Of a stretch of 64,000 nucleotides of DNA, positions 1-64,000 are shown piece by piece (within the stretch, counting starts at the first letter, position 1; every line of letters begins with the position of its first letter). The notes below the pieces were generated by a model. It did not search any database. It worked only from the letters and a program-made list of their open reading frames with translations, and had not been told where the DNA came from. Position numbers and translations under genes: made by a program. Location: positions 10,044,001-10,108,000 of the forward strand of contig JBHGNT010000001.1 of the NCBI GenBank assembly GCA_043228905.1. Direction: 5' to 3'. The DNA comes from Azolla caroliniana. Lineage: Eukaryota; Plantae; Polypodiophyta.

Positions 1-3000
1 TATATTTAGAGAGTGACCAATCTGCAGGAGCAGATCTGGACAAAAACTTTTGGGTTAAATACAGAATTTCTGTTGTAAATCAAAAATACCCTGACAGAAC
101 TGTTTGTAAGGAGTCATCAATATGCACGAAAACATGGAACAATTCCGTTCTGCAGTTTATGAAGGTTTCTGAGATGGTAGAACCTGATGCTGGATTTCTA
201 TTAAGAGATAGTGTGACATTCACCTGTGAAATCTTAGACTGCTGTCCTTGGTTTGAGTTCTCTGATCTTGAGGTAGATCTATTATATTTCTTAAGTGGAA
301 ACATTTATTGATAAAATGAATCTTTTCTCTTCCTGCCACCTTGTTTTTCTGATTCTTTTCTTCCTTCAGGTTATGGTATCAGATGACGAGCAGGATGTCT
401 TCTCAACAGATCCTGATGAGTTGTTAGATTCTGATGATAGCGAGGGTAGTGGTGATGAGGAAGATATCTTCAGAAATCTGTTAGCAAGAGCTGGTTTTCA
501 TCTAAGCTATGGTGATAATCCACCATTGCTTATGGATCCTTCGCAGCTGCAAGTCACTCTTAGAGAGAAGTTGTTAATGGATGCTGGTGCTATAGCAGCT
601 TTTCTTACGGGTTTGCGTGTGTACCTGGATGATCCTGCCAAAGCGAAACGACTACTTCTCCCAACAAAGTTGTCCACTGCGTCCAGTAATGGGGCTAAAA
701 AAGGCATTTCAAAAGGAGAGGCTACATCCCCAAGTTTAATGAACTTGCTAATGGGTGTCAAGGTTCTTCAGCAAGCAATTGCAGATTTACTCCTTGATAT
801 CATGGTAGAGTGTTGTCAACCATCGAATAGTGAGGAGTTTGTTGATGCGAAGTCTAGGACATCACAATCAGATACAAGCAATTTGGGTGTAAAGAACTCT
901 TTTATTTGGAGAGCTTTTGAATCTGCTGCACCAGATGTTGCGGCCCAAAGTCCTCTTGTTCAGAGACTAGACAATGAGCTTGATGGTATGATGGCAGCTC
1001 AAGCAATCCAGAGCAATGACTTCACAACTGTAGACTCCCATACTTCGAAAGGTACTATTGGGCAAAGTTCCTTGGCTTCTGCATCCATTCAAGGGGAGAT
1101 GTATGCAACTGACAATATGAGCCACTCACAAAAGGTTTTTGGATAACGTTGTAAAGCACACTTATTGACATTTAATTATACCAATAACATTGAATAATGC
1201 ACTTCATTGACATTTAATTGCTTTCTATATGTGTGACTGTAGCCAAAATGGCCAGAGCAGTCTGATGAGCTTCTTGGGTTGATAGTAAATTCATTGAGGG
1301 CATTGGATGGGGCTGTTCCACAAGGCTGTCCTGAACCTCGAAGAAGACCTCACTCTGCACAAAAAATTGCTCTAGTCCTAGAGAAGGCTCCAAAGTACTT
1401 GCAGATTGATCTGATTGCTCTAGTACCAAAGCTTGTAGATATTTCTGAACATTCCCTGGCTGCAGATGTACTTCTTGACCGCCTCCGGGAACCTCAAGCT
1501 GAACCGAGTTCACATCTGCCTGTATGTTCACTCATCTGACTGTTCTATTTTCTAACATTTTGGTTCTGGTTGCTTCTCGCTTGTAGTTCTTGTAAGGCTG
1601 ATATAATGCATAACACTATAATTTAATTGATTTGCTTGCTTTAATGCTATTATTTTCAACCTGTGGGTTTGGAATATGAATTATAAAGTTGTTTTTATGA
1701 GGAAATTGCTAGGGTAATGATCTTAAAGTCAAACACGAATGCTTTTCACAATGAATGTAACATGTTTTCAAATTTGTGGGAATATAAATGATCTCAAATT
1801 CAAACACGAATGCTTTTTATAGGTCTTAGGGGCTCTTAGTCAGTTGGATGTTGGCAGCAGTGTTTGGGAGACTGTCATGGATCAAGCTCTGAAAATTCTT
1901 CCTGATTTAAACGATGAGCCTCTTGCCGCTGCCATGAGTTTTGCTTTCAAGGCAGCTTCAAAATGTCAGCAGTTGTCAAAAGCTGTATGCATTTTTCTAG
2001 TCTTTACATCTTTCTTTGACATCATATTTGTTCCTCTCTAGGTATCAATATCTGAGCACCTGGGTGCTTGATTTCATAGGCAAAAGCTGTTCGTGAAAGG
2101 CTTAAGAAATTGGGTGCAGCTATTTCACCTAGAGTGCTAGATGTTGTTAGAAGCACAGTTAGTAGTGATATGGATGTTGGAAAAGCTCTACTAAGGGACA
2201 TTGACATAGATTGCGAGTGCAATGAACCTGACATAGCATTACCAACTTCAAGCACATTGTTTGAGGATCAAGATGGCGTTGCTATAACTGAGCAGTTGCA
2301 CCTTGCAGCAGCATGTTGGCGGGTGGCTGATGTTGATATCCTTGTAGAAATGCTTACCATACCTTCCCTTAGAACAGAGGCTCAACAAGTGTTCGAAAGA
2401 GCGATAGCTAAAGGTGCATTTGGTGAGCACTCTGTAGTCATGGTTTTGGAAAGACGACATACGCAAAGGTTAATCATGGATTCCAGGTGCCATTTGAACA
2501 ACCTACAGAGCGTGGAGGCATCCTTGCCAGGATCCAAAGATATATCCATATCTGAAGATGACAATGATTTCCCGGTGGTTCTTGGCTTGGCTGAAGCTCT
2601 AGCTCTTTCCCCCGATGTTCGGGTTAGAGAATTTGTGAGCACCCTGTATGCTGTCATGTTCAAGGTTTATTGTGGTGAAGCTTATAGAGAACGGATGTTG
2701 AGGGGGCTCGTAGAGAATGCCACAAGTAATGTGCATACACCTGTTGATTCCGAGTTAGGCATGGACATTCTGACCTTTTTGGTTGGAGAAGAAGAAGGTA
2801 CGGCAAAGCCAGTTTTGTGCATGATGCGGGAAGCCGTTGAATTAGCAAATGCAGATCGCGCTATTCTATATCAGAAGTTGCACACCAATGAAGAAGAGAT
2901 GGCCTTGGCTCGTAAAGAGAGGCAAGAAGAAATAAGCAATCTCATAAAAGAAAAGCTCACATTATCTCAAAAGGCTATTGAGGCGGAGAATGCGCAGACT

Positions 3001-6000
3001 CGCCTAAAAGTAAGCTGCTTTCCTTTATTTGCAATTCATGATATTCAGTATTTTCATTGGTCTTCATGTTTAGAGTTTTGCTATGAAGGGTGAGCTGAAA
3101 GCAGAGGTAGATCGATTGTCACGAGAAAAGAGGGATCTTGCTGAAAGACTTCAAGAGGCAGAGAGCCAATTAGATTGGATTAACTCAGAGCATGAAGATG
3201 AAGTGGCCAGATTGATTGCAGACAAAAAGAACTATCAGGAATCTTTGCGTGATGCTGAAGCACAATTATCACAGTTGAAATCTCGCAAACGTGATGAACT
3301 AAAGGTATCACGAGTTGCTCTTTGGTTCATGTGTTTGTTTTAATATAACTTCAAATGCATATGTCTAATAAAGAAAATAATGAGTGTTACATGCATGGCA
3401 ATAGCAAGAAACTTTGAAGCAAGTAGTAACATGATCATGAACTTAAATATGTAATACAACAATTGATTATAAGAATGACACACAAGATTAAACTTGATAC
3501 AAGTCAAGATATCCACATGAGGTCTCTGCATGATGAAGACATGAACTGAAACTAGGTTGGCAAGACGGAGGGGCTTTCATCTGAAGACATACCAGAAGTT
3601 GAGGTAAGGCTAGGGACATCTGTACATTTTGGTCATCAATCACATTCGTTATAAGTTGATGTCATTAATGCCAGCATAAATGATATCAATTTCTATAACT
3701 TCCTTCGTGGAAGCTTCCAGAGAAGATGAATCTTCTCTGTTCCTCTCTTCTCCTTGGATCAATAACAATCAAGCTTTATAAATAGGAAAAAAAATCTTAG
3801 TTGGTACTAAAATCTAGGAAAAGAGAGAATGTATTTAGAGAGAGGTTGCTGGTCTGGATCTGCCACCCTCCAACGCTTCCTTTCAGTTCCAGAACAGCTG
3901 TCATACATTGATTCAACCCAGGGGTTGATCAATGGTTTTTATGGAAATCACTTAATAAATGATCATCTATATTTTCTTGACTGGTACAACAGTCCAAATT
4001 GATGACTTGGAATTCCATCAACTCTTGAACAAATGGTAGTGCACTTCAATATGCTTTCTTCTAACCTTGAACGGCTGATCATTGCGCTAATGCACGAGAA
4101 CTTCTGACAGTCAATGAGGACTTGATTAGGGAGCTCCAATGTGACAAAGTAGTTGCATTAACTAAAGCAACTCAGAAGGAGAATTCAAATAGGAAATTCA
4201 GCTTTTGTGATGATGTTTGGGTTCGTGAGACATGAATGCAGTCTGCAATTTGATATGTCATAGGTCTCAAGCATCTGCTTGAGATACCTATGTTGGTCAA
4301 AGAAGATTGTTTCATAGTTGTTAAAAACGTGTATTTTATGTTTAGAACACGTTTGTTAGAATACTCTGAAGCATAGTATGTAAATTTCGTGTTCGTCTAG
4401 CGTAACATTCGTTTTCCTACGTTGGAAAACGAATGCGAATGTTATTCAAACATTCTTGTGTGTTTTTTTTTGTTTTTTTTCCATTTTTTAGGCTTATTTA
4501 CCTCATAATAAATAGTTAATCCAAAAGTATGGTATTTATCATTCTTTGAGGGTGTTTTTCATACTCGAATGCACGTATGGTTCATACTATGCTCTGAAGT
4601 ATTCTATATTTATTATACGTTTTAGAACCGCCATTTAAAAATATTTCACGTATTCTACTTATTTTAAGTATTCAACGTATATAATAAGTTAACATTTTGA
4701 AAAACTTTAAAAATTTTAAGTTCAGAAAATTTTATTTTTCCTGTTAGAAAAACTTAAAATGTAAGAAGTATATCACGTATTTTACATGTATTCTACGTAT
4801 TTTGACATATTTAACGTATTTTATCTGTAGAAGATGTATTCTGAGTGTTCTAAAAAAAGTAGAATACTTGGCATACGCGTATTCAATGCATATTGCATGC
4901 TACGTATTCTATAAGTATGGATTCTTCCATGTGATTCATAAGTTTCCATGCCTAAGAAGTAGGGAAGATGTCCTAAATTAGTCATTTCAAATGCCGTTAT
5001 AAGGGCAACTTGGGGTTTGACTAACTTTAAAGTAAAACGCCCTGTGATTAGTAGGTCATTGACATGTAATTTAATATTCATGCATAGCAAACCAAGTTTG
5101 GAAAAAACATTGAGATTGTTGTCAACATAAAAGGGCTGTAACCAAAAAGGAAAAAAAAACATTAATCTTGTCATACCAAGTTCTGCGAGCGTGCTTTAGG
5201 TCAAATATGGCTTTTTGTACAACCTGTAGCCCGTGCTTTTCTGCATAGAAATTTCAAAATCTGGATAAAAAGTGAGGCCATTTGCAGTGAGCAGGAAGTA
5301 TGATGGCACATCAAATTGAAGAGCGCCTTGTTGTTGGAGCAAAAGTTTCCTCATAATCCACTCCTTCACTCGTGAATAGCCTCTTGCAACTAAGTGTGCC
5401 TAAATGCTTATCTAAAATGCAATGACAGGAGATTATGGTCCTTACACACGAGGCTGGGGCCTACATGCACAGCAAATTGCGATTGCCTGACTGTTGTAAC
5501 CCCTTTGCAATGTCCTCGTTGGGAGACCTTTTTTGTAGCCCTTCATTGACTTGTAGCATGAATAAGAGTTATGGGGCCAAAGAAAGCTGTGATATTTCTT
5601 TGTTGATGAGCTTGTGTGGTTGTGTTGTCCTTCAACAACTTCTTCCCTGTGTCCCTTGAGTTCTAGCATCCATGGGAGCTGGTTCTTTGCCTAAATATAG
5701 CAAAGCCATTGGACTGAAGTGGATTTTCAAGATCCCTTGCTTTGGAGACCTGTCCATTCTGGATTGACAAAAAGTACAATATATCCTGCTTGTGAATCTT
5801 ACATGTATAAATGATGGGAGTCTTTAGTCGGGACGTAGTTCTATTTCTATTTCCGTTTTTACTTGGTTATGTTTATTTTCCTTCGCTGTTCTCAAAGACG
5901 AGACAAAGTTTCAAGATGTAAGATTCTATAGGCCATTTTGGCCTCTTAAATGTTAATATATCTTTCTTTCAATAGAAATAAGTTCCACTTCCATCGATGC

Positions 6001-9000
6001 TTCCCACTCAGGAAAACCGAGAGCTTCTTTTTCTGCGGCATGTTCTCGTGATTGCACAAGAAGGAAAAGCTGCAGTAGCGAAGATGCTGTTATGACATGT
6101 CCTTCTCATGTTTGTGAGAGAATTGGTGGCATACTCATGAAGTTAGCATCAGAGAGATGGGAATAAAAAATTAGCCACATTGGAAGTGGTGAGGTGCGCT
6201 TCAAGGATTGGAGTTGAAGGAGAGGATTAAGGATTTTCAGATGAAGTAGGAGTAGGAGATATGGGTGCCTTGGAGTTTAGGCATCAGAGAGATGGGAATC
6301 ACAAATGGTGTCTTGTAGCCCACCTGGGAAGTGGTGGAAGTGTGTGTCAATGATTGGAGTTGAAGAAGAGGATTAAGGATTTGCAGGTGAAGTAGGAGCC
6401 TAAGAATGTTCTCTAGCAGCTTGGTTTTCAATTGTAAATATCATATATTTTGTAGTATCCATCCAATTTCGACTCCACAAAATGAACATTCCTAAAGATG
6501 ACTAGGGACTTCGCTTCTGAGGTTAAGATAGTTGGTTCATCCAAATGCGAGGAATGTTTTTTGATGCTGAAGAAGTTTGTTTTCCTTGGCTGAATAGGTT
6601 CAGTTTGATTGAGATGTAGGATAAGATTTGGTGGAAAAAGATTTCTTGCTTTTTTCTCTTTCCTTTATACGACAGTTGGTCTGAATGTGGCCTTTGTAGG
6701 TACAATATTGACAACTTAGCTCCTCATTGGCTGGGTTGTTTTTCTGGGATTGAAGTAGGCTATTGTTAGAGTTGGTATTGAGTTTCCACTTTCTGTTGCT
6801 TACATTCTGCATGGGGAAGAGTTTGATCGGAGTTTTTTGCGCCTTTCTTCTTTGTAACCTGTCTTGAAGCATGCTACAAAAGGCTTCCGTATCAGGTGTT
6901 TTTGGAAGAAGAGAAATTGTATCACTGAAGGCTGAAAAAAATTCAGGCAATGTAGTCATCAAACTGTGAACTAGCTCCTTTTGGATAGTAATAAATTCTG
7001 TGACTTGATCCTTACCATTTGGGGTATCTCACAAATTTTGAGGTTTTCTGTTTGATTGTCAGTAACTATCATTTGACCGTGGTTAGCTTTATGATATGTT
7101 CTTCAGATGGCTTCCCATAATCAGCTGATTGTCTCTCTCTTCATCATCTGCAAATTGACTAGCATTGGTAGGTTTAATAGTATACATGAGAAAAACATGA
7201 GCACAATAATTCTTATCTCGCCAAACTTCAATATCAGCTTTAGAAGATCCCACAACCAGTTTGCCATTGGTTGAAGAAGACAAAGATGCTGATTTCGGTT
7301 TTTTCTCAATATTTTTGACAATAATTCCACAGCTGATGGGTATTATATATGAAGGTCTTCATTTGCAATTCTTAATGAAAAGGGAATAAAATCTTAATTG
7401 CTAATAAATTGTAGAGAGAATGTATCTAGAGAGAATGCTGGTCTAGAACTGCCACTCTCCAACAGATATCATATGGCAAAAGCCAAATTGCTACTTATTG
7501 TGAATTTTGCTTGTGTCATTTCATATGTATTAAGACCCTGTAGAAGTTCACTTTTAACTAATGTATGTAGCTATCTCCATTATAAGGTAATGACGCAATG
7601 TTTCGATTGAAGATAGTAAGCCATGTAGGAAGATAGGAAGTCATGTAACTAATACAGTAGGCAAAAAATCTCTAAGTGGGTTATCTAATTATTAAACCCA
7701 AAAGTGTTAAAAATATGCAATGCATACGAAATACCAGTTGCCTTGCAGTTATGTAACTGTCATGACTCAGACAATCTGTTTCTATTGCGAGTAAGGTGAA
7801 AGTGGATGTAAAGAATCCTCATAGTATATATAGGTATCGGATCCGCGTGGAAAGGAGTGGTCCTCTCTTGGATAGATCACTCATTCGCTATGATTTGTCG
7901 CTCGTGCAATCTCTCTGTCCTAACTCTGCCTGATTCTGGTATTGTCTGCTTGCATCAAGTTGGAGACAGTACAGAGAGGGGTAGCAGTTCTCTTGAAGGA
8001 GCTCGATAAATGCTTAAGTATTATCAAGGAGGCTAGATATGTGGATCAGACTTTAGCTAGCAGAGAGGCCAGTACTATAGAGATTGTGTATATCCCCCTG
8101 GATTTGTCAATTGATGAGCCTAGGATGTGAATGTTAAGAGATGCCCCATCAACAAGTGATATGTCCCTATGCTCTGTAGATGTGAGAATCAAGGTGTACT
8201 TAAAAGATAAGATTGAAATGCATTTTCTTAGCCAAGTGCACTGCAAGTCTTAATTTTTTGTATTTTATTTTATTTCCAGAGAGTGATGAAAGAGAAGAAT
8301 GCGTTGGCAGAGAGGTTAAAAAATGCAGAATCGGCTAGGAAGAAATTTGATGAAGAGCTTAAACGATTTGCAACTGAGAATGTGACACGTGAAGAGGTCA
8401 GACAGTCATTAGAAGATGAAGTTCGGCGTCTTACCCAAACGGTAGGGCAAACAAAAGGAGGACTTAAGGAAAAGGAGGAGCAGGTTATGAGGTGTGAAGC
8501 TTATATTGATGGAATGGAAGCTAAACTCCATGCTTGCCAGGTTGGGTTATTTGATTTTTTTGACATTCTATTGTAAGTTTTGCATTTGTGATCTTTTTAT
8601 TCTTGGCTTCTCATGAAGAGACAAGATTGCATTGACATTCTATTATTTTCTTTTTCACATACTATCGTAAATTTGCATTTGTGGTTTCTTTATTCGTGGC
8701 TTCTCATGGAGAGACAATACTGGAAATGAGTGAATAACTTTTTGCTAGATTATATGATATTATATGAAATTTATGGATATTTCAATACATAGGCTAGATA
8801 TTGTTGTCCTATAACAACAATATTGTGGATGTGTCCTATGGGACAAGTGTCAATATCTTCTTGGACGGAGGGAGAGGGTGTTATATTAACTTATGCTGGA
8901 GGCCACTGTTGGCCACGGTTGGCCAATGAGACAAACTAGTGTCAGTAAGAAATCAAACAAGAAACATTGTAGCTTATCATCTGCAAAAGGCCAATGATTA

Positions 9001-9594
9001 ATGCTGCGAACTATTTATAGCAGTTTGACTAGAGCCTGGCGTATACTGATTGTTCTCCTGGCGTATTAAAAGGTTAATAGTATCAGTTATGCTGGAGAAT
9101 TGGATGGTACAAGGGTGTATGTAATGCTAAATGCTAAATGGTGTACAAGTGTGGTTTGAATTTAACAGTTTCTGGTCTTAATTCATGTAAATGTAGTTGA
9201 TTTCAATCTATGTAACAAAGGTTTCTGATGTTTGTAGACATACATTCAAACACTGGAAGCATCGTTGCAAGAAGAGATGTCGCGTCATGCCCCACTCTAT
9301 GGTGTTGGTTTGGACACGCTTTCTATGAACGAACTGGAAACGTTATCTCGCATACATGAAGAAGGATTAAGGCAGTTGCGAGGTCTACAACAAATAAGGA
9401 AAGGTGGTGGTGAAGTGATGGCGACAAACCATCACGATTTGTTAGGGAATATCTCAACATTATCTTCACCTATTGGTATTTACACATCGTCAACTGTTTC
9501 CATGGGGATGCCTCCTTCAAGTACTAATGGGGCAGGGATGCATGGGAATGGACACATAAATGGAAATTTAGGACCATGGTATGCTCCAACCTAG
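1..9594 (+). CDS. MATH/TRAF-domain and coiled-coil protein (At2g25320-like), 5'-partial. Exons <1-272, 370-1134, 1243-1521, 1823-1984, 2080-3009, 3089-3304, 8280-8540, 9238-9594
   Basis: Frame 3 from base 3 reads YLESDQ..NFWVKYRISVVNQK..KESSICTKTWNNSVLQFMKVS..CEILDCCPWFEFSDLE (MATH domain). Later exons give WPEQSDELLGLIVNSLRALDGAVPQGCPEPRRRP, coiled-coil segments and C-terminal EEMSRHAPLYGVGL. Every junction is GT..AG and phase 0, and all complete exon lengths are multiples of 3. Confidence 0.92.
3780..7464 (-). mobile_element. Degenerate, internally deleted Ty1/Copia LTR retrotransposon in the long intron (3305-8279) of the MATH gene; left boundary uncertain
   Basis: Similar LTR segments at ~3790-3875 and ~7385-7464 (AGAGAGAATGTAT..GCTGGTCT..CTGCCAC.CTCCAAC). 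A purine tract lies next to the left copy on the minus strand. Coding remnants: gag knuckle CQYCTYKGHIQTNC (~6690), RT fragments NDLLITG / FEMTNLG..YFLGME / IFFDQHRYLKQML, RNase H KHIEVHYH (~4040). Confidence 0.75.
4313..4919. mobile_element. AT-rich non-autonomous DNA transposon (MITE, hAT-like) inserted in the Copia RT
   Basis: Imperfect terminal inverted repeats CATAGTTGTTAAAAACG .. CGTATTCTATAAGTATG. Flanks GATTGTTT / GATTCTTC form an 8-bp TSD with 2 mismatches. Internal ACGTATT repeats. The Copia RT reading is interrupted here and resumes on the other side. Confidence 0.6.
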
Positions 9595-10657
9595 CTATGT
9601 TTTCGGTATGTTATGATTTATTGTTGTAGCCTGGGGCAACCGTCTAGGGATGGCCAGATACATTGCCAGAGGTCTGATCGGCATAATTTGTAGCATTCAA
9701 TTTAGGGTTTCTATGTGTCCACCGTATAGGAGGACATACTCTGTAAAGTAGAGATACGGTATCCAAATGCCACTTGATAAAAGAGGTGAAAATCTTGGTT
9801 TACGAATGATGGGTCGCTCCCCGGATACCTCTGAAATCATCAGCCGTTCTTTGTACCCTTGAGTAGACACCCTATGGTTGCGTGATTTTGCATCATTCAC
9901 ATTCGTTTTGAGTATTGTTACTATTTACGCGGTGCCGCGTATTCCGATTGAGTTTGTACATTCATCCAAGGAGCTATGTATGACTAACCTTATGGGAGTC
10001 CCTCTCCTACATCTTTTGTAAAATCATTGTCATCACTAAAATGTTATCATACTACTGGCATACTAAAAAACCATAACATTCAGCCTGAGGACAACTTGAT
10101 GAGGTTTAATTAAACTTCACACTAAGCATTCTTGAACTATCTTCTCACGTCATTTTTATGATTGAGAGAAATATGCTTTGAAGGGATTATGGTCATTTTC
10201 TGTTTGGTTACCTCACGTCATGCCATAGGACATCTTATGTTTGATTGAGTCGTAACATCAATCATTAGATTTTGAGAATGTGACACTTTCTTTATCGATG
10301 AGCAAATTAATGATGGCAATTGATATAATAATCCAATGGTTTCTATTTTCTATTTTCTATATAATAATCCAATGGTGTAGAAACTTGTAATTGAACTGTA
10401 TATGAAATTTAACGAGGTCCGTTGCATAGCATTGTGATTCATTAAATGCAGACTATTTAATTATTCCTCTCATTTGAACATATCAATTTGGTGATGGGTA
10501 CACCAATCATAAGCTTATTATTTCAGCCTAGTGATAGGTAAAGATGAACTAAAGTATCATATTATATTTGTAAATGATAGATTGTCAATGATTCACTAAC
10601 AAAGGAATTAGAATACCATGAAGTGAAGAAAGGATAATTTGAATTGTGAATATGGTA

Positions 10658-11220
10658 TTTGGTTATCTTTTGATTGACTTAATAGTATCATTTGGGAAAT
10701 GGAGGACAAATCAATTATTTCTTGTAATGGGGGGCTTTTTTGCAGATTTTCCTAATCTTCATTATCGTTCTCAATAGTTTAAAATTTTTGCTGACAGCAA
10801 TTAGTATCCTTATCAAATTAAGGTCTATATTCTATTTAGTTATCTTTTGATTGACTTAATAGTATCGTTTGGGAAATGGTGGGTTTCAGTTTTGGGAAAT
10901 GGAGGACAAATCATTTACTTCTTGTGATGGGGCATTTTTGGCAGATTTTCCAAAACTTCATCATCATTCTCAATAGTTTAAAATTTTCGCTTCAGTATTC
11001 TAAGCAAATAAAGATCTATATTCCATTTAGTTATCTTTTGATTGACTTGCTAGTATCATTTGGGAAATGGAGGATTTCATTTTGGGAAATGGAGGACAAA
11101 TCAATTACTTCTTGTGATGGTGCATTTCTGGCAAGTTTTCCTAAACATCATTATCATTCTCAATACATTGTTTAAAATTTTCGCTGACGACAATTAGTGT
11201 TCTAAGCAAGATCTATATTC
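10658..11220. repeat. Tandem repeat, three copies of a ~180-190 bp unit
   Basis: TTT.GTTATCTTTTGATTGACTT..TAGTATC.TTTGGGAAATGG..GGAGGACAAATCA recurs at ~10658, ~10835 and ~11026. Confidence 0.85.
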
Positions 11221-12711
11221 AAAAGGGGAAGTCATTAGAAAATAGGGGCCTATGTATCTAGTCATCTTTAATGCTATCAAGATCGAAACACAAGTAGCTT
11301 TCAATACCACGTGTGAAGGTTCAAGGTATAAATATCTTTCCACGTTCCGTTATTTATCAAAGCCATTTGTAATGCAAGTTGCACGTTTGATGTCGAAAGA
11401 GACCATGGAAAGTCTAGCAAGGTATAGGGGTTCCAATTAGTATATGTTAAATCCATTTCCAAGAAAAAACAAAAGGAGGTGGCCAAACAAGAAAGTTGTT
11501 GAAGTGAATAAAACAAAACAAAGAGACACAAGTACCCACAACAAGAACCTTTCGTACAAGACTATCTTTCGTACAAAACTAAAGCGTATAATGAGGAGTA
11601 TAGTCAAAAAGCAACAAAACAAAACAACAAATACTAATAATTATAATGCTAACAAAATTCATTCATCTTAAAACAACATATCATATTTGCAAAATTTCCT
11701 TAATAATAAGTAAAGTTCCAATTCAAGATTCCATGCAAAGCACAACGTGATGTTAGTCGCCAAATATGATGAGGTTTCTTTAGACTCTTGAAACCAATGA
11801 ACCATCACTTGAACCCACATGATGGGGGAATGAGCAAATCAAGTTTATATATATGTTAAGAAAAAAACTACAAAATGATTAGAGGATCGACAACGCGTCT
11901 TTGTAATTTTAACATGACATAGTTTTATGTATAAATCATGTCTTTGTAATTTAACAAGACATAGTTTAATATGTAAATCACGCATTGGGACACAATGTTA
12001 AGTTAACATTGATGTAACTTTGTTTAGCATATGGCGGTGAAAACATGACTCTTTAACTTCTTCAGTTTTTTTTTTTTCATATCATGTATCAAACATTTAC
12101 AGATTTACATGTTACATTAGGTTTATTGCAAGGGGGACATAAGATCTTTAAAAAGAAAGAGAACAATTGTTGTTTCATTGTGGAAATTAACACTACTCTT
12201 TACAAACAACTTTTCGAACGAGGCTTGGTCCCAAACCAAGATATCACCACTCTAGAGAGAGAGAGAGACACATTGTTGCTAATACAAGAAGGTCGGCCCG
12301 ACCGACCGATATTTTATACATGGAGGAGGAACATTGGTCGGGTGTATTGGTCTAGTAAAATTGTTATTTCGATAGAAGGTGTGGAACGATAGATGGGTAA
12401 CGATGCGGTTGCGGGTGCTGGCTATTTTTATACAATGAATGCGAAGAGGCTTCGTGGATTGATTAAGGAGAGAAACTACGATGACAAACAATGACAACAA
12501 CAACTATGTATAGTTCTACATGGGTAGGATCTAGGATGCTACTTCCTACTACTACTACTACATTATTTACTACAACTACTAGTAGTGATCTTTCTCTCTC
12601 CCTTCCCTTCCCTTCCCTTCCGTGCTATAGTGATGATATAACAAAACAAAATGATGAGTATATTTCTACTAAACCCCGCCTAGGGGCGGGGCGGGGCGGG
12701 GGCGGGTTCGC

Positions 12712-15700
12712 TCATACATTTGCGAAGAGGCGGTATGTGGTGGCCTCGGATATGATCTGCCGTAAGGATGAGATGCTCCCCAAGAGCATGATGGCCGCGG
12801 CGCCCGACATGATGAGGTAATTCACCCAAAATGTGATGGTCCGTGTGGACGGCTTGAAGATGATGTTGTAGAAGAGCAAAGGCAGGAAGACACAGATGGG
12901 GGTGAAGCCGACTGCGCCCATGAAGGCGCTGAACTCGACGAAAAAGGGGAGCATGGCAGCTAGAAGGGTTGCGGCCGCCACGAAGGCGAAGCGCGAGGCG
13001 AGGCGTGTGGCGAGGTTCCGTGGGGAGAATTTGGAGCTCCCTTGGTCCACCACGGCCGCCTCGAGCCGCTCGAAGGTCGGGTGGAGGTGGATCACCGTGT
13101 ACACGATCAATTGGAGGCACGCGCACGCATTGGCCGTGAAGTAGAGGGATCGTGGGATCAGCGGCCCCGCCCCGCCCCCGTGGAGCATGTTGAGGAGGAT
13201 CACCCCCTCGGCCTTGCTCCCAAATGCCCAATACCCCGTTGCCGCCACCGGGAAGAATGTGAGCACCGCCACCCCGTAGCACACCCCCAACCCTTTCACC
13301 ATCTTCAACTCCACCGGCTCCGCCATCGTCGCCTATGCCAATCATCATCATTCATTCATTTAATTTTACCCCCAGTCCGGCCACAAATTCCATCGACAAA
13401 CAAACAAACAAATCCATTTCTTTTGAAAAAAAATGTTCGAATGGACTACAAATTATAACAATGTTTGAATGGACTGACAAATTAATCCATTTTTAATAAA
13501 GTAGAGAATGGACCGATCACGATCCGATCCGAAACGACATTGGAACAACAAACATAACCCTTGTACCGATCAATGTGTCGCGACATATGTCTTTTTCAAC
13601 TTCTAGGCACACACACACACACACACACACAAACCTCCCTAGCATCTAATAGTTTTTTCTTTTTGTTTTCAGAGCTATATACCACAAATTATAAATTATG
13701 AAGCATCATTAACTCACTTGAATCTCGACCACAAGGGGGTTTGAATAGCTCGTCATCATGACCGAGAACGCCGTGAAGATTCCGAATATTTTGTTCACCT
13801 CCGAGCCTTGCACCATGTAATCGTGAGGCAATGCTTCCTTGGAAAATCCTGAAGGTTAAAGGTTAAAGTGACACCTTATGTTAGGGCCGAGTCTATCTAA
13901 AATGGAAAAATATATCAAAGCTTAGTCATCTAGATGGCAACACTCACCAAAAGTAATAATATGTACAAACAAGGCTAACAAACAAACAAACAAACAAGGC
14001 TCCCCAAGCTTAACAATTAGAAGTTTGAAGGCTCCTCTTAATAGGGGGACACTTGCAATTAAAAAATTTGCTTCATTTTCCTAATATGAAAGCTATGAAG
14101 GGTATCTTTGGAAACGTAATCTTGGATGTCCCCTTCATAGTAAGTAAGTGGTACATGTCCCACTTTATACAAGTCTTTCAAAAGATTTTGTAACTGCTTA
14201 CCACACATTTCAATGCCAAGTGTTGGGTATGCATTTGTATAATATTATGTGTGTGTGCGAGTGTTTATATGTACATATATATATCATAAAAGTTTTAGAT
14301 ATGCAACTTAAATTAAGTCTACAAATAGCGTTTGCTTTATGTTATAAATAATAATTTGCTTGGTTCTTCGGCCTTAATAATGATTTGCTTGGTTGTTCAC
14401 TTGGTATATTTTTATGTCTAGTACATCAACGTACTTTCTTTTTCTAGGGGGGGATTGCATTGCAAAATATTCCATTTGTTTTCCATGTGATCAACTCGAC
14501 ATGTCCTTATTCTAATCGGATTGTCCATATTCGATGTGGTTGCAACCTCTATGTGAGGCACACATACATCTACCGTACAAAACACTTGGGTGTGTAGTTG
14601 GTGACGCGCAGCTATTGCCACTGGTCACAAGAATCGGAAAAAACAAATGAATGGATTGTCCTAAAAAGGGTGCATGACAGAGGCCCAAAAGGTAAGTTAT
14701 TTGACACGTTAGCTCCCTTAAAGGTTAAAGGTTAATGTATTGTTTCGAGAAGAGTTGTTGCGAAACGGGATTGGTTGAAAGCTTAACTTTTAGGACTAAA
14801 ACAATAGAGTTCCTTATGACTTTTCTTGCATTTCAAAAACAACTTGCAATAAAAAAGGAAAAGGTTATATAGTTGGTTATTTTATTCTAATTTATATGAT
14901 CCGTTCTTTGTTCATGATATGCTATCTAATGTTCTCAATGTGTGTGTGTGTGTGACTCACAATTTGTGGTCAATAGTAAACTATGCATGGCAAATAAGTG
15001 TATGGACACACATTGCACATCACGTATTTGTGACCACGTATTTCACACATAATGTGTTCTCTTTTAATATTGCACCTGCGATGAGGGATCCTACTACGGC
15101 GCAAATGCTATAGGTAAAGCATAGTAGAATGGACACCATGTTGAAGTGTCGAAGTGCGTGCATCGATGGGATTTGAGCGAGGAGGAGCACAAGGATTCCG
15201 AAAATAGTTATGAACAAGTACAATTGGAGCGAACCTTCTTCATTGTATGTGTGATACATTTCCTGCACGCACACAATGGAAATAATATTAGATTTGAGTT
15301 ATAATGAATGATTACTGTTATAAAGTGGCAGGGCATGAATGCCATAACCAATGCTTATGAACAGCGTGTGATATTGAACCATTATATGGCCGAGCCCAAT
15401 GTCGGCGAATCACGGGGCCTTCATTATGAATGGTCGAACATTGTATATGTGTGATTTTATTAGGAGAGACAAACTTGGGGCGGGGGGGTACACGAATTAC
15501 CTTGATGGTTTGTCCACCGAGCACGATGCCTCCGATGACCACCAAATAGCACACGGTCAGTTGCAACGGGGCGATGATGTAACATGTGAGCCTCGGACCT
15601 ACAAGGTTTCAAAGTTGTGGGAGAAGTAGATGGCATTAGTGTACATATGTATATGTATGTATGTATGTATTACACACACTATTATAAAATGCTATATGTT

Positions 15701-16613
15701 ATGAGTCCCGACAAATATGGCATACACACACACACACACACACACACACAAATATATAATAGGTGGTTACAACAACTAGATACAATTAATTAATTAGAGG
15801 AGTAATGGTAAAGAAGAAGAAGATTAATGATGATTAATGATGGTGATTAGTGGTTAGTAGAGAGTTAGGTAGCTACCGATCACGTGGAAGCTGAGGTCGC
15901 AGAAGCGGAGGGAGCGCTTGTCGCGAGCTTCCATGTGCTCCATGACTCGGGAGAGCGAGAAGCTGGCGTAGAAGGTGACGATGGCCCCCAGGGCCAGCGC
16001 CATCATGCCGGGCCCCCATCCCAGCGCCGCCATCGCGTACGGCAGGCTCAGGAGAGGCGGCCCCGCCGTCGCCGAGCACAAGTGGTACGCCGCATGCATC
16101 CACGTGCCTTCTCAATGAAAAATAAATCCCCCAACACCAAACATTTTAGTACGAGAGTTGTGATATTTCGTATAGGGATTGGCTTAGGGTTAGGTTTAGC
16201 TTAGAATGCAGGCGTTGGCCGTGCATATATATATATATATATTTATATGATGCTACTAACTAATTAACACTACCTTTGGATTCGATGGCGAATGTTACAG
16301 GCGGCATTAGCATGGATTTCTTGTGCCCGTCATGCTTGGCGATCACCTGCTGCTGCTGCTCGCCGCCGCCGCCGCCATCTCCGCTGCAATGGTGGGAGGG
16401 CTGTTGCGGCTGCTGCTGCTGCTGCTTAAGGGTGGAGGAGTTGTGGAGACCCATTTCCAGGAAGGAGGCGTCGTAGACCACGGGCTTGGAGGTGTGGTGG
16501 AAGGGCACGTGGATGGTGTTGTTGGCAGCCACGTCGCAGCAGCCGGAGGCGGCGGAGCAGCAGGCGGCGGAAGCGGTGGAGGAGGCGGAGATATGGACGT
16601 GGGAAGAAGCCAT
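12712..16613 (-). CDS. GAT1: Amino acid/auxin permease (AAAP) family transporter, GABA transporter GAT1-like, ~535 aa. Exons 16613-16274, 16107-15877, 15598-15501, 15262-15076, 13848-13718, 13332-12712
   Basis: The spliced product reads ESKGTWMHAAYHL..AGPPLLSLPYAMAALGW..LAQIPSMHALRHFN..EIQATMAEPVELKMVKGL..GYWAFG..LPFF..MGAVGFTP..ATTYRLFANV, typical of plant GAT proteins. All introns are GT-AG and the exons sum to 1608 nt, in frame. Orthology to GAT1 itself is not established. Confidence 0.88.
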
Positions 16614-16768
16614 TGTATGTAGTAGGGCGGACCAAAAAGAAGAAGAACAGCCGTGAAGAAGGGAAAGGTTCAAGAACTAATAGCGTGAGCAATGCGAGCC
16701 TTGTATTGGGTTGGGGGCGAGGGAGCCCAAGGCCAAGCCAAACAACACTACTACGCTCAGGATGAGCG

Positions 16769-16889
16769 AGCTATATATAGCTGATTTGATTGATTCTTGG
16801 TGGTGCGGTCACGTGAGGGGGCGGTGGCGGCGGCCAGGTCACGTGAGCGGCGTCGCTGTGGGGGCTAGGGGGCCAAATCCGTCACGTGA
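16769..16889 (-). promoter_or_regulatory. Putative core promoter of the transporter: TATA box plus three TCACGTGA G-box/E-box palindromes
   Basis: AGCTATATATAGCT at 16769-16782, about 160 bp upstream of the ATG. TCACGTGA at 16809, 16839 and 16882 in a GC-rich patch. Confidence 0.6.
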
Positions 16890-19800
16890 TCGGGAAATTC
16901 AAATGGCGAGCAGAGGAGAGGATAGGTATATGTTGTTGGGCCTTCGGCTCTCTCTCTTTGCTCGATGTGTATGTGTGTTTTGTGTGTGAGAAGGATTTTT
17001 TGATTTGGGGGGCCGCATGCCCTCTCTTTTATATTAGCTCCTACAGCCAAAAAAGAAATAAACTAAGAACTGGAAATTAAATAAATGCCCCTTTCTTTCT
17101 TTTTTTCACTTCACTTACATACTTAATAATATCAACCAAAACTTTAAAAATAATAAATAATTAAAAAATAAACTAATTTAAAGATGGAACGAGTTTTTTT
17201 TTTCTTTTTTGGAAAAACAAAATAATAAAAAATATCAACCCAAAAAACAAAAAACGAAAAAATGGGACAAAAAAGGAAATAATAAACCCCTTCTTATATA
17301 ATAATATCCCATTTGTTTTAAAAATCTATAGTTTATTATTATAATTTTCCTTTTTCCTATGGCTGAGACTGCGACACATCACCCACTCATTTTATTCCAA
17401 ATCAAAAACAGGGCCCTCCCCCCCCCCAAACGTGTAAAGTACTTTCCATGCGAGATATTTACTTCCCTTCTTCTTTTTTTCTTTTACCTCGCCCATTCAC
17501 TCTCCTCTTGTAAATAACAAAAATACCCCAATCTAAACACCACAAGTTATAGGTACACTCTCTCCAAATTGTACTCGTCTTCCACGAACTTGTAGCCACG
17601 TATGTACGTTGCCACTCTCGTCCAACTTTCGTGGTATTGTAGTCCTTTTTTGTCATCCCTTTCGTAGGTAACCCACTCGCCACCTGTTCTTATATGCTTG
17701 CAAGTGAGTTGATGCATGCTCCTAGCAAACGAGCAATGCCTACTCAAGCTGGTTGGCTAAATTGGTCCTCTTCCCCTACCTGCTGCCAACACCACAACTA
17801 TTTACTTATCCAGGTTTACTTTTGAGAAGCCGTATAAGAAACGTTGTGAATCATCCAATAGATGGGGGTTAAATATCAGAACACTTGTCACTCAACAGAC
17901 CCATCAAAAACCGATGTAGGTGTGCAAGATTCTACATTGTTGACTTAACGACACAAAGCCATTATTTGCATCTTGGGAAGATTCATCACCATTTGTACAT
18001 TCAATCAAGTGTAATAGTTATGGCTTATGTCGTAGTTCTATGCCATTTGTATATTCTTTCAAGTGCGATATTAATGGCCCGGGGATGTAGTGATTCATTG
18101 CCATCCACATTGCACATGTTGACATTTCATACGCACTGCATAAACAAAATGTATCCGCAATTAATAGAAATAATGTTAGCCATAAAAAAAAGGGTTTACA
18201 TATAGTAACCGTATGATTGCTATTAAGGCAAGCAACCATAACCAATTAATTGAGACATCCAACTTTCTCTTTCTCATGTCTCTCGCAGAACCATATTTGA
18301 TCAAGGAGGAAAATAAAATCTATTCCTCTTACGTATCCATCCATCTATCTATCTGCGTATGTGTGTCTATCGTTAATGACTTCTATGCTCTTCCATCAAC
18401 AATGACAAGTTTTAGGTCACATGATAATCGTATGTGACAAGTCTTACATTCCCATATTGAATGTTGCTCCGGTTGGGTAATTAGTGTTTGAAAAGAACTC
18501 ACGTTTAAAGTAATTTTCACTTGGAGTTATATCAAGCATATCACCTTTAAATTTCAAAGGTATAAATTCTTCAATATATTGGGATACTTCAAATTAAAAA
18601 CTTTCATAATTTGAGCGTATATCTCAAGAAAACAGATCTCATAAGTTGATTTAGGCCAAGGTTTTTTACCTTTTGGTAAAGTTATCCCAAGTTTTCGAGT
18701 CGAGAAATAAACAATGACAAGAAAGCCCGTCAATCTATCACTTATTTGCTTTAACATTTTGCATTTGTTGTCTTTTTTGCCTTTCCAATTGTCACCTAGG
18801 TTTATTCATTTTTGTTCCATGTAGTAAATACAAGACATTATTATCATGGTGAAAAGTAAGGCGAACCTCCTTTTTCTTACGATTAGCATTGGTTCTTGCT
18901 TTTGCTTAACATTTAGTAGTTTTTTCCCTCTAATACCCCGAATGATTTGGAGGAGCCTTAAACGAATTAATCCACTAATGTTACCCACTTTATGACCTAT
19001 TTTCACACATCCTAGGAGAGATATAACCACATGGAAAATGCGTCCACACACTCAACAAACTAGCCTATTCCTTCTCATACAAAAGGGATTTAAAAAAGAG
19101 GAAATAACTAGGTCCTTCTAAAATTGTCTTATTAAGATCAAGTTGACATCCCAACTTTGAAGCTTTGTACATGTCAATGTTTGGAGCTATATATCACCTT
19201 GAAGTTTAGAAAATGTTAAGGCCATTTTTACTAATATCATACCACATGCCAACTAGATTAGGTTCTCGGCATTGACAATGCACCATAAATCACATCAATC
19301 TATACCTTTGGCAATTGAACAAGTTCTTTCTATTATGTATGCGTTTACTTGTCCATCCACGTCCATGTCATGAGAAGGGAGCTAACTTCACAATTGCATA
19401 TACATTGAATCCACGTTTTTGGTAGACTTGTTATATATGGTGGCTCTTTTCTCCACTATTATATTATTCATGACCCACAAAATTTTATACTTTTCAATTC
19501 AAGAATCTGCATGGTATTCACGACAAACTATATATGGTTAAATTTTGTGAATATATTGACATTATATTATGGCCATGGTATTTAGACTTGTTTATGATTG
19601 TAATATGCAAATTTATTGACACATTAGAAAGTCACAACATGTTAGCCTATGGTAATTACTATATCTAATTATGTCATTATGCACATAATATAACAATTAC
19701 GTGTAGTTGCTTCGACATCATGTCCTAATGTCTCATTACTCTATTGAGTTAATAACATGAGGCACCAGGCCTGATATTATAGCATGCGAGTACAGGACAC

Positions 19801-21493
19801 CTAACACATTGATGTGAGAATGTCTATAGCTATTTTCAGAACATAGACAAGTTCATTGTATATAACAGACTCACATTTGGCACCAAACACCAGCCCTATA
19901 TTCAACTGCATCTTCAACAACCATGACACACTCACAATATGATCCAATATACTGCACATTATTGATGTTTCATCTCAACATCTTAATATTTTGCACATGA
20001 TGATGGCACAATCATTTTTAGCATGAACATAATTGAGTTCGATCTTGTGGAAATGGATCCTCTTCACCTGATGGGGGTTCTAATGAGGTTTGTGCATGGT
20101 GTCCATGTGATATTGTGCCAACTAGATGTTTAAACACATCAAATAACACTACTACATATTGTTAGAATAAATTTGAAATCATTTTAGGGGATGGATGAAT
20201 ACTAACACACACCATAATGAGTTCAAACAAAGTCACATGTCTATAAATCCTATATGTCTACAAAGCCACATGTCACATGTCTATAATGAATTTGGAACAT
20301 AATGGATAAGCTACCGCAGTGGTAAACCATAATTGCCTTGTGTTTGAAACCAACAAGCTGTTTTGTTACCTCTCTAATAGGCCATGAGGTATGTAGTGTT
20401 GGACCTATGATATTCTTGTTGATGGCCATTACCTAGTGACCTATACACACTCATGCATTCTCTACTTAATTTTGTATATAAGGTTTCAAATCCCGTAATT
20501 GAACTAGTTGAATATGTAATAGTGCAAATGCATGGGTGAAACCATGCCCTGCTAGCTCATAGGACAACCTCATCAACTAAGGTCACCACGAAACAACTTA
20601 AACACAATGGTGAAGAACTCAAGCTAGAATGCATTAAATCAAAGTCAAGGTGTTTTGTGTTGTACATCATGGGTCGTTTTTATAATATTACTTAAATTAA
20701 AGATATTTTTATTGTTTCCACAAGCACCTAGCTATCATATGTACGGTTTTTTCGTTAATACAATAAGAATGACGCTACGTTTCCATCCTAACAATCCTAG
20801 GGTATTTGCATCTACATAGGAATCAATTTGATAGTCTTCCACTATGGAAGAACATGTAATATGTTTAATGTTGCATACCATTTGTTAAGCTATGTAGTAT
20901 GCATTACAAATATTTATTGAAAGGTATTCTAACTCTAGTGGTGCTAAAACTTCTTTTCTAGATTAGATGTATCAAGAATGACATGATAAAGTGCCTCCAA
21001 GCTATCTTCCATTATACAAAAAAGCTATAACACACACACACACAGACACACATTACATGTTGATGTGATAGAACCCATCAATTTAAGATTAAATTAAATC
21101 GCTTAGTCACGTGACATTTTTTTGTGACATATTTATATTGGTGTATCATATTTGTATTGTTTATTACAACTCCATCATCTTTACACACATTTGTAATTAT
21201 CCAAACCATAACTCTTTTGAGATATAAGGTTTTTGAGGATAACATAGGATTGTAGATGACGAGGTTGGGATATGCAAGTGGTTTCACGGAAAGTTATTGT
21301 AATATCATCAAGATGATATATTTTGAAGAGTATCTATGATCCATGGACCATGATACCAACTTGCCTTGGTCCACAACTAGCAGGTGTATCATGGCTTAAC
21401 TAGACTTTATAGTTTTAAAGTTCATGTATCAAATCATCAATGAAAATTCGCACACTAAGAAATGGGTGAGGGTGCATGAGGGTTAGGCTTAGT

Positions 21494-21494
21494 A

Positions 21495-21541
<47 letters not shown>
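21494..21541. repeat. Compound microsatellite (CT)n(CA)n
   Basis: Seen directly. Other (CA)n or (AG)n tracts lie at ~13608, ~15724, ~22019 and ~22184. Confidence 0.95.
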
Positions 21542-21544
<3 letters not shown>

Positions 21545-22015
21545 GCTTACCGACATCTGATTAAGCATCTTGATACAAGATTCGGAAAGGCAACTTTTGG
21601 GAAGGTTGCGTGTTTGATTGAAAGTCAAAAAACACATGTACACACACAAACAAAGGATGAAAATCCGTATTTCATAAATGCGGAATTGATGCCCTTTAGA
21701 TTGTGATGGAAATACGGATGTAGCAAGTCCCAAGGACATGCTTAGCTAACACACAAGAGAGGGGGTCAAGAGTCTCATTGTGTTTGTCATAACTCTTTAG
21801 GAATAACATTATGTTTGGGGGGGGGGGGGGTGGGGGGCTACCAATGCTAATGTCATCTTAAGGTACATTACGTATACCAAATGGTTGTATGTGTGTGACA
21901 ACAAACCTTTGCAAAACTTGTAAGGTTCCTATTTGAAGTTGTTAGGCTTTGGTTGGTTAGAATTGAAATGTACAAGAAAGTATGAAAAAGGACACAAAAC
22001 AAAGTACAGGAAAAG

Positions 22016-22052
<37 letters not shown>

Positions 22053-22181
22053 AGGGTGGCATTGAGGTTGGGGTTGTAGTAGTATTTAGACCCCTAGAAG
22101 GGTTCTATACTTTGTAGTAAGTCATGGTGGCGTTTTTTTTTCATAATGAAAGCCATTATTTACGAAAAAGAGAGAAAGGGA

Positions 22182-22215
<34 letters not shown>

Positions 22216-22220
<5 letters not shown>

Positions 22221-22411
22221 GAAGGCTACAAAAGAACAGACTCATGAAGGCCTAGTTAGCCTTGCTTTACAAGTGATAATACAACGAAAGCTACAAAAGA
22301 ACACAACTCATGAAGGCCTAGTTAGCCTTGCTTTACAAGTGATAACACAAAGAAGGCTACAAAAGAACATGAGTCATGAAGGCCTAGTTAGCCTTGCTTT
22401 ACAAGTGATAA
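22216..22411. repeat. Minisatellite, three copies of a ~65-bp unit
   Basis: GCTACAAAAGAACA..TCATGAAGGCCTAGTTAGCCTTGCTTTACAAGTGATA repeated three times head to tail. Confidence 0.9.
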
Positions 22412-24579
22412 ACCACTTAAAAAGAGGCCTAAGCTCTTACACCTAGATTTATGTGCACATTCCTATATTCCAATGGAACTCTCTTTTTCTACACATCTTG
22501 GATTCCCCACACCCCCTATAAGGGATCAACAGTCATTAATTACCAACCCTCCTTTTAGGCATCTTTGGGCGTTGTCAAGTTTCTTACTTTACACTCACTC
22601 ATTTGTTGTATTTTGGACATTTCTCCTCTACCATATCAAACTTTACTATGAATTGCCATCACTTAACAATGATGATGTTTGGATATCAATTCCTTATGTA
22701 TGTTTTGGCTCATTAACATCATGCATTTAACTTAGTGGTTTGTTTTCATCAATGATACTCAATATATTTCTTCTCAAGCATATCAAACTTACTATGAATT
22801 ACCATCATGGATCAATAATTAGGGTCTGATCAATAAGTTGAGCATTGATTGAGTTCACCATGCATTCCATATGTTTTATAATGGTCCTAGAGTTGTCCTA
22901 GGAATAGCAAATTGTGTCAAAAGTTAATAGATGTGTTATTTTTTGAGGCATCATTAATACAATATCCCTTAGATTGAACATAATAAATTCCATCGTATTT
23001 TTTGGAAAAAAAAATAAAAATAAAATTCCGTCGTATTTTATCTCTTAGAATTTGGGCATTATTCTTGACTCTAATACTTTTCAGACTTTATCTTATAGTT
23101 TTATGAATGTTTTAAGATATGGATTACAAGCCTTTGTAGGAATGTCCTCAAATCATTAAATTATCCAATGATTCAGTAATGTTTTGCGAAAGATTTTTAT
23201 CACTCTTCTTTCAAATGGAAGTTTACAAAGAATGTTAAATAAATATTGAGAAATGATTAGTGTTTGGAAATTTGTTACTAATATATAGTTAAGCCGACCG
23301 ATAGTGGACCACATGAGTATTTGTAATAAATTATGTGAATATGTAGATGTTATAGATAAACCACAGTTAAAGTATACTGGCTAAAATGATTAGGGGCAAA
23401 ACATCAGTTGGTTGGCAAATGGAATAAACTCACCTAAGACATGTAACACGAGTATCCCTAGAGTTTCCCTCATTAAGAATGAGATGTTTTAAACACATAG
23501 GCTACCTATATTGGCTTACACAATCTATTTGATACCATGACAAGTATGGAACGATTCTAACAAACTTGCATTTACTCTTTAACTTGACAAGCTAACTGGA
23601 GGTTACGAGCAATGTATTCGTTTACTTCCTTCCATCAAGCGTGTGGTTGTAAAGTGACTGACCTTCTCCAAGAACAACATGAGGAATTAGTGTGTACTAG
23701 TGGTATCCAATCCTCATCCATGTTGACAGTCTGTCATCCACTAACACCCCCTCATCACAATTTCCAATTGGCTCCTGATGAATTTACCAACAATGTGATC
23801 TCAATGATCTCACCTTTCGTCGGACTTTAGATACCTTGAGGTCATCATTATAACCATTTCTTGAAATCTTGTGGAGCTTGTTTGCTATTGCTTTATATTT
23901 TTTTCCATATATTTATGTTATTAATATCTTATTTATCTTTTGATCAATATGCTTACATTGATCGAGACACGAGGTTACTTGTTGATAAAGGGCCAAAAAA
24001 ATATGCCAACATGATTTCAGCGACAACATGACAATGAGTGATAGGCTAAAACGGAATGTTCTATTATTAAAAGTATTGTGGCAAAATTAAATTGTAAGGC
24101 TTGTACGTAACTATTATATTACTAATAAGGATTGCACTATGCCCATGCAAATACTATTATCTAAGTTGTGACATGCTTGGGTCACGAAGATAAACCATTA
24201 AAAACAAGGGGCCTTGATGAAAATTAAGAATGGAAGGGGGAAGTGGAATGCACATAAAAGAATAATCAATTAAATGATTGCAACAAGAATGCATTTGTTC
24301 ATTTGGATAAGGTAGATAATCACAATAGAGCGCGCACATTTAAATATTGTTAGGACCAAAAACTTGGAAGCCGCATCATTGAAGTTCAACCACATACATG
24401 CACTAGATGCCATTGGATAAAAAAACACTTGTTAAGTTGAGCAACAAAGAAAAAAAGCATCAAGGACCTATAAAATAAGGTCTACCTTGAATTTTTCAAG
24501 TTCTCTCCATTTAGGAATTTTTGGATTCCTTCATCTTCAATTTTTGGGGGTTCTCCCCTGTAAACTTTTGAACATGAAA

Positions 24580-24863
24580 GTAGGGTTAGGTTAGAGAACT
24601 TTGATAGTTTTATCAAGGAGTTTCAAATGTGTTTCGAATACACCAATACTCTAAGAACAACCATCAAGAAGGTTTAGAAGTTGCAACAAGGAGATTTTCC
24701 TACCTCAATTTGTGCAATAGATTTTTACCTTCTTGAATACGATATCCCTTGGGACGAGGAAGTTTTAATGGAAATTTTGACAAAGGTAAAAAAGGAGTGT
24801 GATATGCATGCCCATCGTGTCCTACAACAATTACAAGAATATATCCTTTATGCCAAACATTAG
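24580..24863 (+). pseudogene. Decayed Ty3/Gypsy gag (retrotrans_gag-like) fragment
   Basis: FIKEFQMCF..LQQG..SICAIDFYLLEYDIPWDEEVLMEIL resembles the LxQG..Y..EF..LA....W.E.AL gag motif. The frame is broken. Confidence 0.45.
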
Positions 24864-25841
24864 AAATGTAGTTTCAGTGTCATGATGTGGAAAAGGGAGA
24901 AAAAGGAACATCCACAAAAATAAGTAAATATGAATAGATGAAAAAGAAACTAAAATAGTTTAAAGTGAATGTATATAAATGGTTAAAGCTATTAAGCTTT
25001 TGAGGAAATGTGAGGATTTCAAGTCTTGAGGGCCAGTTTGTGTGCGGAATCTACCCATTTTATATCTTAATGAAAGAATGGTGGGTGGGCATTTATTATG
25101 GTAGGTGATCCTCTCTCTTCTCACTATAAATGGGAGGGGGAAAGACAAAAAGAGGTTGATTTGTCTTTTTTTTACAAGTTCACCATTTTCTTTGGAGATT
25201 ATCAATTTTTTGGGTATTGCTTTTGAGTTTAAAGAGGAGTTTGTTCTTCCTCCTCTTAAGTATTAGGGTTAGGGTGGGAGAGTGTAATTAGGGCACTTCT
25301 CCATTATTTTCTTGATCATTATCTTCTTCTTGGTTTTTTTGCGTCACCATTGTTTTTAGGGCTTCTCAAGGTATTGGGCCACTTCTTTTCATTGTTGTTA
25401 ACAGTAATTTTCTCCTAGTTTTGGTTCTTCACACCACCCTATGTTAGTAGAGGTTTTCTCATTGAAAGGGAATACTAAACATTGACCTTAATCTAATATT
25501 TGTTGTAATAGAAATTTGTTAGTCTTAAACATTTATTATTATTGAAGAAGTATTGAAATGGTTCATAATTATGAGCTACGAGGGCTTGTTTCCGAATATA
25601 GCTACTTTTGTTATTGTCTATGGATATGGAATACCTTGGAATTTGTCTAGTGTGGAATAGCTTGCAAATTACTGTATTGTTTTCTCTACTTTGGAGTACA
25701 TAGTTTTGTTTCCTCAGCCATTGTCTTACACAAGACGGGCTTGAGGAAAAAATACTTTGTTTGTTGTAACTGTTATGACCTTTTTATACAACTAATGGAA
25801 GGATATTTTGTTTTGAAAAAAAACATTTATTAATATCATTA

Positions 25842-25983
25842 GGAAATTGGTAAATTCACAGTTTTTTCCGTATTTTCACAATTTTTTTGGGGGGATGGAA
25901 TTTGGCTATCATTTGTAATCATATTTTTGAACTAAAAAAAAAACTATGAAAATACAGAAAAAACTGTGAATTTACCAATTCCC
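25842..25983. mobile_element. 142-bp MITE with ~36-bp TIRs and a perfect 8-bp TSD
   Basis: GGAAATTGGTAAATTCACAGTTTTTTCCGTATTTTC is the near-perfect inverse of GAAAATACAGAAAAAACTGTGAATTTACCAATTCCC. TATCATTA flanks both sides (25834-25841 and 25984-25991). Confidence 0.85.
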
Positions 25984-26864
25984 TATCATTATGTCGTTTT
26001 TTCCCCCATAAAAATATCTTCCATTGGTATTAAACTTAAAGTGGCCAAAGCCAATATACAAATAGTCTATAATATTTTCCATCTCAACAAGTATAGATCA
26101 TACGAGAAAGGACCAAAGGTAAGTGTTAGCATCAATCTCAATGTTCATCACCGAAAGAGATGTTGTTCTAGATTTAATCTCAATGTTTATCACTGTTGCC
26201 AAGAACAAATACTGCTTAAGATGTGTAGGAGAACTATCATCTCTGGTTCAGCTTCAATCTTGCCCTTATTATCCAACAAAAGTAATCTTGTATTACCATG
26301 TCAATTGATCTGATCTTAAATCACCATCAAGAAGGAAGAATGCTACAGCAAGATCACGACGGTGTTTTCCATTAGAGCATATTCATTTTAATGCAACAAC
26401 CTGTTTTTTCTAATACTGAAAATCTCAAGTTAGAAATACATACAAAACTTTATCCTTCTCATCTCTGCTCAGCTTAAAAAGACTCATTAAAACATTCTTG
26501 TGCTGTAAAGCAAGGTATACCAGTGCATAGTTTTTGGGATCCTTTTCAGACAAGTATTACACTCTAGCTAGCTTCTCCATCAGTAAACCAAAAACCGATT
26601 CCCAATGCTCGCACGACATGCCATGCGTATTTATGTAGAGGCACTTGATATGAAAACCTAGTCATCTCTCTGTCGAAAGCCATGGTTCCATTGAACTGCT
26701 CTTGGATTGCTATAGACATATGTATGTCCCAAAGCATCAGTAATAACAATTATACATGGGCACATGCTTCATGTCGGTGGAGGAAATACCCAGAGTGGTG
26801 GCTAATACCTCCAATGTATACCACCATTAACCATGTAGAATACCTTCATCCTTTCCTATCTCTT

Positions 26865-28370
26865 CTTTTTTTTTTCTTGAAAGATTTTCTTCAATAGTAT
26901 TAAAAACATCGAAAAAGTACAAGTAAAAGTTATCTGCCCGTAGGCTTACAACGTAATGTATGTACAACTAAACTTGTACATACAAAAACAACTTATACAG
27001 GGATGTTGAATCTTAAGACGATACATTAACATGTTGGTTTTATATCAAGAAAGGGTCCATGGAAGATGACATTGAGGTATTTGATTTGTCACTACAAAGA
27101 GAGGCACCTTCCTCCATAAGTGAAGAAGCTTCATCCTTCTTTTATGAATATTTTCTGGAGAACCATACATGTTATCATACTGCCCACAAACTATTGTCAA
27201 CAATGTTTCCTATATCTCAAGCGATACCTCTAGAAGACCAAGCTTTGTTGAATCGTAAAGTCGACTGCATCTACATTTCCATAATACCCATAATGTTATT
27301 GTAGTTACAGTTTTCCAGATCTGAACAGATCGCACCTGCTTTTGAGGTTGCTGAAACGGACTAACCAATATCAATCTTCTGTTATGTACTGTCATGGCCT
27401 CTTGTATATCCTCTGCCTCATACAACATCAAGCTGGAGTGTAAAATTCCCCACACCGTTGTTCCCGATGAGAACAAGCAACCAACATTGATCGTTAGGAA
27501 TAAAGAAAGAACTTTATTCCATACTTGCTGAGCCAAGGGACAAGACCAGAGGGCATGCTTAGTAGTCTCCGACATTTCATAGCAAAATCCACATTGCCTG
27601 AGATTATGTGGTACATTCCCTCTTAACGTCTAGCCAACTGGTAATGCTGCATGCACTAATAGCCATCTAAAATTAATAAATTTAGGGCCCCCCTTGAAAG
27701 ACCAGATCCATCTCCAATATGTTTTCAACTGCAACATTGAAACACCCTAGTTAGTCCAATTTTTGTGTGCTGCTGGCGCCATTACATTCATAGACCTTAG
27801 TAATGACCTTCCTAGCTTTACTTAATACTGAAAGAAGGGAACCTTTATGACCTGTTCCTCCAAGGAATATGTCTAGAACCAACCCCTCAAATCCCATAGT
27901 AGACTTGCAACAGGTTCTTTTGCATACAACCACATCATATCACATATATGAGCGATAGAAGGATAAGGATCAAGCAACCACTTCTTTCCCATTTTTGCAA
28001 GCACTTTGACTGGTGCTTTCTATGCGTGTTGAAAATAGTTGCAGTCAAAGGCATGAGGCTGCATTCTATTGTTATCAAGAACCTCAAAATAAGAAATGCA
28101 CCCATTAGGTGAGATACCCTTGACAACCAACAATATTCATTTATGAAGCATCCAAACAAAAAATGCTCTTGTATGGGTTCGAAGGTCACCGCTAATGAGG
28201 AATATGATGGTGAAATGGTAGCCGTCATTATCTTGGCTCCATGAAGAGCTTGTAAATGCGCAAGGTGATCTGTTTGTGACATCTGTTGGAATTGAATCCA
28301 AGTGCTTACAGATGCAGTTGGCACATTATCCAGTTTACCCCAGGCAAGGTGAGTTCTAAAACCCAACACT
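26865..28370 (-). mobile_element. L1-type LINE, 3' portion (zf-RVT region), pseudogenised
   Basis: The minus strand reads CGFCYEMSETTKHALWSCPLAQQVW..LWVLWKCRC. A T-run at ~26865-26877 is a possible poly(A) tail. The element continues beyond the Gypsy insertion at 43133. Confidence 0.75.
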
Positions 28371-28937
28371 TGTGAAGGATCTATATATCGATGGAGTAAG
28401 CTCCTCGATGTCGTTGTGGGATTCAGACCGGCGTATACCCTTTTGATGGCGAATCGGGCGCAGATGGTTGTCGGACACCTCCGAGCCTCACACTCACTTA
28501 ACAACTTATAGATGATTAAGCACAATATCTCTCTCACTCTCTCAAGCTCACTCTCATAGACAATGAGGTAATGAATGTAGACAACAAGAGTAATGAATAT
28601 ATTTATTAACCCTCTTTACTAAGAGGTCTAGCACCAACAAGGAAGAGAGATTAGTGTTCTCTAACTAAACACTTCACTAATCTCTCTTAAGCTTAAAGGT
28701 TACAAGAAGGAGGAGAGGAAGCTCTAGCTCTTAATCACTTAGGAGATCTTTTCAAATGGGAGAACCCCAACAAAGCCACTACTATGTGGTTTATATAGCT
28801 TTCACGTTTAAGGTATGGGCCTTTCACACTTGGACATCTCTTTGCTTCTTTTCCTCTTGCCGTTTCCTCTTCGTACTACGTCCTTGTCGATGCACTCTTA
28901 TTCGTGATTGGTTGTGTTGTTATCCCAGCGCTTAACA
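28371..28937 (-). repeat. 3' LTR of Gypsy-1
   Basis: Direct repeat of 42561-43127, with roughly 25 mismatches by eye. Confidence 0.95.
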
Positions 28938-29561
28938 TCCCCCCCAACCTAATGAGTGCACACTCCCGGGTGCACTGTGGGCGGGGGTCGAGGGAACTTA
29001 AGAGCTTTTGGGAAGCCTTGAGGGGGTGAATGTGGGGGGGAGTGTCGCTGAGTTATCGTTTGAGGCTCCAGGCCCGTGACGTTTAAGGACCAGACCTGCG
29101 ACATGTTTGTCAAAGGGATGGGGAGGGTTTGTGAAACCCTTCTATGGGGTGTTCAGCCTCTTAGTTGTTTAGGCTTGTCGGTTTCTGTGACCTTAACCTG
29201 GGCAGGATATTTGCTTGATGTGTGCGATTTTTGGGTGTCTTGTGCGGGCGTAGTATGATCGTGACTGGGGAGCCGACTTTGTTTCGAGACCCAAAAGCTA
29301 GTGGCGCCATTGTGCCAACCTTGTGCAGTTGTAAGTGTTTTTCTGACTCGCCAAACGGCAGGTTCTCCACAATGCGGTCCTTCAGCAAAAACCGTGTGGA
29401 CGTTCACTGATTCACGTGGTTTGGGTGTTTGTGTTCTAATGTTAGCGTCGCGCTGGACATGGATGGCCAGTGGGTGTTGGCGTTCTATTTGGTTGGGTGA
29501 CTTTGCGCCTTGGGACAGGTGTGGTCCAATCGCGAGTGGGGAGCCGGCTTCGTTTCGGGAT

Positions 29562-30161
29562 CTAGAAGCTAGTGGCGCCTTTGTGCCAACCTTGTGCGGT
29601 TGTGAGTGTTTTTCTGACTCGCCACACGGCACACTCTCCACAACGCGGTCCGTTGGTGAAAATCACGTGGACGTTCACCCATTCACGTGGTTTGGGTGTC
29701 CGTGTTTTGATGCTAGTGTCACGTTGATCATGGATGGTCGGTGGGTGTGGGCCTGCTGTTTTGTTGGGCAACGCCACGCCTTGGGGGTCATCGAGGTCAG
29801 CAGGGTGTGATTTGAGTGTCGTTGCAATGAGGTCCTCAGACTTCATTCCATTTCCCATTTGGAAGGAGACGATGTGCTTGTTGGGCGATAGGAGACATTC
29901 GCTTATGCGACACCAATCTAGACCGAGGAGGCATTGTGTGTTCATCACTTCGGGTGGGAGTACGTGAACTCGGATTGAGTGGGCGTTGTATTCTGTCTTG
30001 ATGTTACACACGAAGGTTCCCAGGTAGCGTGATGTGGAACCATCGAAGCCACGAAAGTTGTTGTTGCACACTTCGAGGTCTGGGAAACCTAGACGTCCCC
30101 ATGTTTCAAAGGAGAAAAGGGTTAGTGATGCTCCTGTGTCGATTACCGCCGTCAAAGGCAT
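29562..30161 (-). CDS. Extra retropepsin-like aspartic protease domain downstream of the Gypsy-1 integrase
   Basis: AVIDTGAS catalytic motif, GFDGS flap-like segment and CLLGLDW C-terminal motif. Same reading frame as the integrase ORF. Confidence 0.75.
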   Translation of the reverse strand: MPLTAVIDTGASLTLFSFETWGRLGFPDLEVCNNNFRGFDGSTSRYLGTFVCNIKTEYNAHSIRVHVLPPEVMNTQCLLGLDWCRISECLLSPNKHIVSFQMGNGMKSEDLIATTLKSHPADLDDPQGVALPNKTAGPHPPTIHDQRDTSIKTRTPKPREWVNVHVIFTNGPRCGECAVWRVRKTLTTAQGWHKGATSF

Positions 30162-30245
30162 GTCATCAACGTAGCACTATAGTTGTATTGCTCCTTCATT
30201 CGAGTTGAATGCCTTAGCCATGGCTGTCGGATGGGTGTGCCCTTG

Positions 30246-31430
30246 TCACTTCAATTTCGCTTGCGTATTGCGAAGGTTGGTTTCGAGTCGGGCCATTCGG
30301 CTTTCAGAGGCTTTAAGTTTGGCTTCTACTTCTTGTTGCCGAGCCGTGAGTAGAGTCTCGAGGGTGAGGGGTCCATAGTAATGTTTGAGCTTGCTCCCAT
30401 TGATGAATCCGGGGATATCGATGCCTTCGAGCGTGCGTAGGCGACATGCTCCTGTCTTGGTAATCTCCGAGACTACATATGGGCCCTCACCACGTAACTT
30501 AAGCTTCTTCTTGTGTCGTTGAGAGGCAAATTTGAGGGCCATGTCTCCTTCATCGAGATCTTTGTTCCTTACTTTATTGTCGTGCCACACCTTTCTATTG
30601 GCTTTCTCTGCCAAGAGTGCTTGGAAGGCGAGAAGGCGAGTTTCGGTTAACCGTTCTAGGTTCTCTAGATGTGACGGGAGGGGGTCCTTGGCCCATCGTT
30701 CTTGTACGACTATCTTGAGGCTGGGGACCTGGAACTTGATGGGTAATACTGCTTCTTGTCCATACACTAGTTTGAATGGTGTGTGGCGAGTTGTGACTTT
30801 GTAGGAAGTACGGAAAGCCCATAATGCCGCTTGGAGTTTGGTGCTCCAATCAGACCGTGAGGTGGAGATTATCTTTGTGAGCACTGCACATAATACCTTA
30901 TTCGTGCTTTCCGCTTGTCCATTGCATCGAGGGTAATAAGGAGAACTCTTGCGGTGTGTCACCATAAATTCGGCTAGTAAATGTGCTATCACTTCGTTGA
31001 GGAAGTTGGAGCCTTGGTCGCTAATGATTTCGAGTGGACATCCAAACCGTATTATGACATTTTCATATAGGAATTTGGCAGTGCTACGCGCGTCGGCGTT
31101 AACGCAAGATTTAGCTTCTACCCACTTGGTAGTGTAGTTAGTGGCGGTTATTATGTATCGATTGAGGTTGGAAGCTAGGCTGATTGGGCCGATAAAGTCG
31201 ATACCCCATTTCTCGAATGGTTGCCATGCCACCACCGGCTTTAACGTATTGAAATCCTCTTTTAGTGGGTGTTTGAAACGTTGGCACTCGTCAAAATGGA
31301 GTACATACTCGTATGTGTCTTTGAAGAGTGTTGGCCACCATAGGCCGGACTGGAGGATCTTGCGCGCAGTGACCTCGTGATTGAAATGACCACTTCTGCT
31401 TCCGCAATGAGCTTGTTCGAGGGTGGTGAC
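30246..31430 (-). pseudogene. Gypsy-1 integrase
   Basis: PFEKWGIDFIGP..YTTKWVEAK..FGCPLEIISDQGSNF..YYPRCNGQAESTNK..GPY. The N-terminal zinc-binding part is frameshifted. Confidence 0.9.
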
Positions 31431-31481
31431 GACGTCGAGGTCTGTGACACACCTCCACAGTAGATCGTCGTTACCACGTTG

Positions 31482-33012
31482 CTACAAGTTGCCTCTGAGC
31501 ATCGTGAAGGGGCCACATTTCTTTAACAAGACATGCGCGTGTGCCCGGGGTAGTTGTTTGAGGAAGGATGCTCCTTCAGTTAGGACTTGAACAATGTCTG
31601 ATGCCCATGCTGGTACGGTGTTGATCGTGAATAATGCTGCATCTGGTGTTTCATCGTTGACCCTAGTGGCTTCTTCTCCGTTTGGTATCCGGGAGAAATG
31701 ATCAGCGAGTACATGGTCTTTGACTTTTCTCACCACTACCTTGAAGTCGAACTCGAGTAACATTACGATCCATCGGGAGATTTGTCCGGTGGCGTGAGTT
31801 TTATTTACCAGGTAGAGTAGGGCCTGATGATCTACAGAAAACGAGAATCGTGATGCTAAGAGGTAGTGGCGGAATTTTTTTACGCTGTAAACCATGGCCA
31901 AAGCTTCCCATTTCGTCATGGAGTAATTTTATTTCATGGCGTTTAGTTGGCGACTAGCGAAGATGACCGGTAGATCGACTGCCCCTTCGCCAGGTTGAGC
32001 TAGCACTGCACCAATCCCGAAGGCGGAAGCGTCCGTGTGAACGTGGAATTCTTTGGTCCAATTTGGGGGCCGGAGGATGGGGGCCGGAGGATGGGGGCCT
32101 TAGTTAGGCACTCTTTCAAGAGCTTGAAGGAATGTGTGCATTCTTCTGTCCAAGCGAACTGCTTTAGTAGCGCATAGAGCGGTCTGGCCTTGTCTGGGAA
32201 CATCTTAATGAAGCGTCTATAGTAACTTGCGTATCCCATGAACCCTTGTAGTTGTTTCTCGTTCGTGGGAGGTGGCATGTCGAGGATGAGTTTTACTTTT
32301 GCCTCATCGGTCGAGATCCCATGGCAGGACACAACGTGCCCTAATATTAATCCGTGCTTGACCCAGAACTGACACTTGAGTGGGTTGAGAGAGAGTTGAT
32401 AGGCCCGACATTTTTCGAATGTCAAGTGGAGTAGCGTCAGGTGGTCATGCCACTTCGAATAGCAGCATAAGTCGTCAACATAAGACTCCACCCCTTGTCG
32501 TAACCTTGCTGCGAAGATATGGTTCGCCGCTCTTTGGTAGGTGCTCAAGGCACTTATGAGTCCGAAAGGCATTTGCTTATACGCGAACGTACCAAATTCA
32601 GTGCCGAAGGTTGTCTTGTGTTGATCCTCAGGTACCACCGAGATTTGGTTGTACCCCGAGAACTCGTCGATGAAACTATAAGCTTCGGCTCCCGTGATTC
32701 TTTCAAGTAGATGCTTGATGTAGGGCACTAGGTAGTTGTCCTTGATGGTGGCTTCGTTGACTTGATGGTAGTCGACACATATGCGTATCTGGCCATTTTT
32801 CTTTGGGACGACTACAATCAGGGAGACCCAAGTAGTTCGTTCGATGGGGTAGATGATGCTTGCGGCCACCATTTTGTTGATTTCGGCTTTTACTTGTTGG
32901 GCGTAGTTAGGATTCATTGGGCGCGGCCTTTGCCGGATTGGGCGGGCGTCGGCTCGCATGGGGATACTATGGGTGACGACCTTAGCTAGGACCCCCTTCA
33001 TATCGACGTACG
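31482..33012 (-). pseudogene. Gypsy-1 reverse transcriptase and RNase H
   Basis: PIRQRPRPMNP..VVVPKKNGQIRICVDY..FSGYNQI..MPFGL..YVDD; RH EALAMVYSVKKFRHYL..DHQAL. A 14-bp duplication of GGGGGCCGGAGGAT at 32065-32092 shifts the frame. Confidence 0.9.
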
Positions 33013-33339
33013 TGTTGGTAGACAGGTCCCTCCGGATGGTGCAGCCCGGTATGAACCGGATGAGGAGAACCCGACTTCAGAGAGTCGGATGGTGCAGGCC
33101 CGGTATGAACCGGATGAGGAGAACCCGACTTCGGAGAGTCGGATGGTGCAGGCCCGGTATGAACCGGATGAGGAGTACCCGACTGCGGAGAGTCGGATGG
33201 AGCCCATCGAGGCTACATTTGTAAATAGCCGAAGAGTCATATTAGTATAAATATGACTTAGGGAAAACTTTTATGTGGGTTGTCATTCTTGTTGTTCTTC
33301 TTTCTTGTTGGTGCAAGAAGAAATCAGAGCGCGTAACTG

Positions 33340-33392
<53 letters not shown>

Positions 33393-36300
33393 GAGGTCGT
33401 TGCCTTTGTTGTAACCGCCGCCTGTGGCGAAGATCTGAGAGCACGAGGTCGTTGCCTCGGTGATCTCACTGTTGTATATTTCTGCATAGTGACAGTTTGC
33501 AGCTTGTGGGCTGTCGTGGTTTTTTCCCTATTTTGGGGTTTTTCCACGTATACCTCCTGTGCACCTCTCCTTCTCCTCTTTTGTGTCGCGTTTCATTACC
33601 TGTTTTTTCTGTGTATGTAAATAATCTCGGTTGTGGCCGAGCGTCGGACATAAGGAACCTCGAGTCCCCAACAAGTGGTATCAGAGCGAAATCGACACAG
33701 AAAATGGACGAATCGTTTGGCGGCATGTTCAAGCTCACCGGCTCCAACTATTCAGTGTGGAAGTCGAAGATGAGGGACATGCTCGTGGTAAAAGACCTCT
33801 GGCTGCCGGTTCAGTTCGGGGACAAGAGACCGGACAAAATCGACGCTGCGATATGGGAGGTGATGCACATGAAGACAACGGCGTACATACGGTGCTTCAT
33901 TGACATGAGCCTGTACAACAACTTCAATGAAGAGAGTAAGGCTCATGAACTCTGGGAGAAGATCGGCACAATGTTCCAGAACAAAAACGCTGTCAATCAG
34001 GCGTCGATATTCCGGAAGCTTGTAAGACTCCGGTACCAAGATGGCCACAGCATGGCGGAGCATATGAATGCCTTCCAGGGGCTGATTCACCAGGCAACGT
34101 CATTGGAAGTACCTCTTGCCGATGAGGTCCTAGCGCTACTCCTGCTCGGTTCCCTCCCGGATAGCTGGGAGACGTTGGTTGTTACTTTGGGCAACGCCGG
34201 GCCGGAAGGAAAACGACTATCCCTAGCAAGAGTAAAGTCGAGCTTGCTAGATGAGGAGGCTCGTCGGAAAGACAAAGATACGAGCTCCGACTCCAAAGCG
34301 CTCCTTACCGAATCGGAACGCGGAAGACATGGAAATCGTAGTCCCCAGAACCGGGAGAAGTTGGGGACACGATCAAAGTCAAGGGGGAGGCCTACTTGCT
34401 TCTATTGCGGCAAGCCGGGACACTTCCAAAAGAACTGTCGGCATTTCCGTAAAGACAAGGAAACCGACGGTACCGATTCGAAGCAAACCCCGAACCGGAA
34501 CGGTACAGACCGGAACGGTAAAGACTGGAGGGGGCCGGACCGGAAGGGAACGACGGCAATTGCGGCAAGTGAAGAGGAGTTGATGCTCATCACCGAGGAA
34601 AGTGAGATAAACCATGCCGGCGATGAGATGACCTGGGTGGTAGACTCCGGAGCGTCGTTCCACCTTACCCCGGACCGGAAATGCTTCTCATCCTACTCAG
34701 CCGGTGATCACGGCTGTGTCCGGATGGGGAATGAAGGAACATGCCGAATTGTCGGCATAGGAGACGTGTGGCTGACAACACCAACCGGATGTAAGTTGCT
34801 GTTGAAAGATGTCCGACACGTTCCGGAAGTTCATCTGAACCTGATATCAGCCGGTCGGCTAGATGATGAAGGTTACACGGGTAGCATCCGGAACGGTGTC
34901 ATGAAGTTCAGCAAAGGGAGCCTGATTGTGGCTCGGGCCCGGAAGGTAAACACACTGTACCTGATGAATACCCGGTTATGTCCGGAAGAAGTGAACGTGG
35001 CTTCCGACACTACCGGTGAGCTGTGGCACAAGAGGCTATGTCACATGAGTGAGAAGGGGATGAAGAGGCTTAGAGACGACAACCTCATTCCAGTGAAGAA
35101 CGTGCACTTAGAGAAGTGCACTGATTGTCTGGCCGGTAAGCAGAACCGGACCTCCTTCCGACAAAGGCCACCGATGAGACGTAATGCACCACTGGAGTTG
35201 GTGCATACGGATGTTTGTCAAGTAGACACGAAGTCACATGCCGGAGCGCAGTACTTCGTGACGTTCATAGATGACCACAGCCGGAAGCTGTGGGCCACAC
35301 CGCTGAAGACGAAGGATCAGGTGTTATCCGTCTTCAAAGAGCTCCACGCGAGAGTGGAAAGAGAAACCGGCCGGAAGCTGAAGGTGGTTCGAGCAGATAA
35401 CGGAGGTGAGTACCGGGGGCAGTTCGAGGAGTACTGCCGCTCGAAGGGAATCCGGCTCGAATTTACCGTGCCGAAGATGCCGGAACTAAATGGACTGGCC
35501 GAGAGGATGAACCGGACCATAATGGAGAGGGTCCGGAGTATGCTAGCGCATGCAAAACTACCCAAGGAGTTTTGGGCCGAGGCACTGTCGACGGCGACAT
35601 ATGTGATAAACAGATCACCCTCAGTACCCTTGGACGGAGACACACCACAGAGAGTATGGACCGGTAAGGAAGTGTCCTACCGGCATCTGAGGGTGTTCGG
35701 GTGTCTCGCGTACGTGCATGTAGCAAAGGACCGGAGAGGAAAGCTAGATCCAAAGACCCGGCCATGCATATTCCTCGGTTACGGTGACGATGAGTTCGGC
35801 TACCGAGTGTGGGACCCGGTCGACAAGAAGGTATTCCGGAGTCGAGACATTATCTTCATGGAGGACAAGACGCTCGCCGACTGGGAGTCGGAGAAGAAGA
35901 TAATGAACTCCGAGCCGACCGGTAAGGATAGACTCTACAATGAGCAGACCCAACCGACAAGAGACCGGTTAGCACTCGAGGAACCAGCCGGTTACGGTGA
36001 GGATACCGAACCGGCAGAAGAAGAAGTAGAGGAAGCTGAGACCGGAACCGGTCAAGACCCCGAATCGGATTCGGATGAAGAGCAAATGGAGGAACCGATT
36101 ACCGAAGCCCGAAGACGTAGATATCCTCTCAGAGAGAGAAGGGCGCCCCGGAGATTTCCGGATGCAGAGCATGTCCTGCTGACCGATGAGGGGGAGCCGG
36201 AAAGCTTCGAAGAAGCGAAGGTTGACACCCACAGCCGAAAATGGTTAAGTGCCATGCAGGATGAGATGGATTCCCTGCATGAGAACCATACATACGAATT

Positions 36301-38048
36301 GGTGGAGCTGCCGAAAGGAAAGCGGGCACTCCGAAACAAGTGGGTATTCAAGTTGAAACCGGGAGATGCCGGCAACCCCCCGAGATACAAAGCCAGGATC
36401 GTGGTGAAGGGGTTCCAGTAGAAGAAGGGCGTGGATTTCGACGAAATATTCGCCCTGGTAGTAAAGATGACTTCCATCCGGACGGTGCTGAGTATAGCAG
36501 CAAGCATGGATCTCGAGGTAGAGCAGCTGGACGTGAAGATGGCATTCCTTCACGGCGACCTCGAAGAGGAGATCTACATGCAGCAACCGGAAGGGTTTGT
36601 GGAGAAAGGGAAGGAGCACCTGGTATGCCGGTTGAAGAAGAGCCTATACGGACTGAAGCAGGCTCCCCGTCAATGGTATCGGAAGTTCGACTCCTTCATG
36701 ACCGATCAAGGGTACCACAAGACGCAGGCCGATCACTGCGTGTTTGTGAAGAAGTTCGAAGGAGGGGACTTCCCTATACTCCTCCTGTACGTGGATGACA
36801 TGTTGATCGTCGGACGAGACCAAGGAAAAATACGGATGCTGAAGAAGGCTCTCAACCGTACCTTCTCAATGAAGGACTTGGGTCCGGCAAGACAGATGTT
36901 GGGGATGCACATCATTCGGGACCGGTCAGTGAAGCAACTATGGCTGTCACAGGAGAAGTATGTGACAAAGGTGCTTCACCGGTTCAACATGTCAGATGCA
37001 AAACCGGTCGGATCGACACTTCCGGCAAACTGCAAGTTGTCCGGCAAGCAAAGCCCGAAGACAAAAGGAGAGAAGGCAGATATGATGAAGATTCCATATG
37101 CCTCTGCCGTCGGGAGCTTGATGTACGCAATGGTTTGTACCCGACCGGACATTGGATACGCAGTCGGAGTGGTGAGCCGGTTCATGAGTAATCCCGGCAA
37201 GGAGCATTGGATCGCGGTCAAGTGGATACTCCGGTATTTGAAGGGAACTTCAAATATGTGCCTCCGATTCGGCACCGGAAAACCTCAACTGGACGGTTTC
37301 ACCAATTCGGACATGTCGGCTGATGTGGATACCAGCCGGTCTACATCCGGGTATGTGATGACATATGCAGGGGGAGCTGTCTCGTGGCAGTCGAGGCTGC
37401 AGAAGACGGTTGCATTGTCAACCACAGAGGCGGAATACATGGCGGCTGTGGAAGCCGGCAAGGAAATATTATGGATGAAGGACTTCATCGGAGAGCTCGG
37501 TATCCAGCAAGAGGAATACCGACTCTACTGCGACAATCAAAGTGCCATCCACCTTGTTAAGAATGCTGCCTACCATTCCCGGACGAAGCATATCTAGCGG
37601 AGGTATCACTGGATTCGGGAAAGGGTAGATGACCAAGAGTTCGCACTGGCGAAGATCCACACGGCCGAGAACGGGTCGGATATGTTGACCAAAGTGTTGA
37701 CACCCGACAAGCTGGACGCATGCCGGAAGAGGATCGGGCTGGAAAGACACCCCATGCCGGAGTGAAGGGGGAGTTTGTTGGTAGACAGGTCCCTCCGGAT
37801 GGTGGAGCCCGGTATGAACCGGATGAGGAGAACCCGAGTTCGGAGAGTCGGATGGTGCAGGCCCGGTATGAACCGGATGAGGAGTACCCGACTGCGGAGA
37901 GTCGGATGGAGCCCATCGAGGCTACATTTGTAAATAGCCGAAGAGTCATATTAGTATAAATATGACTTAGGGCAAACTTTTATGTGGGTTTTCATTCTTG
38001 TTGTTCTTCTTTCTTGTTGGTGCAAGAAGAAATCAGAGCGCGTAACTG

Positions 38049-38097
<49 letters not shown>

Positions 38098-38378
38098 GAG
38101 GTCGTTGCCTCTGTTGTAACCGCCGCCTGTGGCGAAGATCTGAGAGCACGAGGTCGTTGCCTCGGTGATCTCACTGTTGTATATTTCTGCATAGTGACAG
38201 TTTGCAGCTTGTGGGCTGCCGTGGTTTTTTCCCTATTTTGGGGTTTTTCCACGTATACCTCCTGTGCACCTCTCCTTCTCCTCTTTTGTGTCGCGTTTCA
38301 TTACCTGTTTTTTCTGTGTATGTAAATAATCTCGGTTGTGGCCGAGCGTCGGACATAAGGAACCTCAAGTCCCCAACA
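33013..38378 (+). mobile_element. Complete Ty1/Copia LTR retrotransposon (Tnt1/Tork-like; Copia-1) nested between PR and RT of Gypsy-1
   Basis: LTRs 33013-33673 and 37776-38378 (TGTTGG..CCAACA). TSD GTACG. PBS TGGTATCAGAGC (tRNA-iMet) at 33676. PPT GAAGGGGGAG at 37764. Confidence 0.97.
33704..37765 (+). pseudogene. Copia-1 gag-pol polyprotein (~1353 codons) with two in-frame TAG stops
   Basis: CFYCGKPGHFQKNC, WVVDSGAS, LWHKRLCH, RADNGGEY, SLYGLKQAPRQW, LLYVDDML, ALSTTEAEY. TAG codons at 36419 and 37595, probably from CAG. No frameshift seen. Confidence 0.93.
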
Positions 38379-38383
38379 GTACG

Positions 38384-39648
38384 AACATGCGAACACGTCG
38401 CTAAATTCTGTGAGGAGGGTGATCAAAGACATCTCCTCGTCCGACTGGAGATCTGCGGCTATGAACACTGGTTTGGAGTCCGTCCCTTTCCCGAGGTTGA
38501 TTTCTTTCACCCTTGCCGGTCCATCATAGACTTCTCCTAGGCCTTGGGGGGTGCGTTGTGGTCTCTTACAAGCCACTGCTCGATTCTCTTGTTCATAAAG
38601 TTTGAAATGCTCTGGGAAGTCCACTTCCGTCGAGGTCTTCTGAGTGGTCATGGCGTCACTTGGACGTGTGAACCAGGTCTTCATCCTTTACGTCCACTTG
38701 TTTTCGTTGGGATCTGAGGGTGGTGACGTTGAAGCAAGAGATTGTGTCTCCATCCTCATCACAACACTTTGTACCTATAGGGTACATTGCGTCGGTTGTG
38801 GCGAGAGCATGTACCCAATTCATCTCTGACGTCTCGGAAGTGACGGATTGGTCGTCTCTCTCACGTACGTTCCCCTCTTTGGAATTGGCGGGTTTTTGGG
38901 GAAACGGTTGGCCTCTGGCCAAGAGTTGAACTGTCTTTATGGGGTTGCACGCTAGGAGGTTGGTCTCGAACTCGGTGGTTTTTGACCAATCGTCTACGAG
39001 AGGGCTGCCTTCTTGTTCATGCAGTTTTTGTGTGTATGCTTTGATGTGGAAGGTTTTGTTGTCTTTACGCATATAAATTGTATCGTTCCCGAAATCCGTT
39101 ACCAGGAGGCTTATATGTAGGAATGGTCTTCCTAGTAAGCACTCGTAGGCCACAAGGTTCGATGATCTTGTGACGACGAAGGTGAGATTGAACTCCACTC
39201 CGTGGATAGTGAAGTGATGCGTAGGGATCATGCCTTTCGGCCTTTGGATGGACCCATCTGCCATTCGTAGTTTGACATCTGAAGGAAGCATTTTTGGGCT
39301 CCCCCACTTACACCAACATTCGTAGCTGATGATACTTACCCTTGCTCCGGTGTCAATGATTGCGTCACACGTCTTACCATTGACGTAGACTGGTAGAGTG
39401 AAACTAGTATCGTCACTCTCGAAGTGAGCTTCACGTATATTGACTAGTGGTCCTTCAGGTTGCTTGAGGACTATGGACGTATGAGGAGCATGTGTGTGTA
39501 TCCATTGAGGCGTCGGAGAACATCGTGCCATGGTTGAATGTTGAGTTTGAGTAGTTGTTCGAGCGTGAACTCTATCTCCTTGGCGAGTAGAGGTCGTAGT
39601 AGGGGGTTGTCGGCTACGAAGGTGCCAGTGTAGCTCTGCACTTCGCAT
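38384..39648 (-). pseudogene. Gypsy-1 canonical aspartic protease and PR-RT linker
   Basis: DAIIDTGARVS..MADGS..CLLGRPFL; linker VKEINLG..PVFI..LLTEFSDVFA. Confidence 0.85.
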
Positions 39649-39821
39649 AATGTAGGTCGTAATCTTAAATTTAAGATTTGCTGGAGTAGGGCTGTGTTGA
39701 CCTCTTTGATCAGGGTAGGATGGCAGGTGGGGGTGTCAGTTGGTGTGACGATGGGGGAAGGTGAGGGGTTTACCCATTCTTCCAGTTGGTCGAAGTTTAA
39801 GCTTGGGAGACTAAGTGATTT

Positions 39822-41884
39822 TTAGAACTGTTCATGGCGTATGAGTTTAATGTATTCTTCAACCTTTTGTTTCTCAACTACTGGGTTTGGGTATGCCGCT
39901 AGATGTGCCGGTAGTTCTTGGTTAGGATTGACGAGTAATGTTTCTATGTCTCCCTCCGGTTCTTGACCTTGTTTTGAGGCTTGCGTGGATGTATTTTTTC
40001 TAGATTTTCGTCTCTTACGCGTGGCCGCGGGGAGACCTTGATCTTGGTATTTTAAATTGTGAGCTACTCGCTGGGCTCGTGTGATGACATTGGCGCCGAT
40101 CGTGGATGGTACAATGGACAACAGATTTGTGCTGACCCTTTTCTTCTTTTCTGGGCAATCAAGTACTAAGTGTTCCTTACTGCACCCTGGGCATGATGCT
40201 TCTCTTTGGAACCATTCGATAAGATCTTGCGACTGTTGGGTGAGACCTTGCACCAGTGGTTGTGGGGGTGTGTCAAGTGGGGGATGTCGTGGTCGTTGTG
40301 CCATCCGGTTGTAGTATTCATGTTTGGTTGGGCATTCGCTAACCATATGTGGGCCTTGGCAATTGAAACATTTCAATTCTGACCTCCTTAGACTGTTGTT
40401 GTTGCGATATCCCATTGGGGGCCCATGTTGTTCCCCTCTTAGGACGTACACTGGTATTTGGTCACCTTCAAAGTCCACGAAGTGGGACAACACCTCTTCT
40501 TCAACACCATACTCTCGGTACGAGTCTTCATATTAGGGGGCGCTCGCCCCGACCTGGGTTTGGTTATCCGTGGTATATTCTAGTTCGGCGAGGCGGGCGC
40601 CGATGCGTGGTAGTGGGGGTTGTTGGGGGAGTATCGCTGGTAGTTGTGGGCAGCTAAGCGGTGGAGGTGAGCATGGGTGCTCTACCGTTGGTGTCTGGCC
40701 GTACCTTTTGGTGGGGGCCAACAGTTCTCTTGAGGATGCATCACGAAAGCTTTGCACCACTTACAATATTGCGGCCGTCGTAGATGGAGGAGGGGACACT
40801 CATGTCCTGTGTGGTGGTCGTGGCATACCGTGCACCTTACATTTTCTCTTTGGGTGTATGCTTGGGGTCTTTCTATACGGGGTGGTCGTGGGTTGTTCGT
40901 GGGTGCTTGAGTGGGTATCCGTAACCCACTCATTGAATCTTCAAAGGTCATCACTACTGTGCAGGCTTCAATGAACGACCGACACATCATGGCAATCAGG
41001 AAATTTTGGAGTGTCGGATCGAACAACCCATTAATGAAATGGCTCATCAATTTGTCGTCTGACATCTTGTCACTCGGACTACAATGATGGTGCAGGATTT
41101 TCGTGCGATGTATGTAGTCCCTGACTGTTTCGTTCGCTTCTTGCTTGGGCGAAAAGTTGGTAAATCGGGTTCCATTTATTCCCTTGACGAGCGAAGTTTA
41201 TCAAGAAATCTTCAATGACATACTCGAAATCCGTGGCGATGTCTTCATTCAAGGTTCGAAACCAAATTCCGGCTTGGTCATCAAGTGTAAACCCAAACCG
41301 AGAAAACGGGGTACGAGTTTAGAAATGGAAGCACTCTTCCCGCTGTCGTTTGTGAGGTTTCTCGGATGGTCTGTGGGTGCGCGCTCTTTTTCTATCAATG
41401 CTACGAGAGTTTGGATGGATTGTAGCGCTAGTGCGAGTTCGGCGTTTGGGGGTGTAGGGGTAGCTTGGTCGGGTGTAGGGGTTGTGCCCATGCGTGGTGG
41501 TGTCGGGTGTCGTTGTGTGTGGGCTTCGTTTGGACTATCGCCCATTGTGCTCGAATTCGGTACGGGGCCGCATTCATGACCTCGGCCATGCATGTATGAC
41601 GATGTTTCGAGGAGGTGAAGTTTTTGTTGCACTCGTGTGAATCTATCTTTCCTTTCCGCCAAAGCGGCTTCGATATCTTGAGTGATGCTTTCCGGTTGTC
41701 CTCCTTTCACGAGCTGTACCGTCCATAGATTGATTTCGTGTTCTATCACCCGTAACTCCTGCGCGGCGTCTCGTATGTGTCGCTCTGTGTTGAGTGGGTC
41801 TGCCATTGGGCTCTCCTGTAGTGGGGGCGTGTTGAGAGGTGCTTTAGTTCCTGGGCTCGATGGGAGGTTCACGTTTGGTAGCAT
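39822..41884 (-). pseudogene. Gypsy-1 gag, fragmented, with several Cys/His knuckles
   Basis: SHFINGL capsid-type motif. Knuckles CTVCHDHHTGHEC, CKWCKAFVMHPQENC, CFNCQGPHMVSEC and CPGCSKEHLVLDC. Confidence 0.75.
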
Positions 41885-42536
41885 CCCTGGAGTTAGCCAC
41901 CCTCTATGGTACCGAGTCAGGTTAGGTGGGACGACATCGTGTGTTTGGTTGGTTTGGGTGGATTCGTCCTGGTGTGTGGGTCAATGAGGATCCGGCCATG
42001 TTTTCTTGTCAAGCTTTTGTAGGTTCGTCGAACTTTGAATCTTTCGTTGAATGATGAGGGTTCGTCGAATGACCAACCTTCGTCGAATGAGGAACCTTCT
42101 TCGAATGATGAACCTTTGTCGAAGGATGCTTCCCTTATCGAACTCTGTTCTTTCGACGAACTTTGCGTGGGGAATTTGAATTTGTTGGCGCCAACGGTCA
42201 TTTTGTGTCCCGTGGGATAATCGTAATCCGCGAGAATTGTGGTGGTTATGCTTGCCTTGTAACGGCTCAATCTCCACAATGTTTAGTGTTAACTGAACGA
42301 ATAGCTTGTTGATGTCCGGGCGATTAAGAGGGGGTAGTTCAAAACTTCTTTTAAAAACAGAAAATCAACTTAATTAAACTATGAATTAGTGGGAAAAACA
42401 GAAAATCAACTTAATTAAACTATGAATTAGTGAGAAAAAACAAAAAATAGTGGTTCCCTTTTCAATTTCTTCCTTCGTTAAGTGGGTTGCCTACGAGTTT
42501 TTGACTACTCAAAATAGGCTTCAAGCGTCGGTAGTA

Positions 42537-42554
42537 TCCCCGGCAGCGGCGCCA
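42537..42554 (-). promoter_or_regulatory. Primer binding site of Gypsy-1 (tRNA-Asp)
   Basis: TGGCGCCGCTGCCGGGGA lies 6 nt inside the 5' LTR and is complementary to the 3' end of plant tRNA-Asp with one mismatch. Confidence 0.85.
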
Positions 42555-42560
42555 AATAGA

Positions 42561-43127
42561 TGTGAAGGATCTATATATCGATGGAGTAAATTCCTCGATG
42601 TTGTTGCGGGATTCAGACCGGCATATACCCTTTTGATGACAAATCGGGCGGAGATGGTTGTCGAACACCTCCGAGCCTCACACTCACTTAGCAACTTAGA
42701 GATGATTAAGCACAATATCTCTCTCACTCTCTCAAGCTCACTCTCATAGACAATGAGGTAATGAATGTAGACAACAAGAGTAATGAATATATTTATTAAC
42801 CCTCTTTACTAAGAGGTCTAGCACCAACAAGGAAGAGAGATTAGTGTTCTCTAACTAAACACTTCACTAATATCTCTTAAGCTTAAAGGTTACAAGAAGG
42901 AGAAGAGGAAGCTCTAGCTCTTAATCACCTAGGAGATCTTTTCAAATGGGAGAACCCCAACAAAGCCACTACTATGTGGTTTATATAGCTTTCACGTTTA
43001 GGGTATGGGCCTTTCACACTTGGACGTCTCTTTGCTTCTTTTCCTCTTGTTGTTTCCTTTTCGTACTACGTCCTTCTTGATGCGCTCTTATTCGTGACTG
43101 GTTGTGTTGTTATCCTAGCACTTAACA
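42561..43127 (-). repeat. 5' LTR of Gypsy-1
   Basis: Direct repeat of 28371-28937. Confidence 0.95.
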
Positions 43128-43132
43128 ACACT

Positions 43133-43660
43133 TTATCTACATTATCCCGAAATAGAGAATTTCCAAGAAAGGTTGATTAAGCAATGCATCCCAAGTAGAC
43201 CGCTTCTCCTTAATTAGAAATGGCTTGATCCCATCCCATGCCCTTATGATTCCTAACAAAAATCGGTTAGAAGCTAGATCCCGCCTTGACGTTTGTACAT
43301 CATTCAAGAACAACCATTTTAGAGAGGCAGACCAAAATCCCCCCGTCCTAGGACTTAACTTTATTAGTTGGTTTGGAAACATTCCTTTCCAGGCTTCTAA
43401 CCTTGGCAACAATCCTCGAATCACAAACTTAACCAAGAGGGCTCTTGACTACATCAAAGGATCTATCAAACCCAACCCTCCATGGATTTTAGGTTGAATC
43501 AGCACCTTCCAAGCAACTTTGTCTATTGTTCGAGATCCATTTTTTCCTCCCTAGAGGAAATTACGAATCAAGCTTTGCACTTTCATTATTGTTGACCTAG
43601 AAAATAACCAAATAGAAACTATAAACCACATAGAGGCCAAAAGTATTGAATTTGCTACTA
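43133..43660 (-). mobile_element. L1-type LINE, upstream portion (post-RT region), 5'-truncated
   Basis: The minus strand reads VANSILLASMW..LIRNFL..KVAWKVLIQPKIHGGLGLIDP..LLVKFVIR. It joins 28370 across the ACACT TSD. Confidence 0.8.
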
Positions 43661-44149
43661 CAACCCAACCTGCAAAGGACAATTGTTGGGCATCCCAGTA
43701 ATGAAGTTTATGCTTTCCCATCTCTTCTTAAAAACCTCGTGCTTTCGAAAGACGACATCTGAATCACCTTTGATAGCATCATATTCTCTTTTAGTGTATG
43801 CACCAAGGTCACCCAATTCTCCTTGACTACATCCACAACATTCCATTAAATTTGCTGAAATATCCTTCAACATCTACTAGTTCGCAAAACCCATATGGTT
43901 ATTGAACTAATCGTCTCCCAAACCACTCCATTCTAGATTGAATTAATAGGCATACATGGCGACACTTCCTCAACATATCGACCACTTGTATATAATGCAA
44001 AGTTAACATTTTCTTTTTCATAATCTTGTACCTCACCCTTACTATCATTGTGTCGTTGTGTGAAACGACCAAGAGAAAGAGGTTGGTTGACGGCCTCACC
44101 AAGAAAGAGAACACCGAAAGGTTTGCCAAAAAATTCCACGAAAGGAATC

Positions 44150-44852
44150 TGTCATGACACATAGTTGGTGAGCATTGAACCTGCAACCTCACATCAACAA
44201 GATGTCATGCTCAACCATTTTAATATGCGCATGTATTTATATAAAATAGTTTAGTATTGTATAGTCTAGCATATGATACATTTCATAATCAAAATATTCT
44301 AGTAGTTCGTATATTCTAGAAATATTGTACGGTATATTCTAGAATACATCAAATACATAGTAGGTGAGGATCGAACCTCCAACCTCACATCAACAAGATG
44401 TCATGCTCAACCATTTTGAAATGAGCATGTATTTATATATAATAGTTTAGTATTGTATAGTCTAACATATCGTACATTTCAGTATCAGAATATTCTAGTC
44501 GTTAGTATATTCTAGAAATATTGTACGGTATATTCTAGAGATATTTCTAGAGTATATTCTAGAGATATTCTAGAGATATTCAATCTCGGAACTTGTATAA
44601 ATACTTTTAATCTCCTTGGTCCCTTTCAGAGGATTCGACACCATTCATTAACACATCAATCTAGTATTCTCGTTTCTCCCCATCTTATCTCGTTGATCTC
44701 CATCTCAGTCTTCATTCTCTTGTGCCATTCCCAGTGTCTTAAGTTCCTCGCATCATTGTTCCCAACTTCCCGAGCTTCTCGCCTCGTCATTTCTAGTTCG
44801 TAGCCCAACCATCCATGCTTCGTCCAAGTCCACGGTTGGTGTGTACGCGACA
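44150..44852 (+). mobile_element. Solo LTR (703 bp) with two tRNA-like modules
   Basis: Ends TGTCATGAC..GTACGCGACA, flanked by TSD GAATC (44145-44149 and 44853-44857). Internal 196-bp duplication, ATATTCTAGA repeats and TATAAATA at ~44596. Confidence 0.8.
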
Positions 44853-45606
44853 GAATCCAAGAATGCCCAATGATTCCTTGAGCGTCCATGGAATCCACGA
44901 GTCCCCATGTATGGTTTTGGTGCACACAACACCAAGGACACTTTTGTGAATTTACACAATTATGGCTCCATGTAAACATCGTTGACCAAAGGATCCGAAC
45001 CTTCGTATACCCTATTAGTAGCAAACTATACAAGAGTGATTGTCAATTGGTGTTGAGCCTCCAGTCTCATAACTCTAACTTTACTAGCTCTCCCTCTCAC
45101 ACTCTCTCGAATTAACTTCAATTTAATAAGTTAAATAGGTCTTAATGAGTCTTCATAACTAAGTACAAATATACATAATGTAAATACACATGTATAAAGA
45201 CAACAGTCGTTTCTTTCCATATCAAAGCATACGATACAAAAACAAGAGATTGAGTGATTTGGGTTTGGCTAGTTATCATCTTATATTAATCACTCTCTAG
45301 TTGAAGTGGAAGATTATAAAGGGTTGGAGATCTAGTTAAGATTATATGAAAGATGAAAACCCAAAAAGGAAGAAGAGCTATCTTTTAGTGACTTTTATAA
45401 CTTTTTACAATGCGGTTGGGCTTCTTTCACATTTTAGTGCCATTTAACTTCCAGTTTTGGATGAGATTTGTTTTGTCTCCCCTTTCATAGTGTATCTTTG
45501 AGCTTTATGTGTACTCTTGTTATGGGCATAACCATAATTGATCACGTTGTAGTTTGTACCATAGTATTCTACATACGAGAATAAAAACGTGAGGGTTAAT
45601 TAAGAG

Positions 45607-47690
45607 TGTAAGGAAGGGAGGATTACCTTTAGCCCTATGGATTCAGACAACTGTTAAGGTCCAAGTGTAAACTTACTTGGGGACCTTAGGTCTGGCTATA
45701 AATATGAGGCCCAACTATCCTCATTTGACACATTATTCAACTAGTCGAGAATATGACCTTTTGGTCTATAGACTCTTGTTGCGAGCGCGCCAATATCAGG
45801 TATGACTCGATTCCATGGTAATGGTATGGGATGCCATTCAAGGCTCGGGTTTGTCTTGATCTCTTCGTTTAGGGGTGGCTAAGTGGATTGACACCCTTTT
45901 TTCACTCTCTCTTTCTCTTTACTATCTTTTATGTATTTCCTTATTTTATGCTTCTATTAGAAATAATCTTGAACAACTCCAATGTTAGTGTCTTCCCGGC
46001 TCGTGTCCCGGATAGTAGGTACTTAGCATCCCCCAACCTAATGAGTGCAGACTTCTGGGTGCACCCACCACTAGGAGTGGAGTAGTGAGTTGAATGGGGT
46101 CGGGTGTGGAAATGATGAAAGCTAAGCCAATTGGAAGGGGGGGAATAGGAGGTGTTGTACGGGTGGGATGATTGGGGTGGTGGGTTGGAGGGAGGGGAGT
46201 TGGTGGAGAGGAGAATGGAGTAGGGGGAACTTGGTGTTCAAGGGAGAGGTGTTAAAGGCAGAGTAGGAAGCATTATAAACATTGGATGTTGATACGGTAA
46301 GTCAAATGTACCGGACTAGGGGGGTGACTATGAAGAATTCTTTTACATTGGTGGACAAGCGGTGTAGAGAGCAAATATTTAGGGTGGTGAGCGGTTAAAA
46401 TTGGCATAGGGAGGTATGAGCTGTGTGCTAACCATCATTTCAAAATCCCAATGGTAGGTGGAGGGTAGGATGTTGACACTCATTCATGGGTTGACTAGCT
46501 AGTGTTTGGTTAGGCCACACCATGACATCGTAGACTATTGCAATTTACATGGTTCTTGTACATTTGGGTGGATAGCATCCAAGTTCCAAAACTCACATTT
46601 CTCTCTTCAAATAATGGATAATAGTGTTGCTTTCCAAGGTAGTATGCTTCACACATTCATTTGATTTTCTTTGAGTGTTTGGAATCTAATGATGACTCCT
46701 CTTCCTCTTATCTAAAAATATTTATGTGGTTGATTCATTTGTGCTTGCACATTTTTTTTAAGTCGTGGTCTTTTCCTCTTTAGCAAACATCATCGATTTC
46801 ACTTTCCTTTAGTCTCTTGGATGAACATTCTGCCTTTCGTTCACAATGAGAAACTAAGTACTCTTTTTCCTTGAGTTATTTGGATGAAGCTCCCATGATT
46901 ATTGACACATTTTTGCATTACTTACTCCATGATATTTGTTTGAGAGAACTAAATTCTTCGTAATCATGGGGACATGTAAGACTTTCTAAAGTACTTGAAT
47001 TGTCCATAATTGTCATCGAATGCAACATCATTGACGTGTTCAATTGGGTGCACCGTTTCATTGCCCTCAATATTATTGGATTGTTTTAGTCTCTATAAAT
47101 CACAAAACCTCTCATTGGCAATAAGCAATGAAGCACACATCCAACAAACTTGCGTTTGTCGACATAGATTTTCCTTTGTGACTTATCATGAACTCTCTAT
47201 TGCCATTCTCATTATTGGAGTTGAAGGCATAGTTTCTAAGTCATCACAAACAGTTGGTTGTAGTTTTCATGTTTCAGATTTGGTTGTGTAGTTGGTACTT
47301 GTTGACCATTGGCGACATCACCATTCAATTTCTTATGGTTGATTGTCTCAATTTGGTGGGGCTTTCCAAAATACCATCATTGTATATATTTGTGGGGTTT
47401 TATTTATGACCATTGAAACTCTCTCTTGTTCTAGATTAGTGCCAACTTTCTTAACAATTTTCTATGTCACGATCGCCAACCACACCAATTGATCTTCTAA
47501 TTACTTACATCTTCATTGGATGGGAGAACGTGCATCCTTGGGAGAACATTTTTATACTAAAACCAAAACCTCATTGGGAGAACATTTTTCTTTTAAAAAA
47601 ATCACTAGCCAGCCATGATGGTTCGATAGTTGTTTACATTATTACATCTCCACCTTTATGTAAAGGTTTGATCAAATTTGTAGTCCAATT
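45607..47690 (-). mobile_element. Decayed Gypsy remnant: probable LTR at 45607-46028 plus degenerate internal sequence
   Basis: TGTAAG..CTTAGCA termini followed by TCCCCCAACCTAATGAGTGCA, nearly identical to the PPT flank of Gypsy-1 at 28938. The internal boundary is uncertain. Confidence 0.5.
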
Positions 47691-47759
47691 GTAGGGCATG
47701 CTATACTACAATGCATGATTAAACATATCACTTATCCATGGATGTGCTTCCTTTCATAT

Positions 47760-48968
47760 ACATTTGAGCAATTTCAACCGTTATACATTGAAGGTTTTTG
47801 AAGTCCTATGCATAAATCTTCAATTGTAAAGAAGGGAGACATATGTGAAAAAGAATCATAACACGTCATTTTTTCAACAAGAGGTAGCTCATATAAATTT
47901 TTACTATGCATAGATAAGTTAAGAAGCGTTAAGTCACAATAACTCTGAACACGTTTCCATTTATATATTCCCCAAAATTTAGCATATGGATGTGTTTTTT
48001 CTTGTGTTTGAGAAATTGTTGAGTACCTTCCCATATTCATCTCTTTCTTTAAATAAGCCTTTTGTCCTCATTCAATTGCTTTTGATAATTTTCTTTATCC
48101 TTGACTACATCCAAAATCATAAGGCAATTCCAAGCTTCATGGAATTCTTCATCAAACCATACTTTATACATGGGTGCTCACTTATAGTTCATGCTCAAGT
48201 ATGTTTGTTTATTATCTTCAATGGCCTTCTCACAATCAAACATATGCATACATTTGATGTCAAGTCCAGTGATCGAATTCCAGTGTCCATTCACCAAGTG
48301 AGAATATGTGTACATACGATCCAAAATACCTTTGGATACTAGCACATAGTCAATCACACTATTTCCATTGTGTTTTCTACATGTAAAACTATTAATGTTG
48401 GGCCATAAGGATACAATATCATTTGCAATAAGAATTCCTGTATTATTGCACATTTGTAGGAGTAATTTCCCAAACTTGGTCAGTATACTTTTTATCACTA
48501 GAAGAGCCACTATACATTTGTATATCCTTTTGCATCCTTGAGATATGTAGCGTGAACGATTGTTGTGCATCAAGTCGGAAACATCTTGTATAGGCATTCA
48601 TGTCACCAAGGACAATAATTATGCCTTTGTATTTGAAATAAGGAATATCATCTTCTAGATTGGCAAAAGATTGATCTTTATCTAAACAAGCATAAACGTT
48701 AGGGGTTTCTATTTTGAGCCATATGTAGAATTTATGGTCATCATTTTTTTATGATTGACACATATTTCTTTATTTCCTTCTTAATCAAACATGTTAGCCC
48801 TCCTTGTCCTCATCACTGTCTTAGATTTTTCACCCATATCAAATAGTGTACATTATAGTTTCCTAAACCTTGATTCCTTTTCATGCTTCCATTTTTCAAC
48901 AAGACGTGTGATATCTGATTCATTTGTGAACTCCTCTATGCCAAATCCTGTATTCCATGGGTATCTAT
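47760..48968 (-). pseudogene. LINE apurinic-endonuclease remnant
   Basis: The minus strand gives IIVLGDMNA (~48610), FGKLLLQMC and SFTC..GNSVIDYVLVS, the APE-type endonuclease motifs. Confidence 0.7.
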
Positions 48969-49399
48969 TGTTAGGAAACAGATCCCTCCGGATGGGATAG
49001 GAGTACCCGGCAACGGAAGACCCGGTGAGAACCGGATGACGAGTGCCCGGCAAGAGCCGGATGGTGAAGGCCCGGTGAGAACCGGATGACGAGTGCCCGG
49101 AAAGAGCCGGATGGTGAAGACCTGGTGAAAACCGGATGACGAGTGCCCGACAAGAGCCGGATGGTGAAGACCCGGTGAGAACCGGATGACGAGTGCCCGA
49201 CAAGAGCCGGATGATGCAGGCCCGGTGAGGAGTGCTCATCGGATGAAGGGACATATTCGTAAATATGTTTTTGAGAGTCCATTGGGACTATATTTGTAAA
49301 TAGCCGAAAAGTCATATTAGTGTAAATATGACTTAGGGCAAATTTAGAGAGAGAGGTGTGTGATTATCGTTGTCGCGATAATTTTGTGCGTAATTGTGT

Positions 49400-49436
<37 letters not shown>

Positions 49437-52400
49437 GAGGTCGTTGCCTCTGTTGTAACCGCTGCTTGTGGCGAAGATAGCAAGCTCGAGGTTGTTGCCT
49501 CGGTGCTTTACTATTGTACATTGTGATATAGTGATAGTTTGTAGTCCGTGGGTTGCCGTGGTTTTTCCCTAGTTTGGGTTTTCCACGTAAACATCCTGTG
49601 TACTCTTCTCTTTACTGTATCGTGTATCCATTACCCGTTTTTCTGTGTTTGATCCTAGACTCGGTTGTGGCCGAGCGTTGTTTTTAGAGAGCGTGTAGGC
49701 CGGACAAAGTAGTATCAGAGCGAAACGACATAGAAAAATGGACGATTCGTTGGGAGGCATGTTCAAGCTCACCGGCTCCAATTACTCATTGTGGAAGTCG
49801 AAGATGAGGGACATGCTCGTGGTTAAAGATCTTTGGTTGCCGGTTCAGTTCGGGGACAAGAGACCGGACAAAATCGATGCCACGATATGGGAGGTGATGC
49901 ACATGAAGACAACGGCGTACATACGGTGCTTCATCGACATGAGTCTATACAACAACTTCAATGAAGAGAGCAAGGCTCATGAGCTCTGGGAGAAGATCAA
50001 CATTATGTTTCAAAATAAAAATGTTGTTAATCAGGTTTCGGTATTTCGGAAGCTAGTAAGACTCCGGTACCAAGATGGCTCCAGCATGGCGGAGCACATG
50101 AATGCCTTCCAGGGGTTGATACACCAGGCAACATCATTGGAAGTACCTCTCGCCGATGAGGTACTAGCACTACTCCTGCTCGGTTCCCTCCCAGATAGCT
50201 GGGAGATGTTGGTTGTCACTTTGGGCAACGCCGGGCCGAAAAGGAAACAGTTATCCCTAGCAAGAGTGAAGTCGAGCTTGCTAGATGAGGAGGCGCATCG
50301 AAATGATAAGGATACAAGCTCCGACTCCAAAGCGCTCCTTACCAAATCGGAATGCGGAAGACAAAGGAACCGTAGTCCCCAGAACTGGGAGAAGTTGGGG
50401 ACACGGTCAAAGTCAAGGGGGAGGCCTACTTGCTTCTATTGCGGCAAGCCGGGTCACTTCCAGAAGAATTGTCGGCACTTCCGAAAAGACAAGGAAATCG
50501 ACGGCATTGATTCGAAGCGGACATCGGACTGGAACGGTAAAGATCGGAAGGGATCAGACCGGAAGGGAACGACGACAATCACGGCAAGTGAAGAAGAGTT
50601 GATGCTCATCACCGAGGAGAGTGAGTTGAACCTTGCCGGTGATGAGATGACCTGGGTGGTCGATTCCGGAGCGTTGTTCCACTTTACCCCGGACCAGAAA
50701 TGCTTCTCATCCTACACAGCCGGTGATCACGACTGTGTCCGGATGGGGAATGAAGGTACATGCCGAATTGTCGGCATAGGAGACGTGTGGTTGACAACCC
50801 CAACCGGATGCAAGCTGCAGCTGAAGGATGTCCGACACGTTCCGGAGGTTCGACTGAACCTGATATCAGCCGGGCGGCTAGATGATGAAGGCTACACGGG
50901 TAGCATCCGGAACGACGTTATAAAGTTCAGCAAAGGGAGCCTGATTGTGGCTCGGGCCCGGAAGGTCAACACTCTGTACCTGATGAATGCCCGGTTATGT
51001 CCGGAGGAAGTGAACTTGGCATCCGACACTGCCGGTGAGCTGTGGCACAAGAGGCTGTGTCACATGAGCGAGAAGGGGATGAAGAGGCTTGCAGACGACA
51101 ACCTCATTCCAGTGAAGAATGTGCACTTGGAGAAATGCACGGATTGTCTGGCCGGTAAGCAAAACCGGACCTCCTTCCGACCAAGGCCACCGATGAGACG
51201 TAATGCACCACTGGAGTTGGTGCATACTGATGTGTGTCAAGTGGACACGAAGTTACATGCAGGATCGCAGTACTTCGTGACGTTCATAGATGACCACAGC
51301 AGGAGGCTGTGGGCCACACCATTGAAGATGAAGGATCAGGTGTTATCCGTCTTCAAAGAGCTCCACGCGAGAGTGGAAAGAGAAACCGGCCGGAAACTGA
51401 AGGTGGTTCGAGCAGATAACGGAGGTGAATACCGGGGGCAGTTTGAGGAGTACTGCCGCTGGAAGGGAATCCGGCTCGAATTTACTGTGCCGAAGACGCT
51501 GGAACTAAACGGGCTGGCCGAGAGGATGAACCGGACCATAATGGAGAGGGTCCGGAGTATGCTGGCGCATGCAAAATTACCCAAGACATTTTGGGCTGAG
51601 GCGCTGTTGACAGCGACGTATGTGATAAACAGATCACCCTCAGTGCCCTTGGACGGAGACACACCGGAGAAGGTGTGGACCGGTAAGGAAGTGTCCTATC
51701 GGCATCTGAAGGTATTTGGGTGTCTTTTGTACATGCATGTAACTAAGGACCGGAGAGGAAAGTTAGATCCGAAGACCCGGCCATGCATATTCCTCGGTTA
51801 CGATGACGATGAGTTGACAAGAAGGTATTCCGAAGGTTGAGATATTGTCTTCATGGAGGACAAGACGCTCGCCGACTGGGAGTCGGAGAAGAAGATAATG
51901 AACTCCGAGTCGACCGGTAAGGATCGATTCTACGATGAGCAGACCCAACCGGCAAGAGACCGGTTAGCACTCGATGAACCGGTCGGTGACGGTAAGGAGA
52001 CAAGACATGCCGAAGAAGAAGGAATAGGTGAAACCGGAACCGGCCAGGATCCCTAATCGGATTCGGATGAAGAACAAATAGAGGAGCTGGTTGCCGAAGG
52101 TCAAAGATGGAGATATCCTCTTAGAGAGAGAAGGCCCCCCCGAAGATTTCTGGATGCAGAGCATGTGCTGTTGACCGATGAGCAGGAGCCGGAAAGCTTT
52201 GAAGAAGCGAAGGAAGACACCCACAACCGCAAATGGTTAAGTGCCATGCAGGATGAGATGGATTCCCTGCATGAGAACCATACATACGAATTGGCGGAGT
52301 TGCCGAAAGGAAAACGAGCACTCTGAAACATGTGCCAGGTGTACAAGTTGAAACTGGGAGATGATGGCAACCCCCCGAGATACAAAGCTAGGATCGTGGC

Positions 52401-52982
52401 GAAGGGGTTCCAACAGAAGAAGGGTGTGGACTTCGATGAGATATTTTCCGCGGTAGTAAAGATGACCTCCATCTGGATGGTGCTGAGTATAGCGGCAAGC
52501 ATGGATCTCGAGGTAGAGCAGCTGGACGTGAAGACGACATTCCTTCATGGTGAGCTCGAAGAGGAGATCTACATGCAGCAACCGGAAGGATTCGTGGAGA
52601 AAGGGAAGGAGCACTTGGATTGCCGGTTGAAGAAGAGCCTGTACGGACTGAAGCAGGCTCCCCCCGATAATGGTACCGGAAGTTCGACTCCTTCATGACC
52701 GATCAACTTGGGTACCACAAGACGCAGGCTGATCATTGCGTGTTTGTGAAGAAGTTCGAAGGAGGCGACTTCCTGATACTCCTTCTGTACGTGGATGACA
52801 TGTTGATCGTCGGACGGGACCAAGCCAAAATTCGGATGCTGACGAAGGCTCTCAACCGAACTTTCGCAATGAAAGACTTGGGTCCGGCAAGACAGATGCT
52901 GGGGATGTATATCATCCGGGACCGGCCAAAGAAGCAATTGTGGTTGTTACAGGAGAAGTACGTGACAAAGGTGCTTCAGCGG
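48969..52982 (+). mobile_element. Ty1/Copia (Copia-2, same family as Copia-1): 5' LTR plus gag-pol, cut in the RT by a Gypsy insertion
   Basis: LTR 48969-49706; PBS TAGTATCAGAGC at 49710. ORF 49738-51840 is highly similar to Copia-1 and is followed by frameshifts and stops. Its 3' end is not in the window. Confidence 0.93.
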
Positions 52983-55289
52983 TGTCGTGAAGAAAACCGT
53001 CCCTTAGCGTAATCGGTGCATAGCGCGCGTGAACCGGCTCTTCACACGTGCACGCCCTTTAATGTATATAGTAGAGAATTAGGTACAAAGGTATATCCTA
53101 GGTAGTTAGATTCGGTAGGTAGGAAGTTAATGAGGGAAACAGCTCCCTTCTTGAAGCTATAAAAGAGAGGGAGACGCAGGGAGAAAGAGGGGAATTTGAT
53201 TAAAGAGGACGAAGTGCTGTCGGACCGAAACCGAACGCTTCCCCTCTGTTCGTTCTCCGTCGCTCTTCTTTGCAGGTTTTAGGGAGGCTCGCGCTGCTTC
53301 GAGGAACGCCCGTGTGCTTCCGGCAGCACCTCCATCCTATCCCCTTTTGTGCGCAGACGAGCAGGCATCGATATCTGTTCGCCGGCCTGTTCGGTTGTAA
53401 CCGCTCGCGTGCTCTGTTGTTTATTTGTCATTCATTAATATACAAACATTCGTGTCTCTCTGTCTCTGTGTCCGTTCGTGTCTTCTGCGTTGACATGGCC
53501 GTGTCCCTGAGTTTCTTTGCTCATACGTAACCGAGCGTCTCTCTCTTTCTCTTTCCCCTTCTATCACCTGCTCTTTGGTCCAAGACCCCGGTGGTCCCAC
53601 CTCGTTCTCCACGCACGCGCGTAGTAACGCGACATCTTTGGTGAGCCCGACGTGAATAAGGCGGTAGAGGAGTAGAAGATGAGGGGGTCGGATCTTGCAG
53701 AGGCCATGGCTTCGGCCGTGGACCGGATAGTGAGCGCGCGCGAGGGCGCTGGCGCCCTTGACAGGGCTATTGAGACGATCGTCGGTACGATCGGCCGGTT
53801 CAGTGGAAAGGATGCCACGAGTTATTTGGCGTCCTACCGGGCGGAGATGTTGATGAGGGATATTCCGGAAGAGAGGCGTCTTGCCGGATTCCCTCGAGTG
53901 GCGATGTCGGGCATCCAAGCGGAGGTGCTCGAGGTCCGGGCGGAGAGCCGGACCTGGGAGGAGTTCGAAGTACGGCTCTTGGAGAAATACGGGCTGGATG
54001 ACGCGCTTCGACTTTTGAAGCGGGGCTTCATAGAGTGGGTGGAGTCCCCCAACAAAGGAAGAAATGCGTCGGTACTCCTCCGGGAGTTTGAGGAACGCTT
54101 TGCGTGCCTTTCGGCGCTCGATCAGACCGTTCTGGACACAAGTCGTGTCCTATTGTTTGTCAAATCGGTTGACGCACGGGATCGGGAGCAAGTGGGCTCC
54201 TTATTGGAAACCGAAGACGGGCTGACAGCCGACTGGGCCACGGTAAAAAGAGTCTGCGGCCGTTTTGACAAACGGTGGGAGTGGGCTGATACAGGGGCGA
54301 CCGGGGCGGGTCCTGCCGCAGCAAGGAAGCTCGAACCGATACCATAGGAACGAAGGTAAGAGACCCGGGAGTGGCTCGAAACTGGTTCGGCTTTGACCGG
54401 CGTGGTCAGAGGCTTGTCCGGGGGAACAGCTTTGGAGGAGTTGACACGGGCGGTAAAGGATCTCCAGATCGCCCAGGCTCGGAGGGAAGGCGGCGAACAT
54501 GTTCGTGACCGACGGCCTCCGGCAGAAAATAGGTGCATGTGGTGCGACGAGGTCGGCCACATCCGGAAAGACTGCGGGGACTTTGCGGAGGCCTTGGGAA
54601 GCCGGTGTCGTGAAGAAAACCGTCCACGAGCGGAATCGGTGCGCCGGAGCATAGGAACCGGCTCTTCATGCACGTACGCCTTACGTTGTACATAAGAGAG
54701 AATTAGGGACATAGAAGATCCTAGGTAGGTCGATTCAGTAGGTAGGAAGTTAATAGGAAACGACTCCTTCCTTGCCTATAAAAGGAGGGAGACGAGGAGG
54801 GGGAAGGGATCGCAGAATCAGAGAGGAAGAAGTGCTGTTGGGCTGTTGGTCGAAGGCTTCTCTCTCTTCCATACTCTCCGTAGCTTCTTTCTGTGCAGGT
54901 TTCGTGAGGCTCGCGCTGCTCTGAGGAATGCCCGAGTGCTTCCGGCAGCACCTCCAACCTACTCCTTCCTTTCTTCGCATTCGCGAACAGGCATCAACAT
55001 CTGTTCGTTGGCCTGTTTGGTTGTAACCGACTTCGTGTTTTGTTGTTTTTCTCTGTTAATATATACTTACATACCGTTGTGCCTCTCTGTGTTGGTTTCC
55101 ACGCTCGCGTCTTCGTGTCGAAGGGCCGTGTCCCTGTGGATCTACACTCGCACGTAGTGGGTCTCTTCTCCTTTCTCTCTTGCTCTTCGGTACAGGACCC
55201 CCGAGGTCCCGCCTCATTCCACGCATCCGCGAGGAATACTTCGACATCTTGGTGAACCCGACGTGAAAGAGGCGGCAGAAGAGAAGAAG

Positions 55290-57404
55290 ATGAAAGGGTC
55301 GGATCTTGCGGAGGTCATGGCTTCGGCCGTGGATCGGATATTGAGCGCACGCGAGGGCTCCGGCGCCCTCGACAGAGCTATTGAGGCGGTCGTCGGTACG
55401 ATCGGCCGGTTCAACGGAAAGGATGCCACGTAGTATTTGGCGTCCTACGGGCCAGAAATGCTGATGCGGGACATTCCGGAAGAGAGGCGTCTTGCCGGGT
55501 TCCCTCGAGTGGTGATGCCGAGCATCCATGCGGAGGTGCGGGCGGAGAGCCGTACCTGGGAGGAGTTCGAAGGTCGACTCCTAGAAAAATACGGGCTGGA
55601 CGACGCGCTCCGGCTTTCGAAACGGGACTTCATGGAGTGGGTGGAGTCCCCCGGCAAGGGAAGAAACGCGTCGGCACTCGTCCGGGAGTTTGAGGAATGC
55701 TTCGCGCGCCTTTCGGCGCTTGACCGAACCATTCTGGATACGAGCCGGGTCCTACTGTTCGTCAAGTCGGTGGACGAGAGGGACCGAGATCAAGTCGGCT
55801 CCTTGCTGGAAACCGAAGACGGGCTGACGACTGATTGGGCTGCGGTTAAAAGAGTCTGTGGCCGTTTCGACAAACGGCGAGAATGGGCTGATGACGGGGC
55901 GGCCGGTGCGGGCTCTGTCACAGCAAGGAGGCTTGAACCGGCACCGCAAGGGTGAAGGGAAGAGGCCCGGGAGTGGCTCGAGACCGGTTCGGCGTCGACC
56001 GGCGTGGTCAATGGCTCGACCGGAGGAGCAGCGCTGGAGGAGTTGACGCAGGCGATAAAGGATCTCCAGATCGCCCAGACTCGAAGAGAAGGCGACGAGC
56101 CGGCTCGTGACCGACGACCGGCAGCCGGGAACAGGTGCATGTGGTGCGACGAGGTCGGCCACATTCGGAAGGACTGCGGTGATTTCGCTGAGGCGTTGAG
56201 GAACCGGGTGGTGTACCTGTGGGAAGGCCGGGTGCACGCTGGCGATACCAGAAGGGCCCTAAACCGAAACGACGGGCGAGGAGGTATGAAGAGACTGATG
56301 GAAGAGGCAGCGGCCCGACACGTGGAAGCCATCCACTACTCGGCGTCGGCCGGTATTCGGGTCGGGGGCAGCGAGGCCCGAAAGGAGAGCAAAGACGGAT
56401 TCTGGGCGGCAATGCTGGAAGGCCTTGCCGGCGCACGGCTGAGGGAAGATGAAGCGGACCGCGCTGAGAAACGGGTCCGGGAAATAACCGGGTGGAGCGA
56501 CCCGGTCGAGGAGAAGACGGGCTTCGTAGAAGCCGCCTGCCGGAACTACGAGGCTCTGGTGGAAGACAAACGAGTGGGGAAAGCCGGAGCGGCCGGGCCC
56601 TCACAACGATACGAGACCTGATTCGGGCAACGACGGAACGATGCCGGTGGGTCCAACGCGCAAGATAACCCCAGGAAGGGCGGATACCGACTGGGGACGG
56701 AAATAGAACGGTCCACGGACCTATGAAAGGTCCTAGAAGAACGGATCCTCGACAGCAAAGTGGAGCTGTCATTACGGGAGGTGCTAGGGATCGCCAAGGA
56801 GTTCCACGACTCCATTGTGGACTTGGTGAAACGGAAGAGGCTGTCGACGGAGACAGAACCAGAGAGACCGGTGGAGGTGCGGACGACGCACATCGACGAC
56901 TCGGCGCTGGCAGATGAGTGGGCGGAGAGCCACTATTCGAGGCCACACTGGGCCCGAGCGACCACGGAGACCCGGGTAAAGATCGAAGATGTTCAGGAAC
57001 CGGTGGTGGCATTGGTGGACCATGGTTCGGAAATAAACCTAATGTCCATGGACTTCTATAAGAAGGGAAAGTGGCCGATCAACACCAGGCACGGGTGGAA
57101 GATACGAGTGGCGACGCGCGCCACCGAGGAACTGCACAGGGCCTGCCCGAACGTGCGAGTCAAGATCGGCGACGTCGAGATTGACCAACACTTCTTCGTA
57201 CAGGAGACGTCCTCGCACCCGGTCATATTAGGGGAACCATACATCACGGCGGTGCGAATGGAGACCAAGGTGCTGGACAACGGTTCGGCCTACGCGAGGG
57301 TCAAAAGCTAGGACGGGTGCCATTCGGTCCAATTTCTGATGGTACGGCCGAACCACGAGCGAAACCGCGACTCCCTCGGTGGCGAGAACCGAGAGGATTT
57401 TTAG
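55290..57404 (+). pseudogene. Element B gag-protease ORF with several in-frame stops
   Basis: MKGSDLAE..FNGKDAT..CMWCDEVGHIRKDC..ALVDHGSEINLM..ILGEPY..NREDF*. Confidence 0.85.
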
Positions 57405-60400
57405 AGAGGGCTGCCAAGGCGTGGGGCCGAGACAGCCCGGACACTCGGGAAAGACCCCATGACTGTACGATAGAACCGAAACCGAAGGAACCCTGTACGA
57501 TAGGTAGGAAATTTTGCTTCTCCAACAACGGAGGGTGTATGATAGTCGGCATCGTTGGCCGAGAAAAGACAAAGGCGGAAGTGCGACTTCGAGCGTGCGG
57601 AGTTCTCGCCCCGGACGAGGAAATCAGCGGAGCCGTGGAGGCGGTCTCCTTCGACGACACCTTGGGAATGCTGAGGGAGGTAGCCGGAGAAGACCTTAAC
57701 GAAGACCGGACGATACCGGTATGTTCCGAAGAGATGTACGAAGTCATTGCGAACTTTAGTCAGGGGCTCGGGTCGGATCGGACGGCCCGGGTTTGCACGA
57801 AGTACAAGACTGTGGACCGGAAGGTAAGGCCAGTCGTAGCACCCTTACCGGAGGGCAGCGAGTCCCGAATCAGAGGGGTTGTGTCGGACCCCAGTTTACG
57901 AGATCCGGCCTACATAGGACACACCTTCACCGACGGGACGCTCCGGGAACTCAAAATCGATGGGGGCGGGTTCCTATTGCCGGCGGAGGAAGACCGGTTT
58001 CGGAGGATGCTCGGAAGGCACGGGAAAGCCTTCGCATTCTCACCAGAAGAGATCGGGTGCGTAGACCCGACAATCGTGGAGCCGATGGTGATATTCACGA
58101 TACCGCATGTACCGTGGAATCTCAAGCTGATTCCAGTACCAAGAGCTCACATCCCGAAGTTGATGGAGCTATTGAGGCAGAAAGTCGATATGGGCATTCT
58201 CGAACCGTCGAGTGCCCCATACTCGAACCGATGGTTTACTGTACCAAAGAAAAACGAAACATTGCGCTTCATTCAAGACCTGCAGCCGGTCAACAGAGTG
58301 ACCATTCGGAACGCAGGAATCAGACCGACCATAGACGAGTTCGCGGAGGCCTTCGCCGGAAGGTCGATTTACTCGGTCGGTGATCTGTACTCGGGGTACG
58401 ACCAGTTCCAGCTAGCCGTGGAGAGCAGAGACATTACGACGATGCGAACTCCCCTCGGCCTAGTGCGAATGTGTACCCTGCCACAAGGAGGGACCAACTC
58501 GGTGGCCCACATGGTGAATGCAATGAACAAGGTACTGAGGGATTGCATCCCGGACATCACCATGCCATTTCTGGACGACATCCCGATAAAGGGGTGCCCG
58601 GTGGAAGAGAAGGACGAGACAGTCGGGCCAGACGGATGCCGGCGATTCGTGGCAACACACATCGACGACTGCGAGAAGGTTCTACAAAGGCTAGAGGATG
58701 CGAGGCTCACCTTCTCCGGGGAGAAATTGGCCTTCGAGCAATCAAAAATCCTGGTGGTCGGACACCTATGTGGACCATATGGCCGGAAGCCGTCTCCGGC
58801 AAAGGTAGAAGCCATCTCAACGATGAAGACCGACTGTAGCTCGGTTACGGAAGTTCAGAGGTTCCAAGGGGCATGCACGTTCTACCACATATGGATCCCA
58901 CATTACGCCCACGTTGCGGAGCCGCTATACGGGTTGCTGAAGAAAGGGCGAAAATTCGAGTGGCGAGACGAGCACACGGAGTCGGTCCGGAAGCTGAAGG
59001 AAGCTCTTGCGGTAGCACCGACGCTCCGGAAGGCTGACTACGAGAAGGGTACCCCGGTATACATAACAGTGGATACGAGTCCGACCGGGATCGGATGGGT
59101 CATCAACCAAGAAGACGAGGACGGCATACGGTTCCCGATCCGATTCGGCGCGAAGGTCCTCAGTGAGCGACAGCGAGGGTACGCCCAGGTTAAACGCGAA
59201 CTCTGGGGTATCGTTTCGGCAGTAAAGGTCGACAAAGACTACCTGATCGGGACAGAAGTGATTATCGAGACGGATTGCCTGCCAATTCTCGGCATGGTTT
59301 CCGGATGCGACACATTTCCGGAAAGGACAACGCCATGGCCGACATGCTTTCGAGGGCGAGGTTTGATGACGAGGGCGACATGGTTTCGGAAGACGAAGAA
59401 GTCGGCGTGGACTTCTTCGAGGCGGCGTACGTGACGACCGATGGGACGAGCACTCCGGCAGTTAACGACTTCGACGAGAGCAAGTACGATGGCGAGTGGC
59501 TCTAGATCGGTGGTTTCTTGAGGACAATGACGCCGGATGCGTCGTGGACGAGGGACGAGGCCCACCGGATCCGGAAGAAAGCATACCGCTTCTTTCTCCG
59601 GGACGGATACTTATGGAAGCACCCGAAGAAGAGGAACGGCGTCCTGCTCCGGGTGGTGGCGATGAAGGAAGAACAGGAGGAGCTGCTGACGGCCTACCAC
59701 GACAGTCCTTGGGCTGGACACCGTGGAACGTGGGCCACGTTCGAGAAGATAAAGGGGAAGTACTGGTGGCCGGGACTGTACCGGGACGTGCATTGGTTTG
59801 TGACAACTTGCGAGAGCTGTCAGATGCACTCCATAGTTCGGCATCAAGACGAGCTTCACCCTACGTACCCTCCGACCATCCACTTCAAATGGATGGTAGA
59901 TATGGTGACGATGCCGATGGGAGTAGGACAGATGCAGTATCTGGTCCTGGCTCGGGAAGATCTGACGAACGAGGTGGAAGGCCGAGCCATTCAGAACAAA
60001 ACGACCGCGGCCGTATGTCAGTTCCTGATGGAGGACATGATATGTCGGGAAGATCGTGGCTGATCGCGGGGAGTTGAACGCCGAAGAGGCCGAGGAGGTG
60101 TTCGACCAGCTAGGAGTCAAGCTCTCGCTCACCACTGCATACAATCCGGAGGTGAATGGGAAGGTGGAGCGAGGACACGGACCGATCGTCAAGGCGTTAG
60201 TTCGGGCATGCGGAGGTCAAGTCGGGAACTGGCCGCGGCTGTTGCCTTACGCGTTGTGGGCGGACCGAACTACGCACAGTTCGGTAACCGGATTCATTGC
60301 GGCAGAGCTCATGTTTGGGCAGAAGCCGATCATGCCGATGGAACGTACGATCTCCTCATGGGCAACCGTGGACTGTAGAGACGAGATGAGCCGGGAGGAA

Positions 60401-60820
60401 CTGTTGACGGCGCGCATACGACAGCTGGAGCGAAGACCGGAGGACGTGGAGCAGGCCGCGGAAAAGCTTCGGGTGGCAAGGACGAGGAACAAAGCCCGGT
60501 TCGACCGGACGCATCGGCTCCGACCGAAGAAGATCGAGGAAGGCGACTGGGTGCTAGTCTACGACAGGAGCCTCGACAACCAGCACCGAGCGACACGGCA
60601 GTTCGCAAGAAGGTGGTTCGGGCCTTACGTGGTACAAAGCGCCAACGACAACGGGACGTACCATCTGGCGGAACTCGACGGCACGAGAATGTCGATACCG
60701 GTAGCTGGGAAGCGGATCAAAGCGTTCAAGAAGCGTCACGATGACGAGCCGGATCCGGATAACCTGGACCGAGACGACGAACGATCCGAAACCGAACAAG
60801 AACCGACGGGCGGGGAATAA
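57395..60820 (+). pseudogene. Element B pol (RT-RNase H-integrase), in the -1 frame relative to gag-pro
   Basis: SAPYSNRWFTVPKK..LRFIQDLQ..DLYSGYDQ..LPQG..PFLDDIPIKG; RH VDTSPTGIG; INT H..GH..YWW..CESCQ, DRGE, YNPEVNGKVERGH, WFGPY. Deletion or frameshift near 59307 and ~60050. Confidence 0.9.
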
Positions 60821-63800
60821 AGGCTAGACCGGTTTTCTCAGTCCCAACTCAATTTGGCGCATGCCGGTGGATGCGCGGTTAGGTGGGGGCGGATGTCGTG
60901 AAGAAAACCGTCCACAAGCGGAATCGGTGCGCCGGAGCATAGGAACCGGCTCTTCATGCACGTACGTCTTACGTTGTACATAAGAGAGAATTAGGGACAT
61001 AGAAGATCCTAGGTAGGTAGATTCGGTAGGTAGGAAGTTAATAGGAAACGGCTCCTTCCTTGCCTATAAAAGGAGGGAGACGAGGAGGGGGAAGGGATCG
61101 CAGAATCAGAGAGGAAGAAGTGCTGTTGGGCTGTCGGTCGAAGGCTTCTCTCTCTTCCATACTCTCCGTAGCTTCTTTTTGTGCAGGTTTCGTGAGGCTC
61201 GCGCTGCTCTGAGGAATGCCCGAGTGCTTCCGGCAGCACCTCCAACCTACTCCTTCCTTTCTTCGCGTTCGCGAACAGGCATCGACATCTATTCGCCGGC
61301 CTTTTCGGTTGTAACCGACTTCATGTTTTGTTGTTTGTCTCTGTTAATATATACTTACATACCGTTGTGCCTCTCTGTGTTGGTTTCCACGCTCGCGTCT
61401 TCGTGTCGAAGGGTCGTGTCCCTGTGGATCTACACTCGCACGTAGTGGGTCTCTTCTCCTTTCTCTCTTGCTCTTCGGTACAGGACCCCCGAGGTCCCGC
61501 CTCATTCCACGCATCCGCGAGGAATACCTCGACACCGGGTAGTGTACCTGTGGGAAGGTCGGGTGCACGCCAGCGATACTCGGAGGGCCCTGAACCGAAA
61601 CGACGGGCGAGGAGGAATGAAAAGGCTGATGGAAGAGGCGGCGGCCCGACACGCGGAGATCGTCCACTACTCGGCGTCAGCCGGTATTCGGGTCAGAGGC
61701 AGCGAGGCCCGGAAGGAGAGCAAAGCCGGGTTTTGGCCGACGATATTGGAAGGGCTCGCCGGTGCCCGACTAAGGGAAGATGAGGCGGCCTGCGCGGAGA
61801 AGCGCGTCCAGGAGGTAACCGGGTGGAGTGACCCGGTCGAAGAAAAGACGGGTTTCGTCGAAGTAGCTTGCCAGAACTACGAGGCTCTGGTTGAAGACAA
61901 ACGGGTAGGTAAAACCGGAGGGGCCGGACCCTCACAGAGATACGTAACCCGATTCAGGCCGAAACAGAACGAGGCCGGTGAAACCAGTGCCCGAGATAAC
62001 CACAAGAAGGGCGGATACCAGTTGGGCACGGAGATCGAAAGGACCACGGACCTACGAAAGGTCCTGGAAGAACGAATCCTCGACAACAAGGTGGAACTGT
62101 CGTTGCGGGAGGTGCTCGGAATCGCCAAGAAGGAGTTCCACGACTCCATCGTAGACTTGGTGAAGAGGAAGAGGCTGTTGACGGAGATAGAACCGGAAAG
62201 GCCGGTGGAGGTGTGGACGACGCACATAGAGGACATGGCGCTGGAAGACGAGTGGGCGGAGAGCCACTATTCGAGGCCACACTAGGCCCGAGCGACCACG
62301 GAAACCCCAGTGAAGATCGGAGATGTTCAGGAACCGGTGGTGGCGCTGGTGGACCACGGTTCGTAAATAAACCAGATGTCCATGGACTTCTACAGAAAGG
62401 GGAAATGGCCGATCAACACCAAGCACGGGTGGAAGATACGGGCGGCGACGCGCGCCACCGAGGAACTACACGGGGCCTGCCCAAACGTGCGAGTCAAGAT
62501 CGGTGACGTCAAGATAGACCAACACTTCTTTGTGCAGGAGACGTCCTCGCACCCGGTCATACTGGGAGAACCGTACATTACGGCATCACGGATGGAGACC
62601 AAGGTGCTGGACAACGGGTCGGCTTACGCGAGGGTCAAGAGTCAGGACGAGCGTCATTCGGTCCAGTTCCTGACGGTGCGACCGAACCACGAGCGAAACC
62701 GCGAGTCCCTTGGTGGCGAGAACCGAGAGGATTTTTAGAGAGGGCTGTCAAGACGTGGGGCCGCGATAGTCCGGACACTCCGGGAAAACCCCACAAATGT
62801 ACGATAGAGGCGAAACCGAAGAAACCTTGTACCATAAGTAGGAAGTTTTGTTTCTCCGACAACGGAGGGTGTACGATAGTTGGCGTCGTTGGCCGAGAAA
62901 AGACGAGGGCGGAAGAGCGACTTCGGGCGTGCGGAGTTCTCGGGCCCAGCGAGGAAATCAACGGAGCCGTGGAGGCGGTCTCCTTCGACGATACCTTGGG
63001 AATACTGCGAGAGGTGGTCGGAGAGGGCCTTAAAGAGGACCGGACGATACCGGTTTGTTCAGAAGAGATGTACGAAGTCATCGCGGACTTCAGTCGAGGG
63101 CTCGAGTCGGATCGGACGGCCCGGGTTAACACGAAGTACAAGACTGTGGACCGGAAGGTAAGGCCAGTCGTGGCACCCTTAACGGAGGGCAGCGAGTTGC
63201 GAATCAAGGGGGTCGCGTCGGACCCCAGTTTACGAGATCCGGCCTGCATAGGATACACCTTCACCGACAGAACGCTACGGGAGCTCAAAATCGGTGGGGG
63301 CGGGTTCCTACTGCCGGCGGAAGAAGACCGGTTTCGGAGAATGCTCGGAAGGCACGGGAAATCCTTCGTATTCTCACCGGAAGAGATCGGGTGCGTAGAC
63401 CCGAAAGTCGTGAAGCCGATGGTGATATTCACGGTACCGCATGTGCCGTGGAATCTCAAACCAATTCTAGTACCGAGAGCGGCCAAGGACGAGGCTGAGA
63501 TACAGATCGCGGAACCGGAACATTGGGACTAGCGGTTTCGGGCGTGTCAGCCCGAGATCCCGGTCATTGGAGAAGCAAGCCCAGATGGGGCTTGCGCGAT
63601 CGGTAAGAAGACGACCGCCGACCACGAAGAGTCAGTGGCTACGGACGGGCGATTCTTTGTGTCTTCCCACACTTGCTCCCGAGACGATGGCAGTCGGGCC
63701 CAAATGCCCACGTGAGTCCCAAGCGGAGGAAGGCGGCGGAGAAAGGCCAAGAATCACCGACAAGACGATACGGGGAAGGAGCGGACGAAAGCCCACGGAC

Positions 63801-64000
63801 TCGATTCCAGAGAACTCGGCATTCGGGCCCGTATGGCCATGTAAGACCGAGGAGATGGATGGCAGTACCGAGGAGTCCTGGCACGAAGCCAACGAAGTCG
63901 GATGGGAAACGGCCTGCGAGGAGGCCGAGGACGGAAGCGGCACGAGGAGATCGGCATTCCGATACGGGTGGAGCATGATCCGGTCGTGTATTGTTCGATC

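Follow-up and report, generated by a model that had tools for sequence, protein, structure and literature searches.

A Ty3/Gypsy retrotransposon family of Azolla caroliniana with a second retropepsin domain behind the integrase

Introduction

LTR retrotransposons and retroviruses are usually described with one protease, which lies before the reverse transcriptase (RT). Retropepsins are established homodimers that cut their own polyprotein (see also PMC11358816 and PMC2642776). As for domains added to the polyprotein, the only ones that the REXdb feature table gives for any Gypsy lineage are aRH, CHD and CHDCR (PMC6317226). The Tat elements with a post-integrase aRH (structure 3) and the chromoviruses, as the accessible parts of the sources describe them, carry such an extra domain behind the integrase (PMC13468544; PMC6317226), as does the Azolla family reported here; in those elements it is an RNase H or a chromodomain, whereas in the Azolla family it is an aspartic protease.

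Two other systems offer partial parallels. Ginger1 DNA transposons, according to the available part of PMC2836005, likewise combine a Gypsy-like integrase carrying a GPY/F motif with a C-terminal protease, but they are DNA transposons with terminal inverted repeats, and their protease is an Ulp1 or OTU cysteine protease. In the bdelloid LTR retrotransposons with an enzymatic ORF3, an enzyme has likewise been captured downstream of pol, although there, in the text available, it takes the form of separate ORFs for a GDSL esterase or a DEDDy exonuclease and not of a fused protease (PMC5408684).

Likened by features alone, and from the accessible parts of the descriptions, the nearest known elements are Athila and the aRH-less Tat (Z1, Z2), which are OTA non-chromoviruses (PMC6317226; PMC10508981; PMC13468544). 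The common features are the Gypsy order, a 5-bp duplication, a tRNA-Asp primer site, a single GAG-POL frame and the GPY motif; additionally, Athila likewise lacks an additional RNase H (the full-length records of the Azolla family have one RNase H region), and the size of the Azolla element falls in the Athila range. By contrast, the REXdb feature table gives Athila no extra polyprotein domain (PMC6317226), while in the Azolla family the integrase is followed, in frame, by a coiled coil, another retropepsin and a tail of repeats. Other lineages are less similar. The mark of Tat (TatI-III, Ogre, Retand), an additional RNase H, was not found in a Pfam scan of the full-length records, and no Pfam match to a chromodomain after the integrase was obtained in the window element or in those records. 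Nor are the marks of Phygy and Selgy (a 4-bp duplication and a tRNA-Trp or tRNA-Ala primer) matched by the Azolla element, with its 5 bp and tRNA-Asp.

The combination of an integrase and a following protease was found neither in the REXdb feature table nor in the titles and abstracts of the searchable full-text literature, a search that did not extend to Repbase, GyDB or subscription journals; in the available text of PMC10508981 the word "protease" does not occur. An earlier note on this DNA had allowed that the architecture might already be catalogued, and for the REXdb feature table this is not the case, as it holds no such extra domain. As far as the searchable literature shows, a Gypsy polyprotein with two proteases would thus be a previously undescribed architecture.

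The element in the window

The window, that is, the whole stretch of 64,000 nucleotides that was analysed, holds on its minus strand a decayed Ty3/Gypsy element of ~9.4 kb once a nested Copia is subtracted (Table 1). Its domain order (PR-RT-RH-INT), two LTRs, target duplication, primer site and purine tract are those of Ty3/Gypsy, and its Pfam domains follow one another as gag, PR1, RT, RNase H, integrase and a second retropepsin (PR2).

Table 1. Features of the Gypsy element, in positions of the window
Feature	Position	Strand	Remarks
5' LTR (TG...CA)	42561..43127	-	95.6% identity with 3' LTR
Primer binding site for host tRNA-Asp(GTC) (complementary to its 3' end)	42537..42554	-	
gag region (capsid, zinc knuckles)	39501..41980	-	disrupted by stops and frameshifts
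PR1, ordinary pre-RT retropepsin	39058..39396	-	Pfam; DTGA 39354-39343
Nested Ty1/Copia in PR1-RT spacer	33013..38378	+	duplication GTACG; LTRs 98%
Reverse transcriptase	32078..33012	-	YVDD 32482-32471; frameshift at end
RNase H	31680..32084	-	limits approximate
Integrase (zinc domain, core, GPY motif)	30360..31481	-	GPY 30485-30477
Predicted coiled coil	30249..30338	-	heptad pattern in sequence; pN/pS 0.17
INT-PR2 linker	30177..30248	-	in-frame stops 30248-30246 and 30179-30177 in window copy
PR2, second retropepsin domain (D-T-G, flap, LLG motifs)	29865..30176	-	DTGA 30140-30129, GFDGS 30050-30036, LLGLDW 29930-29913
First tail repeat, W-x7/8-[AV]QG[WY]-x-x-G-x4-W-x-PK	29565..29681	-	stop 29564-29562 after
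Second tail repeat	29290..29410	-	frame shifted in window copy
Polypurine tract	28938..28950	-	
3' LTR	28371..28937	-	
Target duplication ACACT (5 bp)	28366-28370 and 43128-43132		flanks both LTRs

The earlier note had described an ordinary protease before the RT and a second, different retropepsin after the integrase and a coiled-coil-like tail, and had asked for an HMM search. Both domains were recovered with the Pfam model gag-asp_proteas (E 4.5e-10 for PR1; E 3.2e-8, above its cut-off, for PR2), and they are distinct, at 24-30% identity. The integrase frame (31481-30249) runs into a TGA, a 22-codon linker and a TAG, after which the same frame stays open for 204 codons (30176-29565). The note was therefore right about the frame and about the TGA at 30248-30246; the TAG, which it had put at ~30181, lies at 30179-30177. 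The W-rich tail motif is present in two copies after a linker 3' of PR2, and the tail DNA repeat (29247-29785) is ~80% identical.

Other features of the window were also recorded. The nested Copia and another at ~48966-52983 are related (86% identical) and have LTRs in which an AG microsatellite occurs together with tandem repeats of 25 bp. The region ~52980-63500 is made of nested copies of a further Gypsy lineage, which is GC-rich, with LTR-like repeats at 54606-55246 and 60894-61534 (97%). Exons of a host gene lie at 295-3090 (+), a host amino-acid transporter exon (Aa_trans) at 12715-13332 (-) and a LINE-like zf-RVT fragment at 27213-27629 (-). Elsewhere in the genome, large tandem clusters with matches to the 3' end of tRNA-Asp occur at C8:16322774-16328601 (with a 968-bp spacing), at C10:5143941-5152379 and on C11 and C15 (162 matches overall).

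PR2 across the family

The two-protease architecture is real and family-wide in the Azolla genome. When the junction was used as a DNA query, 133 candidates were obtained. Each of the 40 that were scored spans at least 613 of its 651 bases, and the 39 besides the window copy show 86-92% identity. Among the 150 scored matches of an integrase search, 74 belong to the family (73% identity or more). PR2, whose absence from other members would have spoken against the earlier note, lies downstream of 67 of these 74, within 800 bases in 60 cases and further off in 7, as judged against 127 of 150 PR2 matches (weak fragments were dropped). The remaining 7 integrases have break points that differ from one another, which rules out a PR2-less subfamily. 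A search of the genome for further kinds of PR2 led to places that, where they could be matched, belong to the same family.

Thirty junction loci were taken, two of which may be one place assembled twice. Integrase and PR2 share one frame, at a spacing of 255-261 nt, in 28 of the 29 that could be scored, and 10 of the 29 have no stop between them. The stops of the others fall at nine positions, each in at most 6 of the 28 in-frame copies; as few copies share any position, they look like decay after insertion and not like a programmed signal. Programmed read-through was likewise rejected, there being no common stop. Two readings had been left open by the earlier note, a single PR-RT-RH-INT-PR2 polyprotein and a separate 3' protease ORF. 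The latter is contradicted by the lack of any stop common to more than 6 of the 28 copies and by the absence, in diverged copies, of the Met before PR2. The former is borne out by copies that are open over the junction, for 868-999 codons from RNase H or integrase through PR2 to the tail (most copies have one or two tail motifs), and by full-length records. Three ENA records, P0121 and P0122 (2553 aa) and P0124, run uninterrupted from gag to tail with two protease stretches (range 2454-2553 aa), in the order GAG-PR1-RT-RH-INT-PR2-tail; these are possibly collapsed repeats, and their source may be the same species or one closely related to it. Dating is thin because few copies gave LTR pairs: of the further full-type copies, 1 in the 12 that were tried, and of the 12 non-autonomous ones, 5.

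Selection on PR2

Selection was estimated by pairwise codon comparison of variants seen at least twice, with shifted-frame controls and without correction for mutation bias. In the main set, 18 distinct copies holding PR1, INT and PR2, pN/pS is 0.11 for PR1, 0.08 for RT, 0.10 for INT and 0.17 for the coil; it reaches 0.31 (0.20-0.46) in PR2, 0.30 (0.14-0.57) in the tail motif and 0.69 (0.39-1.33) in the linker. A larger, partly redundant set agrees (PR2 0.29), and in shifted frames PR2 gives 1.00 and 0.94 (37 copies). The neutral evolution that the earlier note had considered is thus not what is seen, and the substitution pattern indicates that PR2 is under purifying selection. Since its pN/pS is 0.31 against ~0.1, with shifted frames at ~1, it is constrained, yet less so than the core enzymes. 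The D-T-G triad is intact in 21 of 37 PR2 copies and in 15 of 23 PR1 copies.

Fold, catalytic motif and origin

PR2 has the marks of a retropepsin, namely D-[TS]-G, a flap, the hydrophobic-hydrophobic-G motif and the Pfam match, together with the fold in a predicted model. The AF2 model from a diverse alignment has a pLDDT of 88 and a pTM of 0.78; a first model of PR2 plus tail, from close copies only, had a pLDDT of 39. In Foldseek the PR2 model is matched best by the protease-like domains of DDI1 (E 4.7e-7, TM 0.70-0.77), which is a host gene that also has ubiquitin-related domains, and by retroviral proteases. PR2 resembles DDI1 and the retroviral proteases (PDB 3s8i, 7d66, 1fmb) in fold and in D-[TS]-G, but identity is ~20% and nothing indicates that PR2 derived from DDI1. 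A sequence search of the PDB gave for PR2 only matches at E 0.07-0.27, to retroviral proteases and DDI1. In an alignment of 26 rows, at 21-41% identity to the first of them, the catalytic Asp does not vary. PR2 is predicted to be catalytically active.

In the phylogeny of PR1 and PR2 for which the earlier note had called, the two are separated by a path of 2.3-2.6 changes per site, and a recent duplication of PR1 is thereby ruled out as the source of PR2. PR1 falls together with the pre-RT proteases that sister families carry (86/87, which is short of the starred level), as is expected for the ancestral enzyme.

A non-autonomous subfamily

Twelve of the 40 scored matches have one common junction, in which the PR1 spacer is joined directly to PR2 and RT, RNase H and integrase are deleted in frame. 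These copies (L081, L082, L083, L099 and L137-L144) are ~6.0-6.8 kb long and read GAG-PR1-PR2-tail in one frame; in 5 of them the two LTRs share 97-99% identity. Their PR2 has a pN/pS of 0.56 (0.40-0.82), against 0.56-0.64 in neighbouring linkers, and D-T-G is kept in 4 of 12 PR2 and 9 of 11 PR1 copies. As selection resembles that of the linkers and the triad persists in 4 of 12, retention of PR2 here may be incidental. A fixed loss of catalysis in this group was considered and rejected, the motif variants being scattered over the tree. L085 has a different deletion, with the coiled coil retained. In a distant lineage, P0150 also has the spacer-then-PR2 order (E 8e-11) and, going by that order, may be a parallel derivative.

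Sister families and distant lineages

In the nearest sister families of the Azolla genome (5 loci, RT 50-53% identical where present), pol ends after the GPY motif; they have no PR2, and instead carry a separate 3' ORF with coiled coils. These families (L113-L117) are young and numerous, their pol is nearly intact (up to 1965 aa), and the separate ORF, on the sense strand, reaches 934 aa, is rich in coiled coils and has no credible Pfam match.

A word-based protein search with the integrase tail, PR2 and repeat region gave no matches, whereas profile searches did find relatives. One of 1.84 billion representatives returned 102 matches, 40 of which were scanned; many of the 102 are ordinary pre-RT proteases, and a subset has the same coil before the protease and the motif W-x7/8-[AV]QG[WYF]-x-x-G-x4-W-x-P after it. 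Two more profile searches gave 3 and 26 proteins. Integrase, coil, protease and motif follow in a single frame in Adiantum nelumboides (MCO5610456.1, MCO5581925.1, MCO5596803.1, MCO5560501.1, MCO5603546.1) and in records P0112, P0138, P0139 and P0141. Judged from these sequences, the layout is found in at least three distant lineages, including this fern, with the catalytic Asp retained. The distant records are partial, cut or spliced before RT, and none extends back to PR1, so that two proteases are shown for the Azolla family alone. Identity between the family and the distant lineages is ~56-68% in the integrase (the Adiantum type was compared) and 20-30% in the PR2 region. The PR2 rows from outside the family form a supported group (100/98 in one tree, 93/95 in another), and the family PR2 is a separate long branch; the test of a single PR2 clade gave a p-AU of 0.29, which does not reject such a clade, nor do the trees establish it.

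Several further arrangements were noticed. In one distant lineage (L156:3576-5135) a separate coiled-coil-like ORF of 520 codons follows INT-PR2-tail, and, as both are present there, PR2 and an extra 3' ORF can coexist. Records P0007, P0011, P0019, P0033, P0052 and P0057 apparently have two retropepsins with no integrase between them; in P0011, P0019 and P0057 there are two Pfam protease stretches, another two-protease layout. In P0141 the zinc-binding domain of the integrase is doubled ahead of the core. Viral contigs gave no matches, metagenome contigs gave 2 loci, one of them relevant and ending before RT, and Atlas searches with the tail and with the fern module gave only leads below 0.9.

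Possible roles of PR2

The explanation that we consider best, although we would believe it about as readily as doubt it, is that PR2 is a selected second protease, predicted to be active, that processes its own polyprotein at the integrase end. It would be synthesised only as the C-terminus of full-length Gag-Pol and would enter the particle together with the integrase; the coiled coil would pair two PR2 units and so form the active site, and the enzyme would then release the integrase and the tail, dividing the work with PR1. It is not evident why self-processing would call for a second enzyme, because PR1 is intact and better conserved and the sister families with PR1 only are younger and numerous. 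The constraint on PR2 in the non-autonomous copies, no stronger than on their linkers, also speaks against this explanation, as does the lack of a visible PR1 in the partial records of the distant lineages. Furthermore, amino-acid sites change ~3 times faster in PR2 than in PR1, which would fit a host target or relaxed constraint. It is possible, if rather doubtful, that PR2 is an active protease directed against host proteins, such as silencing, ubiquitin-linked or chromatin factors; the same doubt covers, jointly, the details of this proposal, in which PR2 would enter the nucleus with the integrase and the W-rich tail would serve as a recruiting motif. Its evolution faster than that of the core enzymes, its divergence between lineages next to that of the integrases, its gain as an accessory that sister families lack and the analogy of Ginger1, with an Ulp1 or OTU protease C-terminal to a Gypsy-like integrase (PMC2836005, in the part available), all point in that direction. 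However, the resemblance to DDI1 is one of general fold, and pre-RT proteases likewise vary strongly among lineages (PMC6317226, in the part available).

Catalysis might also be beside the point, PR2 being kept as a dimerisation module with weak catalysis or none, by which the integrase or the tail is organised. The preceding coiled coil and a constraint below that of PR1 would suit such a role, and the Thr and Gly of the retropepsin motif also serve the fold; but the catalytic Asp is invariant in 26 diverged rows and motif variants are scattered over the tree instead of being fixed in a clade, and we regard the proposal as improbable. Highly improbable, in our judgement, is a relocation, by which the wider lineage would have its main protease behind the integrase and only some families, such as the Azolla one, would possess both. 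In Adiantum and the other distant records no PR1 can be seen, and the p-AU of 0.29 leaves room for monophyly of all PR2; yet those records break off before RT, which makes the absence uninformative, and PR1 groups with the sister-family pre-RT proteases. The two stops in the window copy and the 7 of 74 integrases without PR2 could suggest that PR2 is a separate 3' ORF or has been left behind, as a neutral remnant, by a second element, but this is already largely refuted and its chance close to negligible, given purifying selection with frame controls, the constant in-frame spacing, the differing break points of the 7 exceptions and the same layout in distant lineages.

Significance

A broader proposition, possible but rather doubtful, is that of an old, undescribed Gypsy lineage of ferns, and perhaps of other seed-free plants, with two unrelated active retropepsins in a single polyprotein, the second of which would cut host proteins, delivered with the integrase, as a counter-defence. 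The finding marks a lineage under-sampled by current plant references, in which, according to the accessible part of PMC11358816, non-angiosperms are under-represented; pipelines that demand the canonical domain order would miss such elements. The post-integrase protease, common to distant lineages, would join chromodomains and aRH as a new class of accessory domain, and it raises the question of whether such a small domain shares in polyprotein processing or is a transposon protease used against the host.

Follow-up and report, generated by a model that had tools for sequence, protein, structure and literature searches.

A predicted pseudoknot-stimulated -1 frameshift at the protease/reverse transcriptase junction of Phygy-type gypsy elements, with a candidate -2 variant in a sister clade

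As proposed for the elements described here, the protease of the retrovirus RSV/ASLV lies within Gag, a -1 shift leads into pol, and a pseudoknot is the stimulator, the fusion product amounting to ~5% (PMC12789967 and PMC5009743). The present elements differ in being plant retrotransposons with a predicted compact H-type knot and a leader of 120 to 155 residues ahead of the reverse transcriptase (RT). The slippery heptamer of RSV/ASLV also differs from theirs. Pea enation mosaic virus 2 shares with them the identical heptamer, a stop codon at or just past it, a 5- to 6-nt spacer, and the use of plant ribosomes, but stimulation in the umbravirus comes from a long bulged hairpin with a long-distance pairing, whereas the cassette here has a predicted local H-type pseudoknot of ~55 nt (PMC4737148). 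Ogre and Retand elements (Tat) have the same split of GAG-PROT from RT-RH-INT, yet they use a spacer or intron or an in-frame stop in place of overlapping frames (PMC6317226). Overlapping frames at PROT/RT appear for no lineage in the excerpted survey table, where the overlaps of Tcn1, Selgy, and SIRE lie at GAG/PROT (PMC6317226). For Phygy, a non-chromovirus Ty3/gypsy clade, the 2019 survey entered the ORF organization as not determined, and the excerpts of Neumann et al. 2019 do not describe a Phygy frameshift signal (PMC6317226). A 2016 review states that where gag and pol of plant LTR elements occupied separate frames, a 2003 survey found the +1 arrangement only, and we found no description in the literature of a plant lineage with -1 frameshifting at the protease/RT junction. 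The new part of the present analysis is the proposed frameshift mechanism at this junction in a plant lineage.

The window analyzed is a 64,000-nt stretch of the Azolla caroliniana genome (contig JBHGNT010000001.1). It contains a decayed Ty3/gypsy element of the Phygy type, with the following features:

54602-54605, + strand: 5' copy of a CCGG target-site duplication fitting NCGN, the 3' copy being 61535-61538
54606-55246, + strand: 5' LTR of 641 nt (TG...CA), sharing 97.2% identity with its 3' counterpart
55250-55266, + strand: tRNA-Trp(CCA) primer-binding site (complement of the tRNA 3' end)
55290-57404, + strand: Gag-protease frame, with zinc knuckle CX2CX4HX4C, DUF4100, and protease motif DHGS near 57018
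57395-57401, + strand: G_GAT_TTT, the slippery heptamer of the gag-pro frame
57402-57407, + strand: 6-nt spacer starting with the gag-pro stop (TAG in the window)
57408-57438, + strand: predicted pseudoknot stem 1, GGGCTGCC (57408-57415) with GACAGCCC (57431-57438)
57420-57461, + strand: predicted pseudoknot stem 2, 57420/57421-57426 (CGTGGGG, 57420-57426) with 57455-57460/57461 (CCCCATG, 57455-57461); loop 3 of 16 nt
57395-57790, + strand: pol-frame leader, open and variable, ~130 residues ahead of a TKYK motif
57791-60820, + strand: -1 frame encoding RT, RNase H, and integrase, interrupted in the window copy beyond ~59305
60875-61534, + strand: polypurine tract and 3' LTR (the latter 60894-61534)
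62729-62795, + strand: second cassette copy, in an older related element that hosts the insertion of the first

The CCGG flanks agree with the 4-bp NCGN target duplication of Phygy, the primer site is of the Phygy tRNA-Trp type (its complement was the 3' end in 3/3 tRNA-Trp genes checked), and the domain order is GAG-PR-RT-RH-INT, with no chromodomain in Pfam scans of the window frames and two open pol frames. Close relatives occur in Riccia and Physcomitrium, and a predicted protein of Physcomitrium patens is 69 to 72% identical to a cassette-bearing relative (L191). The span of the elements, from 6.9 kb in the window to ~8.0 kb, compares with 7.7 to 10.0 kb for Phygy (PMC6317226). The window copy is dead and cannot express a Gag-PR-Pol fusion, given five premature stops in its gag-pro frame (55431, 55953, 56619, 56724, and 57309), a ~60-nt deletion near 59305, and another frame break in the integrase. 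Intact copies have gag-pro frames of ~710 to 790 codons that terminate after the protease. Searches of Pfam and the atlas returned no match to the pol leader.

A sequence-only reading of the window had placed a -1 frameshift cassette with a pseudoknot between protease and RT, and all of its coordinates were exact on recheck. Gag-pro terminates at G_GAT_TTT_TAG (stop at 57402-57404), and the frame of RT and RNase H (57185-59434), which matches Pfam RVT_1 and RT_RNaseH, lies at -1 and stays open across the heptamer, as had been claimed. The H-type knot stood as to its arms and positions and was equalled by 0/25 shuffles and at 0/22 other positions of the element, but its pairing was less complete than had been drawn. 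Stem 1 consists of seven pairs and, at its seventh pair position, a C-A mismatch (C-A in 31/60 close copies, T-A in 28/60), and the stable core of stem 2 is six pairs, its outer C-G pair being formed in only 28/60 close copies. A nested-only fold of the window 79-mer placed stem 1 as described, with a z score of -1.24 and 23/200 shuffles as good. A search of 57300-57600 against Rfam gave no match at E values up to 10.

The frame arrangement recurs among relatives. Metagenome loci were scanned with a tighter alignment, a 21-sequence alignment being too diverse for scanning. Among 80 such loci, 20 without a protease were left unscored, and pol lay in the -1 frame at 57 of the 60 holding both protease and RT; none had gag-pro and pol in frame 0, the arrangement that would have spoken against frameshifting. 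Genome loci found with two foreign protease queries, a few of them duplicates, gave 53/60 in -1; the other seven comprise five decayed loci (pol not open from the site), one without a pol match, and one of a +1/-2 clade discussed below. An in-frame slippery heptamer was present at the junction in 59/60 metagenome loci (GGATTTT 49, GGATTTC 5, GGTTTTT 2, GGGTTTT 1, GAATTTT 1, and AAATTTT 1), counted against eight admissible heptamers listed only after the junctions had been seen; the variants include the canonical G_GGT_TTT and A_AAT_TTT. One locus (L204) has no slippery site and appears to carry a deletion there. Across 32 representatives, the heptamer columns were 91 to 100% conserved, compared with 28 to 66% in the 30 nt upstream; the gag-pro and pol frames overlapped by 10 to 217 nt (median, 31). 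Over the 110 codons 3' of the site in the 32 representatives, pol had a single stop, whereas the two remaining frames had 278 and 302. A decayed locus with a frame break 3' of an intact site (L174) was left out of the representatives, the tree, and the frame statistics, and L207 was too short for the tree. Genome-wide, the cassette pattern occurred 4,018 times, versus 5 for a reversed control.

Covariation analysis and pseudoknot-aware folding, both proposed in the sequence-only reading, were run, and both favored the knot. In 30/33 rows the row's own knot was matched by no shuffle (0/25 each), and with all rows pooled it was reached by 11/825 shuffles and at 16/724 other positions. In an unfitted alignment of 25 sequences, where counting was confined to stem 1 and the length of loop 3 varied across families, both sides had changed in 7 of the 11 pairs, a count equalled by 44/500 shuffles. 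The covariation score of stem 1 was 0.31, compared with 0.21 when shuffled (reached by 0/500) and ≤0.17 when slid. Arms paired better within their own family than with those of other families, at -12.6 versus -8.2 kcal/mol for stem 1 and -11.7 versus -9.0 kcal/mol for stem 2 (0/10,000 permutations each, numbers that are not probabilities because the families have a common ancestry and one assembly series supplied most metagenome loci, so that the 32 rows are not independent). Two control pairings in this arm-swap test gave no signal. Nested folds of the cassettes reached z scores of only -1.2 to -2.2. As judged from these comparisons, both stems covary across the 32 divergent representatives.

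Considering these results together, we put the probability of pseudoknot-stimulated programmed -1 frameshifting between protease and RT in Phygy-type gypsy elements at roughly 0.9, and the original -1 reading is supported by the conservation of frame and heptamer and by two-stem covariation across divergent families. The parts of a canonical -1 signal are present, namely, an overlapping open -1 frame, an in-frame heptamer of a tested variant, and a predicted knot beyond a 6-nt spacer, within the 5 to 9 nt downstream usual for a stimulatory structure. G_GAU_UUU is a tested -1 site in wheat germ extract, where an adjacent stop helps, although re-pairing of G_GAU in the P site is poor (PMC4737148). 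The heptamer had been associated with totiviruses; it is indeed slippery but not confined to them, having been mapped in the pea enation mosaic umbravirus (PMC4737148). Under the -1 reading, most ribosomes would terminate and release Gag-PR, while a minority, stalled at the knot as GAU occupies the P site and UUU the A site, would move back by one base and translate the ~130-residue leader and then RT-RH-INT. The resulting Gag-PR-Pol fusion would be packaged via its Gag part and then cleaved by the protease. The suggestion that an excess of Gag-PR is an unusual stoichiometry did not hold, considering that RSV/ASLV carries its protease within Gag (PMC12789967) and that Ogre and Retand have the same split (PMC6317226).

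Two other routes to Pol, splicing and a separate start, both fit the sequence data poorly. Splicing of the Ogre kind, with TTTTTAG as the 3' splice site of an RNA that yields Pol, is highly improbable. On direct reading, GATTTTTAG does resemble a plant acceptor, but the TAG is missing in 18/32 representatives (TAA in 7, TGA in 4, and a sense codon in 7) that keep the heptamer, and because no stop interrupts pol beyond the heptamer, no segment requires removal. In place of the noncoding spacer and conserved splice sites of the Ogre type there are overlapping frames, an open pol, and an unconserved AG, and splicing leaves the knot at a fixed 6-nt spacing unexplained. Four contig sets, patchy in their cover, showed no GT..AG joint across the site when compared with the window junction and one sister-clade locus. 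A separate start of Pol, by its own AUG or by reinitiation past the gag-pro stop, is favored by an in-frame ATG at pol-frame codon 48 of the window copy and by the position of the stop at the foot of a structure, yet it is the least probable reading considered: that codon is ACG in the second window copy, the first pol-frame Met falls anywhere from codon 3 to 111 with no common position among the 32 representatives, heptamer conservation in the gag frame is left unexplained, and free Pol would be without the Gag part normally used for packaging.

Pseudoknot-stimulated -1 frameshifting would supply Phygy, a clade with thousands of copies in the genome, with a layout and a likely mechanism, and its ~30 naturally varied versions of a single compact pseudoknot would be ones that act on plant ribosomes. 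Such frameshifting would also account for gene models of relatives that jump the junction and for elements that can be scored as broken. The Riccia and Physcomitrium proteins that join protease and RT are gene models and were counted neither way.

A sister clade, absent from the sequence-only reading, carries the signal AG_GTT_TTT with a 5-nt spacer and the same predicted knot. Its two families (L190 and L192), 0.23 substitutions per site apart, form a clade with 100/100 support; pol is in the +1/-2 frame in 43/43 genome copies, and both families, with 42/43 genome copies, retain AG_GTT_TTT. The pol frames are open for 1,154 and 1,101 codons with RT, RH, and INT present, and an RT-RH dN/dS of 0.075/1.11 indicates that they are under purifying selection. 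Among six genome copies, two have both frames fully open, one of these with identical 1,100-nt LTRs; two copies have target duplications (GCGG and CCGG), and one further copy has unmatched flanks. Counted to the homologous GGACT, the -1 families have a spacer 1 nt longer, and a shorter spacer favors a -2 slip (PMC3458567). AG_GTT_TTT is also the published PRRSV -2/-1 site (PMC7618472). With these observations, natural RNA-stimulated -2 frameshifting is the likely, if only slightly favored, reading of the sister clade. We lean, about as weakly, toward a history in which a whole clade of retrotransposons of seed-free plants uses knot-driven -1 shifting past the protease and one branch, having lost a single slippery-site base, now uses RNA-stimulated -2 shifting on AG_GUU_UUU with the knot kept.

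A serious competitor, though rather less probable, is that splicing, or a +1 slip on GUU_UUU or on UUU_NAC, takes the sister clade into the +1 frame. The main known route into the +1 frame is +1 shifting (PMC5009743), and UUU_U in L192 permits perfect +1 re-pairing, but the genome family mostly has UUU_G, which allows no cognate +1 re-pairing. Spacer length speaks less clearly for -2 considering that umbravirus -1 shifting also uses 5-nt spacers (PMC4737148) and that several -1 families allow stem 1 to be drawn with a spacer of 4 to 5 nt; against this stand the direction of the 1-nt shortening and the conservation of the PRRSV site in both families. Acceptor-like TTTTTGACTAG/G and donor-like CAG/GT sequences are present, yet L190 and L192 have no phase-compatible donor in common, and nearly every AG farther downstream is purine-rich. 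Non-autonomous families are common, and one base missing relative to CAG_GAT_TTT neighbors would yield the layout, but an inherited defect in a family mobilized by other elements is quite improbable for a well-separated two-family clade with long open pols, constrained RT-RH, and copies open in both frames.

The -2 reading invites comparison with arterivirus nsp2TF (PRRSV), which has the same AG_GUU_UUU and a product in the -2-slip frame (PMC7618472). Frameshifting in PRRSV is stimulated by a protein complex with no downstream RNA structure (PMC7618472), whereas the sister clade has a covarying predicted pseudoknot at 5 nt, and its shifted product, unlike that of PRRSV, is an essential polymerase. 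The sister clade may therefore work like the arterivirus site, though this pseudoknot places it outside the arterivirus system. If it slips by -2, the spacer-tension model, demonstrated until now with varied spacers on test mRNAs (PMC3458567), would gain a test case from nature, and a retrotransposon would join the few -2 cases listed (phage Mu, arteriviruses, and Trichomonas virus 1; PMC5009743). On short contigs, several distant relatives (P0032 to P0035) encode a single protein with both protease and RT, and they may therefore be single-frame outgroups.

The candidate frameshift cassette lies in a Phygy-type (nonchromovirus Ty3/gypsy) element inserted into an older relative:

54606-61534, studied element; LTRs of 641 nt, 97.2% identical
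53640-54605 and 61535-63532, older Phygy-type element; gag split by the studied element, second cassette at 62729

A CCGG target duplication flanks the studied element, and its primer site matches tRNA-Trp; both an NCGN duplication and a tRNA-Trp primer site are marks of the Phygy clade in the available part of PMC6317226. Among named proteins, the nearest come from Riccia and Physcomitrium. The studied copy is dead: gag-pro contains five premature stops, and pol is also broken. The protease active site (57018-57029) reads DHGS, not DTG/DSG, in this element and many relatives, and DTGS in some Riccia relatives.

When the sequence was reread, every part of the cassette was found where the sequence-only reading had placed it: gag-pro ends GAG GAT TTT TAG, and the RT and RNase H frame is the -1 frame, open through the heptamer. 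Stem 1 pairs at the claimed place but with a C-A mismatch in the studied copy, and stem 2 is present but its core has only 6 pairs. All 30 of the closest copies, a set biased by the query, kept the site and had a -1 pol at the junction. Two foreign protease queries retrieved families that share merely 63 to 78% protease identity and end at the identical signal. Through RT motifs alone, 80 metagenome loci were found, and 60 contained both genes; in these, pol occupied the -1 frame in 57, +1 in 3, and frame 0 in none. An in-frame heptamer was present in 59 of the 60, from an admissible list fixed after the junctions had been inspected. Heptamer columns were 91 to 100% conserved versus 28 to 66% upstream (32 representatives, <85% alike), and the stop that follows varied (TAG, TAA, TGA, or none). 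Gag-pro and pol share only a short stretch (median, 31 nt; minimum, 10 nt), and this places the shift at the heptamer; past the junction, the pol frame alone remains open. The cassette pattern matched the genome 4018 times versus 5 for a reversed control. Judged from these sequences, the frame split is a true feature of the family.

The predicted pseudoknot is well supported by comparison, although all of the following counts are inflated by shared ancestry. A fixed search found an H-type knot after the site in 33/33 rows. In 30 of the 33, 0/25 shuffles reached the knot score; overall, 11/825 shuffles and 16/724 other positions did, with one decayed copy supplying 8 and 11 of these, respectively. 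Nested folds by themselves were modest. In an unfitted alignment of 25 sequences, both sides had changed in 7/11 stem 1 pairs, and stem 1 beat shuffled and slid controls on 4/5 measures. The covariation check also held across families, since own-family arms paired better than cross-family arms for both stems, an effect that two control pairings did not show. Distant families keep the knot geometry with very different sequence, such as GCATTCC/GGGGTGC with GCAGGA/TCCTGC in one locus (L196).

These comparisons demonstrate the layout, conservation, and covariation at the protease/RT junction. We propose that ribosomes would pause at the knot with GAU in the P site and UUU in the A site and that a fraction would slip one base, yielding much Gag-PR and little Gag-PR-leader-RT-RH-INT. 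On plant ribosomes, G_GAU_UUU next to a stop is a -1 signal that has been tested (PMC4737148, in the part available), and an umbravirus has the same heptamer. Expression of pol from a spliced RNA or from an internal AUG would fit poorly, because neither an AG at the junction nor a Met position is conserved. The cassette is a real, clade-wide signal that very probably serves in recoding. It would work like the gag-pro/pol shift of RSV. The earlier reading had called the Gag-PR excess unusual; RSV, Ogre, and Retand have the same excess, so the novelty does not lie in stoichiometry.

A sister clade departs from the -1 arrangement. Its loci combine AG_GTT_TTT and a 5-nt spacer with a pseudoknot, and their pol lies in the +1/-2 frame:

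L089, L121-L128, and L221-L265, loci in the Azolla genome
L190, 2836-2915, further locus of the clade
L192, 2498-2577, locus of the second family (metagenome contig)

The clade comprises one genome family and the L192 family, known from a single metagenome contig and 72% identical to the former over the junction. The junction reads CAG GTT TTT (G/T)AC TAG, followed by the knot as in -1 families. Among distinct genome copies, pol was in the +1/-2 frame in 43/43 and AGGTTTTT was kept in 42/43; the exact pattern had 95 matches. The two families group together with support of 100/100, nested among -1 families, and join weakly to two families with CAG_GAT_TTY. Relative to these neighbors, a single missing base accounts for the new site and also for the shortening of the spacer from 6 to 5 nt. 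A passive defect is very improbable: pol is open for >1100 codons in both families and under purifying selection between them (dN, 0.075; dS, 1.11), and 1/6 genome copies examined had identical LTRs and both frames open, so a recent insertion carries this layout. A -1 slip in the genome family would hit a stop at once. According to the accessible portions of two sources, AG_GUU_UUU is the PRRSV -2/-1 site (PMC7618472), and spacers 1 to 2 nt under the -1 optimum favor a -2 slip (PMC3458567). We put the probability that the clade reaches pol by a -2 slip at roughly 0.55; a +1 slip or splicing is a serious, somewhat less probable alternative.

Two further loci (L134 and L135), which lack RT-RH-INT and have a protease frame that leads directly to the integrase tail, polypurine tract, and LTR, are likely a gag-pro-only nonautonomous derivative of this clade. 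Across families, the pol leader (57395-57790 in the window; 120 to 155 residues) retains a loose acidic motif; the leader had no match in Pfam or atlas searches, and its dN/dS is ~0.25 between L190 and L192.

The split gag/pol plant elements known to a 2016 review were +1, in the part available (PMC5009743), and a 2019 survey table places overlaps solely between GAG and PROT and gives the Phygy ORF layout as "not determined" (PMC6317226, supplement file 3). Frameshifts go unmentioned in the available parts of PMC7466625 and PMC6911290. Full-text literature searches, mostly of nonsubscription papers, listed neither a description of the cassette signal for Phygy nor a retrotransposon with a -2 shift. 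This does not prove absence from print; Repbase or GyDB entries could mention the two-ORF layout. The weight of the finding lies in strong comparative evidence and a likely -1 to -2 switch in one branch.

Other features were recorded in the window and genome:

33098-38351, Copia element, gag-INT-RT order (Pfam)
48966-49265, tandem array of a 25/50-nt unit, directly upstream of the second Copia element
49398-53000, second Copia element, gag-INT-RT order (Pfam)
C8:17796786-17823371, C16:4989495-5105657, and C5:10105608-10112201 (Azolla genome), clusters of tRNA-Trp-like 3' ends, spacing ~0.9 to 1.2 kb

The clusters are either tandem tRNA-Trp arrays or tRNA-derived repeats. AG microsatellites lie within Copia LTRs. 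The LTRs of the first are 99% alike, and a single stop (36419-36421) separates its 985- and 391-codon frames.
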